Under the pieces are notes generated by a model. It saw only the letters and a list, made by a program, of their open reading frames with translations, was not told the origin of the DNA and searched no databases. A DNA stretch of 52,238 nucleotides from Saprospiraceae bacterium. Lineage in GTDB: Bacteria > Bacteroidota > Bacteroidia > Chitinophagales > Saprospiraceae. Shown here in pieces: positions 1 through 52,238 of this stretch (within the stretch, counting starts at the first letter, position 1; every line of letters begins with the position of its first letter). The stretch is taken from the NCBI GenBank assembly GCA_043752765.1, contig JAYUXX010000240.1:1-52238 (forward strand). Reading direction: 5' to 3'. The translations under genes were made by a program, and so were the position numbers.

Positions 1-3000
1 TTCTGCGTTATTAATTCCTCATCGCGATATACTTCAGCATTCAGTATTTCATTTTTAAGGGATAGCATGCTGGAAAGTGGACCTGATTGGACTGGAAGAA
101 AACGTATACTAAAAACTTTACTATCGGACGTAATACGTTGGGTCACATGATTGCTCCAACTAAATCGAACTTCATTTTCAGAGACTAGAATGTTTTCATC
201 CGCGACGGAGAGGGATCCACCCGTAATTTCTAAAATTTTTAAATCATTTAATTGTAAACAGAATTGCATACCCGCAAGATCAATAAAATCACTTGCATAA
301 AAATCAACAGTCACAGGTATTCCCGTTGATAACATTTGCTCTTTAATGGACAGGTAGAAAACTTCGGAACTTCTGGAGCTGATGTCAGGAGAACCCATGT
401 TTACATCGGCATCCCCATTGACATCGCCGATTTTAACAGCCGTAAAATCGGCGTTAAGAAAGTCATTTTGAAGTCGCTCGATATCAATCGTTTCTTTAAA
501 TCCCCATGGGTACGCACCATTGAGAGCATCATCAGCCGTACCAAAACGCCAGCTCGTATTTTGCGGCAATTCAGTAGTAATTCCCAGGATCAATTTTCGG
601 AGTTCCAATAAATCTTTGGCACTGACATGATTACTCTTATTTGCATCAGCCGCAATGTATTTGTAAGGTGAATCAAAAGATTTTATCCCGAGCAAGTGTT
701 TCTGAATGTGCACCAGATCAAGGGTGCTGACTCCATTTGTAAAGTCAGTGTTATGATGAGCACTGATGTTACATGCGCTACCTTCCTGCACATTTTCAAA
801 AAGATACTTTCCGTTTTCATTGGTATGTGTGGACCGAGTGATGAGCGTTGAAAGATGCTCATTTAGTTTGATCGAAACATTACTGATTACTTCACCTTCA
901 GGCGTTTTTACAATACCTGAAATAATTTGACTTAAGCCTTCAAAAGGAGCACAACTCGCAGAAATGCGGATTTCATCTAAATCCCATGCAGCCACTGTAG
1001 CCCCATTGCCGATCAGGCAATACGGTAATAGTTCAAACCTGAAGGTTGCCGGATCTTCGATGATAAATTCGTTTTCATCTAAAAAGGAATAATCCTGCTC
1101 CGTCCATACTAAAGAGGTAGATATATTTTCGCGCCTGTAAATTTCAATACCATTTTTCAGAATGCGCAGGCCATACATTGTTGGATAGTTGTTTGGACCT
1201 GTACCACCACTGACCCAATCAAACGTAAGAGGAGCTTTTTGAAAAAACGAAAAGCCCGTGACATGAACTGCTGTATCCGGATCAGGCGTGATGGATACTT
1301 CAAAAACCAGGGACGCATTGCTCCCCGCATCATAATCACATGTATCTAGCGAACTGATACACATGGCCATCGAATTATTCACACCCGGTGTGCACGAATG
1401 TTTTTGCATGGATGCAGGTTCTCTGAAAAGAATGGATGCAGTAATATCTGCGCACGAAAGCGGCTCCGGTTGATCGACTGTAAATTCTGAATAGTCCATA
1501 TGAGAACCATTACTCATAAAAGATTCACATGCATTGAGGTCATAGTAAATGACTGTCTGAATAACTTTCACATTGATCGTCAGGATACTATCACAACCTG
1601 AGGCAGTAGTCAATTCCTGAATGTATTGACCTGCTTCGGTATATAGCTCACCATTGACATTCAGTATATCCCCTTGTACAATTAATGTATCAATGGTTTG
1701 TGTCAAGGGAGGATCTATAGCAAGTTGATAATCACATGAAGTTGAACATGTATCACCAAGTCCGGTGAGCCATACCACTTCAACATGATACATACCGGCT
1801 GAACCAACAGTCACCGTATTTCCATTTGGTGATCCGATAATACCCGGACCTGTCCATATAGTACTGATGATCTGAGGGCCTTCTATGGCCGATGGATGTA
1901 TTAGTGGATTCAGGACAACTTGCGTTGTGCTCCCCTGACATATGTGCAGTGGACCTTCAATTTCACAGGTATAATATCCTGGAAGTACAAGCACATCTTG
2001 TCTGACAATTCGTTGTGAAAACCACCAGGAATTTATTGTATTCAGATTGCCAAATCCGCTCACGGTATTATTGACAAAGGTGGACCACCGGTGACAGGGG
2101 ACACTACAACCCGAAAGTTGAACAGGAGGTTCTCCACTGCCGGAAAGCGTAGTGATATTAGAATCATCATAATAAAGCAATGGAATACTGGCGGCAGGTC
2201 TGACAGCTTCTAACCTGAAACCATCTGTCATAAATTCCGCATCATATATCGGGAAATGATAAATTCCCTGTGCATAAGAAATCGTAATCGGTATCTGTGT
2301 TCCGGCTACTTCAGGAAGTAAGTTTCCTAAACCATCCAGGCCATTCCATGCAATGCAAGAGGGAATACCCACCTCGCCTGGTGTTACGATGTGTGTAATC
2401 AACACATCTCTGGTACCTGGAGTAAACACATCATCCTGTCCATCAAAATCAAGAAGGAGATCAACCTGGCCTTCTTTGGAGGTTGTGAATTTTATACAGT
2501 AATCACCGGCATCACATCGACTGATCCCATTTAAGGTAATCTGCCCCACAACCGCTGTTTCACACAGTTCTACGGGGTCATTTAGAAATATAGCGTATTC
2601 AGATTGTGTTGCGTTGAACAATTCAATGCTCTTTCGATCTGTTTCAATATCACCTGTGTTTTGACTGCCGAATCGATTAAAGGCAATATTAAATGCAGCG
2701 GGACGGAAACCACTGCCGTTGAAGTCTATTTTGGTGATGAATGCTTTGTCAACATCATCGGGATCAGGAGCGCACACATAAAAAGCTCCGTTGAATGGGC
2801 GAGTCGGAAATCCAAAATCGTTTATTGAAAAAATAGACCAGTTGTATGACCATATGCGTCCTTTTTTTTCAACCGGTGTTGGAGGTGCACAATCGGCAAC
2901 TGTAATATCCCAAAAATCAATGAGCACATCCGCATCTCCTGCGCTTAAAAATTCAACATAATAATCTCCTTTCCCAGTCCAGCCTTGTGAAGCAAGATCG

Positions 3001-3455
3001 GCGGACGTGATGTGATGTGCATTAAAACCTGCGGCTCCGTGTATCTGCATGGGACCCGTAAATCCTTGTGACCAATTTTGAATATTTCCACCGGTAGAAG
3101 GGATTGTCACTGGGCCAAAGACTACATTTCCTGCCGGATCCTTTACACGGTATTCGTAATTGAGTCGGGTGGGAGTCGGTGATGTGACATTCATGTGACC
3201 AAAACTAAATCCCAGATATACACACTCTTTAGCAGGATCTGTGATGTGGATATACAATCGGCTATGAGGGTCGGCATTGGTATAAGATGCAAAGTTGTTG
3301 TAGGACGGATGATTGATATGAAGAGCGGCTACGTCAGTAGTCATACTCTCGTTTATAATGATGTTTCCATTGGGAGCCATTTCACGGGTTCCTTCACCGG
3401 AAACATTCGTGTTGAACGCCATAACGAGGCATAGGAAGGGTAATATAAATCTCAT
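1..3455 (-). CDS. Very large secreted multidomain protein, 3'-partial (open to window start)
   Basis: Not in the ORF track because no stop lies inside the window. My manual minus-strand translation from ATG (3455-3453) gives MRFILPFLCLVMAFNTNVSGEG... (signal-peptide-like) and stayed open to position 1 (>1150 codons). Only short antisense or out-of-frame ORFs compete. It has a carboxypeptidase-regulatory-like stretch ISGIVKTPEGEVISNVSIKL..NENGKYLFENV and dockerin-like DANKSNHVSAKDLLELRKLILG / GDVNGDADVN. Confidence 0.75.
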   Translation of the reverse strand, partial: MRFILPFLCLVMAFNTNVSGEGTREMAPNGNIIINESMTTDVAALHINHPSYNNFASYTNADPHSRLYIHITDPAKECVYLGFSFGHMNVTSPTPTRLNYEYRVKDPAGNVVFGPVTIPSTGGNIQNWSQGFTGPMQIHGAAGFNAHHITSADLASQGWTGKGDYYVEFLSAGDADVLIDFWDITVADCAPPTPVEKKGRIWSYNWSIFSINDFGFPTRPFNGAFYVCAPDPDDVDKAFITKIDFNGSGFRPAAFNIAFNRFGSQNTGDIETDRKSIELFNATQSEYAIFLNDPVELCETAVVGQITLNGISRCDAGDYCIKFTTSKEGQVDLLLDFDGQDDVFTPGTRDVLITHIVTPGEVGIPSCIAWNGLDGLGNLLPEVAGTQIPITISYAQGIYHFPIYDAEFMTDGFRLEAVRPAASIPLLYYDDSNITTLSGSGEPPVQLSGCSVPCHRWSTFVNNTVSGFGNLNTINSWWFSQRIVRQDVLVLPGYYTCEIEGPLHICQGSTTQVVLNPLIHPSAIEGPQIISTIWTGPGIIGSPNGNTVTVGSAGMYHVEVVWLTGLGDTCSTSCDYQLAIDPPLTQTIDTLIVQGDILNVNGELYTEAGQYIQELTTASGCDSILTINVKVIQTVIYYDLNACESFMSNGSHMDYSEFTVDQPEPLSCADITASILFREPASMQKHSCTPGVNNSMAMCISSLDTCDYDAGSNASLVFEVSITPDPDTAVHVTGFSFFQKAPLTFDWVSGGTGPNNYPTMYGLRILKNGIEIYRRENISTSLVWTEQDYSFLDENEFIIEDPATFRFELLPYCLIGNGATVAAWDLDEIRISASCAPFEGLSQIISGIVKTPEGEVISNVSIKLNEHLSTLITRSTHTNENGKYLFENVQEGSACNISAHHNTDFTNGVSTLDLVHIQKHLLGIKSFDSPYKYIAADANKSNHVSAKDLLELRKLILGITTELPQNTSWRFGTADDALNGAYPWGFKETIDIERLQNDFLNADFTAVKIGDVNGDADVNMGSPDISSRSSEVFYLSIKEQMLSTGIPVTVDFYASDFIDLAGMQFCLQLNDLKILEITGGSLSVADENILVSENEVRFSWSNHVTQRITSDSKVFSIRFLPVQSGPLSSMLSLKNEILNAEVYRDEELITQ

Positions 3456-3662
3456 GTTGGGTTGGTTCGGAAGTGTAAATTTTATCTTCTGTATTAAAGA
3501 GCACGCTCAAGATAGCGAATGAAATTATAGACAGGTAACCAGTAGCAAAATTCATTTATCCCGTAAAAAGGAGAACGTAAATAAACAGTTTGCTTTCCCC
3601 TAATCCTCCGCATGAATAAAGGATCAAGGGCAAAACCTCCAACTTTGATTGTAATGAATTAC

Positions 3663-4073
3663 TCAATTAGGAGTCGTATACCAGGGCATAAATGTGATCT
3701 CCCATTGATGTCCGTCAGGATCTAAAAAATTGGCCGTGTATCCCCAGGTCTCTTGCTTTGTATCGCCTACCTGCTTTCCGCCAAACTGCAGGGCATTGAG
3801 AAGAATTTCATCAACTTCTGACTTGCTATCTGCAATGTGACTAATTATAAAACCCGCAGAGCTGTCTTTCTGATTAGCATCGCCCGCTATTTTTAGAAAA
3901 TCCATTCGATTGTAAAGCACCAAGCTTAGCCCGTCTTCAAGGTCGAATAATATATGATCTTCATGACCCTCCTTAATTCCTTTAGTAGGCAAGCCCAGAC
4001 CATCTTTATAAAACCGAATCGATCGGTGTATATCGCTTACCGCAAGAGTTATAAAATTAATTCTTGGTTTCAT
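3663..4073 (-). CDS. VOC family (glyoxalase/bleomycin-resistance fold) protein
   Basis: 136 aa. The N-terminal INFITLAVSDIHRSIRFYKDGLGL is typical of VOC modules. It overlaps the upstream gene by 17 nt, which suggests an operon. Confidence 0.8.
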   Translation of the reverse strand: MKPRINFITLAVSDIHRSIRFYKDGLGLPTKGIKEGHEDHILFDLEDGLSLVLYNRMDFLKIAGDANQKDSSAGFIISHIADSKSEVDEILLNALQFGGKQVGDTKQETWGYTANFLDPDGHQWEITFMPWYTTPN

Positions 4074-4512
4074 GGTCAGATGAGTTTCCTTTTTCTAAAA
4101 ATTCTTGCAGGTTAGTGCCAATGATTTCATTCCAGCCCGCAGCAAAGTTTTCTTGGGCGAGATCGAGGTTTTCTTTTGGAAAAGTTTCTAAACCTTTATG
4201 CGTTAACCTTAGTCGTGTCTGATCACCCTCATCAAATAATTCAAAGGTGACAAAAGATTTTCCTGCATAACCATCATAACGCCAACTATACGTAAGCTTT
4301 TGTTCGGGTACCACCTCTGTAATTTCACATATATGCAAATAGGATTTTTCCGGCGGGCCCCCTTCGAATTGAAACGTAAAACCTACTTCTGCTTTAAGTT
4401 CAGCAAGATCGAAATACCATGCTTTCATGTCCTCTTTTGTAGTAATCGCTTTCCAGACCTTTGAAATATGAGCATTGTATTTTCGCTCTATGATAAAGGG
4501 ATTCTGATTCAT
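4057..4512 (-). CDS. SRPBCC superfamily protein (AHSA1-like domain)
   Basis: 151 aa. IERKYNAHISKVWKAITTKEDMKAWYF resembles the AHSA1/SRPBCC N-terminus. It overlaps the ArsR gene by 4 nt, a pairing that is commonly seen. Confidence 0.75.
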   Translation of the reverse strand: MNQNPFIIERKYNAHISKVWKAITTKEDMKAWYFDLAELKAEVGFTFQFEGGPPEKSYLHICEITEVVPEQKLTYSWRYDGYAGKSFVTFELFDEGDQTRLRLTHKGLETFPKENLDLAQENFAAGWNEIIGTNLQEFLEKGNSSDHETKN

Positions 4513-4859
4513 GATGTTATGTCTTTAGGAGGTTTATGTTTTATAGTTGTTGCGGTTTCCGTTTTTAGAAAATTGTCAAGTGCATTAAGTTTTTGATTCC
4601 AGAATGTTCTATACTGATCAATCCATGCAGAAACTTCACTCAGTCTTTGCAGGTGGGCATGACAGATTTTTTCACGGCCGGTCTGCTGGATCGTGATCAG
4701 GCCACATTCATTCAGTATTTTAATGTGTTTGGAGATCGCCGTTCGGCTTACGTCAAATTTTTCTGCTACGGCATTTACATTCAGTGATTGATGGGATAGC
4801 ATAGAGATGATATCTCTTCGCGTGGGATCTGCAATTGCCTGAAAGGGATCTCTTCTCAT
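4509..4859 (-). CDS. ArsR/SmtB family winged-helix transcriptional regulator
   Basis: FQAIADPTRRDIISML...VNAVAEKFDVSRTAISKHIKILNECGLI matches the ArsR HTH. I prefer the ATG at 4859 (MRRDPF) over the track's TTG start at 4889. Confidence 0.85.
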   Translation of the reverse strand: MRRDPFQAIADPTRRDIISMLSHQSLNVNAVAEKFDVSRTAISKHIKILNECGLITIQQTGREKICHAHLQRLSEVSAWIDQYRTFWNQKLNALDNFLKTETATTIKHKPPKDITS

Positions 4860-5464
4860 ATTCGTAACGGTAGTATGTAAGGGATCCAAATATATAGGAA
4901 ACCTTTTGGTTACTCAATTTTCCTTTCTCAAAAACCTTTGCAGCTTTTACACTTCGTCATCTCATTCCTGAGCACATATTTTTTGATTTAAAAACGATAT
5001 CGGATGTGCAGAAATCAATATGGATTTGACTGCATTTTATAATTCATTTTAGGAGTGACTTTAGGGTTTCGAACCATTCAAATAGAAGATTCCCACTTGA
5101 AATTAAGATGCTGGAACATAGAGTTTATATATATTATTATTTTCCTTTATATTTGAATTGTAACGAAACTGAAAATTGTAGGAATTAAATCAACATTCCT
5201 TCGAATCGAATCGTTATACTAACAAATATCCCATGATGCGTTTTGTCTATCGTATACTAAATCTCTTCAGAGGCCGAAAACCTCAGAAGCCTGTGACGGT
5301 TCCGCCGGCCAGGAATGAAGAGTATGAACGCTGGTTAGGAATCTGATTTCCAAACCACGTTCATGAACATATCAATTCAGCATTCTTGTTGACAGACAAG
5401 TCCTTAGAACTTTATGCCCCATACCTCTCCTCTTCAATATTCATTATTTTAGGATCACCTATTT

Positions 5465-7174
5465 CTACATACCAATATCCGGTTGAATCACCCTGGCTTT
5501 AGCTCTTAATTCATTGGCTTTTGCCATATCATTTTTTAACTGGTAAGCATTTGCAGCATTCCACAATACAGATGCTGACTGCGGATATCGGGCGACCGCC
5601 TTCTCTGCGATAAGAAGATTTTTATCAAAATCATTCATTGACCTGTAGATGGACATAAGATTCACATACGTTGGCATAGTCGAAGGATCAATTGCAAGCG
5701 CCCGCTCAAGTGTAGCAGCTGCCTCATCCAGGCGATTGAATGTTTTGTATTCCGTTCCGAGGTTCACAAGTGCAGGTACATGATTCGGATTAGACTGGAC
5801 AGCTTTTTCAAAATAACGAAGCGCATCTTCATTACGCTTTAGCGCCCGCAACTCAAGCCCCATCATATTATTAAACCGGGGAGAGTTAGGCGAAACCTTT
5901 AGCGTAGCCTCGGAAAGTGTGTAATTGTTTTTCCATTCTCCCGCCCGCACCCACGTTCGCACACTAAAGAATACCATGATAGCAGAGATCAGAACCAATG
6001 CCGGAACCCGGAATTTTTGCGCATTATACATCTTTACAAGAAGAGCCGCAATAGACACGATCAATCCTATAGAAGGGATATAGAGAATTCGCTCAGCCTT
6101 TAAAAATCCTGCCGCGAAAAGAAAATTAGCAACAGGCCCCAGGGTCAAGAAGAAAAATAAAATGCCCCACGATAAACTTTGCATTCGATGTCGCAGCCAA
6201 AAAGCAATCCATAAGCATAAAAGAATAACGATGAAAGAGATGATTACGGACAGATTGCCCCATCCTGCGATCGGCACTTCATCAGACCAATAATCGGCTG
6301 TTAATTTTAAAGGGAATAAATGCATTCCGATATATTCAAACGTGGTTCTGACCGAAGTCGCCATTCGTTCTGATGCTTCAACTTCAAGCCATTGTTCATG
6401 CGGAACTGTCGGTCCTGTTACTGCACTTCTCACTATCCATAATCCTATTGCTATAACAACTATGGAACCTAAAGCGACCCATACTCTGCCGGATACACCT
6501 TGAAATATTTTGGCCTTGAGGTGATAAAAAACTTCCTGTAATCCAAGGATTACGGGTAGCATAAAACCATGTTCCTTCGAAGTTATCGCAGCAATTGTCG
6601 ATAATAAAAGCCCAATTAGCCATTTGGAGCTTCCTTCTTTTCTCCAATGATGATAACAGATCGCGGCCAATAGAATAAATAGTGCTGCCAGGATTTCCGC
6701 TCTGCCTACGATACCCGCAACTGCTTCTGTATGGATAGGATGTATAGCAAATAAAACACCGGACAAGATTGTCAGTCGGAGATCCTTAAAGATCAGATTG
6801 ACAAATTTCATCAACACAAAACATGTCAAAGCATGCAGTAGAATGTTGAGGATGTGGAAAGGAATTGGATTGTCACCCAGTATCACATATTGGAGAGCAT
6901 ATGTGGTAAGCGTGAGTGGCCTATATAAACCTGTATCCGAAGCATCCATCTTTCCCGCCCAATAATGCGAGGACCAAATGCGGGGCAACTGATCAAGCGA
7001 TTTTATAAATTCATTATCCTCAACGATAAGGACATCATCCAATGTGAAGTCAGCATTGAAAGAAGGGATATACACAAGGATTGCTATCAAAGGAACAGCC
7101 CACCAGGCATGTTGGAACCAGGAAGGTATCTGCGGAAGTTGTTTCTTCTTCTTAGCCATAGAATTGATGGCCAC
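5465..7174 (-). CDS. Polytopic membrane protein with C-terminal TPR repeats (TMTC/DUF1736-like)
   Basis: 569 aa with many hydrophobic helices. YRPLTLTTYALQY and HPIHTEAVAGIVGRAEILAALF are DUF1736-like. C-terminal TPR units include ALRYFEKAVQSNPNHVPALVNLG and LERALAIDPSTMPTYVNL. Confidence 0.7.
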   Translation of the reverse strand: MAINSMAKKKKQLPQIPSWFQHAWWAVPLIAILVYIPSFNADFTLDDVLIVEDNEFIKSLDQLPRIWSSHYWAGKMDASDTGLYRPLTLTTYALQYVILGDNPIPFHILNILLHALTCFVLMKFVNLIFKDLRLTILSGVLFAIHPIHTEAVAGIVGRAEILAALFILLAAICYHHWRKEGSSKWLIGLLLSTIAAITSKEHGFMLPVILGLQEVFYHLKAKIFQGVSGRVWVALGSIVVIAIGLWIVRSAVTGPTVPHEQWLEVEASERMATSVRTTFEYIGMHLFPLKLTADYWSDEVPIAGWGNLSVIISFIVILLCLWIAFWLRHRMQSLSWGILFFFLTLGPVANFLFAAGFLKAERILYIPSIGLIVSIAALLVKMYNAQKFRVPALVLISAIMVFFSVRTWVRAGEWKNNYTLSEATLKVSPNSPRFNNMMGLELRALKRNEDALRYFEKAVQSNPNHVPALVNLGTEYKTFNRLDEAAATLERALAIDPSTMPTYVNLMSIYRSMNDFDKNLLIAEKAVARYPQSASVLWNAANAYQLKNDMAKANELRAKARVIQPDIGM

Positions 7175-7359
7175 AAAATAAGCAGAAGAGAATGAGAATT
7201 AAGGCGATTTAAAAACCTGGGTCCTTAGCTCATTTGATTCTCATTTCCAAATACCAATTTCCAGAAGAGACTTTGTAAAAAAGGATCAGGCACATCGAAA
7301 CGCGCCCCATTTATTTTTAACAACCAATGATGGATGGTACTATGGCTTAAAATACTTTG

Positions 7360-8055
7360 TTAGTTAGCATCGATGACAGCCCCGGAGCCGGTAATTTGTG
7401 CATTGATAGAAGGGTGTCCTTTATAAAACACATCACCACTTCCAACGATAAACACATCGAGGTCGGTCTCTACAAAAACTTCTGCGCTACCACTCCCTTC
7501 AAGACGAACATCTGTAAGTTTCGTATCAAGACCAAATGCTCTCAACCAGCCACTTCCTGTAATATCCGCATCAAACGTCTGAATATTTCCCTCCAGATAA
7601 ACATAACCCGATCCGGTTATTTCCAAATCAAGATCATCCGTATCAATTGCAAAATCGAGTTCGCCTGATCCGCTTAAACTGATGTCGATATTTCTGTCCT
7701 GGGTAAAATGACTCTCTCCATATATTAAACTGCTTCCTGAACATTCGAGTTTGCTAATTTCCGGAACATATACTTGAATAAGAAGATCCGTCGGATTGTT
7801 GCCATGTTCTTCGACGATGAGTTTATCGTTTACAACCCTTACTTCTACATTATTCACATCGCGTTCACGGCCTTGTATAGTTACCCTATGAATATCGGAC
7901 TGTATGATGCGAATATCTGAGGAACCTTCAAGCCGGATTTCATCGAATGGAAGTGTATCCAGAGTGAGCTCGATTTCCTGGATCCCGTTTTCATCATCGC
8001 AAGCGACAAGGCCTATTACTAATGATAGGATCAGAACGGTGTACATTGATTTCAT
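7360..8055 (-). CDS. DUF2807 (head GIN domain) lipoprotein
   Basis: Lipobox-like LVIGLVAC. Repeated GSGx beta-strand units (ITGSGYV, EGSGSAEV, VGSGDVFYKGHP, ITGSGAV) are typical of DUF2807. Confidence 0.7.
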   Translation of the reverse strand: MKSMYTVLILSLVIGLVACDDENGIQEIELTLDTLPFDEIRLEGSSDIRIIQSDIHRVTIQGRERDVNNVEVRVVNDKLIVEEHGNNPTDLLIQVYVPEISKLECSGSSLIYGESHFTQDRNIDISLSGSGELDFAIDTDDLDLEITGSGYVYLEGNIQTFDADITGSGWLRAFGLDTKLTDVRLEGSGSAEVFVETDLDVFIVGSGDVFYKGHPSINAQITGSGAVIDAN

Positions 8056-8169
8056 ATAAGCGTGCGTTTTGTTTGTGAATCAAATGTATTCGGACGGTTA
8101 TAGGCATTTTATTTCGGGAATGTTAAGTTGGAGAACATTCACGTTAAACTGTGTTAATAGGGCTATTGT

Positions 8170-8189
8170 GGTTACTTTTGCACGCCAAT
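8170..8189. repeat. Left copy of the 20-bp direct repeat GGTTACTTTTGCACGCCAAT (putative attL core)
   Basis: Identical 20-mer at 49875-49894. The flanking bases differ on both sides. The integrase gene starts 187 bp inside. Confidence 0.8.
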
Positions 8190-8303
8190 TGTAACATTTC
8201 AAAAATAACTGGAAACAAATCAAAACAATCTAGCATAACCTATATAGTTAAAGGGTGCTAATACAAGCCTTATTTTAATATAGTATTATTATTTTCCGAG
8301 TAT

Positions 8304-8324
8304 ATTTGTACCTTATTTGTACCT
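8304..8324 (+). promoter_or_regulatory. Tandem ATTTGTACCT motifs upstream of the integrase (arm-type site or promoter element)
   Basis: ATTTGTACCT occurs at 8304-8313 and 8315-8324. A related pair AATTGTATCC / ATTTGTACCT sits at 49802-49822 near the other element end. TATATTTG at 8301-8308 also fits the TAnnTTTG -7 box. Confidence 0.4.
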
Positions 8325-8375
8325 CAATTATTTTAAGGCAATTTGCCCTCTAAAATTTTGGACTAACTATAGAAC

Positions 8376-9530
8376 ATGGCAATCAAAGTAAAGCTGAGGC
8401 AAAAGAAGATATCTGGAGATAGGAGGAGTTTATATCTGGACTTTTATCCAAATATTCTCCATCCCATCACCGGTAAGCCAACTAGGCGAGAGTTTCTTAA
8501 TCTTTATTTGTTCGAGGGGAATAGAAACCCAATTGATAAGAAGCATAATAAGGACACTATAACCCAAGCTGAATTTATTAGACAGAAGCGTGATAATGAG
8601 GTTAATAAGCCTGAGATCTATTCAGGATATGAGAAAGAGCAATTAAGACTTAAAGTCATTGGAGAAGGTTCTTTTATCGAATACTTTAAAAAATTAGGTG
8701 ACAAGAGAGCTGGTTCAAGAAACCATGGTTGGATTGTGCCACTACAATACCTTGAAAAATTTGCTGGGACCGAAGTCAGATTTACTGATCTCAATGAGAA
8801 GTTTTGTAATGATTTCAAAGACTTCCTTTTAACTGAGAACAGTATTAGAACTGGAAGGGATAAAGTTTCAAACAACACAGCAAGTGTTTATTTCAGCAAG
8901 TTTAAAGCAGCTTTAAGACAAGTTTATAAAGATGGTTTGATCCAAATCGATCTCACAGCAAGAATTTCACCAATTAGGTTAGAAGAGACAAGAAGACATC
9001 ATTTAACCTTAGAAGAAGTTAATGCATTAATTAAAACGGAATGCGAAAATTCGATTCTCAAGAGAGCTGCAATTTTTTCAGTTTACAGTGGACTAAGATT
9101 TTCAGATATTCAAAAACTTACCTGGGGAGAGATTAATAATAATAAAGGTGAAGGGTGCTTTATAAATTTCAAGCAGAAAAAAACGAAGGGAATTGAAACT
9201 CTCCCTATTTCTAAGGAGGCTTTTGATTTACTGGGAGATGAAAAAGACCAAAGCGCGAAGGTATTTGAGGATCTTCAATATTCTGCCTATCATAATATTG
9301 CTCTCGCAAAATGGATAAAATCAGCTGGAATATCCAAGCCTATAACTTTTCATGCGTTTCGACATACCTACGCAACACTTCTGTTAAGCCTTGGTACTGA
9401 TATCTATACAATTTCAAAATTGCTAGGGCATAGGGACCTAAAAACAACTCAGATCTATGCAAAGATTATTGATGAAACTAAGAGAGTTGCTGCCAGTAGG
9501 ATTCAACTAGATATCGGTACATATAAATAA
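8376..9530 (+). CDS. Tyrosine site-specific recombinase (phage integrase family, Bacteroidota type)
   Basis: Catalytic motifs GLRFSDIQKLTW (Arg), HAFRHTYATLLL (His-x-x-Arg) and LGHRDLKTTQIYAKI (His, Tyr). It lies next to the direct repeat. Confidence 0.92.
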   Translation: MAIKVKLRQKKISGDRRSLYLDFYPNILHPITGKPTRREFLNLYLFEGNRNPIDKKHNKDTITQAEFIRQKRDNEVNKPEIYSGYEKEQLRLKVIGEGSFIEYFKKLGDKRAGSRNHGWIVPLQYLEKFAGTEVRFTDLNEKFCNDFKDFLLTENSIRTGRDKVSNNTASVYFSKFKAALRQVYKDGLIQIDLTARISPIRLEETRRHHLTLEEVNALIKTECENSILKRAAIFSVYSGLRFSDIQKLTWGEINNNKGEGCFINFKQKKTKGIETLPISKEAFDLLGDEKDQSAKVFEDLQYSAYHNIALAKWIKSAGISKPITFHAFRHTYATLLLSLGTDIYTISKLLGHRDLKTTQIYAKIIDETKRVAASRIQLDIGTYK

Positions 9531-9645
9531 TTTATCAGACTAGGAAGTAAAGATTCATCAGGAGAAAGTATAATTTAACTCGTAACAAAGAGATCGGTAG
9601 CCGTTGAATAAATTAATAAGCAGCTAGTCACTAAGTCTAACACAA

Positions 9646-10353
9646 ATGCAAGAAGAGCAATACTTCAGACAAAAGAGTGAGGAAATTATAAATAGTACAG
9701 CACTCCGTTATTTGCCATTACAGGAAGACTTGAAATATGTTCAAAACCTCGTGTATGAAATTGCATTAGAATGGGATGATGAAATTAATGAACAGGGCAT
9801 AGAAACTTTATTAGCTGATTATAGAAAGAATTTGGTTAACCATAAAGAGCAAATATGGGTTTCAAAAAACAATGTGCAACGAGTTACGAGTCCTGCATCA
9901 ATTCCTTCCAATGGTAGTAGGACTGAGCTTATTAGCCAGATCTTCCTGTGGGTCACAATAGTGAAGATTGAAACTCTATGCATTGAGCTACTAGAGGAAA
10001 CTAAGCGCAATACAAAAGTAACCATTAAGGGCACGGAGTTAAGTAACACTTATTCACAAAGACAGGTCGCAATCGCATGCTTTGTATTGGATATAAAATT
10101 GACTGAGGAGAATGGATTGCTATATTTAGCGAAGTACACAAAGACAAAAAGTGTGCAAAAGTTCCTGACAAAAAGAATTTACAGGACTAAAGAACTTACC
10201 GAAGCTAGCGAAAACAAATCAACTAATACAAAGCATCTAAATGATTTGATGGCTGCCACTAGGTTAATAAGGGGTATTCATAATCCAAATGCTGAAAAGG
10301 CTATAAGCCAATACATAAAAGCGTTTGAAAGTTCCAGTTTAAGCAAACGATGA
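9646..10353 (+). CDS. Hypothetical protein of the element backbone
   Basis: 235-aa ORF in the int-xis module with no recognisable motif. Confidence 0.5.
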   Translation: MQEEQYFRQKSEEIINSTALRYLPLQEDLKYVQNLVYEIALEWDDEINEQGIETLLADYRKNLVNHKEQIWVSKNNVQRVTSPASIPSNGSRTELISQIFLWVTIVKIETLCIELLEETKRNTKVTIKGTELSNTYSQRQVAIACFVLDIKLTEENGLLYLAKYTKTKSVQKFLTKRIYRTKELTEASENKSTNTKHLNDLMAATRLIRGIHNPNAEKAISQYIKAFESSSLSKR

Positions 10354-10438
10354 AATTTTAACCACTTGGTACCCACTCGTACTAGGTTGGATCTTTAGAT
10401 TGAATAGACCTTTACAGCGATAACAAACCGTTGTAGTA

Positions 10439-10777
10439 ATGATAAATCCATTTGATCTAATTGATTCCCGGCTAAGTAATATCGAAAACATCTTACTTGA
10501 TCTGAATCGCAATCGAGTACTAGGGGAGGTCGCTCAGGCAGGAACCGAGATACTAACTGTTGCACAATCGGCAGAATTTTTAAGCCTCAAGGTCGCTACA
10601 ATTTACAGTTTGATCTCCAGGCGTGAAATCCCACATTTCAAAAAAGGGAAACGAGTCTATTTCTTTAAACAGGAGCTGATTGATTACCTTAAGGAAGGCC
10701 GAAAGAAAACCAACACCGAATTGGAGGCCGAGGCAACTATCTATGTTGCCAATAAAAAAGCTGGAAAAAGATTATAG
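10439..10777 (+). CDS. Excisionase-like helix-turn-helix protein (HTH_17/MerR-like)
   Basis: LTVAQSAEFLSLKVATIYSLISRREIPHFKKGKRVYFFKQELIDYL matches the Xis/AlpA-type HTH pattern. Confidence 0.7.
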   Translation: MINPFDLIDSRLSNIENILLDLNRNRVLGEVAQAGTEILTVAQSAEFLSLKVATIYSLISRREIPHFKKGKRVYFFKQELIDYLKEGRKKTNTELEAEATIYVANKKAGKRL

Positions 10778-10884
10778 AAACTATCCGGGGCAAGACTTTA
10801 AAGGCCAAGTAAAATTGATATTACTCCCCTGCATCCACCATATGAATCGGATTTCAATTTAGAATAAAATAAACCTGGAGGACT

Positions 10885-12039
10885 ATGGAATTCATAAACG
10901 AAGGACTTGGTCCTAAAGAAATTATAGAGGGCTTCCATGACTTAGAGGAGCCTAGGAATGGAATGCAGCACTCGAACGACATATCTCCCAACGCTTTTGA
11001 TATTCAAAAAGCTCTACAGAAGGCTCTGATTGATCCCAATGAAGAGAATGAGGTTCTTCCGATGATCTTAAGTATTGGTCAAGTTGCCGTATGCACAATG
11101 GGAAACCTTAGTGTAATTCTTGGAAAGCCCAAGGCAAGAAAATCAGGATTAGCTATTCTATTCCTTGTAGGGTTGCTCAATGGAAACTTAAGTCCGATGA
11201 GCGGATATCTGTTCAAGGGAAAGAAAAGGATTATCTGGTTTGATACCGAGATGAGCAGGCCTCATGCTAAAAAGGGTTATCTCAAAGTTAGGGATATGGC
11301 TACCAATTCAGAATACTACACCTTAAGGAAATATTCAATCCGGAAACATACGGATGTTGAGCGAAGGCAAATGATCCACCAGGTTCTAGTAGAAGAAAAT
11401 CAAGAAAATGACATTGCGTTTTGTGTGATAGATGGCATCAGGGATTTACTGCTTAGCATCAATGACGAGAAAGCTGCTCCTGAAATAGCAAACTGGCTAA
11501 TGCACATTACTGAAGAAAAGGGGTTTCACCTGCTCACAGTGATTCATGAAAACAAACATGATACATCTGCTACAGGGCACTTAGGTAGTGCTATTTCGGC
11601 AAAGGCTGAAACCGTATTCAGGTCAGAGCGAAGAGTTGGCAAAAGCAAAGTAACCCCTCATCTATGCAGGAATGAGGAGTTTATTCCCTTCACTTTTACT
11701 TATGACGAAGTGTCGGGTTTCCCCAAAATTCTAGAGATCGGTGACAATTATACGGACACGAACAATGACCCCCGGAAGGCAATAAACGCAGAAACAATTT
11801 CAGGGACTAAGCACAAGGAAATTATGGAGAGCATTTATGAAGTTCAGTCTGAATACAGTCGGGGAGACCTTGAGAGCCAGGTTCAATTAAGATACCGGGA
11901 GGAAGGCTTCTCAATGGGAATGAATAAGGTTAAGCAGGTAATCTCTTATTGTATCAATCTTAAGCTGATTGAGAAGGATGGAAACGCAGGTTCTAAAGGG
12001 AAATACATTAAATCTCAAGGATTAATTCCTCCTGTTTAA
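10885..12039 (+). CDS. RecA/DnaB-fold P-loop ATPase (AAA_25-like), putative replication helicase/loader
   Basis: Walker-A-like LGKPKARKSGL and Walker-B-like FCVIDGIRDL. It sits between the xis-like gene and the primase. Confidence 0.55.
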   Translation: MEFINEGLGPKEIIEGFHDLEEPRNGMQHSNDISPNAFDIQKALQKALIDPNEENEVLPMILSIGQVAVCTMGNLSVILGKPKARKSGLAILFLVGLLNGNLSPMSGYLFKGKKRIIWFDTEMSRPHAKKGYLKVRDMATNSEYYTLRKYSIRKHTDVERRQMIHQVLVEENQENDIAFCVIDGIRDLLLSINDEKAAPEIANWLMHITEEKGFHLLTVIHENKHDTSATGHLGSAISAKAETVFRSERRVGKSKVTPHLCRNEEFIPFTFTYDEVSGFPKILEIGDNYTDTNNDPRKAINAETISGTKHKEIMESIYEVQSEYSRGDLESQVQLRYREEGFSMGMNKVKQVISYCINLKLIEKDGNAGSKGKYIKSQGLIPPV

Positions 12040-12154
12040 TCCCTCTCGTTTAGTCGTTTACTCGTTTAAGCCCCCTATAAGGGGGGGCTAAACTAAACGA
12101 GATAAACCACAAAACACAACCCGTTTAATTGTCTCGTTTAACCGACTTAAACGA
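12032..12154. repeat. Iteron-like array of TCGTTTA heptamers
   Basis: Direct copies at 12046, 12054 and 12062 (8-bp phasing), at 12134, and variants CTGTTTA at 12032 and CCGTTTA at 12121. Inverted copies TAAACGA at 12094 and 12148. The array surrounds the G/C hairpin CCCCCTATAAGGGGG (12071-12087). Confidence 0.6.
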
Positions 12155-12302
12155 CTCAAACCAGACGAATAAATAAAAAATAGAAAGTAATGTTTTGTAA
12201 GGCTTTTTAGGGGCCTTCCCATAAAAAGTAATGGTTGACTTCATTAATCCTTAGCGCAACTGACCCAAACAAAACCAACCACTGAGAAAAAAATAACAGC
12301 TA

Positions 12303-13727
12303 ATGAACCAGGGAGATTTTCTATACACACTTGAGAAAGGCAGTAAAAAGCATGTATGTCCCTCCTGTTTAAAGAAGAGGCTCGTTAGGTATATCAATAA
12401 GGAAACCGGTGAATATCTTCCTGAGGAGTACGGCCGATGTGATAGAGGAGGGCATTACCACTTAAATCCATATAAGGATGGATTTGCTAAATCAGACCTG
12501 AAGCGGGAGTATAGTAGCCGGGCTTACATTTCGCCTGTCCCTCATGTTGTGGCAAAGCCTCAGACGTACATTCCCCGAGAAGTATTGGAGGCCATCCAGA
12601 AGGATTATGATCAGAATGTATTCATTCAAAATCTCTTACACCGTATTCCTTATCCATTCCCTGAGAAGGATGTTAACAAAGTAATCTCCATCTATAGGCT
12701 AGGTACGGTAACAAGGGGATACTTAACGGGAGCAGTTACCTTCCCTTATTTTGAAACACCTGATAAAATTCAGGCTATCCAAATAGTCAAGTATGGACAC
12801 GACACTAAAAGGTCAGGAATTAATTGGCTTGATTCTTATGTTGCTTGCGAATTAAATAAGATCGGGAAGAAGCCTCCGGTATGGGTTACTGAAAGGGATG
12901 AGCAATCTAAGGTCAATTGTTTTTTTGGTGCTCACCTGGTCAATGAGTTTAAAGCCTCTCCAATCGTTTTAGTTGAGGGACCGAAGAGCGCAATAATAGG
13001 AATGCTCACTTATGGTCTTCCAGATGGGTCCCCGAATGGAAATCCGATATGGTTAGCAACTGGCAGTAGGGATACTTTCTCAATCCGAAGATCACAAATT
13101 TTGAAGGGGAGATTTATAATTCTTATCCCCGACTTATCTCCTGATGGCAGTACTTATAAAAAGTGGTATGATAATGCTGCAATGTTTGGAAAGGAAATGC
13201 CAGGGACTTCATTTTTGATGTACAACCGATTTGAAAAAAGGGCATCAGTAAAGGATAAGGAAGGAAAGGATGATATAGCAGACTTCATTATAAAACAAGA
13301 TTGGAGAGGGCACCGGGGTATGATAGCCGGTATCGGGCAAACCCCAAAAAGAACTATTGAAAAAATAAGCACACAAGTTCTGGAACCTATCAGAAACGGC
13401 CGGGGAATCGGCCAACTTGAAGACCGGGGATTCATTATTGATCAGGACCAAACACCACGATTTAATAAAGCTGATAAGTGGCAACAATCCTATGTCGTGC
13501 ACGGAGCATGGGATAAAGAAATAGCTGAGATGGACCAATTCTTTGAAACTGCTTCATTGCCTGAAGGTCCTTTCAAACTAAATCCTTATACCCCAATAAC
13601 TGAAGCGTCTGGATTTCTAAAGTATAATCTTGCAGTAGCAAAAGAGCAGAATGGAAACCCAACATTTAGGCCGTATTTAATTAGGGTTAAGGAGCTAATG
13701 GAGTATGTCCAAGTATATGCAGAATAA
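12303..13727 (+). CDS. Zinc-finger + Toprim domain protein, putative DNA primase
   Basis: N-terminal CPSCLKKR...GRCDRGGHYH Zn-binding motif. Toprim-like VLVEGPKSAIIG (Glu) and ILIPDLSPDGS (DxD-like). Confidence 0.6.
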   Translation: MNQGDFLYTLEKGSKKHVCPSCLKKRLVRYINKETGEYLPEEYGRCDRGGHYHLNPYKDGFAKSDLKREYSSRAYISPVPHVVAKPQTYIPREVLEAIQKDYDQNVFIQNLLHRIPYPFPEKDVNKVISIYRLGTVTRGYLTGAVTFPYFETPDKIQAIQIVKYGHDTKRSGINWLDSYVACELNKIGKKPPVWVTERDEQSKVNCFFGAHLVNEFKASPIVLVEGPKSAIIGMLTYGLPDGSPNGNPIWLATGSRDTFSIRRSQILKGRFIILIPDLSPDGSTYKKWYDNAAMFGKEMPGTSFLMYNRFEKRASVKDKEGKDDIADFIIKQDWRGHRGMIAGIGQTPKRTIEKISTQVLEPIRNGRGIGQLEDRGFIIDQDQTPRFNKADKWQQSYVVHGAWDKEIAEMDQFFETASLPEGPFKLNPYTPITEASGFLKYNLAVAKEQNGNPTFRPYLIRVKELMEYVQVYAE

Positions 13728-14055
13728 TTAATCTAAACTGCAGACGTATTTATCTTCACAACTGCAAAGTTATCTAGAGAAGTAGAAATTTTATGATTAG
13801 GTCTCCTACAAAAATATAAACTCTTCATTCACTTTATCCATGGATTAATTTTAATAAGAAATTAACCATAGGCAAAATATAGCGATTTAGGTCCCTCACT
13901 TACATGTCCTAACAGAAAATAGCTATACCAATCACTCTCTTCACAAGCTTATATTCATTTAAGTAGTTGGTCATAATGTTCGACTACTATTAAATAAGGC
14001 CATTTACCTTATACGGGAATTTCCAATAGGAAATTAATTATTGAATAAACACAGT

Positions 14056-14469
14056 TTATTTCCGAGTTAAGTAGAATCTATGAACCACTTTATACCAAGG
14101 GGTTTCTCCTTTTTGCTCCCAAATTTGTGAATTATTCGTCATATCAACTATATTATAAATATTATTATTTGGCCACAATTGGTCGACTTCTGTTAAATAT
14201 ATTTGTTTTGGCAAGTCTCTAAAAAACCAATCTAATGTATATTCTTCATTATCGGCAATGTGCAGACATGTTCCGTCTGTAAAAAACTCAATTGTAAAAG
14301 TATCCCGTGAGAATAAAGAATCTGTTTCGAAATAGTCCAAACCCCAATGTTCATGTACTTGTTGCCATTTACCATGAAAATACTTAGCTTCTAGTAATGG
14401 TTCTTTTTCGCAACTTATAAATAGCATTTGAACACTAAATAAACAAACAATGATCATTAAGATCTTCAT
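14056..14469 (-). CDS. Small lipoprotein, hypothetical
   Basis: Signal peptide plus lipobox LFISCEKE. It overlaps the upstream T9SS cargo gene by 4 nt. Confidence 0.55.
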   Translation of the reverse strand: MKILMIIVCLFSVQMLFISCEKEPLLEAKYFHGKWQQVHEHWGLDYFETDSLFSRDTFTIEFFTDGTCLHIADNEEYTLDWFFRDLPKQIYLTEVDQLWPNNNIYNIVDMTNNSQIWEQKGETPWYKVVHRFYLTRK

Positions 14470-16604
14470 ATTTTAGTAATTAAGTTATTGATTCTTATTT
14501 TGTCAGTATTTTCTATTGATATCAGATATGCTCCTGAATTTAGCATTTCTAGATTAAGATTAATTTCATTATTATATGGAATCGATTTTTCAAATAAAAC
14601 AGATCTTCCTTCAATAGTAGTGATGGAAATAGAAAACACTTCATGCGATCTTAGAGTCCCATTGAACTTAATAATAACCTCATTAAGAAAGGGATTAGGA
14701 AAAATAGAAATTGAGAAATTATTCAGTAAGTCCAGTGATTTTGAGGTTGTGGGCTTTTGAATTGGCTGATTTGATAATGCCCTATGAAATTCACCATCAC
14801 TAGGAGGATCAATACAAATAGCTAAAAACTCCCATTGCTCCTCTGGTGTTAATTCACAAATTTCAACCTCAAGACATTCTGTACCAAACCAAAAAAAATC
14901 TTCATCATTTCCACTCGGATTAGCATTCAAGTAACAAAATGCTTGTAAGATGCATCTTGTATCTAATTCTGGACAAACGGTATGAAGTTCTTCCGTGTAT
15001 GGAGTTACAACCCATTGAGAGACAGGATCAATTACATAATTAAAATCATCGTGAGTAAAATAATCGCACAATGTTCCACTCCAACAATTTCCACAAGCTA
15101 TATCTGGGTTCCAAGACCCATCAAGATCAAATGCTTCCACAGCTATTTCGTTAGCAAAAATTGAGTGATGGAATTGATCGTCACTATTTCTGGGAATGAA
15201 ATCACGTCCAGCACACATTTCCAATAGCCAATTACATCCAGTCGGGTCATTTTGATTTGCACCATAAACATAATATGGAGTTGTAAAATGAGGAGTTAGA
15301 TTTTCAAAACCTCCGGGTAAAGCATCATCATAACAAATTCGATAGTATTTATGACAATTATCCTCATCCTGTGTGTATGAAATTGTTCCACTTCTAGTTG
15401 AACCGTTATGATTTTTACAAACCGTAACAAAGGTGCAATTACCTCGATATTCTTCATGTGATTCAGAAGCTATAACTTCAAAACATTTTATTGCCCGACA
15501 ATTCTGTGCATCAGTAGCGGTAACACAGTACTGACCAGGGGCTAAATTGGCAATTGTTTGTCCATTAGATCCGCCATCCCAAGTATAATGTATTGGACGT
15601 TGGCCACCAGGTGAGTCAAATAAACTAATGGAACCATCGTCGCCACAACTTTCTTCAATAGTCGCATCCAAAGTTATAATTGTGGCATCGCAATTAGCAA
15701 TAGTCCAACAAAGTGAAGCAGTGGTACAACCATCTTCTATAGTTAAACAATACGTTCCTGAACATATATTAGAAAGATATTGATCCGAGCTCAGAGAACC
15801 ATTTGGTAATGTCCAAATATAAGCGGAATTACCGCTCCCACCCGTCACTTGAGGAAAGATGAATCCAGTGCACGTAACATCATTGTCTGTGGATCCCCAA
15901 AATCCATAATCCACTTCAATCGGAAAAACATAATTCTCATCACATAGAGGAATATCACCAGATAGACCCATGCATCCTTGTATCCTTGGGATATCCCCAC
16001 CTGCACAACAACAAATGGATATGTTTTGAGTATGGACACAGCCTAAGCTATTGGACACTTGAAGTGTATAAAGACCAGGGCATAACTCGTCAATATCTTC
16101 ATCAGTCGAAGAAAAACCATTCGGCCCAAACCACCTAAGTGAATAAGGTACCGTGAGATTAACATCAATTTGAATTGCTCCATCACCAGTAGCATCATAT
16201 AAATTACTAAGCCCTCCTAGTTGAGTATAACATTCCAAATTGTTCTGAATGTTTACAAGATTAACTAAATTTGGTAATACACCAACTACAAACTTTCCCA
16301 TAGCATTTCCACAAAGCGCATCATAAACATCTACATTATAATTAGCAGGCGAAGCATTATGTAAATCCTCCAATCCATCTGAGCCACTTGTTTCAATAAC
16401 ATCTCCAGCAGGTACATTATTTTTATACCATTGAAGTTGATATGGTGGAAATCCACCTACAATATGGAGATCAATATTTCCATTATTACACCCTATTGAG
16501 AATGCAGGTGTAATGGTTGCAGTTAATGGATGTTGCGAGTATACACGATTTATAAAGAATGGCAAAGTGCTTAGAAAAAAAGAAATGCAAATAGCGTTTT
16601 TCAT
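14466..16604 (-). CDS. Cys-rich secreted protein with SprB-type repeats and a T9SS C-terminal sorting domain
   Basis: Signal peptide. SprB-repeat-like CNNGNIDLHIVGGFPPYQLQWY and CGDDGSISLF..PIHYTWDGG. C-terminal ISIFPNPFLNEVIIKF...GAYLISIE is typical of a T9SS type A CTD. Confidence 0.75.
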   Translation of the reverse strand: MKNAICISFFLSTLPFFINRVYSQHPLTATITPAFSIGCNNGNIDLHIVGGFPPYQLQWYKNNVPAGDVIETSGSDGLEDLHNASPANYNVDVYDALCGNAMGKFVVGVLPNLVNLVNIQNNLECYTQLGGLSNLYDATGDGAIQIDVNLTVPYSLRWFGPNGFSSTDEDIDELCPGLYTLQVSNSLGCVHTQNISICCCAGGDIPRIQGCMGLSGDIPLCDENYVFPIEVDYGFWGSTDNDVTCTGFIFPQVTGGSGNSAYIWTLPNGSLSSDQYLSNICSGTYCLTIEDGCTTASLCWTIANCDATIITLDATIEESCGDDGSISLFDSPGGQRPIHYTWDGGSNGQTIANLAPGQYCVTATDAQNCRAIKCFEVIASESHEEYRGNCTFVTVCKNHNGSTRSGTISYTQDEDNCHKYYRICYDDALPGGFENLTPHFTTPYYVYGANQNDPTGCNWLLEMCAGRDFIPRNSDDQFHHSIFANEIAVEAFDLDGSWNPDIACGNCWSGTLCDYFTHDDFNYVIDPVSQWVVTPYTEELHTVCPELDTRCILQAFCYLNANPSGNDEDFFWFGTECLEVEICELTPEEQWEFLAICIDPPSDGEFHRALSNQPIQKPTTSKSLDLLNNFSISIFPNPFLNEVIIKFNGTLRSHEVFSISITTIEGRSVLFEKSIPYNNEINLNLEMLNSGAYLISIENTDKIRINNLITKI

Positions 16605-16625
16605 GTTGTAGATTATTTTATAATA

Positions 16626-17348
16626 TTACCCTCTTACTCCATTAATTCTCAATATGGGTTTATCATTTCTTAATTTCTTACCATAATATTGTTGATTTTC
16701 ACCAGTCCTTTCAAGAAATTGGATTGAAAGCACTTCCCCGGGCAAGGCGTCAAGTTGCCGTTTAAGAAATTTGTTCCTTTCTATTGCGACTCTTGGATAA
16801 TACACAAATATATCCCCATTCTCTTCTAATTTGACCATTTTATTGGCATGTTCTTTCGTAGAAGTTGCCGAATATAAAACTGTATTAAAATCTAAAAATT
16901 GATAATTTTTTGTTGCATTTAAATTCGGTAATCCTAAAAAATCTCCATTTACATACTGAACTATATTCTTGTCTTTATCAACGATTTTGAATAAATTAAA
17001 AATCGGAGTGCCTTCGTAGCCATATTCCCAAATTACACTAACAAAGTTCTGCTTATATTGCGCTTCGACAATATTTCGAATAACATTAATTTGTCCTTGT
17101 TTCATCTCACCAGTTCTGCGATCCAAGGTAATAGAGGTATTATCATCAAATTCTACCCAAACATTAGAATGATATATTTCATTTTCGCAATCTTTTTGCA
17201 AGTATAAAGTTCCAATAGTTTCCAATTTTTCATTTCGGATAGGTATATCTTTTATGTAAGTCTGAGCTTCAGAATAAAAATTAACAAACAAAAATAATCC
17301 TAGTAACGCCCCATACCTAAAAATTAAATAGCAGTTATTGTTCTTCAT
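16626..17348 (-). CDS. Secreted hypothetical protein
   Basis: 240 aa with N-terminal hydrophobic signal LLGLFLFVNFYSEAQ. No recognisable domain. Confidence 0.5.
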   Translation of the reverse strand: MKNNNCYLIFRYGALLGLFLFVNFYSEAQTYIKDIPIRNEKLETIGTLYLQKDCENEIYHSNVWVEFDDNTSITLDRRTGEMKQGQINVIRNIVEAQYKQNFVSVIWEYGYEGTPIFNLFKIVDKDKNIVQYVNGDFLGLPNLNATKNYQFLDFNTVLYSATSTKEHANKMVKLEENGDIFVYYPRVAIERNKFLKRQLDALPGEVLSIQFLERTGENQQYYGKKLRNDKPILRINGVRG

Positions 17349-17372
17349 GTTCTTATATTTTGGATATGATTA

Positions 17373-18896
17373 TTAGGGAGTAATTATCATTTGAGTTGAG
17401 GTTGTGTTCGTTTCAATTGGCCATATAAAAATAAAATCAGCTGTAAGTCCTCCTCCTGAAACCATAAGATCGTAAAACAACCTCGCGCCAAAACCATCAA
17501 AATTTGCCGCTTCATAGGCTTCCTTACTGATTACCATATCACTTCCATAGGATGGATCATAATATGAAGGGAAACCTAAAGCAGGTGTATACTTAACAAT
17601 TGCATGATTTTCAAAAACTGATCTTGGATTAGAATTGCCTTGACCTTTCACTCCAGTAATATCACCTCCATATAACACATTTCCGTTAGCTAAGGTGTGC
17701 ACAAGAGTTCCTGGCATTTCATATTCTACTTGAAAATCACGCAAGTTGGAAGAAGTAATTGACCAATCTTTTACGTAAAACATAGCCGCAAATCCATCAT
17801 CTAAAGTGTAGGGCGTTACTTTAGTGATTTCGGCTCCAAAAAAATCTACAGCATCATCGTCAAGTGGATCCCAGTATTCAGTTGGGAGAATATAATCTTC
17901 TTTCCATTTAACTATCGAAACTTCTAAATTTGTTATTCCTTGAATAAAATTGATAAATTGTAAAAACTCTGCCCATTCTCCACAGGCAGCATCTTCGTAA
18001 GCAAGCAGACCTTTTATCCCCCTACATTCTGCTGAAAAATCACTTATGTTAGCGCCACCCCAATAAGACATACATTTAGTGCTACCTAATTTTTTCACAC
18101 ATTGATCAGTGAACTCAGAATATATTGATTCAACAATTTCTGATTGAATAATTTTGCCATTTGCGTTGCTGCATCCGATATGAAGGGGAGTTAGATAAAC
18201 TGGATTTCCACCAAGAGAGATCGGTTTTTTATGTGTTACATAAATTGGTGTGGTAGTTGTTGCAAAATGAACCTCATCATTAGGTCCTGGTGGCCCCATT
18301 AGAACAGGACTGTAATACCACTTAATGGTAAACTTGTTCCAATATTTAACTTCATTTTCCGGGAATTTTTGATTAAAAGCTGTTTCAGGATAGAACATTT
18401 GATCCCCAGTGATTATTGCTGGTTTCGCGGGTAAATTATAGCCATTAGGCCCCTCGCCTCGTATGTAAATAGGAGAATCACAAAGTCGAGAAAATTTTGC
18501 ACTAACTTTACCTGTGTAATCACTAACATATGCAATAGGAACGCTTTTAACAGAGCCTGCAGTAATGGTACTGAATTCGCCCGACAATGGTTCATCCGGG
18601 GTCACTGGATCAGGAATGCATTCTGGGCATTCAAGTGGATCTTTAAATATTCTTATCCATCCCGTAATTCCTTCAACAGGACTATGAAAAGTTAATTGTT
18701 GCAAAAAAGTGGGTGGGTAATTGAAACCTTCAAAAGTAGGAGGAGGTGGACTTTGAGGTGGCGAACTTTGACCAATTGCAGCATAATTCTGAATGGTTAA
18801 TAAAAAACCAATGATTATACATCTAATAGTTCTCCAATTCATTTGGATCATAAAAGAATCATCCAAATCGTCCTTAGATTGGAATTTTCTAGCCAT
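17373..18896 (-). CDS. Exported protein with candidate papain/transglutaminase-fold Cys-His-Asp triad
   Basis: Signal-like MNWRTIRCIIIGFLLTIQNYAAIGQ, so the likely true start is ATG 18842. EDAACGEWAEF followed by FENHAIVKY...YYDPSYG resembles a transglutaminase-like core. Family not identified. Confidence 0.5.
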   Translation of the reverse strand: MARKFQSKDDLDDSFMIQMNWRTIRCIIIGFLLTIQNYAAIGQSSPPQSPPPPTFEGFNYPPTFLQQLTFHSPVEGITGWIRIFKDPLECPECIPDPVTPDEPLSGEFSTITAGSVKSVPIAYVSDYTGKVSAKFSRLCDSPIYIRGEGPNGYNLPAKPAIITGDQMFYPETAFNQKFPENEVKYWNKFTIKWYYSPVLMGPPGPNDEVHFATTTTPIYVTHKKPISLGGNPVYLTPLHIGCSNANGKIIQSEIVESIYSEFTDQCVKKLGSTKCMSYWGGANISDFSAECRGIKGLLAYEDAACGEWAEFLQFINFIQGITNLEVSIVKWKEDYILPTEYWDPLDDDAVDFFGAEITKVTPYTLDDGFAAMFYVKDWSITSSNLRDFQVEYEMPGTLVHTLANGNVLYGGDITGVKGQGNSNPRSVFENHAIVKYTPALGFPSYYDPSYGSDMVISKEAYEAANFDGFGARLFYDLMVSGGGLTADFIFIWPIETNTTSTQMIITP

Positions 18897-19514
18897 AGTT
18901 GGTATTTAATTTTAACAAAACTAATTAATTAACTTTGTTGGTGCGTATTTATTTTGTCATATCTATGGCAATTGACTAGATAAATTTTTGTTTCAATATA
19001 GAATCGATTTGTCGTTTCAGAAGTAAGGCCATTTAGTTTGTTGGATTTTAAGTCAATCTAGGGGAATCAATTTCCAATAGCCCTAAAACTCTAATTCTTG
19101 TGGCACTTTTCTGACTTCGATAATGAATCTGGCAATTTCCACAAGAGGAATACTAAAATATATGCGATCTTCACTCCTATCTCAATTCGAAGACTTAATT
19201 CATGTCCAATTAATTTATAAACTGAACAAATCTGAATTTTAGCAGAAGTTGATGAAGCTATATTCGTACTAAATATTCCTTTTTTAATAAAACAAACTAT
19301 TTATTTGAACTGTAAAGTAAAAACAGTCCCAGAAGAATAAATGAACTAAAATTGAGATAGCAGAAAGATTAAACTTAGGCAGGTAAGTGGAAAATGAGAT
19401 TAAACCTACAGATGAGAAAAACCCTGAAGATTCACCCTTTTCCCAAGAAGAAATTGACGCCGCCGGTGACGCATGGATTCAATTGGAAATTGATAAAATG
19501 CGCGGCAAATAAAA

Positions 19515-19706
19515 TCAACGATTTTTCTGCCAATCCTTTACATATTTTTCCACTCTTTGTCTCGAGTTTCCAACTTCCTTTATAGCTTCATGGATCTTGT
19601 TTGGGCTAGTGCCTAGTTTTCTGGCTGCATATCCCACTTCACCAGGATCTTTTGGATCTATTCTTCGATCATCTTGTTTGCCTTGTTTGTTTTTGTTATC
19701 TGACAT
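19515..19706 (-). CDS. DUF3606-like small protein
   Basis: 63 aa. IDPKDPGEVGYAARKLGTSPNKIHEAIKEVGNSRQRVEKYV fits the DUF3606 pattern. Confidence 0.6.
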   Translation of the reverse strand: MSDNKNKQGKQDDRRIDPKDPGEVGYAARKLGTSPNKIHEAIKEVGNSRQRVEKYVKDWQKNR

Positions 19707-19827
19707 GTGTTGGGTTTTGATTAAAGTTAATATAAACCGACTTCTTCATTTTAAAGATATTCTGCCATGTTGGCAATTATCAATGGCAGGTTATCCTTTC
19801 TCTTTTGTCATACTTAGTTTTGTATAG

Positions 19828-20058
19828 TTAGTTTTGTCTATAATACTTTTTATACACTTGTCTAAGTGAACTTTGTACCATAGTTGGTAGAATAAAGTAC
19901 GATGGTTGGAAGCTATAGTAGAGTCTTGGATTCCCCTTTCGATCTGAGGTATTTACTAGCTCATTCCCTATCTGATCAGTTACAGTGATTAATCCATTTA
20001 ATGTGAGTCCTTGGATTCCTCTAGCATTGATCTTAGAACTTTGGCGGATGATTACCAA
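19828..20058 (-). pseudogene. Divergent copy (A1) of a small winged-helix-like gene, N-terminally truncated
   Basis: About 50 percent aa identity by eye to the copy at 49226-49426 (IQGLTLNGLITV..PTMVQSSL vs IQSLVLNGLIIV..PTNMVQSSL). There is no ATG, and a stop lies just upstream. Confidence 0.45.
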
Positions 20059-20069
20059 ACCGGTAATGA

Positions 20070-20261
20070 TTATAAAGAAAATAGCCTGAGATTCCCCTTT
20101 TGATGAAGTGTATTTGGTAGCTCTTTCCCTGCTCCGTCAAAAACAATAATTAATCCATTCAATACTAAGCTTTGAATAGCTTTAGAGATGATCATGAAGC
20201 ATAGCCCGATCTTCTCCCTAAACTGATTTATGAGAGACCTATAAATCAGGCGAGACATCAA
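20070..20261 (-). pseudogene. Copy A2 of the winged-helix-like gene, C-terminally truncated
   Basis: 20104-20244 matches 49333-49473 at 139/141 nt. The ORF keeps its N-terminus (MMSRLIYRSLINQFREKIGLC...) but ends early at the junction with copy A1. Confidence 0.45.
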
Positions 20262-20359
20262 TCGGCTAGGCGGAAAATTTACGAAGAGCTGATGAGCTGA
20301 ATGAAGCTTTGAAGGATGTGTTTGGGTAATTTGGTATTTTGAGGCGGAAAACTTAAACT

Positions 20360-20821
20360 ATGATAATTATCTTACAGCGAGCTATCCCAATTGTTTTTTG
20401 GGCTGGGTTTACGATATGGTTCTCATTTAAACCATATTTTTTTAATACTGCAACCACTGAAAATACAGGAGAAGCATATGATTATTTGGGTAAGTTTATA
20501 CTTGATGTTATGCCCAATTTATTAGGGTTTACAATTACAGCATTTGCCGTAATTTTAAGTATGAGTGAAGATTTTATAAAAAAATTAATCAAAAGCTCAC
20601 ATTCAATTTTTAATATTAGGACCTTGTTTTTTTTTAGTATATGGACGCAGGCTACAGCTATTTTAATAGCCTTCACTTCTCAATACGGATTACTTTTTGA
20701 TGATACTAAATATTTAGATTTTGGAGTCGGAATTCTATTTTCATTAACCTCAACATGCTTTTTGTCAATATTCCTAATTGCACACAAGCTATTCCTAATT
20801 AGTGGTAGCCTAAATTCTTAG
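20360..20821 (+). CDS. Small integral membrane protein (about 4 TM helices)
   Basis: 153 aa with hydrophobic segments IPIVFWAGFTIWF, LLGFTITAFAVIL, ATAILIAFT and FGVGILFSLTSTCFLSIFLIA. It sits inside a segment that is absent from the paralogous locus at 45.9 kb. Confidence 0.55.
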   Translation: MIIILQRAIPIVFWAGFTIWFSFKPYFFNTATTENTGEAYDYLGKFILDVMPNLLGFTITAFAVILSMSEDFIKKLIKSSHSIFNIRTLFFFSIWTQATAILIAFTSQYGLLFDDTKYLDFGVGILFSLTSTCFLSIFLIAHKLFLISGSLNS

Positions 20822-20835
20822 TTGTATAAAAATTT

Positions 20836-20888
20836 CCCCCGGTCCCAGATAAGTGCGCAGGGCCTATCGGGATGCGTGGAACCGGGAG
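20836..20888. other. GC-rich nested hairpin directly after the membrane-protein gene
   Basis: CCCGGT (20838-20843) pairs with ACCGGG (20881-20886). The inner CCCAGATA pairs with TATCGGG. This GC-rich patch stands out from the AT-rich surroundings and has no T-tract. Confidence 0.4.
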
Positions 20889-21036
20889 AATTGTGTTATA
20901 GGGATTTTAATGACAAACCTGACATTTCTATTCTGTCAGTCCCGTCTCTCATTAATGTTGTATTCCCAAATCAAAAATTAGTATTATAAGAAATTTTCAA
21001 TTAGCACAGCTTTACTTGATAAATCCGATAGCAAAA

Positions 21037-21294
21037 ATGAAGGACTCGATATTACAGCAAATGAAGGCTAACGCCAAGGAATATAAGAACATGGCCATCA
21101 ATGACATGAAAGCTTTAATTAATCGTGGTCATGAACTTAAAAGGAGTGATCAGGAGGCCCTGGATAATGTTGGGATCCTGCGATCACATTACCATTTACC
21201 CAAATCTGATAAGGATGCTTTAGGAGCAGCATCGCTGTACGATATCTATGACGGTGGTGATGATTGGGCGAAACACTTTGACGAAGAAGAATAA
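21037..21294 (+). CDS. Small conserved protein, paralog of 48009-48269
   Basis: MKDSILQQMKANAKEYKNM... against MKNSILQQMKANAKEYKDM.... ATG 21037 is preferred over the track's TTG 21016, because the 21 nt upstream are a relic of the 3' end of the neighbouring gene in the 48-kb copy. Confidence 0.55.
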   Translation: MKDSILQQMKANAKEYKNMAINDMKALINRGHELKRSDQEALDNVGILRSHYHLPKSDKDALGAASLYDIYDGGDDWAKHFDEEE

Positions 21295-21346
21295 GAATTT
21301 GGCTGATATTTGGCATTCCTGTTTTATCAGACTGCATTAGCTAACC

Positions 21347-21772
21347 ATGAATAGAAGAGGCCCTTTCATTATCATAGAGGATGATCGTGAAGATCAGGAG
21401 GTATTAGAGGAAGTTCTTAAGGAGTTCAATGTTAGGAATGCAACTTTATTTTTCCAACCGGTGAGACAGCTCTCGAATACATAACCAATAGCACTATAGA
21501 GCCATTTATTATTATCTCAGATATTAATATGCCTAAACTCGACGGTATGAAATTGAGAGAACAGGTGTATCATAATGACTACCTCAGGCTAAAGTGTATT
21601 CTATATCTATTTTTTTACAACAAACTCAAATCAAAGCCTTGTAGAAGAAGCGTACTCAAAATCAATTCAAGGGTTTTTTGTAAAACCATTTTCTTATCCT
21701 GACATCAAAGCTACCGTAGCAAGTAGTATAGATTATTGGCAACGATGTGAATCTCCAAATTATACTAAATAA
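21347..21772 (+). pseudogene. CheY-like response-regulator receiver domain gene with two frameshifts
   Basis: Three frame segments read MNRRGPFIIIEDDREDQEVLEEVLKEF.., ..GETALEYITNSTIEPFIIISDINMPKLDGMKLREQV.. and ..FFTTNSNQSLVEEAYSKSIQGFFVKPFSYPDI... The shifts fall at T-runs near 21446 and 21612. First and last segments share a frame. Confidence 0.7.
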
Positions 21773-21807
21773 AAGCCTTCTATGGTTTGATTTAACCTCT
21801 ATACTGC

Positions 21808-21978
21808 TTATCCTCTCTTCTCCCTCTTAATATCCTTAGGCTTCATCGCGGATCCGCACTTTATACATGCGGGATATTTCAAAAGAGCATTTTCAAATGA
21901 GATAGCTTCAACCTTAACAGCTCTGGAGCCAGAAGTCCGGCAAGCAAAGGATGAGCACTGAAGGGTAAAGGTTTCCAT
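21808..21978 (-). CDS. 56-aa four-Cys (zinc-ribbon-like) protein, copy 1
   Basis: Below the track cutoff. METFTLQCSSFACRTSGSRAVKVEAISFENALLKYPACIKCGSAMKPKDIKREKRG. The 5' 79 nt match the inverted copy at 46031-46109 at 77/79. It lies 26 nt downstream of the SPASM gene. Confidence 0.5.
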   Translation of the reverse strand: METFTLQCSSFACRTSGSRAVKVEAISFENALLKYPACIKCGSAMKPKDIKREKRG

Positions 21979-22004
21979 TTTGCCCAAAGGTATTAGGATT
22001 CTAG

Positions 22005-23108
22005 CTAGACCTTCAAATTTTCCATCTCATAAAATCTAATCGCCTCCATTTTAAGAGGATTATTTAACCAATCACTCCACTCACCTATATAAGGGTTATA
22101 CCCGCATTTCAATGGTTTACTTAAAATGTCTTTTGGATCTTCAACGAAAGCTCTGCAGTCTGTACAAATGAATCTAAACTCACAATCGCGGCATACATGA
22201 ATCAAATTTTTATTTAATGTCCAGTATTGCTTAAAGTTTGGCTTCGCAATTGCTTCCTCAATAGTTGTACTATTAATATTGCCATATGAATCTACCATGG
22301 AGGGGCAGTTTTTAATATTGCCATCAATATCTATAGAAACTTTTCTATTTAAACACGAGTTATAGTTAATCGATTCTGTGTAAGTTTCAAGTGATGGATT
22401 AAAGAACCCCTCAATTTTCCCACAATCTAGATGAGAAGAAAATGAATTAGATGAAAGAAAAACATCTTTATTAAGATCTGATGTCACTATTCTTTGGTTC
22501 TCTGGAGCATTATAGAATATAGCTGAAAAACATTTATCAGAATTTAAAATCTGATCTACAATGGGATTAATATGAGATTCAACGTAAGGCAAATAAATAC
22601 TGAATCCAGTAAGTGATTGATTTTCCGCTAATATCATAAGCTTCTGAATGTAAATAAGTTCGTTTATTTTAAAGACTCTAAAATTATAAAAAGGAATTTT
22701 AAACCCATTTATTGACTTAACTAATTCATCTAAATTTTGTTCGTTATTAATATCTATTATGCAATTAGTGATTGAGTGCGGATTATCCCAATTATCTGAC
22801 ATATTAGGAAATAAAGATGGATCAGGAACAAAAGCACATAATTCATTGTCTAATAGAAATCTTAAATATTGTTTTGCTAATTGCCGTTGAGAAGAATATT
22901 CTTTTAATATTTGAATTACAGTTTTGCCTAAGCAAGATTCAACAAATAAGTTTATTGCGTTTGGTAAATGAAATATGTCTGTTCTCTGCAGATCGATAAT
23001 TGCGGAGAATTTGTGACCGGAGATAATTTTTACATTCTCGAAAAGTATAAATTTGTTAGATCTCAATTTTAATAATTTTACATAAAGGTTTCTCTGGTTT
23101 TTTTCCAA
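22005..23108 (-). CDS. SPASM-domain peptide maturase-like protein lacking the radical-SAM CxxxCxxC motif
   Basis: The C-terminus has a full 7-Cys SPASM pattern: CLNRKVSIDIDGNIKNC ... CRDCEFRFICTDC ... KCGYNP. No CxxxCxxC occurs anywhere in the 367 aa. TTG start. Adjacent to the ATP-grasp gene. Confidence 0.75.
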   Translation of the reverse strand: MEKNQRNLYVKLLKLRSNKFILFENVKIISGHKFSAIIDLQRTDIFHLPNAINLFVESCLGKTVIQILKEYSSQRQLAKQYLRFLLDNELCAFVPDPSLFPNMSDNWDNPHSITNCIIDINNEQNLDELVKSINGFKIPFYNFRVFKINELIYIQKLMILAENQSLTGFSIYLPYVESHINPIVDQILNSDKCFSAIFYNAPENQRIVTSDLNKDVFLSSNSFSSHLDCGKIEGFFNPSLETYTESINYNSCLNRKVSIDIDGNIKNCPSMVDSYGNINSTTIEEAIAKPNFKQYWTLNKNLIHVCRDCEFRFICTDCRAFVEDPKDILSKPLKCGYNPYIGEWSDWLNNPLKMEAIRFYEMENLKV

Positions 23109-23182
23109 AGTAAAATTTACCTTCTTGTAAAGAAGGTTTAATGTTCTTTACAACTTTATAATTAAATAAAAGTGGAGACAAC

Positions 23183-24166
23183 TTAGTTATCTTGTGATTG
23201 GATCTCTTCATAAATTTGAAATGCTATATATTTATCAATATAGTAATTGCAGTTGTAAGACAACCATTCATAATGACCTGAGTGGTTAACTTCTAAGAAA
23301 TAATAATCTCCAACCGTGCTCACAAGGATATCAATTGAACCGGTGTCAAAGTTAGACAAGCGACTAAACTCTAAAATTGACGCTTCAATTGTTGCAGGAA
23401 TTTTGAATGGTACACATCTATTAGGTTTGGCACGGTCATAATTTCGAAAATCAATCTGAGTTTTAGGATTGCTTTGCGAAAAAATGGCCATAGAATACAC
23501 TAAATTCCTGTAATAGAAAACTCTTAACTCGTATTGCTTAGGTATATATTCTTGAAATAAACAAGGAAAGAATTCATTTTCTAAGTTATTAATTAGTTCT
23601 GCTGTTAGTAATTGGGTTCCAACTGGAGAAAATGTTACATTTCTTTTTGTCGTTAGAGGCTTATGATTTCGTATCGGCTTTAATATTGTACCTTTCGGGT
23701 TGCCAGCCATAAAATCAACTAGTGACGATTTTGAGGTAGTGATCAAAGTCCTTGGGATCATCAATCCTGAATTTTTAGCAGTCAAAAGGTTAGTGAGTTT
23801 GTTGGTGTTTTTCTCTGTTAGTATTGAGCCATAATGTTTCTTTGAGGTTAATTGATTCTCCCAAAATTCAAAAATTGTCTCTTCTTCTTTTCTTAGCCAA
23901 TCATAAGATTCATGCTGAAATTGATCAAATGAAGCTTTTAAAAGTGATTTGAATTTTCCTCTTCTGTAATAATAAAAAGTGACTTCTGTCTCTGGAAGAC
24001 CTCCTAACTGATGTGAATGAGATTCATTATCTATAAGAAAATGTAATGGATAAAGACAATCATTTTCATCTAACGTTTTTATTTGAAGAGAAGGTTCTAT
24101 TGATTTTAACCATTCTAATACATTAGTAGCAGAATTATCGTAAGCTTCAACAAAAGCGATTACCAT
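23183..24166 (-). CDS. ATP-grasp family RiPP maturase (graspetide-type ligase)
   Basis: 327 aa, the typical size for RiPP ATP-grasp ligases. It sits between the SPASM gene and the precursor, 2 nt after the upstream gene's stop. The family call rests on context and overall resemblance. Confidence 0.7.
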   Translation of the reverse strand: MVIAFVEAYDNSATNVLEWLKSIEPSLQIKTLDENDCLYPLHFLIDNESHSHQLGGLPETEVTFYYYRRGKFKSLLKASFDQFQHESYDWLRKEEETIFEFWENQLTSKKHYGSILTEKNTNKLTNLLTAKNSGLMIPRTLITTSKSSLVDFMAGNPKGTILKPIRNHKPLTTKRNVTFSPVGTQLLTAELINNLENEFFPCLFQEYIPKQYELRVFYYRNLVYSMAIFSQSNPKTQIDFRNYDRAKPNRCVPFKIPATIEASILEFSRLSNFDTGSIDILVSTVGDYYFLEVNHSGHYEWLSYNCNYYIDKYIAFQIYEEIQSQDN

Positions 24167-24168
24167 AT

Positions 24169-25095
24169 TTAATCTAATGATATTTTACTTGCACTCATGT
24201 ACTGCTCTAAAGGTTCCAGCCCGACAGATTTTCGTCTATCGTCAATGCTATTTAAGTCCGAAATAGGATAGAAAACATTTTTATCATCTTTCTTAACATA
24301 TTGAGTGCCATAAATTTGAGGAATATCCTTACTCATGTTAATTCTGTCAATTAAATATGCTAAATATTTTGGATTCAAATCCTTTGCATCTACCGCTTGT
24401 TGAACGTAGGGTAAATATTTTTGTTGATATGATGGAGGAGCATGTTGAATTACGAGCCAGGCAACTTCTGAAAGGGTTCCCACTTTAGATCGACCAGGAT
24501 ATGTACCTAATTTTTTAATTATCGTAGCTACTTTAATTTGATTAATACTGTCTTTACTTGCTTGAAGTGGAGTTAATTCTCGCTTACCCCTTCCATTATC
24601 ATCTACTATTATTTCTCGAAATTTTGTTATGAGATCTGGATCATAACTTGAGTTCAAAGATTGGCATATACTATCAAAGTAAGGTTTCTCATTATGTAAG
24701 TAAAAATAACCCACGGGTGCGCGAGAAAAATATTTTGCATTGAAGGGAGCCTCAAAAATATATGAATAAAAATCACATATAGCATATGGACTATTTTCAT
24801 ATGCATCTGCCCAAATTTCTTTTATTATACTATCTGTTGCGAATAGCGCAATATTTGCTATCAGAAATCGCCAGTAAGCATGTTCTTTAGCAGTCCAAAT
24901 GATAGTAGGGTCTTCAATAATAGTTTTAGTTTCATTATAAGCATCTTTATAATACGTAAAATCTTGAGGAAGCTTTTCCATAAAGCTGTATTGCTTAATA
25001 TAGGTAGCGTTATTCACTTGTGCCAATAAAGTAGTACGAGGGATCAATAAGAGTAAGCAAGCTATTAGTTTTAACGAATTAATTAGAACGATCAT
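24169..25095 (-). CDS. Exported protein of unknown function, paralog A
   Basis: Signal peptide LIACLLLLIPRTTLLAQ. Shares YPGRSxVG...VAWxVIQ...PxYLAxxxDRI...PQIYGTQ...YPIxD...R...GL with 25118-26011. Confidence 0.55.
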   Translation of the reverse strand: MIVLINSLKLIACLLLLIPRTTLLAQVNNATYIKQYSFMEKLPQDFTYYKDAYNETKTIIEDPTIIWTAKEHAYWRFLIANIALFATDSIIKEIWADAYENSPYAICDFYSYIFEAPFNAKYFSRAPVGYFYLHNEKPYFDSICQSLNSSYDPDLITKFREIIVDDNGRGKRELTPLQASKDSINQIKVATIIKKLGTYPGRSKVGTLSEVAWLVIQHAPPSYQQKYLPYVQQAVDAKDLNPKYLAYLIDRINMSKDIPQIYGTQYVKKDDKNVFYPISDLNSIDDRRKSVGLEPLEQYMSASKISLD

Positions 25096-25117
25096 ATCTA
25101 AATATTGAATTCAAGAA

Positions 25118-26011
25118 TTACTTATTAATTTTTTCACTTTTGATTAAATCGCCCAAACTGGTGTTGCTCGTATCTAATATTCCTAGACCCATTTGCGCTC
25201 TTAATTCATTAACTTTTTTAATATCTTTTATCGGATAAACTTCTCTTTCTTTTTCCGAGGTTTTGGTCTGTGTACCGTAGATCTGGGGACGATTGTTTAG
25301 TATTTCAATTCTATCCAAACTGGCAGCTAAGTATCGCGGATGAAGATCACCGCATTTTACGGCTAGTTTTAATAAATCAATATACTTGCTTAAATAGGGT
25401 AAATCACCAGATTGTATCACAGACCATGCAACTGATTCCAGGTTAATTCCAACAACTGAGCGTCCAGGATACCGGATTTGGAATTTCATTATTTCATCCA
25501 ACTCTTTCTGTTTGCCAATTAGAGCATTTTCATTCGTTCTAAACTGGCTGATTTTAGTTATTAAAACTGAATCATATTTTTCATACAGGCTTGAACATTT
25601 TGTCTTAAAAAAAGTCGTTTCCCGCATTAATACACAATGAATTGGGAATGGAATGCCCTTATTATACTCCACATTGTCGATCCTAGCAAATTCCATTTCA
25701 ACATTTTGACATGAAGAATGAGGATCAACTTCATATCCCTGTAACCAAATTTCTTTAAGTTGATTAAGCGGAAAAAATAATTTTACAGCTGAACTGAAAT
25801 AATTAGTGTACAGGACTGATTTATCCCACCAAGCTAATTGTTCGTGTTGAAGTGAATTTTTCGAAAGATTGTACAGTTTAAGCTCTAAATTATAATCTAT
25901 ACCTAAAGAATCTATAATGGGGTAATGAGGTATTGTGTCAAGGGATGTGCAATTGGATTTTGCTGACCCGGTAAAAATTAATAATAGTAGTGTTAACTTA
26001 ATCAGATGCAT
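25118..26011 (-). CDS. Exported protein of unknown function, paralog B
   Basis: Signal peptide LTLLLLIFTGSAKS. Same conserved C-terminal module as 24169-25095. Confidence 0.55.
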   Translation of the reverse strand: MHLIKLTLLLLIFTGSAKSNCTSLDTIPHYPIIDSLGIDYNLELKLYNLSKNSLQHEQLAWWDKSVLYTNYFSSAVKLFFPLNQLKEIWLQGYEVDPHSSCQNVEMEFARIDNVEYNKGIPFPIHCVLMRETTFFKTKCSSLYEKYDSVLITKISQFRTNENALIGKQKELDEIMKFQIRYPGRSVVGINLESVAWSVIQSGDLPYLSKYIDLLKLAVKCGDLHPRYLAASLDRIEILNNRPQIYGTQTKTSEKEREVYPIKDIKKVNELRAQMGLGILDTSNTSLGDLIKSEKINK

Positions 26012-26094
26012 AAATTTTGAATTGGGGAGATTGAAATTTAAAATTACTAATAGTAATATTTTAACTATTCAATCTCCCAAGTTTAAGACTTTAA

Positions 26095-26307
26095 TTACAT
26101 ATTCCCATCATTTTCCCTATCCATATATGGAATATGACCACCACCATCGAAATATCTTGTCGATACTCTATTGTCTAGAATATCATCATACCCCGATGGA
26201 TGATTTGGGTCACTAGAAGTGAAGGTTGTATCCCTTGTACCACCAGCAACTGTAAAAAGCTGTTCATTCTTAAGTTTAACAGCAGTAAATTCCTCTAATT
26301 TTAACAT
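26095..26307 (-). CDS. RiPP precursor peptide with double-glycine leader
   Basis: MLKLEEFTAVKLKNEQLFTVAGG | TRDTTFTSSDPNHPSGYDDILDNRVSTRYFDGGGHIPYMDRENDGNM. The Bacteroidota-type GG leader is followed by a 47-aa core with 9 Ser/Thr, 9 Asp/Glu, no Lys and no Cys. Confidence 0.7.
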   Translation of the reverse strand: MLKLEEFTAVKLKNEQLFTVAGGTRDTTFTSSDPNHPSGYDDILDNRVSTRYFDGGGHIPYMDRENDGNM

Positions 26308-26613
26308 AAAATCTTCAATTTTATTGTGATCTCCTCTTTTTTGGCTTCGGAGATGGCCATATAGCTATTGGTGTAAACTTACGTATGAGCACTGCCAATA
26401 GTGGCAGTTTGTTTTATATTTATTGATATATTTTGTTATGTTTTTCTTTTAAAGGGCAATAGATTGATATTGAGGCAATTAATTAAAATAGTTAGTTTAG
26501 TCTAGAAAGAGACAATCTTATCCTTATTTTCTTTTCTACTTCTCACAGGAATAGTATTAATTTGTAGGTAACACCACCAGTCTTGCCCTGAGTACTTGAC
26601 TCGGATTTATACT

Positions 26614-28800
26614 ATGAGAAGGTTTCCTTTTTTTCCACAATTTGATACAATGGATTGCGGCCCTGCCTGCATCCAAATGATTGCAGCTTATTATGGTAGA
26701 AAATATACCTTACAAGAACTAAGAAACAGAAGTTATATAGATAAGGAAGGTGTTTCTTTAAAAGGCCTTAGTGAAGCTTCCGAAAGTATCGGATTTAGGT
26801 CAATGGCGGTCAAGATTCCTTTTGTAGATACAGATAATGCTCCTTCACTAAGGACTTCTCCCTTGCCAATAGTTGCGCATTGGAATCAAAATCATTTTGT
26901 TGTAGTTTATAAAATTGGAAAAAGACATGTTTGGATTGGAGATCCAGCATCGGGGATTCTTAAGTTAAGTATTGACACTTTTAAAAGTCATTGGCTTAGT
27001 GATTTTGATAAGGGAATTGTTCTTCTTCTAGAAACTACTGCGAAATTTAATTCTGAGGAGGTTCCAGAAGGAAAAGGTAATTCCATTCAGTTCTTTCGCT
27101 CATACATTCAGCCCCATAGTAAACTCATTGCTCAGGTGGTTCTGGGTATGATCATTACCGCAATACTTCAGCTTATATTTCCATTTTTAACTCAATCTAT
27201 AGTTGACATAGGTATTGACAATCAGGATATAAATTTTATTTATTTAATTCTAATTGGTCAGATATTTATTTTTTTAGGACAAATTTCAGTTAAAGTGGTG
27301 CAGAGCTGGATATTACTGCATGTCAGCACCAGAATAAATGTTCAATTAATTTCTGATTTTTTACAGAAATTGATGCGCCTGCCTTTAGGATTCTTTGATA
27401 CACGCAATACAGGTGATTTGCTCCAGCGTATAAGTGATCATAAAAGGATAGAAAACTTTTTAACACAATCCTCTTTATCGATACTTTTCTCTTCAATAAA
27501 TATTATCGTTTTTGGAGCAGTTCTATTTATTTATTCCACAACTATATTCCTAGTTTTTTTAGTAAGCTCATTGCTTTATATTGGATGGATTGCTTTTTTC
27601 CTAAAAAGGAGACGGGAAATTGACTATTTAGCATTCAAGCAATTGTCTGATAACCAAAGTGCAATTATTGAGATTATTCAAGGAATGCAAGAAATTAAGC
27701 TGCAAGGCAGTAGCTTCAAACGTAGATGGGCCTGGGCATATATTCAAGCAAGATTGTTTAGGATTCAAATGAAATCCCTTAAAATTTCTCAATATCAAGA
27801 TATTGGCGGAAACTCAATTAATCAGCTTAAAGATATATTCATAACATTTATAGCAGCTAAGTCTGTGATTGATGGATCTATGTCACTAGGCATGATGCTG
27901 GCGGTGCAATATATGATTGGGCAATTAAACGGTCCCTTACAACAACTCATCAATTTTATTAGAAGCGCTCAAGACGCCAGGATAAGTTATGAACGAATAA
28001 GTGAAATACACGAGCATAAAGATGAACAAGAAACGAATGGCAATAAAGTAAAATTTATACCAGATGGCGATATAACACTTAATGGATTGTGTTTTCAATA
28101 TACCCCTGTTTCTCCATTAGTCCTTCAGGATATTACATTGAAAATACCAAGAGGTAAGATTACTGCCATAGTTGGAAGTAGTGGTAGTGGCAAGACGACA
28201 TTGATGAAATTATTACTTGGTTTCTATCCTACTTCAAAAGGTTTTATTAAAGTGGGCAATACTGCATTGGAAGCAATAGATAAAAATATCTGGAGAGCTG
28301 ATTGTGGTGTAGTAATGCAAGAGGGCTACGTATTTTCAGATACCATAGCAGAAAATATAGCCGAAAGTGATGACAAGGTAGATATAGACAAATTATTTTC
28401 TAGTTGTGAAACTGCAAACATCAAGGAATTTATTGAATCAATGCCTTTATCATATAATACAATGATTGGAGCAAAAGGAAATGGAGTTAGTCAAGGTCAA
28501 AGACAGCGCCTGCTTATAGCAAGAGCCGTGTATAAAAACCCGCATTTCTTATTTCTAGATGAGGCTACTAATGCACTTGACGCTATAAATGAAGGAATAA
28601 TCATTGAAAACTTTAACAAATATTTTACTGGACGTACCGTTATTATAATAGCGCATCGTCTTAGTACAGTAAGACACGCTGATCAAATTGTTGTTTTAGA
28701 AAAAGGATTAGTGGTTGAAGTGGGAAGTCATGCCGATCTGATCTATTCTAAAGGTAAGTATCATACTTTAATAAGTAACCAGCTAGAACTTAGCATATAG
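26614..28800 (+). CDS. Peptidase C39-domain ABC transporter (PCAT, bacteriocin/RiPP exporter)
   Basis: C39 motif FPQFDTMDCGPACIQMIAAYYG. Six-TM region. Walker A GSSGSGKTT, signature VSQGQRQR, Walker B LFLDEAT. ATG 26614 preferred over the track's TTG 26596. Confidence 0.9.
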   Translation: MRRFPFFPQFDTMDCGPACIQMIAAYYGRKYTLQELRNRSYIDKEGVSLKGLSEASESIGFRSMAVKIPFVDTDNAPSLRTSPLPIVAHWNQNHFVVVYKIGKRHVWIGDPASGILKLSIDTFKSHWLSDFDKGIVLLLETTAKFNSEEVPEGKGNSIQFFRSYIQPHSKLIAQVVLGMIITAILQLIFPFLTQSIVDIGIDNQDINFIYLILIGQIFIFLGQISVKVVQSWILLHVSTRINVQLISDFLQKLMRLPLGFFDTRNTGDLLQRISDHKRIENFLTQSSLSILFSSINIIVFGAVLFIYSTTIFLVFLVSSLLYIGWIAFFLKRRREIDYLAFKQLSDNQSAIIEIIQGMQEIKLQGSSFKRRWAWAYIQARLFRIQMKSLKISQYQDIGGNSINQLKDIFITFIAAKSVIDGSMSLGMMLAVQYMIGQLNGPLQQLINFIRSAQDARISYERISEIHEHKDEQETNGNKVKFIPDGDITLNGLCFQYTPVSPLVLQDITLKIPRGKITAIVGSSGSGKTTLMKLLLGFYPTSKGFIKVGNTALEAIDKNIWRADCGVVMQEGYVFSDTIAENIAESDDKVDIDKLFSSCETANIKEFIESMPLSYNTMIGAKGNGVSQGQRQRLLIARAVYKNPHFLFLDEATNALDAINEGIIIENFNKYFTGRTVIIIAHRLSTVRHADQIVVLEKGLVVEVGSHADLIYSKGKYHTLISNQLELSI

Positions 28801-28804
28801 AATT

Positions 28805-30115
28805 ATGTCAATCACGGCCAGCGATTATAAAGAAAATAGCATTCGATTTCAACGAGATCGACTGATGGACCTAATTGGTAATCCGCCGGGTTGGATCCTA
28901 CATTCTGGCATGATTATAATTAGTATAATGCTATGCATACTTGTTTTTCTTGCGTGGTTCATTCGGTTTCCTGATGTTATTTCAGCCCCTGTAGTGATTT
29001 ATTCATCAAGTCCTCCAATTAAAATATATGCCAATCATTCCGGAACAGTTGATAGCATTTATGTAGAAAGTGGTGATACAGTCGTACCAAATCAAATTTT
29101 AATGTATATCGCCAATCCTGCTTTGTTAGAGGATGTGAGTAATTGGTCAGAGTGGGTGGAACAACTTATTAGCTCTACTGATCCCACCGAATTCATAATG
29201 GCCCCGCAAATTAATTTGAAGCTAGGCCATCTTAATAATTTATATACAGGAATTAATCAAAAATATTTTGAATGGCTCAGGATATTGCAGGACCGAACAC
29301 CTGGAGAAAAAATTAGAATTCACCAAGCTGAAATTGAGAATATAAACCAGCTGGTTCAATCTATAGATAAACAAGTCTCCATTTTTGATAATGAATTGAG
29401 TTTGCAGAAAAAAAATGTCATTAGAGACGAAAAACTTTTAAGAGAAGGTGTTTTGAGCGAGGTTGATTTTGAAAAGTCTCAGTATACTTTTTTAGTTTCT
29501 ACACGTCAAAAAGAGTCCTTTACAGCTCTAACCCTTAATCATATGATTACCATAGAGCAATTAGAACATCAAATTATTGAGGCAAAACTTTTACATACAA
29601 ATTTAATAAATCAGGCTTTTATTGCTTTGCAGCAGATGGCTGTTGAAGCTAAGGCATCTATTGTTCAATGGCGACAAGAATTTGTATTAGAATCAAAAAT
29701 TGATGGGCAAGTTATTATTCCTTCAGTTTTTAAAAAACATAATTATATAACTGAAGGGGATAATTTATTTAGTATTATTCCAATTAGTAGTGCTGTATCT
29801 TCTATAGCTCGTGCACGTCTCTCCAATGAAGGACTTGGGAAGGTTAAGAAAGGGGACAGGGTTTTAATCTCCCTGGATGCTTGGCCTTCTAAGCAGTACG
29901 GTAAAATACTAACCCAGGTTGATCTAATTTCTCCAATTTCACTCCCCAACGAAGAACATCAAATTTTTGAATTGATAATGGAAGTCAGTGTACCTCCTGT
30001 AACAACAATGCAAATTTCGCTGCCACTAAAACCAGAAGAATCAGGGAATGGTCGCATAATTACAGAAAATAGACGCATTCTAAGTCGTATACTTCAACAA
30101 TTTATTCAATCTTAA
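28805..30115 (+). CDS. HlyD-family membrane fusion/secretion protein
   Basis: N-terminal TM helix, a long coiled-coil middle and a beta-barrel C-terminus. It starts 4 nt after the ABC gene. Confidence 0.8.
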   Translation: MSITASDYKENSIRFQRDRLMDLIGNPPGWILHSGMIIISIMLCILVFLAWFIRFPDVISAPVVIYSSSPPIKIYANHSGTVDSIYVESGDTVVPNQILMYIANPALLEDVSNWSEWVEQLISSTDPTEFIMAPQINLKLGHLNNLYTGINQKYFEWLRILQDRTPGEKIRIHQAEIENINQLVQSIDKQVSIFDNELSLQKKNVIRDEKLLREGVLSEVDFEKSQYTFLVSTRQKESFTALTLNHMITIEQLEHQIIEAKLLHTNLINQAFIALQQMAVEAKASIVQWRQEFVLESKIDGQVIIPSVFKKHNYITEGDNLFSIIPISSAVSSIARARLSNEGLGKVKKGDRVLISLDAWPSKQYGKILTQVDLISPISLPNEEHQIFELIMEVSVPPVTTMQISLPLKPEESGNGRIITENRRILSRILQQFIQS

Positions 30116-30126
30116 ACCTTATCAGG

Positions 30127-30450
30127 ATGGGAATCATCGAACATGCTCAATTATTGGAGCAGATTCACAATTTAATAAAAAGCAAGAGCACAGGAACTCC
30201 GAGCTCCTTTGCTTCACATCTTAATATTTCAGAAAGAACACTTTATCGTATCATCGAAGAACTGCGTGATCGTGGTGCAGACATTGCATTCAACACGGCT
30301 CGAATGACCTATTATTATAGAAATGATGTCGAAATTAAGCTACAAGTCCGGATTGGAGACTCAGGTTCAAAGGTTAAAGGAGGCCAAGCTAGCATGTTTT
30401 TTGAAAAGGCTTTCAACTACGATTGTTTCTTTCTACCCTTTAATGATTGA
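30127..30450 (+). CDS. Small HTH_11/DeoR-N-type DNA-binding protein
   Basis: FASHLNISERTLYRIIEELRDRGADI matches the HTH_11 helix-turn-helix. No WYL or other C-terminal domain. It starts 11 nt after the hlyD-family stop. Confidence 0.6.
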   Translation: MGIIEHAQLLEQIHNLIKSKSTGTPSSFASHLNISERTLYRIIEELRDRGADIAFNTARMTYYYRNDVEIKLQVRIGDSGSKVKGGQASMFFEKAFNYDCFFLPFND

Positions 30451-30514
30451 TAAAAGGCAGCAAGTTTTAAAGTATACGAATAGATCTTAAGTTATCTTTG
30501 GCTAAAATTATTTC

Positions 30515-30814
30515 ATGGAGACTTTCAAAGTTATCTGCCTTTCAGAGAGAGATTGTTGTAGTGGAAGGCCCGTTGCACAGATTCAAATACTAGAAAATAT
30601 GGTAAAATTTAAAGATCGGACAGAACGGACTTTAAGCTTTAGAAAAGAAACGTGGGAAGAAATTAAAGCAAAAATTATTGTCAGATCTCAATTACCTATT
30701 GAAATAACTAACTTTTTAACTTTTACGGCTTTAGAAAAGGACCAGATAATCAATTATATTAAAGACGAAACCAATATTGATGATAGATTGATATTTTATA
30801 GTAATAAATTTTGA
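30515..30814 (+). CDS. Hypothetical 99-aa protein coupled to the dGTPase gene
   Basis: Its TGA stop (30812-30814) is separated by 1 nt from the ATG of the next gene. No recognisable motif. Confidence 0.5.
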   Translation: METFKVICLSERDCCSGRPVAQIQILENMVKFKDRTERTLSFRKETWEEIKAKIIVRSQLPIEITNFLTFTALEKDQIINYIKDETNIDDRLIFYSNKF

Positions 30815-30815
30815 C

Positions 30816-32300
30816 ATGGATATTGAAAATGAGAGACAAACATGGGGACGTCTGCTTTCTTGTAAAAGGCTAGAAGAGTTAATATCCAGTCAAACAGAAC
30901 TTCATTGTCGTAATGAGTCTAGAAATCCATTTGAACGTGATTGCGATCGAATAACATATTCATATCCATTTAGAAGACTCCAAGATAAGACACAAGTTAT
31001 CCCGCTTCCTGTGACTGATTTTGTTCACACACGCCTAACTCATACTTTAGAGGTTACCACCGTTGGCAGATCTCTAGGACGACTGCTTGAGACTTGGCTT
31101 TTCAATAGAAAGATTATTGAGACGATAAATATTGGAGATATACCAGCAATTCTTAATGCTTCGTGTCTGGCTCATGACATAGGTAATCCACCCTTCGGCC
31201 ATTCTGGTGAAGCCTCAATATCTGAGTATTTTAAATTTGGAAATGGGAAGGATTATTTAATAGAGGAATACGGTGGTGAGGTTGTCGAAATTGGAGAGAA
31301 TGAAAAAGGCCAACCAATTCTTGATTATAAATATAAAGATGATCTCTCGAGAATAAAATGTACTGATCTCAGATATTTTGAAGGTAATGCTAACGGGCTA
31401 AGAATTCTGACAAAGCATAATGATCAAGGATTAAATTTAACAGCAGCGACACTTGGAACTTTTTCCAAATATCCAAGAACATCTTTTATTCCAGGCGAAA
31501 CTGCCTACGAGCGGTGGGATAAGAGTAGAGCTAGTCAAAAGAAATATGGTGTTTTTTACTCAGAACGTGATCAGTTTGAATTAATTGCAAAAGAATTAGG
31601 TCTAATAGAACTTTTTAATGATGGCCAAGCCTTGGCATATGCTCGACACCCTTTAGCTTTCTTATTAGAAGCCGCCGACGATATATGTTATCGTATTATT
31701 GATTTAGAGGATGGCATAAGAATCGGTCGAATTCCTTTTAAAGAAGCTGAATTGATCATGCTACAAATAACTATAATGGATGACAGATATTCTAAAAAGC
31801 AGTACGAAAACCTGAAAGATGATAAAATTAAAATTGCATATTTGAGATCAAAGAGTATAAATTATTTGGTGTTTCAGTGTTTTGAAGTCTTTATTAAAAA
31901 TTACACTGCCATCATAGAAGGCAAATTTGATATGGATCTCCTTAGTCAAATTAAAGATGCAAATGCATATAAAGCTACAAAAGAGATAAGGGAATTAGTT
32001 AAAAAATATATTTATAAATGGGATGAGGTTCTTGCGCTTGAGGCAACGGGATTTGAAGTTCTCTCAGGTTTAATTGGTGAATATATAGAGGCTTCCAATT
32101 TATGTATATCATGTCCTGAGCTTGTTATGAGCTATAGAGCAAAAAAAATATACGACTTATTACCCGATCAATATTGCCATTTAGATGATGACGAAGAACG
32201 CTATTCAAGGTATTTGAAAGTTGCGGATTATACTTCTGGAATGTCTGATAGCTTTGCTCTCAATATTTTCCGTAAAATTAAAGGCATTCAAATCAAGTAG
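30816..32300 (+). CDS. dGTP triphosphohydrolase (Dgt) family HD-domain protein
   Basis: FERDCDRITYSYPFRRLQDKTQV, HTRLTHTLEVTTVGRSLG and LAHDIGNPPFGHSGE are hallmark dGTPase/HD motifs. Confidence 0.85.
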   Translation: MDIENERQTWGRLLSCKRLEELISSQTELHCRNESRNPFERDCDRITYSYPFRRLQDKTQVIPLPVTDFVHTRLTHTLEVTTVGRSLGRLLETWLFNRKIIETINIGDIPAILNASCLAHDIGNPPFGHSGEASISEYFKFGNGKDYLIEEYGGEVVEIGENEKGQPILDYKYKDDLSRIKCTDLRYFEGNANGLRILTKHNDQGLNLTAATLGTFSKYPRTSFIPGETAYERWDKSRASQKKYGVFYSERDQFELIAKELGLIELFNDGQALAYARHPLAFLLEAADDICYRIIDLEDGIRIGRIPFKEAELIMLQITIMDDRYSKKQYENLKDDKIKIAYLRSKSINYLVFQCFEVFIKNYTAIIEGKFDMDLLSQIKDANAYKATKEIRELVKKYIYKWDEVLALEATGFEVLSGLIGEYIEASNLCISCPELVMSYRAKKIYDLLPDQYCHLDDDEERYSRYLKVADYTSGMSDSFALNIFRKIKGIQIK

Positions 32301-32772
32301 AAAAAGTTAAATCCCTATTGGTCGAATTACGTTGATATATACACAGTTTGCATTGTAGCTATGGGAATCAGCTAAAAATGAGAGATCCAAAGATATCAGA
32401 CCAATCAAAATTTATTTCGTTGACTTTGATGTAAACAGAATTTGATTATTTCCTGCATCTACAAAAATGAGCAATAATTACACGGCAAGGAATTATGTTG
32501 ATCTATTTCTGATTTAATTAACCTATTAACTTGTCACTATCAAGGTTGCCAAAGTGCCAGAGTATCAATGCCAATTAATGTAGTGAAGTTGAATTCGTGT
32601 TATAATGGAAATAAGCTTGTTGTAAATTGCAATCGATATCAAAAACTGTAAGTGGATTTCATATAAAAATCCTATGAATTCAGATTGTTGAATAAGTTTC
32701 TTAATAATATCACTGGCATTTAGGAATAATATAGATTTTCTTCCATGCCTGTTATTTTCAATTTCTTAAGAC

Positions 32773-35700
32773 CTACATGAAATTTCTGTAGTCATATGTT
32801 TTTCCCTCAAATCTATTTAACAACCAGCCAATTCTAGCAATTTCATTAGACGTTTGTATTGTGGCTGGTAGTTTAGAATATAAGTCAAAGCTGTTCCAAT
32901 TCATTTTGCTTAAGCCTAGGATCTCAGTTGCAATTGTGCCAATGTTGCTCGCTCCATAATGTTTTTTAATTTTTAAAGGGATCGGTATGTTCTTCCCACC
33001 AAGATAATAGCTTCTATTACTAGCTTTGACTGAGGGAACAATGCCATGAGTCCATAATAATGCTGTTAAACCATTTATAAGGAAGCATGAGCCGCGCGAT
33101 AAAGGAAACATACTCGGCAATAAAACGCCATCTGTTAAATAAAGTGAAATAAATCGTGCGTTATCTTCAAAATTTATTTCAATAAGATCTATATGCTCAA
33201 CTCCTGATTTTTTTAGACTATCAACGATTCCATTGATTTCATTTCTTTTAAAATGAGTTCGTTTGTGAACCACAACTCGTTTAGGGATATCTCCCATAGT
33301 ATTATAAAAGAGTTCTCTAATGAGAGTTCCAAACTTGTAAGCATCCTGGTACGAGAGATAGGGATTATTTTGTTTATCAAAATAACAGTCGTCCACTCTG
33401 GATAACCTATATTTTAACCCTTGGCCTAGTGAATTATAAATATGGCTGCAACCTAAAACTACCTTATTTCTGTCCTTGTACCTACTAACACTATATCCAA
33501 TACCTACAAAAGCTGTGCTTGTCTCTAAACCGTTTAAAACCCAAGGTGTGCGTTGTGCTTTAACATAGAAAGACAGAGAAAGCCACCAATTAACTTGGCA
33601 CGTTTGCATATCAGATAATGTGCTTTCCTGAATAAACTGAGTGGCTATTTGTTTTTGTGCGGCATATGCTTTTATGTAATCATGCAAATCAAATTTTTCA
33701 TGATCATTATCTATATCAGTGATGATGTTTAATTCATCAGGAATGAAAATAACTAGTACAAGTTTTTTACTAACTACTTCTAGTTTGTCGATTGCCCTTT
33801 TAATTTTACTTGTGAAGTCATTAGCAGATTGCATCACATCAGTAATAGGCAAGCTAATAGTAGTATCAAGCCAGAGATCTCTATTTACTTCAGGAACATT
33901 AAATGGAACCCCATAGGCATTTATGAAACCAGGATAATCTAAAAGGTAATCGGGGTTGAAGGCTTCCGCAGATTGAGCCTTGTTTAGTCTATTGAGAAAG
34001 GCATATAATGAATTTTGATGTTTCAATGGACAGATCACTCCTACACAGATTTCAGGTAAAAAAATATTCCCATTCAATAAAAAATCATACGGCTTATGAT
34101 TAATTAACCCCCTCATAGGATGAAAGTCAGTTGTCAATGCACCTGAACGCCTATCAATAAATTCAAGTTCGGGTTCCTTGTATTGAATACCATCATGTAA
34201 AATAAATTTCTTGTTAAAACTATCGGGAATTCGTAATGGATATCCGCCCATCGCTTTGGATAGACGCACATGCATCGTATTAGAGCTCAGTGAAAATTTA
34301 AAACCAGTGCCTGATTTGATCGGGTATTCAAATTGTATATTCTTACCATCAGGAAAAAGTATTCCGGCCCATCTCTCTAGTTGATTATTGAACTTCATAT
34401 TAGGTTGACCTCGAAGCAAAGTTTCATGATAAGCTTTTCCTACCTCAAATCTCAATACTTTAGGAATTTCTACTTTCGATTTAATGTAGAATGTAGGTTT
34501 TATATTAAGGAAAGCATAGGGTCTTCTGGCATAAGCATTGTTATCGAAAAATAATCCGATTTCAATAGCGTCATAAAGTTCATATTGGATTTCATTTTTA
34601 GTATATGTTCCCTTACTATTTGTAAGATATATTTTTTTATAGCCATCAGTTTCTAAATTATAAAGTTGGCAGAATGAATTAATAATTGCCCTTAAGTACA
34701 AACTTTTAAAAATGTTTCTCTTTTCAATTTCATCATATGTTACAGGAGTGCGCTTTATTTCACCTGATAGCCTACCAGAAAATACCTCACGTAGACCAGA
34801 TTGAATTCCGAAAGCATATATCATCCCTTTCAAAGGGACGGCTACAATATTTTTTTCCTTTGTTACATCTTTTATTATAGTCCAAGGTTTTTCTCCTTCT
34901 TTGAAATACGAATCAAATTGAAAAACTTCTGTTGGAAGCGAAATTGGAAATAAGTTACTTTTCAACAGCACATGTGACTGCCGTACATCCATCGAAAAAT
35001 TTGTCTTAACGAATTCATTATCTGGATTATGCTGTAAAAGGATGTTTACGTCATTTTCAAAAACCTCATTCCTGTCGAAGCACGTTTTAGAAATATGTAT
35101 TAGTGTTGTATCAAAGCCTTCAGTTGAAATATAAAATCCTTTTCTGTTATTCGATTCTAGATGCTTCAATAAGTCTTCAATATCGGAATTCATATTGTAG
35201 CCAAATCCACACCAAAACAGCATCCCAGCTCCCTGTTTCGTATAAGCTTCCTTAATTGCATTCATGAGGGACTTGTCCCTACCACTGTATCCCATTATTA
35301 TTAAATGCTTATCATATAAATGTTGTGAAAGAGCATTTATAAATGTTTCATGTTGGGTATCCAGTTCTGGTCCAGTATTTTTTAATGGGCCATATTTAAA
35401 ATCCCCATGTAATGACACAACAAGTAGTTCGTTACTGCTAGAGGCCCTATGAATTCTTTCTGAGGTATCTAAGGACACAGCAACAGGAGTCAGACCTGAC
35501 TGATGTGCAGCTTTCTCAACTAACCCATCGAAATTTGTTGTGAACACAGATTTTACCATGCCAAACTTTGCCAAAAGGCAAATTAACTTGTATCCTAAGT
35601 GTGGCTCTCTATTTCTGCAGATGTTCTCAAAATATTTCCGCCTAGTATCATCAATTGGGTATGCTTTAAGCGCATAAAAAGAATATTCCTCTGAGGCACT

Positions 35701-35961
35701 CTGCTTGGGATAACAACCTTCATTGTCAAGCCATTGTTGCACACTTCGCTGGACGGTTTCAGATTTGTATTCACTGTATTGCTTGGACAGGTTGGGATTT
35801 TTTGTAATGAAAATATTTTTTTTCCATTCCCATATGCAATCAACTGCAGATTGGATACCTGAACTAATAGAAGCACCAGCGCCCAATAAAAGAACGTGTC
35901 CTATATCTGTATTTTCTTTTAACGTTCTTAAAAAGGCGTCATATGGTAATTCATGCCTCAT
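32773..35961 (-). CDS. Single-chain SIR2-APAZ-short prokaryotic Argonaute (MID-PIWI) fusion
   Basis: N-terminal SIR2 motifs VLLLGAGASISSG, FTTNFDGLVEKA and SLHGDF. MID-like 5'-phosphate pocket DYIKAYAAQKQIATQFI. The C-terminal PIWI-like region lacks an obvious DEDX (GIGYS, VHKRT). 1062 aa. Confidence 0.8.
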   Translation of the reverse strand: MRHELPYDAFLRTLKENTDIGHVLLLGAGASISSGIQSAVDCIWEWKKNIFITKNPNLSKQYSEYKSETVQRSVQQWLDNEGCYPKQSASEEYSFYALKAYPIDDTRRKYFENICRNREPHLGYKLICLLAKFGMVKSVFTTNFDGLVEKAAHQSGLTPVAVSLDTSERIHRASSSNELLVVSLHGDFKYGPLKNTGPELDTQHETFINALSQHLYDKHLIIMGYSGRDKSLMNAIKEAYTKQGAGMLFWCGFGYNMNSDIEDLLKHLESNNRKGFYISTEGFDTTLIHISKTCFDRNEVFENDVNILLQHNPDNEFVKTNFSMDVRQSHVLLKSNLFPISLPTEVFQFDSYFKEGEKPWTIIKDVTKEKNIVAVPLKGMIYAFGIQSGLREVFSGRLSGEIKRTPVTYDEIEKRNIFKSLYLRAIINSFCQLYNLETDGYKKIYLTNSKGTYTKNEIQYELYDAIEIGLFFDNNAYARRPYAFLNIKPTFYIKSKVEIPKVLRFEVGKAYHETLLRGQPNMKFNNQLERWAGILFPDGKNIQFEYPIKSGTGFKFSLSSNTMHVRLSKAMGGYPLRIPDSFNKKFILHDGIQYKEPELEFIDRRSGALTTDFHPMRGLINHKPYDFLLNGNIFLPEICVGVICPLKHQNSLYAFLNRLNKAQSAEAFNPDYLLDYPGFINAYGVPFNVPEVNRDLWLDTTISLPITDVMQSANDFTSKIKRAIDKLEVVSKKLVLVIFIPDELNIITDIDNDHEKFDLHDYIKAYAAQKQIATQFIQESTLSDMQTCQVNWWLSLSFYVKAQRTPWVLNGLETSTAFVGIGYSVSRYKDRNKVVLGCSHIYNSLGQGLKYRLSRVDDCYFDKQNNPYLSYQDAYKFGTLIRELFYNTMGDIPKRVVVHKRTHFKRNEINGIVDSLKKSGVEHIDLIEINFEDNARFISLYLTDGVLLPSMFPLSRGSCFLINGLTALLWTHGIVPSVKASNRSYYLGGKNIPIPLKIKKHYGASNIGTIATEILGLSKMNWNSFDLYSKLPATIQTSNEIARIGWLLNRFEGKTYDYRNFM

Positions 35962-36200
35962 ATGTGAATATATTATTTTGGTCCTTTTTAGTGTTGCCCA
36001 GAAAAGGGTTAGAAATATTCTTTAATGCTTATAGTTACTCCCATTTGGATGAAAGATATTTTATAAGCGAAAAGTTAAAATGAATGCAATTAAATTCAAA
36101 ACAATAAAAGGCTAAGGAATTCTGTATCAAATAGTATGATAATAATAATCAAATTTAGTTGATTGACCTTATCTATTTGTTGCTATGATAGTAAGGGAGC

Positions 36201-37490
36201 TTGGCCATCCCATTCCCAAATTCTATCTTCTGTCACATCCATAATACTTTCGAATCCTCGGATAAAAATGTTGAGCCTGAATTACAGGGTTACCCTTTAT
36301 GGAACCATACCTATGTCTATAATAATAGAACAAACCATGAAAACGTAGTTGCAATCCCATTGGTCCAATCTGACACTAGCATAGTTGCCGGGCTTATAGT
36401 AGTGACTTTCCAACCAAGCGGTGTTATAATTAATGGAATTACGAGACAGGAGGTATTTCTAATAGATGAAGGTAATACTAAATCAAAATTGGGCTATGCA
36501 ACAAACATGTATAAATTTGAAGATAATATTTTCGGAGAGGCTTCAGAAGCAATGGAAGAAGCCTGTTGTGAATTGCAGCAAAAGTTTGCAACTGATCCTG
36601 AAACAGGAGTAGTACCATGTGCATGGGTGGAAATAGAACTTTGTTATGATGAGCTTACTAATAGTTCCTGGGTAGGAGGCCTACATAATATACCTCCACA
36701 TCTTGATCACGATTTAGATGGAATCCCCAATGATCAGGATCAGGATTGGTATGAATGGTCTACTCGCTACAATGTTTCTCAACTTGATTTTCAAGATCAT
36801 ATTATTGAATGGTGGGAGGACAACTACGAAAATCAGTACGGAGACTATGAGCTATTTTGGGAAGATCCTGAGGATTGGTATGATGAAAACTCAGTGGCTT
36901 TAAATTTAGATTGGGATGAGTTTTGGGATGATATTGCTGATTTCTTCGATGACCTGTCAGGGGGTTTAGGAGATATTTTTGATGACATAGGAGGTTTTTT
37001 TGGTAATCTTTGGGATGATATTTGGGATGATGGAGGTTATGGATGTTATGATTGGGGTATTGACGCTGAAACTCCCATTGAAAGCAGAACGATAATCTGT
37101 AATTGGTTTTACATTTATGATTGCCCAACATTAACCAATCCATGGTGGACTTTTCATGAGGGGTTTGCTGATGCAGATGTTTTTCGTGATAGAGTTAATG
37201 ATTATTGGCGAATAGAATTAATGGATAAAATTGATTTTTGGGATTTGTACAGTATTGCTCAGGGATGTGATCCTTGGTCAATAGATTTTGAACAGTGCGT
37301 CCAATATAAATACACTTTGGCAAGGAGGACTGCACTTACAAATATTATTAGCTATTATAATATAACTGAATATGATTTAAACCAATTAGATGAATTAACT
37401 TTGGATTGTCATTACACTGGCTTTGAAGATTGCGTTTTGGAAATTTATATGACTCATTTCAATTGGTATTTCGAAGATATAGATGGGTGA
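36201..37490 (+). CDS. Highly acidic Trp/Asp-rich protein, possibly the N-terminal part of a split polymorphic toxin
   Basis: 429-aa ORF from TTG (start uncertain; the first internal Met is about residue 103). Low-complexity WDEFWDDIADFFDDLSGGLGDIFDDIGGFFGNLWDDIWDD. Same frame as the next ORF. Confidence 0.5.
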   Translation: MAIPFPNSIFCHIHNTFESSDKNVEPELQGYPLWNHTYVYNNRTNHENVVAIPLVQSDTSIVAGLIVVTFQPSGVIINGITRQEVFLIDEGNTKSKLGYATNMYKFEDNIFGEASEAMEEACCELQQKFATDPETGVVPCAWVEIELCYDELTNSSWVGGLHNIPPHLDHDLDGIPNDQDQDWYEWSTRYNVSQLDFQDHIIEWWEDNYENQYGDYELFWEDPEDWYDENSVALNLDWDEFWDDIADFFDDLSGGLGDIFDDIGGFFGNLWDDIWDDGGYGCYDWGIDAETPIESRTIICNWFYIYDCPTLTNPWWTFHEGFADADVFRDRVNDYWRIELMDKIDFWDLYSIAQGCDPWSIDFEQCVQYKYTLARRTALTNIISYYNITEYDLNQLDELTLDCHYTGFEDCVLEIYMTHFNWYFEDIDG

Positions 37491-37550
37491 TTAGATTATC
37501 AATCGAATGGAGCCTCATGGGATAACCATAGTCCAATCAGTCCTCAAACA

Positions 37551-38129
37551 TTGCCTACTTTAAGTGCATTCAATAATGGTGTACCCCGTAAGCCAAATAA
37601 TGCTGGATGGTTATATTATGCTGAGAATTTATATCCATTAGCGGGGGGCGATGTCGAAGCTGAATGGATTAATGATCAGGCAAATGGTGGCCAAAATCCC
37701 ACTGATAATACATGTGCTTTAAGAATATCGATTGCACTAAATTCCAGTGGAGTGACAATTCCCTACATATGGAGTGATGATGATTCAGATGGTATTAAAG
37801 ATAGTAATGAATCAGACATAACCGTTGAAGGAGATAACGGCAAATATTACTTTTTAAGAGCAGAGTTTTTAGTTAAATATTGTCTTGAAGTTTTTCCGAC
37901 ACCTGATATACATGTGGAACGTCAAGATGTACTTAATGGTGCTACACCGACGAACTCTTTAAGAGAAGTCCATGGACTTTATCTTATGGTGCCTTTTGAA
38001 GGTTCAAATTTGGGAGCATCAGGACATTGTGATTTTTATTATTATTCACCCTCTTTAGGATATTACAAAACTGTTTCTGGTATGAAATGGCAGCACATCG
38101 GTGATTTATACTTTTGGATCTTAGAATAA
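37551..38129 (+). CDS. Tae4-family peptidoglycan amidase toxin domain
   Basis: DNTCALRISIALNSSGVTIP (catalytic Cys), KYYFLRAEFLVKY, ASGHCDFY (His) and C-terminal LYFWILE parallel my recollection of Salmonella Tae4 (NACPIRMSYVLN, KFYIYRVND, GHVTLW, LWILP). No ATG start; open in frame back to the TGA at 37488. Confidence 0.8.
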   Translation: MPTLSAFNNGVPRKPNNAGWLYYAENLYPLAGGDVEAEWINDQANGGQNPTDNTCALRISIALNSSGVTIPYIWSDDDSDGIKDSNESDITVEGDNGKYYFLRAEFLVKYCLEVFPTPDIHVERQDVLNGATPTNSLREVHGLYLMVPFEGSNLGASGHCDFYYYSPSLGYYKTVSGMKWQHIGDLYFWILE

Positions 38130-38136
38130 TTGTCTT

Positions 38137-38556
38137 ATGAGAATATTTAAATTAATTTCAGTATTTGGATTGATGTTAAATTCCTATTTAAATTGTTCGG
38201 CCCAAATCCCACGTAATGATTTAATCGCCTATTACAAACTGATCTTTTTTTATAGGTGTACTGAGCCTTTTGTTATTGACACGGGTTTTCGAGATGAAGT
38301 TTGTACCTGCTGTCCCGAATGGATGGATGATAGGAGTTTAATAGAAATTGATAGCATGAGTACTATAATCGGTGACGAAATCCGATTGGATGTTGAATCA
38401 ATTAATGTAGAATCAAGTGGAAACTTTTATCCTTCCAGAGAATGCGTATTACATTATTGTCTTAATCAATATGATTCTAAAAATATGAATAAGATGGCAA
38501 AGGGGTTTGCAAGAAGGATGAAGAAAGTAAATCCAATTAACTACAGTAAATATTAA
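38137..38556 (+). CDS. Exported small protein, candidate cognate immunity protein
   Basis: Signal peptide LISVFGLMLNSYLNCSAQ. It starts 7 nt after the toxin stop. 139 aa. Confidence 0.55.
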   Translation: MRIFKLISVFGLMLNSYLNCSAQIPRNDLIAYYKLIFFYRCTEPFVIDTGFRDEVCTCCPEWMDDRSLIEIDSMSTIIGDEIRLDVESINVESSGNFYPSRECVLHYCLNQYDSKNMNKMAKGFARRMKKVNPINYSKY

Positions 38557-38952
38557 CGAAGGTTTTGAGCGATTAAGTGGCTATGATAAGACGTCTAAAG
38601 AGTTACTGGAACATTTAATGCGCTAGTTTATTTAAATAAACGAATTTTTTTGGAAGATACTAAAGACAGTATGAACATTTATTCAACCTATGTCTTCCCT
38701 TTTTGTAGTCCAGAAGAGATAAGAAATTAAATAAATGAGTTAGTATCAAATCCTCTTCCGGCGGGGCAATAATGGTGTTCAAAAGTTAACTGGCTGATGT
38801 TTGTCTATCTTAAGTGTATATTATCTTGGTTTTTAATCTGTAAGCAACCCTAATTCCACAATTTCTTTTGAGCTTTTATGCTTAGTCTATTCTAATAACT
38901 CTTCATAGTAGTCATCATCTACTTTAAAGTAAACAAATTTACCCCTTCCTGA

Positions 38953-39231
38953 TTAGGCTGGAACAGATCCTAGTTCATTTTTACAATTACCGCCTTCAGC
39001 AATACATTGAATGCCCTTGATTCTAGCTACTTCCATCAATAATGATGTGTATTCACAAAACATTTGAGTTGTATCACCAACCTTGTAGCTATAATCTTTT
39101 GAAGGCTGTAAATTATGCTTATGGTCTAGAAGTAGTATGTAAAAGTGTTCGTGATTCTCATCAAAGAATCCAACTACCCTACCCAAGGACATGCTAATTT
39201 GAGATTGATAAAAAGGAAATTCCTCATCGTT
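38953..39231 (-). pseudogene. 3' part of a small gene split by IS21 insertion
   Basis: Removing 39232-41843 (the IS plus one TSD copy) joins ...WIEKDIFEND to EEFPFYQSQISMSLGRVV... in frame with 41839-42044. Confidence 0.65.
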
Positions 39232-39363
39232 TGTAAATTCCGGTGAACGTGACCCCCTCATTCCGGTGATGTTGACCCCCCTAAAATGGAGATTTTGCAG
39301 TTGACTTTAAATGAACGTTCTGATTGCAATGTTTCAAAAATAGCTATTCAACGGTTTCCTGGC

Positions 39364-40089
39364 TTATTTTTTCTTTCTCAGTGATTCGCCTTTCAATTCT
39401 ATCCGGTGTGCTTTAGCTGTTAAACGATCAAGGATAGCATCTGCCAGTGTGGGTTCATTTATAAACTCATGCCACTTTGCAACTGGAAGCTGAGATGTAA
39501 TGATGATTGACTTTCTTGCATACCGATCCTCGAGGATTTGCAGTAGAACCAATTTGATTTGTTGATCGAGAGGCTGTAGACCAAAGTCATCCAGAATGAT
39601 CAAGGGTGTGCGCTCCCAATGATTCAACTGCTTCAAGTATGTTCCATCCAGTTTTGACAATGTAACTTTTTCAATAAAGCGATTCATGTTAAAATACAAC
39701 GTCCGATGTCCTTGCATACATGCTTGATATGCCAATGCACAAGCCAGATAACTTTTACCGCATCCTGTTGGACCTGTGATCAGGATAGGCTCTGCTTGTA
39801 TTATGTAGCGTCCTTCAAGCAGAGAAGCAAACTGTTGTTTGGTTAAGTTTCTTCCAGAAGAACATTCCACATTTTCAGGATGTGCTGCGAGTCTTAACTT
39901 GGCAAGCTTGAGGTAATAAGTCATTCGCTCATTACTTCTGTTGAGCAGCTCTGCCTGAGTCATACTGGCAATCAAGTCATGAGCGTCTAATTGTTGATGC
40001 AAGGGTAATTCCAATTGGGATTGATAAAAACCAGACATACCCAGGAGTCTAAGTTGTTGCAATTGTTCAAGTGTTTGTGTTGAGTTCAT
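39364..40089 (-). CDS. istB: IS21-family helper ATPase IstB
   Basis: Walker A GPTGCGKSYLA, Walker B LIILDDFG. 241 aa, downstream of istA. Confidence 0.92.
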   Translation of the reverse strand: MNSTQTLEQLQQLRLLGMSGFYQSQLELPLHQQLDAHDLIASMTQAELLNRSNERMTYYLKLAKLRLAAHPENVECSSGRNLTKQQFASLLEGRYIIQAEPILITGPTGCGKSYLACALAYQACMQGHRTLYFNMNRFIEKVTLSKLDGTYLKQLNHWERTPLIILDDFGLQPLDQQIKLVLLQILEDRYARKSIIITSQLPVAKWHEFINEPTLADAILDRLTAKAHRIELKGESLRKKK

Positions 40090-40112
40090 ACCTATATTGA
40101 TTTTGTGGTTGG

Positions 40113-41654
40113 TTACTGATATTGTTCCGGCCCCCTGATGTTATCATGTCGAGGTAATGGGGTGGTATCTAAGAGATTTGTTTGTTTGTCAAGTCCTTTC
40201 TCCAGGATGCTGCATATCATCGTATAATTAATCCGTGTACCGTTTAGAGCTCTTTTGCAAGCAGCTTCAAGCCGAAGTTTGTCATACTTTTTTTGTAGCA
40301 TGAGTACTCCATAACAGGACTTGAAGTTTTGCTGCGGATAAATGCTGGAGGATAAAATATGTTCAGCTGCTTGCCGGGTATGCTCTCCTATGTAAGATGC
40401 CTTCTGTAATAACTCGTCCTTGGTCCATCCTTTGATTTGAATAGCCTTTTGATGATGTGGTGGCATATGCTCATGAATCGTGTGATAGGCTTTGGTAGAT
40501 GTATTTTTTTGATGAACAGCGATGCGTACATGTTCATAATATATCTCAACGGTTGAGTTATCATATAAGACTTTCACCTTCTTGCCTGCATACATAAAGG
40601 GTGCACTGTAATAATGACGACCCTCTGATAGTTGAACATGATAGTTGCGCTGAACAGTAGCTTGTACGGTCTTCTTCAGACAGAACACTTCGTTTGGCAA
40701 TTTCTTCAACAGCGTTTTTTCGTGTTGATTAAATAGATCTCTGCGGCTGTAAGTAGAACCTTTGTAAGGTTTGTTGTTTAGCTTTTCAAGCCATTGCATA
40801 ATCGCATAATTTAATTCCTGCAGGGAACAAAAAATGTGATTGCGCAAGGGACCATAAATATGATTGTAAACAATGTTTACAGACTTTTCAACCATAGCTT
40901 TATCTCTTGGCTTGTATGGTCTTGCAGCTGTGAAGCAAGATGAGTAATGCTCGCCTAACTGGTAGCACGCTTCTGTAAAAACCGGCTCATAGCGACTGGG
41001 CCGGCTAACAGCAGTTTTTAAATTATCACATAATACAGTTTGTGTCACACCTCCATAATACTTCAACATCCCATTGAGACAATCGATAAAATCGAATGTA
41101 TTCTGAGTCCGTACATCCCGACAATAGATTAATCCACTATACGGTAAGACAGAGACAAACACATTGCATTTGATTACTTCTCCGCTCGTGGGATCTACGT
41201 AGGATAGTTTCTTTCCTGCAAAGTCAATCATGATAGATTCACCTGCCGTATGCTCTAGATGCATCACTACTTCTTTGTGGCGCAGATATTCATTGAAGTG
41301 ATAGCAATACTGACTGTAGTTGTACCCTTCAAAATGCATCTCCTTATACTCTTGCCACAGCAATTGGCGTGTGACACCAGGCCTTTTTAATTCTGTTTCA
41401 GCTGTCGTAAAATGTTCAAAGAGTTTTGCCTGTCGTTCGCTTCGGAGATGAAGCACATCGTTATTAAAAGCTAAACCAGATAGTTTCTCAGTCTTAATAT
41501 CAGTGGCAGACTCAATATTTAACCTGGCGAGATACTTCCTTACAGTATTACGGGCAAGCCCTACGTGACGAGCAATGGCTTTCACGGAGTATCCCTTTTC
41601 CAGGAGATTTAATATCAGTTTCACTTGTTCCATCTTGATTGTTTTGGCTGCCAT
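40113..41654 (-). CDS. istA: IS21-family DDE transposase IstA
   Basis: 513 aa. N-terminal HTH (GYSVKAIARHVGLARNTVRKYL) followed by an rve-type integrase core. Classic istA-istB arrangement. Confidence 0.92.
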   Translation of the reverse strand: MAAKTIKMEQVKLILNLLEKGYSVKAIARHVGLARNTVRKYLARLNIESATDIKTEKLSGLAFNNDVLHLRSERQAKLFEHFTTAETELKRPGVTRQLLWQEYKEMHFEGYNYSQYCYHFNEYLRHKEVVMHLEHTAGESIMIDFAGKKLSYVDPTSGEVIKCNVFVSVLPYSGLIYCRDVRTQNTFDFIDCLNGMLKYYGGVTQTVLCDNLKTAVSRPSRYEPVFTEACYQLGEHYSSCFTAARPYKPRDKAMVEKSVNIVYNHIYGPLRNHIFCSLQELNYAIMQWLEKLNNKPYKGSTYSRRDLFNQHEKTLLKKLPNEVFCLKKTVQATVQRNYHVQLSEGRHYYSAPFMYAGKKVKVLYDNSTVEIYYEHVRIAVHQKNTSTKAYHTIHEHMPPHHQKAIQIKGWTKDELLQKASYIGEHTRQAAEHILSSSIYPQQNFKSCYGVLMLQKKYDKLRLEAACKRALNGTRINYTMICSILEKGLDKQTNLLDTTPLPRHDNIRGPEQYQ

Positions 41655-41838
41655 TGTCTAATTAGTTAGAGACAAATGACAGATAAAGCAATCAGAACAT
41701 TCTTTCAAGGGGGGTCAACATGCGCCGGAATGACAGGTGCTTAAGGGGGGTCAATATGCCGGAATGACAGCAGGCTTATGCCATCAAGTGGCGACACATT
41801 CACCGAAATGAGGGGGTCACATTGCTCCGGAATCTACA

Positions 41839-42044
41839 TCGTTTTCGAATATGTCCTTTTCAATCCAATAGAAATCCTTTCTTTGCATAGGAATGTTGGT
41901 CGCACCCCAATTTATTTGATGAAACCTGTAAGCATCTCGAACCTTATAAGTAGTAAAGAATAGGCTAACTTTTTGCTCGCCAAGATCTTTCAACTTTACA
42001 AGTAATGATATAAACCATTTCGGCTCAGTATCTCCAAGTCCCAA
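41839..42044 (-). pseudogene. 5' part of the small gene split by IS21 insertion
   Basis: The track ORF 41817-42044 reads through into the IS end (..ENDVDSGAM*). The host part ends at the TSD. Confidence 0.65.
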
Positions 42045-42255
42045 ATAAACAGGTTGTCTGAAATACTGGAAGGAAAAGGACCATTTTACTTCCTTGACAG
42101 GCTTGCCTTTTCATCCTAATTTGCACCAATCGAAACTGTCATGTGTAAAATAGGATTTATAACTCTAGTAAATTAGTCGAATAAGAATGTTCTATTTAAA
42201 TTGCTTTTCAACGGCAGTTACTTATTTTTGTTCCAAACTAAACCTATTTATCATA

Positions 42256-42471
42256 ATGGCAACAGATCGAAATTTTACAAATGGTGATTTAGTATATCAC
42301 AAGTCAAATCCTGGACAGTACATGGTTGTTACTGAGGTAGTAGGCATAACTATAACTTGCTCTTGGTTTACCAATATTTCTCCTCCTTTTAATGGGGTCA
42401 CAAATCAAAGAAGTACAAGTGATTTTTACGATTATGAACTAAACAAATCAACCAAAGTTCCTAACGGGTAG
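42256..42471 (+). CDS. Small DUF2158 (YodC)-like protein
   Basis: MATDRNFTNGDLVYHKSNPGQYMVVTEV resembles the DUF2158 pattern. ATG 42256 preferred over the track start 42187. Confidence 0.45.
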   Translation: MATDRNFTNGDLVYHKSNPGQYMVVTEVVGITITCSWFTNISPPFNGVTNQRSTSDFYDYELNKSTKVPNG

Positions 42472-42988
42472 AAATTCCTTCAATTGGGCACGGGTCTTAT
42501 GCTATTACGATATCAGGTTTTATAATGTTATGAATCTTTTAAAAAATGTGACACTCTGCCCAACTCCATTTGAATACCAGCTGCGTCAATGAAACCTTAT
42601 TAAGGAAGGTTGAGAGGAGGGTGATGTTTTGGTATGATATTTTTATTAATACTTTACCAGTTGCACCTAGGGCTATGTTAGTATCTCTCTGAATTGCTTA
42701 TGCAAATTCGTAAGAAATGGTCCAGGCTGGGGTTAACATAACCAAATTGCTTCCAAATTGCCAAACCATATCATTTGTTATTGGGCAGACTTATAAATTC
42801 TTCCGCATATGAGTTTGAAACATTTTAACATAAAATAGCAATTAAATACATTAAACTATATTGTTATATAAAAAAAATTGATTCATTGATTGTTATATAT
42901 TAAAATTTACGCGATCATTACGTTCAAGGATAAGGGTAGCATTGATTCTTCAGGAGCAAGAGAATAATCTCTTTTTTCTGATTTTTTA

Positions 42989-43774
42989 ATGAACTATTCT
43001 ATCTTAAAAGTTGTAGGAATCTTTAGAAACAAAACTCCTATGGCCCAACTTTACCCTTTTATTAGGAAGCTTCTATTGATATTGTTGATCTTGTTTTATA
43101 GTGACAACAAGAAAATTGCAGCCTGCATCTCACTGGATACTTTAAAGATCCAGGACGGTGATCATATTTATATTTATAGTTACCCTGGAATAACAGCCTC
43201 TATAAAAAGTGAATTTATCATGAGTTCAGTAAAATCCATTAATAGATTAACCAACTCGGCTGCATTCTTAGAGGTTTTGATTCAATCAATCATTTCTTCA
43301 AATACGTATACAATTTCCAATACCATAGCGCGAGATCCCTTTGGCAGAACCGGACACGTCAATTCATTTCATGGTTATCCAAAAGGAGGTGGTTATATTA
43401 ATGCTGGAACTTCAGTAGAACCACGCGACCTTGCTCACGAATTTTTCCATATCTTTCAGTACGAGAAAAGAGGAATGCTGCCTCCTTGTGTTTGCTATGA
43501 AGTTGATGCTTATTTATTTCAAGATCTCGTTTTATTGGAGGCTTACTTACCATTTTCGCACATTATTAGTGAAAACGAATATCATATGAAATATGTTGAA
43601 GCTTTAGATTATTTGGTAATTCGTGGCTATTCTATTAATATGTATAAGCAAGCCATTGCTTTTTTTAAACACAGTACTAGTAATGATAAAGAGATTTATA
43701 GTAAATTCCCTTTATGTACGGACAAGTATCTGGATATGCCTCTTATAGCTAAATTTCTTACAGTTAAATCCTAA
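42989..43774 (+). CDS. Membrane-anchored or lipoprotein-like protein with HExxH zinc-metallopeptidase motif
   Basis: Hydrophobic LLLILLILFY...AAC near the N-terminus. LAHEFFHIFQYE (HExxH plus a downstream Glu). Confidence 0.5.
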   Translation: MNYSILKVVGIFRNKTPMAQLYPFIRKLLLILLILFYSDNKKIAACISLDTLKIQDGDHIYIYSYPGITASIKSEFIMSSVKSINRLTNSAAFLEVLIQSIISSNTYTISNTIARDPFGRTGHVNSFHGYPKGGGYINAGTSVEPRDLAHEFFHIFQYEKRGMLPPCVCYEVDAYLFQDLVLLEAYLPFSHIISENEYHMKYVEALDYLVIRGYSINMYKQAIAFFKHSTSNDKEIYSKFPLCTDKYLDMPLIAKFLTVKS

Positions 43775-43778
43775 TCAA

Positions 43779-44312
43779 ATGAATTCACTAATTCATAAAA
43801 TTATATTGGTAGTTACTCTGATATTTACTTGTGCCAATAACTTTCTAAGTGCCCAAACTGTAACATTGGATTCAGTGTATTATACCAATTCCACCTCTTC
43901 CTATAATCCCTATATTATTGATAATTTTGACCCTAACTTTTCTTTGCCTCAATCTTTATCCAACTATGATCAAGGTCGCATAATTGTTGACATATTTATT
44001 AATAAAAATGGAAAGGTACTTGGCTTTAATATTAAACATATTAAATTAATTAGTACGCAATACGACACTATTGATTGCTATCATTATAGCACAAAGCCTG
44101 TCCTAATGACGGAATATCCAACGGCAGTTCAAATACTTTATAATGATGTTAATCATTATGTAAAAAAACTTATACTTAAAAAGAATCCAAGTCTCAAAAA
44201 TAAGATTATTGATAAGTATGTTATTTCTGTACCTCTTCGGATTATTAAACGGAAGGATACTTTGCTTCAATCATCATTGAAAAAATCAATCAGCTATAAT
44301 ATTAATAATTAG
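43779..44312 (+). CDS. Exported hypothetical protein
   Basis: Signal peptide ILVVTLIFTCANNFLSAQ. It starts 4 nt after the HExxH gene. Confidence 0.45.
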   Translation: MNSLIHKIILVVTLIFTCANNFLSAQTVTLDSVYYTNSTSSYNPYIIDNFDPNFSLPQSLSNYDQGRIIVDIFINKNGKVLGFNIKHIKLISTQYDTIDCYHYSTKPVLMTEYPTAVQILYNDVNHYVKKLILKKNPSLKNKIIDKYVISVPLRIIKRKDTLLQSSLKKSISYNINN

Positions 44313-44412
44313 CAATTTTTATAGGTCCTTTACAGTTGTCAATCTTCTTAATTTACTAAAGTAGTATATTTACTTAAGTTTGACTGTGTTAGCAAAATGC
44401 ATTTAAATTATT

Positions 44413-45510
44413 TTATGTTTTGTTAATCAAAATATTCATCAATGAATGATTGATATAGTAAGTCTCTTTACCAATTTTAAGTGGCTCTAGCATGCCAGCC
44501 GCTGCTAATTTTTGTAAATAAACAGATGCGGTTTGACGCTTTGCTATTCCATTGTTCTCCAGAACCTTAATCTTAATATAAGGGAAGCTAAAAAGTAAAT
44601 CACCCAATTCCTTTGAATATGAAGCTTTTAGGGTCTCCTTAAGCTTTCCTTCTGCATTTTTCTTAAGATCTAAAATTTGATTTATTTTTATCAAGGTCAT
44701 TTCTGAGGTTTCTGCGATTCCATTTAAGATGAATAGGATCCATTCTTCCCACTTTTGTTTTTCAGTTACGTCTTTTAAAAGTCTGTAGTAATCTGACTTG
44801 TTTTGTATGATGTAATAGCTTAAATAAAGAACAGGAAGCCCAATAAGGTCCTTGAGAATTAAATATAGTACGTTGAGTATTCTGCCAGTTCGACCGTTGC
44901 CATCTGCGAATGGATGGATTGCCTCAAACTGGTAGTGGATTAAAGCCATTTTAATTAAGGGGTCTAAATCCAGCAGATTCCCATTAATAAATTTTTCAAG
45001 TTCAGAAAGTTTGCCTCTTATAAACTCTTCTCCCTCCGGTGGTGTATAAATAGTTTCTTTGGTTTGTGGGTTGACTAGTTTCGTTCCTGAGTTTTTTCGG
45101 ACTCCAGCGCTGGTATTTTTCACTTTTCTCATAATTCCAATTAATAAATTGGTCGATATAAACCCCTTCTTCTGCATTTCCTCTAGACCCCAATACATCG
45201 CTTGGCGGTACTGCAAAACTTCTTTTGCGGCAGGATTATTTATATGGTCACCCCAATCAATGGATGCTTTATACAGTTCGTCTTGGGTAGTGACAATATT
45301 TTCAATAGCACTACTCTCCTTGCTTTCTTGAAGTGCAATTGTATTTAGCAGTAAACTAGGATTTGGTAGTGTCTGACAAAAGCCTTTAAGTTCTGCCAAA
45401 AGCTTATTTGCTCTGATTGCTTCCCGAAGAACTTCCTTCGTTTCTAAAGCCTGGATTGGAGGGAGATCCAGCAAAGCATTGTATGGTTTATTTCTATCAT
45501 ATTTGCTCAT
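44413..45510 (-). CDS. Fic family protein (AMPylase-type) with N-terminal inhibitory motif and C-terminal winged helix
   Basis: Fic motif HPFADGNGRTGR. Inhibitory (S/T)xxxE(G/N) motif SSAIEN in the N-terminal region. C-terminal wHTH RQTASVYLQKLAAAGMLEPLKIGKETYY. Confidence 0.9.
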   Translation of the reverse strand: MSKYDRNKPYNALLDLPPIQALETKEVLREAIRANKLLAELKGFCQTLPNPSLLLNTIALQESKESSAIENIVTTQDELYKASIDWGDHINNPAAKEVLQYRQAMYWGLEEMQKKGFISTNLLIGIMRKVKNTSAGVRKNSGTKLVNPQTKETIYTPPEGEEFIRGKLSELEKFINGNLLDLDPLIKMALIHYQFEAIHPFADGNGRTGRILNVLYLILKDLIGLPVLYLSYYIIQNKSDYYRLLKDVTEKQKWEEWILFILNGIAETSEMTLIKINQILDLKKNAEGKLKETLKASYSKELGDLLFSFPYIKIKVLENNGIAKRQTASVYLQKLAAAGMLEPLKIGKETYYINHSLMNILINKT

Positions 45511-46035
45511 TTACAGATACTTATAAGATTTTCTAATATTGATTCAATCGACACGTCATAAAAACATGTCTAAAATACCTAAAATAATCGACACGTAATG
45601 TGTTCATGTCGATTGAATAAAGGTATCATTAGGAATAAGGTAAAAACTGCACGTTTCTAATAAAATAATGTATCAATCTTGTGCTTTAATCTTTCTATTT
45701 CATTGATAATCAGCACTTTGTTATATGTTTAAATGAAAAATTATTAGAATTGACAAAAGCCTGTATTAAACCAGGATTAAAACCTTACTTCTAATTCAGG
45801 TCACTAAGTTTATGTATTTATGATGCCATTTGAAGGCGTTGACATTCTGCAGAATCCCCATTTGCTCTGTGTTAGGTCAGATAGAAGGTGCGGCGGGCCA
45901 AATTTAAGGAAGAGCTGATGAACTGGATGAAAGCTTTGAAGAATGTTAGGGGTTTATGACAAACCTGGCATTTCTATTCCATCAGTCCGTCTCTCATTAA
46001 TTTTCCATTTCAATTTTTAGTCTACATTTAGCAAA

Positions 46036-46206
46036 ATGGAAACCTTTACGCTTCAGTGCTCATCCTTTGCTTGCCGGACTTCTGGCTCCAGAGCTGTTAA
46101 GGTTGAGGCAAATGATCTTCAAAAAGCTTTACTGAAGTATGGCAGGTGCCAAAAGTGTAAAGAGCTAATGAATGAAAAGGATACTAAGCGGGATAAGAGG
46201 AAATAA
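46036..46206 (+). CDS. 56-aa four-Cys (zinc-ribbon-like) protein, copy 2
   Basis: Below the track cutoff. METFTLQCSSFACRTSGSRAVKVEANDLQKALLKYGRCQKCKELMNEKDTKRDKRK. It ends 28 nt upstream of the RES-domain gene. Confidence 0.5.
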   Translation: METFTLQCSSFACRTSGSRAVKVEANDLQKALLKYGRCQKCKELMNEKDTKRDKRK

Positions 46207-46234
46207 TATTATTATCGCTTGAAGAGGAATAAAT

Positions 46235-47185
46235 ATGGATTTAGAAGAAACATATTCAAAGCTAGATGAGCTTTCTAGATTAAATTTATCAACCTATCCG
46301 GTGGATAATATTAATGATATTCTTAATGATCTCGGTCAAATTGAATCCATTTATTATAAACTTAAGAAGGGTGAGACTATTATTAGGGCTCGACCAAATA
46401 AGTCTGATGCTGAGGTCTTTAGCAAAAGGGATCAACTTTCTTATAAACCGGAACACCGAAATACCAAATATCAAAGAGCAAGTTCTCCCGATAGCACCAT
46501 GTTTTATGGATGTATTATTCCTGAGATATTAGGAAAAGAAGATTTTGATATTGCCCGACTAACAGCATTTACAGAGGCAAGTAAAACTTTTAGAGACAAT
46601 CCGTATGTTGCTGAAGAGAAATTAACATTTAGTAGATGGGAGGTAAAAGAGGATATCAATCTAGCCATGATAGCATATCATAGCCGATTCTTAAGGCAGG
46701 GTTCTTTTGTGGATCATTTGAATAAAAGATTTCGAAAGATTCTGAAAACGACTATGGATTTTGATTTGCTTTATAAATCCCTTGTAATTAACGAGTTCTT
46801 TAGTGATCAGTTTGCAAAAAGGATTATTAGAGAAGATTACGATTACCTGCTATCAGCACTTTTTACTGAACATGTCATTAAGCAAGGCTTTGAGGGTGTG
46901 TTTTATCCAAGTGTACAATCAGATGGCAAGGGGTATAATATTTGCCTGACACCAGAGGTTGTAAATTCTAAGTTGAAGTTGACAGTCGTAGGCGAAGGCA
47001 GGTTGTATAAGTATGGCAAGCACTCAATAGTTGGTAATGAGATGGAGTCATTGATAAGTGATGATACATTGCCTTTTACCTTTACAAGGGTTTCAGGACA
47101 AAATTATACTTCTCGCACTGCTGCTATATCTCGGATCGAAAAAATGAGACTCAAGGAGGTAAAAAATTTAAAAGGTAGACTTTAA
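46235..47185 (+). CDS. RES-domain protein (putative NAD+-targeting toxin)
   Basis: ETIIRARPNKSD (Arg), YQRASSPDSTMFYGC...FTEAS (Glu) and EGVFYPSVQSDGKGYNICL (Ser) fit the R-E-S signature order. Confidence 0.6.
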   Translation: MDLEETYSKLDELSRLNLSTYPVDNINDILNDLGQIESIYYKLKKGETIIRARPNKSDAEVFSKRDQLSYKPEHRNTKYQRASSPDSTMFYGCIIPEILGKEDFDIARLTAFTEASKTFRDNPYVAEEKLTFSRWEVKEDINLAMIAYHSRFLRQGSFVDHLNKRFRKILKTTMDFDLLYKSLVINEFFSDQFAKRIIREDYDYLLSALFTEHVIKQGFEGVFYPSVQSDGKGYNICLTPEVVNSKLKLTVVGEGRLYKYGKHSIVGNEMESLISDDTLPFTFTRVSGQNYTSRTAAISRIEKMRLKEVKNLKGRL

Positions 47186-47269
47186 ATAGTTATTGCTAAC
47201 AGATGGCAACTAAATAAGAAGTACAATGCAACTGGACTAGATAATCATATTATAAATAATAGAGCAAAA

Positions 47270-47470
47270 ATGGCAACAAGGCAGGTTTATGAAGATGACA
47301 ATGGGAACCAATTGGATTTCTACATTAATAAAGACAGTAAGTTATTTATGCAAATTCAGGCGGCTGACAAAGACCCATATGTAGGAGTGGGCTATATCGT
47401 ACTAGAAAAGGAGGATGTGTCTGAAATGATAGAGCACCTAAATGTACTTGCCGCCTCAATGCAGGATTAG
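47270..47470 (+). CDS. Hypothetical small protein
   Basis: 66-aa ORF with an ATG start. No motif. Confidence 0.4.
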   Translation: MATRQVYEDDNGNQLDFYINKDSKLFMQIQAADKDPYVGVGYIVLEKEDVSEMIEHLNVLAASMQD

Positions 47471-47501
47471 TTTCTTAGCGTGAGTGAAGTCTTGGCTTTT
47501 A

Positions 47502-47870
47502 TTATTCTTCCTCAGAATGGGGTATCATCATACTTGGAGTTCCTTTCAAAATTGCTCGGCCATAATTCTTAAAAAGTGATCGTTCAACCCGCAATACTTT
47601 ATCACCTAGTTCTTGAGATATGGTATGATGGTGAATACTGGTATAGTGGCGGATCTGTTCATTAAGCCTGACCGGGACTAATAAATTATACTGTTCTAAG
47701 TAGAAGTTATGATTTTCAATATTCAATTGGTTGTCCCTTAGTCCTGTAGATGGTGTATTGGGCAAGGATTCAATTATCTCCTTGACTGCATCCTTGATCT
47801 CGTTAATGGCATGGGTTAAAAACTCCTGTTCTGTCATGGTGTAGAGATATACCTGGATCAGAGCAATCAA
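47502..47870 (-). CDS. Hypothetical protein
   Basis: 122-aa ORF. The likely start is the internal MTEQEF. No motif. Confidence 0.4.
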   Translation of the reverse strand: MIALIQVYLYTMTEQEFLTHAINEIKDAVKEIIESLPNTPSTGLRDNQLNIENHNFYLEQYNLLVPVRLNEQIRHYTSIHHHTISQELGDKVLRVERSLFKNYGRAILKGTPSMMIPHSEEE

Positions 47871-48008
47871 AGTAATTACAATCCAATTGTTCGGTTAATT
47901 GCATAAGTTTCTGTTCCACGTGGGGTGTAAAATTACCGTTCTATGACGTTCTTGCAGCAGTCCATTACTCCTCGTAAAATTGGCACTTTAAATATCCAAT
48001 AATTTTAC

Positions 48009-48269
48009 CTATTCCTCTTTGTCACTAAATTGATTGACAAAAGAATCACCACCGTCATAAATATCGTAGAGTGATGCCGCACCTAATGCGTCCTTATCAG
48101 ATTTGGGCAAATGGTAATGGGACTTGAGGATCCCATCATTATCTAAGGCTTCCTGGTCACTCTTTTTAATTTCGTGACCACGGTTAATTAAGGCTTTCAT
48201 GTCGTTGATTGACATGTCTTTATATTCTTTGGCGTTAGCCTTCATTTGCTGTAAAATCGAGTTCTTCAT
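48009..48269 (-). CDS. Small conserved protein, paralog of 21037-21294
   Basis: 86 aa. High nucleotide similarity by eye to the inverted copy at 21.0-21.3 kb. Confidence 0.55.
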   Translation of the reverse strand: MKNSILQQMKANAKEYKDMSINDMKALINRGHEIKKSDQEALDNDGILKSHYHLPKSDKDALGAASLYDIYDGGDSFVNQFSDKEE

Positions 48270-48274
48270 TTTTG

Positions 48275-48679
48275 CTATCGGATTTTATCAAGTAAAGCTC
48301 TGTTTTCTCTCAGGAGTTTTAAAAGCCTTCGTGAATATTTGTTTTGTTTTGATCCAATTACGCCCTTAACAAATGTCTCAGCGACAAATTCATTAATATT
48401 TGCTTGGGCATAAACTGAAATGGGTATTCTTCCTTGCTTTGTATCTCTTAAAAAGCTTTTATAAAGCGAGGCAATTGATTTATTCAACTTAGAAAGTTTT
48501 GGGTATCTACCCTCAATTCTATCAACCCAAATTGAATGTCCTAACTCATGAACCACGATGTATTGAAGTGGTGTTGTTGCCGGAACAGACCATTTGGATT
48601 TAAACTCCTTTCTAAGATCTTTGATAATCTCTTTAGATGATCGATTATAATCTTCTGGTAGTGAATTAACGAGGAGCAT
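48275..48679 (-). CDS. Mini HExxH metallopeptidase-like protein
   Basis: 134 aa. VVHELGHSIW plus downstream YAQANINEFVAETF, an arrangement reminiscent of MuF/SPP1 gp7 C-terminal regions. This is recollection, not a search. Confidence 0.5.
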   Translation of the reverse strand: MLLVNSLPEDYNRSSKEIIKDLRKEFKSKWSVPATTPLQYIVVHELGHSIWVDRIEGRYPKLSKLNKSIASLYKSFLRDTKQGRIPISVYAQANINEFVAETFVKGVIGSKQNKYSRRLLKLLRENRALLDKIR

Positions 48680-48848
48680 TCATTGCATCATCTATCTTTG
48701 CGAATTCCAAATCTTTTAGAACGAGTATACTACCATCAGTTAAACTTACGGTAACATTCGAATTGGTACCACGGCTACATTTAAGAATTGTATTAGCATC
48801 CAACGTATAAATTGCCCCATCCAGTCCAGTGACTTGTAAAGTTGCCAT
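48666..48848 (-). CDS. Hypothetical small protein
   Basis: 60-aa ORF that overlaps the next gene by 14 nt (operon). Confidence 0.4.
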   Translation of the reverse strand: MATLQVTGLDGAIYTLDANTILKCSRGTNSNVTVSLTDGSILVLKDLEFAKIDDAMNAPR

Positions 48849-48872
48849 ATGAATTATTTTAAAGTGTAAATC

Positions 48873-49166
48873 TTACATTAGAAAAAATCTGTCTTTCGCA
48901 TTCAACAATACTTTCCTTACAACATCTTGTGATTCACCAAGTATATATTGACGAAAGGAAGGGCTTTGATCTTCTTGATCATTTAAAAATGTATTCAATC
49001 TTTCAGCAGCCATATCTGGAATTTCCTTTTGAACTTGGATCATAGCTTCGGTCCATTTAGTTGCCTTTGTGAAAACTATATCCTTATCAGGGGTGTAATC
49101 CCAAATTTCTTGAACCTTCCGGTTTAATCCGTTTTCCAAATTGGATAAAAATTCAGGTGTAGTCAT
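48873..49166 (-). CDS. Hypothetical small protein
   Basis: 97-aa ORF, first gene of the 49166-48009 minus-strand operon. Confidence 0.45.
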   Translation of the reverse strand: MTTPEFLSNLENGLNRKVQEIWDYTPDKDIVFTKATKWTEAMIQVQKEIPDMAAERLNTFLNDQEDQSPSFRQYILGESQDVVRKVLLNAKDRFFLM

Positions 49167-49225
49167 AGAAAATTAGGTTTGGAACCATAAATGAAATTGA
49201 TCGATAATTAATTCCCTTCAACATA

Positions 49226-49473
49226 TCAATTATTTCTTACATCTATCCGATCTATTAGTGAACTTTGTACCATATTCGTTGGAATATAGTACAAAGGCTG
49301 GTAGCTGCATAACAGCCTGGAATTCCTCTGTCGATGAAGTGTATTTGGTAGCTCTTTCCCTGCTCCGTCAAAAACAATAATTAATCCATTCAATACTAAG
49401 CTTTGAATAGCTTTAGAGATGATCATTAAGCATAGCCCGATCTTCTCCTTAAACTGATTTATGAGAGACCTAT
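49226..49473 (-). pseudogene. Copy B of the winged-helix-like gene (start codon lost)
   Basis: It has ACG TCT CAT AGG where copy A2 has ATG TCT CGC CTG ATT TAT AGG. An in-frame TAG lies just upstream. The C-terminal part is intact (…PTNMVQSSLIDRIDVRNN). Confidence 0.45.
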
Positions 49474-49801
49474 GAGACGTCTGAGACTAAACTCAGTATA
49501 GATCGATTGGCCAAGTTTTTTAATTTTTCCAAAGTAATTGATGGGGAATTTGGGTGGCAAGTTAAGCAGATTCGAGGATACCTATATGGTTTCTAGGACG
49601 ACTAAAAACTCTTAGAAACGGCCGGGGTATCGGCCTAAATCAGGTTTTAAAAATTTGCTTTGGATCGTGTTTTTGACAAAATCCTTTTCCAAGAAGTCAT
49701 ACAAGATTCAATTAGTAGTTTTGGTTTTTCTAGGATCTTTTGGACTTTCAGTTTTTCGTAAATGAAATTAACTTTGGGCTTTCTTTGATTAAGGAAGGTA
49801 T

Positions 49802-49822
49802 AATTGTATCCTATTTGTACCT
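49802..49822 (+). promoter_or_regulatory. AATTGTATCC / ATTTGTACCT tandem motifs near the right element end
   Basis: Same orientation and 11-bp phasing as the pair at 8304-8324. Confidence 0.35.
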
Positions 49823-49874
49823 ATATAATTAACTTATATTATAAGTGACTGATATATAATTTATTACATCACTA

Positions 49875-49894
49875 GGTTACTTTTGCACGCCAAT
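49875..49894. repeat. Right copy of the 20-bp direct repeat (putative attR core)
   Basis: GGTTACTTTTGCACGCCAAT, identical to 8170-8189. Confidence 0.8.
49878..49885 (+). promoter_or_regulatory. Bacteroidota-type -7 promoter box TACTTTTG for yebC
   Basis: Matches the TAnnTTTG consensus. It lies 20 nt upstream of the ATG at 49906, inside the direct repeat. Confidence 0.5.
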
Positions 49895-49905
49895 ATTGAA
49901 AAAGG

Positions 49906-50628
49906 ATGGGTAGGATATTCGAAGTACGTAAGTCAACAATGTTTGCCCGGTATGACCGGATGGCTAAACAATTCACGCGCATAGGGAAGGAGATTGCCAT
50001 TGCTGTCAAAGCTTCCGGTCCTGAGCCCGACTATAATCCTTCATTGCGACGGACTATTCTAAATGCCAAGAGCGTCAATATGCCCAAAGACAAAGTGGAA
50101 GCTGCGATCAAGCGGGCCATGGGCAAAGACACAGCCAACTTTGAGGAGGTCCTTTATGAAGGGTATGGACCCCACGGTATAGCAATCATTGTCGAGTCTG
50201 CTACAGATAACATTGTACGGACAGTGGCTGATGTGAGGTCTGTGTTTAATAAAGGTGGTGGAGCCCTCAGCACCAGCGGAAGCGTTAGTTTTCAGTTTAC
50301 TAAAATGGGTGTCTTCAACCTTCCTCCAAAGGATCTCGATCCGGAAATGCTGGAACTCGAATTAATTGATTCAGGCCTTGAAGAAATGGGAGAAGGGACG
50401 CTTGAAGACGGCCGAGAGGTCCTTGTGGTCAGGTGTGCGTTTACAGATTTTGGTAATATGCAGAAGGCCCTGGAGGATAAGGGCATTCCGGTACTAACCT
50501 CTGAATTGGAATGGATCCCGTCCACTCCTGTTGAGCTTTCCGAAGAGCAGGCAGAAGATGTGCTGAAACTTGTCGCCAAGCTTGAGCAGAACGAAGATGT
50601 ACAGCGGGTTTTCCACAATTTGGCTTAG
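49906..50628 (+). CDS. yebC: YebC/PmpR family DNA-binding transcriptional regulator
   Basis: [35 protein letters not shown]...[14 protein letters not shown]...VQRVFHN is characteristic of YebC. Confidence 0.92.
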
Positions 50629-50722
50629 AAACCGTCTTGTCTGGAACTTGCCAGACTGAATTTCACAATTTCGTATTCAATGACACGTATATCCTCTAAT
50701 GTCCCCGGCTAAAAACGTCTGG

Positions 50723-50775
50723 TGGCACCACTAGTTGTGCCACCACTAGTCGTGCCACCACTAGTCGTGCCACGA
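50723..50775. repeat. 15-bp tandem repeat GTGCCACCACTAGTC, about 3.5 copies
   Basis: Copies at 50723-50737 (GTGGCACCACTAGTT), 50738-50752 and 50753-50767, plus a partial copy at 50768-50775. Located in the convergent intergenic region. Confidence 0.8.
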
Positions 50776-50861
50776 GGTCCTAACCTTCTGAATATCAGGA
50801 TCCCCAGAGCTGTTTTAACATTTAATTCAGGCTTTTTCAAATCCGCGACAGTATCGCACGA

Positions 50862-51682
50862 TCAATCGTCAATCTTCACGATTACTTCATTTTTTGTCAT
50901 TTCATTTGAACGTATATTCAAAATATACCGACCTGATGCAACATCAGGCAACCCGTCGACGTAGATTTCATTTTTTCCGAATTCTAACAGGTTCGTAGAA
51001 GACCAATGGATCTTTCCTGTGACATCATACAGTAGGATTTCGTATAAACCCTTTTTCGCTATCTCTACCTGGTAAGTGAACGACTGAGAGAATGGATTTG
51101 GAAACACAAAGAAGGAATCCGGGGTCGTTACTATTTGAGCTTTAGGAAACGTATGGAAATCGTTTGTATCAACCCCAAATGAAGTCCTACACTCCCCTCG
51201 CAAAACGCAACCATCTCGTAAAAGGCAACCAAATCCGCAAGTGTATCCCATTACTGTTACACCAGGAATTTCATAAACACGCTCTTCCAGTTTGATGTCG
51301 TGATCTTGCTGACTCACAAATGAAGAGACGGTTACTCTTGGTTCATCATATCCAGTCATAGAAAACAAGATATTCTGATCCACATAAGATGTCTCTTTGA
51401 TTGGGATGGTAAGCTTGTATGTACCATCCTCACCGGCACTTCTGCCTATAGAGTGATCTTCGAGATAAACTACCGCACCCACTAATGGATCACCATTCTT
51501 ATCGGTAACTTTCCCAGAAAGATTAATGTAGCAAACATCTAGCCTCACAAGCTAGCATCTTATAATACTTCCTTCAGGCAATAAGGTTGAATCTTCCGGT
51601 AACAGTGATGAAATTTGAGCGTGCGATATAAACCCTCCAGAGAAGATCGCCACCCAAAATAATTTCTTTTAAGATTTTTCAT
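50862..51682 (-). pseudogene. T9SS cargo protein gene with decayed 5' end
   Basis: The body has a CarboxypepD_reg-like LSGKVTDKNGDPLVGAVVYLED and a T9SS CTD FFVFPNPFSQSF...GRYILNIRS. The ATG at 51682 is out of frame with the signal-peptide-like KLFWVAIFSGGFISHAQ. An in-frame TAG (51552-51554) precedes the track ORF. Confidence 0.55.
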
Positions 51683-51835
51683 GGCTCCTATGTTTTGATA
51701 ATTAATTGTGATCAAATTATCATATCACAAATGCCTCTACTATCAAAAAGTCACAGAGGAAATCATTGTAATTTCAGAAAATACCAATTGTCTCTCTCAG
51801 GACAAATTCTCTTTGCAACAACAAAATTTAGAAAT

Positions 51836-51864
51836 AAAAAAAGGCCATCGTTTAACCGATGACC
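51836..51864 (-). terminator. Rho-independent terminator
   Basis: Minus-strand RNA GGUCAUCG-GUUAAA-CGAUGGCC followed by U7, 37 nt downstream of the stop at 51901. Confidence 0.7.
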
Positions 51865-51900
51865 ATTCCTGGATATGAATAAATAATAACGCTTAAACTA

Positions 51901-52238
51901 CTATTCAATCATTACTTTCCTGAGCAATAATTCTTTGTCTGTTTGAATGAGAATTGTGTAGAGGCCCGGTGGTACGCCGGGAATATTAATTTGGTTATTT
52001 ACGATTTGACTGTTTAATACCTGACGGCCGTCAAAACTTGTCATTATTACTTTTGAACCTGCAGGTAAGTAGTTTCCATCATTGTACGTAACGATAAAGA
52101 AATCTTTTGCAGGATTCGGAAATACGGTGAGCTTATCATCATCTACGAACAGAGTAGGTATCAAGCCAAATTTGAATGTATTTGAAGTGGCCTCGCATCC
52201 AGAAGTAAACGTTGTAAAATGCAACTGGTAAGTACCAT
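51901..52238 (-). CDS. T9SS C-terminal sorting domain protein, 5'-partial (open to window end)
   Basis: LTVFPNPAKDFFIVTY...GLYTILIQTDKELLLRKVMIE is a type A T9SS CTD. The frame stays open upstream of the track's TTG start to position 52238. Confidence 0.7.
   Translation of the reverse strand, partial: GTYQLHFTTFTSGCEATSNTFKFGLIPTLFVDDDKLTVFPNPAKDFFIVTYNDGNYLPAGSKVIMTSFDGRQVLNSQIVNNQINIPGVPPGLYTILIQTDKELLLRKVMIE

Follow-up and report, generated by a model that had tools for sequence, protein, structure and literature searches.

Two divergently oriented gene sets lie within the stretch of DNA analysed here (52,238 nucleotides of a Saprospiraceae contig, hereafter the window) and together form what is in all likelihood a nine-gene grasp-with-SPASM graspetide cluster of the Bacteroidota type. 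The minus strand carries a precursor gene, two DUF6624 paralogs, an ATP-grasp ligase, a small putative LPL-family ORF and a SPASM-domain protein, and the plus strand encodes a peptidase-C39/ABC transporter (PCAT), an HlyD-family adaptor and an HTH_11 DNA-binding protein (Table 1). All nine ORFs are full-length and undamaged: the C39 domain keeps its Cys, the SPASM protein its eight Cys and the LPL gene its conserved pattern of overlap with both neighbours. Profile searches matched the enzyme ORFs to curated models with E values of 1e-59 to 1e-135. No outer-membrane channel gene adjoins the cluster. Every ORF named in a first-pass annotation of this DNA is present where that annotation had placed it; its gene list omitted the 51-aa LPL-family ORF, and its end point excluded the HTH_11 gene, a cluster member lying just beyond.

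Table 1. Features of the locus, with positions in the window, strand and supporting evidence.
Feature	Position	Strand	Evidence
Cys4 ORF, 59 aa from TTG or 56 aa from ATG, four Cys	21808-21987	-	ORF
SPASM-domain protein, GwsS-like, 367 aa from first TTG	22005-23108	-	TIGR04193
Small putative LPL-family protein, 51 aa	23056-23211	-	Same position in related loci
ATP-grasp peptide ligase, GwsG-like, 327 aa	23183-24166	-	TIGR04192 best match
DUF6624 paralog A, 308 aa, hydrophobic N-terminus	24169-25095	-	Pfam DUF6624 61.9 bits, cutoff 27
DUF6624 paralog B, 297 aa, hydrophobic N-terminus	25118-26011	-	Pfam DUF6624 23.2 bits, below cutoff 27
Precursor, 70 aa	26095-26307	-	ORF; GG leader 23 aa + 47-aa core
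Divergent intergenic region, precursor operon / exporter operon	26308-26595	.	Stem-loop scan
Peptidase-C39/ABC transporter (PCAT), 734 aa	26596-28800	+	Peptidase_C39 119.6, ABC_membrane 123.9, ABC_tran 102.7 bits
HlyD-family periplasmic adaptor, 436 aa	28805-30115	+	Pfam HlyD_3 37.2 bits
HTH_11 DNA-binding protein, 107 aa	30127-30450	+	Pfam HTH_11 28.3 bits, cutoff 25

The first-pass annotation had read the locus as a RiPP system and identified its enzyme pairing with the grasp-with-spasm system of NCBIfam; both statements agree with the NCBIfam models. The SPASM protein passed TIGR04193 (278.8 bits against a cutoff of 175, E = 7.2e-83, model positions 2-341 of 342), and the 327-aa ORF scored with a RiPP ATP-grasp family, TIGR04192 being its best match (201.3 bits, E = 2.4e-59, model positions 4-315 of 318). 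This score lies under the trusted cutoff of 230 bits, and the runner-up family, MvdD, reached 102 bits, half the TIGR04192 score. On sequence grounds, the ligase is a divergent member of the TIGR04192 family, and it shares 53% identity with its ortholog in one related locus (L007). Its homologs in the PDB are MdnC (5ig9, E = 1.2e-19), AMdnB (7m4s, 3.9e-16), CdnC (7mgv, 8.4e-15) and MdnB (5ig8, 4.7e-14). The locus is equivalent to branch 5 of Makarova et al. 2022, and its match to RODEO group 14 (Carter et al. 2026) is made only through the SPASM co-occurrence that defines that group; it is an intact yet divergent copy of an already catalogued cluster type, composed of an ATP-grasp ligase and a SPASM iron-sulfur protein.

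The ATP-grasp gene lies directly upstream of the SPASM gene in the same orientation, with a gap of 75 nt between the longest ORFs, and this arrangement is kept in all 82 adjacent grasp-SPASM pairs identified across 85 Bacteroidota loci, where the spacing is 72-267 nt. In 76 of these pairs the gap is filled by a small ORF that ends in a K-P-I-S-K-like motif. The LPL ORF of the window, which overlaps both of its neighbours (ATP-grasp at its 3' end, SPASM at its 5' end), has homologs at the equivalent position in four related loci (L001, L002, L003 and L007) and carries PLLF and KPLCKI as its versions of the motifs PL(L/T)(F/Y) and (Y/E)KP(I/L)(S/C)KI found across homologs; an HMM of distant LPL members ranked it first in the window, at a non-significant E value of 0.32. 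The true start of the SPASM protein is probably the TTG at 23066, giving 353 aa, and overlaps the LPL stop codon by 11 nt, as it also does in L001 and L002. Gene order from precursor through both DUF6624 genes, ATP-grasp and small ORF to SPASM is common to the window, L002 and L007.

The eight Cys invariant in the SPASM protein (C229, C252, C268, C306, C309, C315, C318 and C335) fit the pattern CX10GX4C...CX2CX5CX2C...C plus one upstream Cys. Neither the protein nor any of its 109 aligned relatives, the closest of which is 56% identical, contains the radical-SAM motif CxxxCxxC, and the relatives also lack any Cx2-7CxxC motif in their first 230 residues. The label 'SPASM-only' given at first pass is therefore apt: the protein cannot act as a radical SAM enzyme and should not be classed as one. 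The AlphaFold2 model of the SPASM protein (pLDDT 92.8) has a short alpha/beta middle domain of about 130 residues and predicts an N-terminal RiPP-recognition-element (RRE) fold at residues ~19-87, an assignment based on the predicted structure and on local Foldseek matches (E about 0.02-0.08, probability 0.99-1.0). These matches include the isolated RRE proteins TbiB1 (5v1v_A, probability 1.00, TMt 0.66) and 6jx3_B; SuiB and CteB were also retrieved, at E = 1e-4 and with low global TM scores (0.35-0.37). A sequence-profile search of the SPASM family against the PDB gave no meaningful chain match. Like the RRE-radical SAM-SPASM maturases (SuiB, CteB, SkfB, and PqqE with PqqD), the window protein is thus predicted to combine an RRE-like N-terminus with a C-terminal SPASM domain bearing the full Cys set, and its gene adjoins a RiPP precursor gene; it differs from them, together with its 109 relatives, in lacking CxxxCxxC, and its central alpha/beta domain is shortened.

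The precursor opens with a double-glycine leader, MLKLEEFTAVKLKNEQLFTVAGG, as read from the sequence. Its core composition had been given correctly at first pass (47 aa, with nine Ser/Thr, nine Asp/Glu, no Lys and no Cys), as had the leader. Trained on the leaders of 47 precursors from related loci, an HMM matched this ORF alone in the window (E = 1.5e-8), indicating that the ORF is more than a chance reading frame. A word-indexed search returned one relative; three further small proteins came from an exhaustive HMMER search, whose long low-complexity matches were discarded as false positives. The resulting five-member family (with P0122, at 63% identity, P0183, P0185 and P0187) has invariant core residues T27, T30, G39, D41, T50, N66 and D67 and conserved aromatic positions F/W29, Y52 and Y/W61. 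The family is rare, with four relatives, and each of these on a contig that extends far enough adjoins the same genes: the precursor lies beside the enzyme genes in L002 and L007, so that its conservation next to these enzymes, which had been in question, is observed, and beside the ABC-HlyD-HTH genes in L008/L009. Pfam and NCBIfam precursor models (including TIGR04139, TIGR04149 and PF14406) gave no match to the precursor at E<=0.01, and it therefore represents a new precursor family. Related precursor cores are hypervariable. Cys is absent from 9 of 47 of them, and the role of the SPASM protein therefore cannot depend on Cys.

The two DUF6624 paralogs share 31% identity (E = 4e-38), and paralog B has Ser in place of His218, a residue kept by 58 of 60 family members. 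Conserved residues of paralog A comprise D166, D182, Q217-H218, D250-R251, Y262-G-T-Q265 and R288, and its AlphaFold2 model (pLDDT 91.8) is all-alpha with a small hairpin. Foldseek comparison of the DUF6624 model with the PDB and BFVD revealed no relative (best E 0.35-0.5, TM <= 0.23), and a sequence-profile search against the PDB returned nothing meaningful. Makarova et al. 2022 (PMC8939145) report that nearly every locus of this kind encodes a secreted or lipoprotein family, 'cluster 23'; judged by its published description (secreted, with a conserved His and Arg), this family probably corresponds to DUF6624. The two exported paralogs had been regarded at first pass as lying outside the known pairing; instead, DUF6624 is part of the system, since it matches the cluster-23 description and, in 39 of 73 related loci, lies directly upstream of ATP-grasp. 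In L005/L006, sets of DUF6624 genes occur with neither an ATP-grasp nor a SPASM gene nearby, which shows that these proteins can function outside the system.

On the plus strand, the Peptidase_C39 domain, located at the N-terminus, and the ABC_membrane and ABC_tran domains of the PCAT all exceed their Pfam cutoffs, and the catalytic Cys motif DCGPAC is intact in the sequence; the top NCBIfam matches are bacteriocin and NHLP exporters, all under cutoff. The HlyD protein scores 72.1 bits against TIGR01843 (under cutoff), and 46 related loci encode a counterpart together with the ABC gene. These domains confirm the divergent C39-ABC/HlyD exporter proposed at first pass. The HTH_11 protein, a probable regulator of the cluster, shares 48% identity with its L007 ortholog (E = 6e-32) and has homologs in 23 related loci, usually in the order ABC-HlyD-HTH-precursor; compared with L007-L010, the exporter-HTH module is inverted in the window. 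The divergent intergenic region contains a perfect palindrome, ACTGCCA-ATAG-TGGCAGT (26391-26408), which we infer may be regulatory. A sigma-70 promoter scan, which does not cover Bacteroidota promoters, returned 42 sites against 42.4 expected, and an Rfam scan of the whole window found no family at gathering score.

The Cys4 ORF, which the first-pass annotation had placed in the operon, was rejected as a cluster gene: a jackhmmer search of 90 related loci recovered no homolog, and the genes downstream of SPASM in L001 and L002 are unrelated to it. Together with a second copy, its paralog at 46036-46206, which precedes a RES-domain gene, it makes up an inverted repeat with a boundary just past the SPASM stop codon. 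Neither orf99 (30515-30814) nor the dGTPase has homologs in related loci, and both were likewise rejected as members. GC content around the cluster is low (0.30-0.34), and repeated modules, an integrase and a transposase border this segment, an island rich in defence genes. A tRNA scan for an integration site found none in the window.

From homology, we infer a pathway in which the 70-aa precursor would be produced from the minus-strand operon and its leader (M-x-K-L-x-x-F-x-x-x-K-L...GG) bound by the N-terminal RRE domain of the SPASM protein, probably joined in leader recognition by the small LPL-family protein. The ATP-grasp ligase would use ATP to activate Asp/Glu side chains, which would form esters with Thr/Ser hydroxyls; because the core contains no Lys, omega-ester macrolactones would be the only possible rings, and the invariant T27/T30, T50, D41 and D67 suggest that there may be at least two. 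Lacking CxxxCxxC, the SPASM protein would make no 5'-deoxyadenosyl radical, and for this reason it would most likely be a scaffold or partner of the ligase holding two [4Fe-4S] clusters rather than a thioether former, a role to which we give a little less than even weight. The C39 domain would then cleave behind Gly-Gly and the ABC/HlyD pair export the core, after which the secreted DUF6624 pair, in which only paralog A has the conserved His, may work in the periplasm in self-protection or post-export tailoring, a proposal that we hold with confidence just short of evenly balanced. Both divergent operons would be under HTH_11 regulation. Carried to its fullest form, this reading makes the SPASM protein a former radical SAM maturase that lost its SAM cluster and now serves, with the LPL peptide, as a leader-recognition (RRE) and Fe-S scaffold subunit required by the ligase, and makes DUF6624 a new periplasmic immunity or tailoring family arranged as an active/inactive pair; as a whole, we advance it tentatively and consider it rather doubtful.

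The invariance of all eight cluster-ligating Cys across the 109 relatives suggests that the clusters matter, and might instead point to the SPASM protein as a true second tailoring enzyme, whose two auxiliary [4Fe-4S] clusters would carry out redox chemistry on the ester-cyclised peptide, either independently of SAM or aided by a radical-SAM partner whose gene lies elsewhere. The product would then be modified beyond lactones, for example by a C-C or C-O crosslink at F/W29, Y52 or Y/W61, aromatic positions that are conserved in the precursor family. The domain order of RRE, alpha/beta and SPASM resembles that of the catalytic maturases SuiB and CteB, and a modifying role has been assumed in the literature (PMC8939145). 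However, neither CxxxCxxC nor an N-terminal Cx2-7CxxC occurs among the relatives, the middle domain is reduced, profile searches found no radical-SAM gene within the cluster and the related cores are hypervariable, several of them Cys-free, all of which makes this reading unlikely.

For the DUF6624 pair, an exclusively tailoring function in the periplasm or outside the cell (for example trimming, hydrolysis or a further crosslink), with paralog A catalytic and the His-less paralog B as its non-catalytic partner, is a serious possibility, although we would sooner expect it to be wrong than right. The conserved polar residues (D, D, QH, DR, YGTQ and R) resemble an active site, both recent surveys (PMC8939145, PMC13097080) suggest an enzymatic role, and the pair sits between the precursor and ligase genes in the operon; export through ABC/HlyD may, however, bypass the periplasm, no fold relative hints at a chemistry, and the stand-alone gene sets of L005/L006, like the extra copies away from core genes in L087, are typical of immunity genes. 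The mobile setting of the island, together with the visible disruption of the close relatives L001 and L010 by IS insertion and gene fragmentation, might even indicate that the cluster is a decaying, non-functional remnant yielding no product, but its nine genes are complete and their motifs kept, and such decay is highly improbable.

Bioinformatic descriptions of the grasp-with-SPASM architecture date back to 2009-2011. Clusters of this class are present in at least 590 Bacteroidota species genomes, and the same architecture, including a DUF6624-like protein and an LPL accessory, was described bioinformatically in detail in 2022 (PMC8939145). The window shares with these systems (TIGR04192/TIGR04193; branch 5) the co-oriented ATP-grasp and SPASM genes separated by a small, putatively LPL-type ORF, the upstream secreted accessory, the GG-leader precursor, the C39-ABC and HlyD exporter and a Bacteroidota host. 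It differs in belonging to a divergent subclade, as seen in the identity of its SPASM protein to the best relative and in the sub-cutoff ATP-grasp score, in carrying two DUF6624 paralogs instead of one (doubled in only 6 of 73 pairs) and in having a Cys-free precursor family that falls outside existing models. The searchable literature reports no product or enzyme activity for the class, and the papers within it that name both 'graspetide' and 'SPASM' contain no characterised product, in line with the first-pass statement.

The ATP-grasp macrocyclases of the microviridins (MdnA with MdnB/MdnC) and of chryseoviridin (CdnA with CdnC) are homologous to the window ligase (E 1e-19 to 1e-14), and the window core is likewise rich in Thr/Ser and Asp/Glu. 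The chryseoviridin host is, like that of the window, a member of the Bacteroidota. Microviridin clusters differ in lacking SPASM, LPL and DUF6624 partners; the Lys-free window core makes a lactam impossible, and its leader, on our reading and in keeping with a remark in PMC8939145, has no PFFARFL-type motif. The rosaritide pair MirB/MirC (PMC13097080) follows the same concept, in which a ligase strictly co-occurs with, and possibly depends on, an adjacent non-ligase partner; in the window, the candidate partner would be an Fe-S SPASM/RRE protein with a peptide of ~50 aa and not a PpiC-type chaperone.

The architecture is thus already known, and this copy is an ordinary find that adds no new kind of system. 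What is new here are the Cys pattern and predicted RRE fold of the SPASM protein, the predicted DUF6624 fold without a PDB or BFVD match and the rare precursor family. As a clean, compact nine-gene copy with a single Cys-free precursor, the cluster is well suited to asking what a SPASM protein does once both a radical-SAM cluster and a Cys-containing substrate are missing. Its predicted RRE domain suggests one specific answer, that the protein binds the leader and works as a partner of the ligase; if true, the ligase and SPASM/LPL together would constitute a new kind of partner-dependent graspetide synthetase.

Each ORF named in the first-pass annotation, which had read the locus from sequence alone as a grasp-with-spasm RiPP cluster with a GG-leader precursor, was recovered where that annotation had placed it, and database searches support the class assignment. 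The 367-aa ORF passes the NCBIfam model TIGR04193 ('grasp-with-spasm system SPASM domain peptide maturase'; 278.8 bits, cutoff 175), and the best match of the 327-aa ORF is TIGR04192 ('grasp-with-spasm system ATP-grasp peptide maturase'; 201.3 bits, E 2.4e-59, below the trusted cutoff of 230), followed by the MvdD family at 102 bits. Solved graspetide ligases homologous to this ATP-grasp comprise MdnC (5ig9, E 1.2e-19), AMdnB (7m4s), CdnC (7mgv) and MdnB (5ig8). The two plus-strand exporter ORFs encode an HlyD_3 adaptor and a Peptidase_C39/ABC transporter in which the catalytic DCGPAC motif is present.

This gene content corresponds to a published class. Makarova et al. 2022 (PMC8939145) described the 'branch 5' ATP-grasps as 190 loci, confined to the Bacteroidetes. 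These encode hypervariable GG-leader precursors, a SPASM protein of the TIGR04193 family, C39-ABC and HlyD, and a small 'LPL family' protein always immediately 5' of the SPASM gene; almost all of them also have a 'cluster 23' protein, secreted or a lipoprotein, in which His and Arg are conserved. According to Carter et al. 2026 (PMC13097080), RODEO group 14 is always accompanied by a SPASM protein. No characterised product of the class is reported in the searched literature, outside subscription journals, that mentions both 'graspetide' and 'SPASM'. Database relatives of the SPASM family number 3422 at E <= 1e-5, the nearest non-self one being only 56% identical. When a single genome was scanned for each species, at least 590 genomes encoded a relative; the 80 loci listed all belong to the Bacteroidota, the closest among them being in a Saprospiraceae MAG. 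Across all fetched loci we identified 82 adjacent ATP-grasp and SPASM gene pairs, and the order precursor, DUF6624, DUF6624, ATP-grasp, small ORF, SPASM is common to the window, a metagenome contig (L002) and that Saprospiraceae MAG (L007). The locus is a divergent, previously undescribed member of a known, experimentally uncharacterised class.

Features of the cluster and its surroundings, ordered by position
Feature	Coordinates	Strand	Description
Tyrosine integrase	8376-9530	+	
Direct repeat	20080-20242 / 49311-49473		163 nt, 95% identity
Inverted repeat	21021-21290 / 48016-48285		270 nt; encodes paralogous 92-aa and 86-aa ORFs
Cys4 ORF	21808-21987	-	zinc-ribbon-like
Inverted repeat	21857-21983 / 46031-46157		127 nt; one arm is the Cys4 ORF
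Putative LPL-family ORF	23056-23211	-	51 aa; shares 29 nt with the 3' end of the ATP-grasp gene and runs into the 5' end of the SPASM ORF
Precursor	26095-26307	-	70 aa; reads MLKLEEFTAVKLKNEQLFTVAGG, then a 47-residue core
Palindrome	26391-26408		ACTGCCA-ATAG-TGGCAGT, perfect
HTH_11 protein	30127-30450	+	48% identity to the L007 ortholog
99-aa ORF and dGTPase	30515-32300	+	abutting
dGTPase	30816-32300	+	PADLOC dGTPase, 209.9 bits; HD phosphohydrolase
SIR2-APAZ-pAgo fusion	32773-35961	-	1062 aa; PADLOC pAgo model, 1387 bits
DrmD-like protein and Mu-type transposase/rve ORF, side by side	39364-41654	-	DrmD-like, 83 bits
Mu-like transposase	40113-41654	-	Mu-type transposase/rve ORF
SoFic (Fic-domain) protein	44413-45510	-	369 bits
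Cys4 paralog	46036-46206	+	56 aa; first 25 residues identical to the Cys4 ORF
RES-domain ORF	46235-47185	+	316 aa

The precursor was the only ORF of the window matched by a leader profile of 47 distinct precursors from related loci (E 1.5e-8). Its core composition (9 Ser/Thr, 9 Asp/Glu, no Lys, no Cys) was confirmed by reading the sequence, and 9 of the 47 distinct precursors also have cores without Cys. A word-indexed search returned a single homolog (P0122, 63% identity), and an exhaustive profile search added three further small ones (P0183, P0185 and P0187). The first-pass annotation had named lack of conservation beside these enzymes as an observation that would count against its reading; the homologs adjoin the same genes wherever the contig extends far enough, and the precursor is therefore conserved next to them. 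The invariant core residues of this family (T27, T30, G39, D41, T50, N66 and D67) suggest that the core would carry at least two Thr-Asp esters. Among the 47 distinct precursor cores, 14 contain an EF-hand-like 12-residue loop, D-x-[DNS]-x-[DNS]-G-x-h-x-x-x-[DE] (e.g. DTNGNGRMDPGE; loci L014, L020, L028, L037, L038, L039, L041, L047, L050, L055, L057 and L089), against a mean of 0.03 and a maximum of 1 in 500 shuffles. The loop is absent from the window's own core, and 'graspetide' together with 'EF-hand' was not found in the literature searched.

The two exported paralogs, which had been placed outside the grasp-with-spasm pairing, are DUF6624 proteins, a family that probably equals 'cluster 23', and belong to the known system: DUF6624 lies immediately upstream of the ATP-grasp gene in 39 of the 73 pairs with enough upstream sequence, two copies being present in only 6. 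Against the Pfam model, whose cutoff is 27 bits, paralog A reaches 61.9 and paralog B 23.2; the two share 31% identity (E 4e-38). The structural model of paralog A (pLDDT 91.8) is all-alpha with a small hairpin, and yielded no structural relative in the PDB or BFVD; no sequence relative was found in the PDB. Near-invariant residues of the family are D166, D182, Q217-H218, D250-R251, Y262-G-T-Q265 and R288. H218 is kept in 58 of 60 aligned sequences, but is replaced by Ser in paralog B and is likewise missing from the B-type orthologs in L002, L005 and L007, as read from their sequences. DUF6624 gene sets are found as well where ATP-grasp and SPASM genes are both lacking, which leads us to lean toward periplasmic self-protection as their function, although they may instead have a tailoring role. 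These sets, in L005 (7093-10891) and L006 (270-4068), consist of three consecutive DUF6624 genes, one with a fused OmpA domain; neither an ATP-grasp nor a SPASM gene lies within 8 kb of them, an arrangement that recalls orphan immunity genes.

Two genes had been missed in the initial gene list, a putative 51-aa LPL-family gene and an HTH_11 gene. The 51-aa ORF has clear homologs at the equivalent position in L001, L002, L003 and L007, and the gap between ATP-grasp and SPASM genes holds a small ORF with a K-P-I-S-K-like ending in 76 of the 82 pairs. The window ORF has both shared motifs, PL(L)F at its N-terminus and KP(L)(C)KI at its C-terminus. A profile built from distant members ranked it top among window ORFs at a non-significant E of 0.32, and its predicted LPL membership is positional and motif-based. 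The HTH_11 protein has homologs in 23 loci, usually in the order ABC, HlyD, HTH, precursor; in the window the exporter-regulator module is inverted and so runs divergently from the precursor operon. The divergent intergenic region contains a perfect palindrome ~85-100 nt ahead of the precursor's start. It adjoins a TAAGTTTA element similar to the -7 box of Bacteroidota, so the palindrome may be an operator to which the HTH_11 protein binds. In the cluster's nearest NCBI relative (L001, 5075-9765) the genes are disrupted: a DDE_3 transposase is inserted between ATP-grasp and small ORF, and the DUF6624 C-terminus continues in frame into an ACR_tran-like ORF, through either assembly chimera or deletion.

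The Cys4 ORF, previously listed in the operon, was rejected as a cluster member: it has no homolog in any of 90 loci and is one arm of a repeat. The other repeat copy, 24 kb away, encodes a paralog directly upstream of a RES-domain ORF, and the two may form a toxin-antitoxin-like pair; the copy beside the RiPP cluster has no RES partner. Similarity between the repeats sets in immediately after the stop codon of the SPASM gene, and the cluster boundary on that side therefore falls at ~22005.

The GC content of the locus is 0.30-0.34, versus 0.38-0.43 over the window's initial 8 kb. The plus-strand stretch 8376-13727, with the integrase and, after it, AAA_25 and DUF6371/Zn-ribbon/DUF6965 ORFs, lies where GC falls from ~0.42 to ~0.35 and resembles the beginning of an integrative element; the window contains no tRNA gene. 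Directly beside the cluster lie defence genes encoding a dGTPase, a SIR2-APAZ-pAgo fusion, a DrmD-like protein and a SoFic protein. The pAgo fusion, a short prokaryotic Argonaute defence gene, is ~2.3 kb from the cluster end, and the dGTPase and its abutting 99-aa ORF lie immediately 3' of the HTH gene; a jackhmmer search with the 99-aa ORF found no homologs in related loci. The 22-46 kb segment is flanked on either side, at 20.0-22.0 kb and 45.9-49.5 kb, by repeated modules, which also hold several shorter direct repeats (20070-21990, 45900-49480) and suggest duplicated element backbones or a past inversion. Given the integrase, the transposase, the adjacent defence genes and the bracketing repeats, the cluster is cargo of a mobile or recombining island, a location resembling that of gwsG and gwsS, the names given in a 2026 preprint to the Porphyromonas genes carried on ICEs.

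The SPASM protein probably starts at TTG 23066 (353 aa), because the resulting 11-nt overlap with the stop codon of the putative LPL-family ORF matches the geometry of L001 and L002; the NCBIfam alignment, starting at residue 20, is consistent with this start. Eight cysteines are invariant among 109 relatives (C229, C252-x10-G-x4-C268, C306-x2-C309-x5-C315-x2-C318 and C335), enough to ligate two auxiliary [4Fe-4S] clusters. A CxxxCxxC motif, or any Cx2-7CxxC in the first 230 residues, occurs in 0 of 109, and radical SAM chemistry is impossible for this protein. In its AlphaFold2 model (pLDDT 92.8), residues 19-87 form four strands and three helices and residues 91-218 a short alpha/beta domain, after which comes the SPASM region. 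The only Foldseek matches at E <= 1e-3 are SuiB and CteB, both RRE-radical SAM-SPASM maturases, and residues ~19-87 resemble the isolated leader-binding RRE proteins TbiB1 (5v1v_A, prob 1.00, TMt 0.66) and lasso B1 (6jx3_B, prob 0.99, TMt 0.65). A limited search found no paper describing an RRE in the TIGR04193-type SPASM family. We read the SPASM protein as probably derived from a radical SAM maturase, with the RRE and SPASM domains retained and the SAM cluster gone, and the simplest explanation would be that it acts as a leader-binding Fe-S partner of the ligase. A RiPP specialist would not find the locus surprising; it is a tidy test case for the role of a SPASM protein without a radical-SAM cluster in graspetide biosynthesis.
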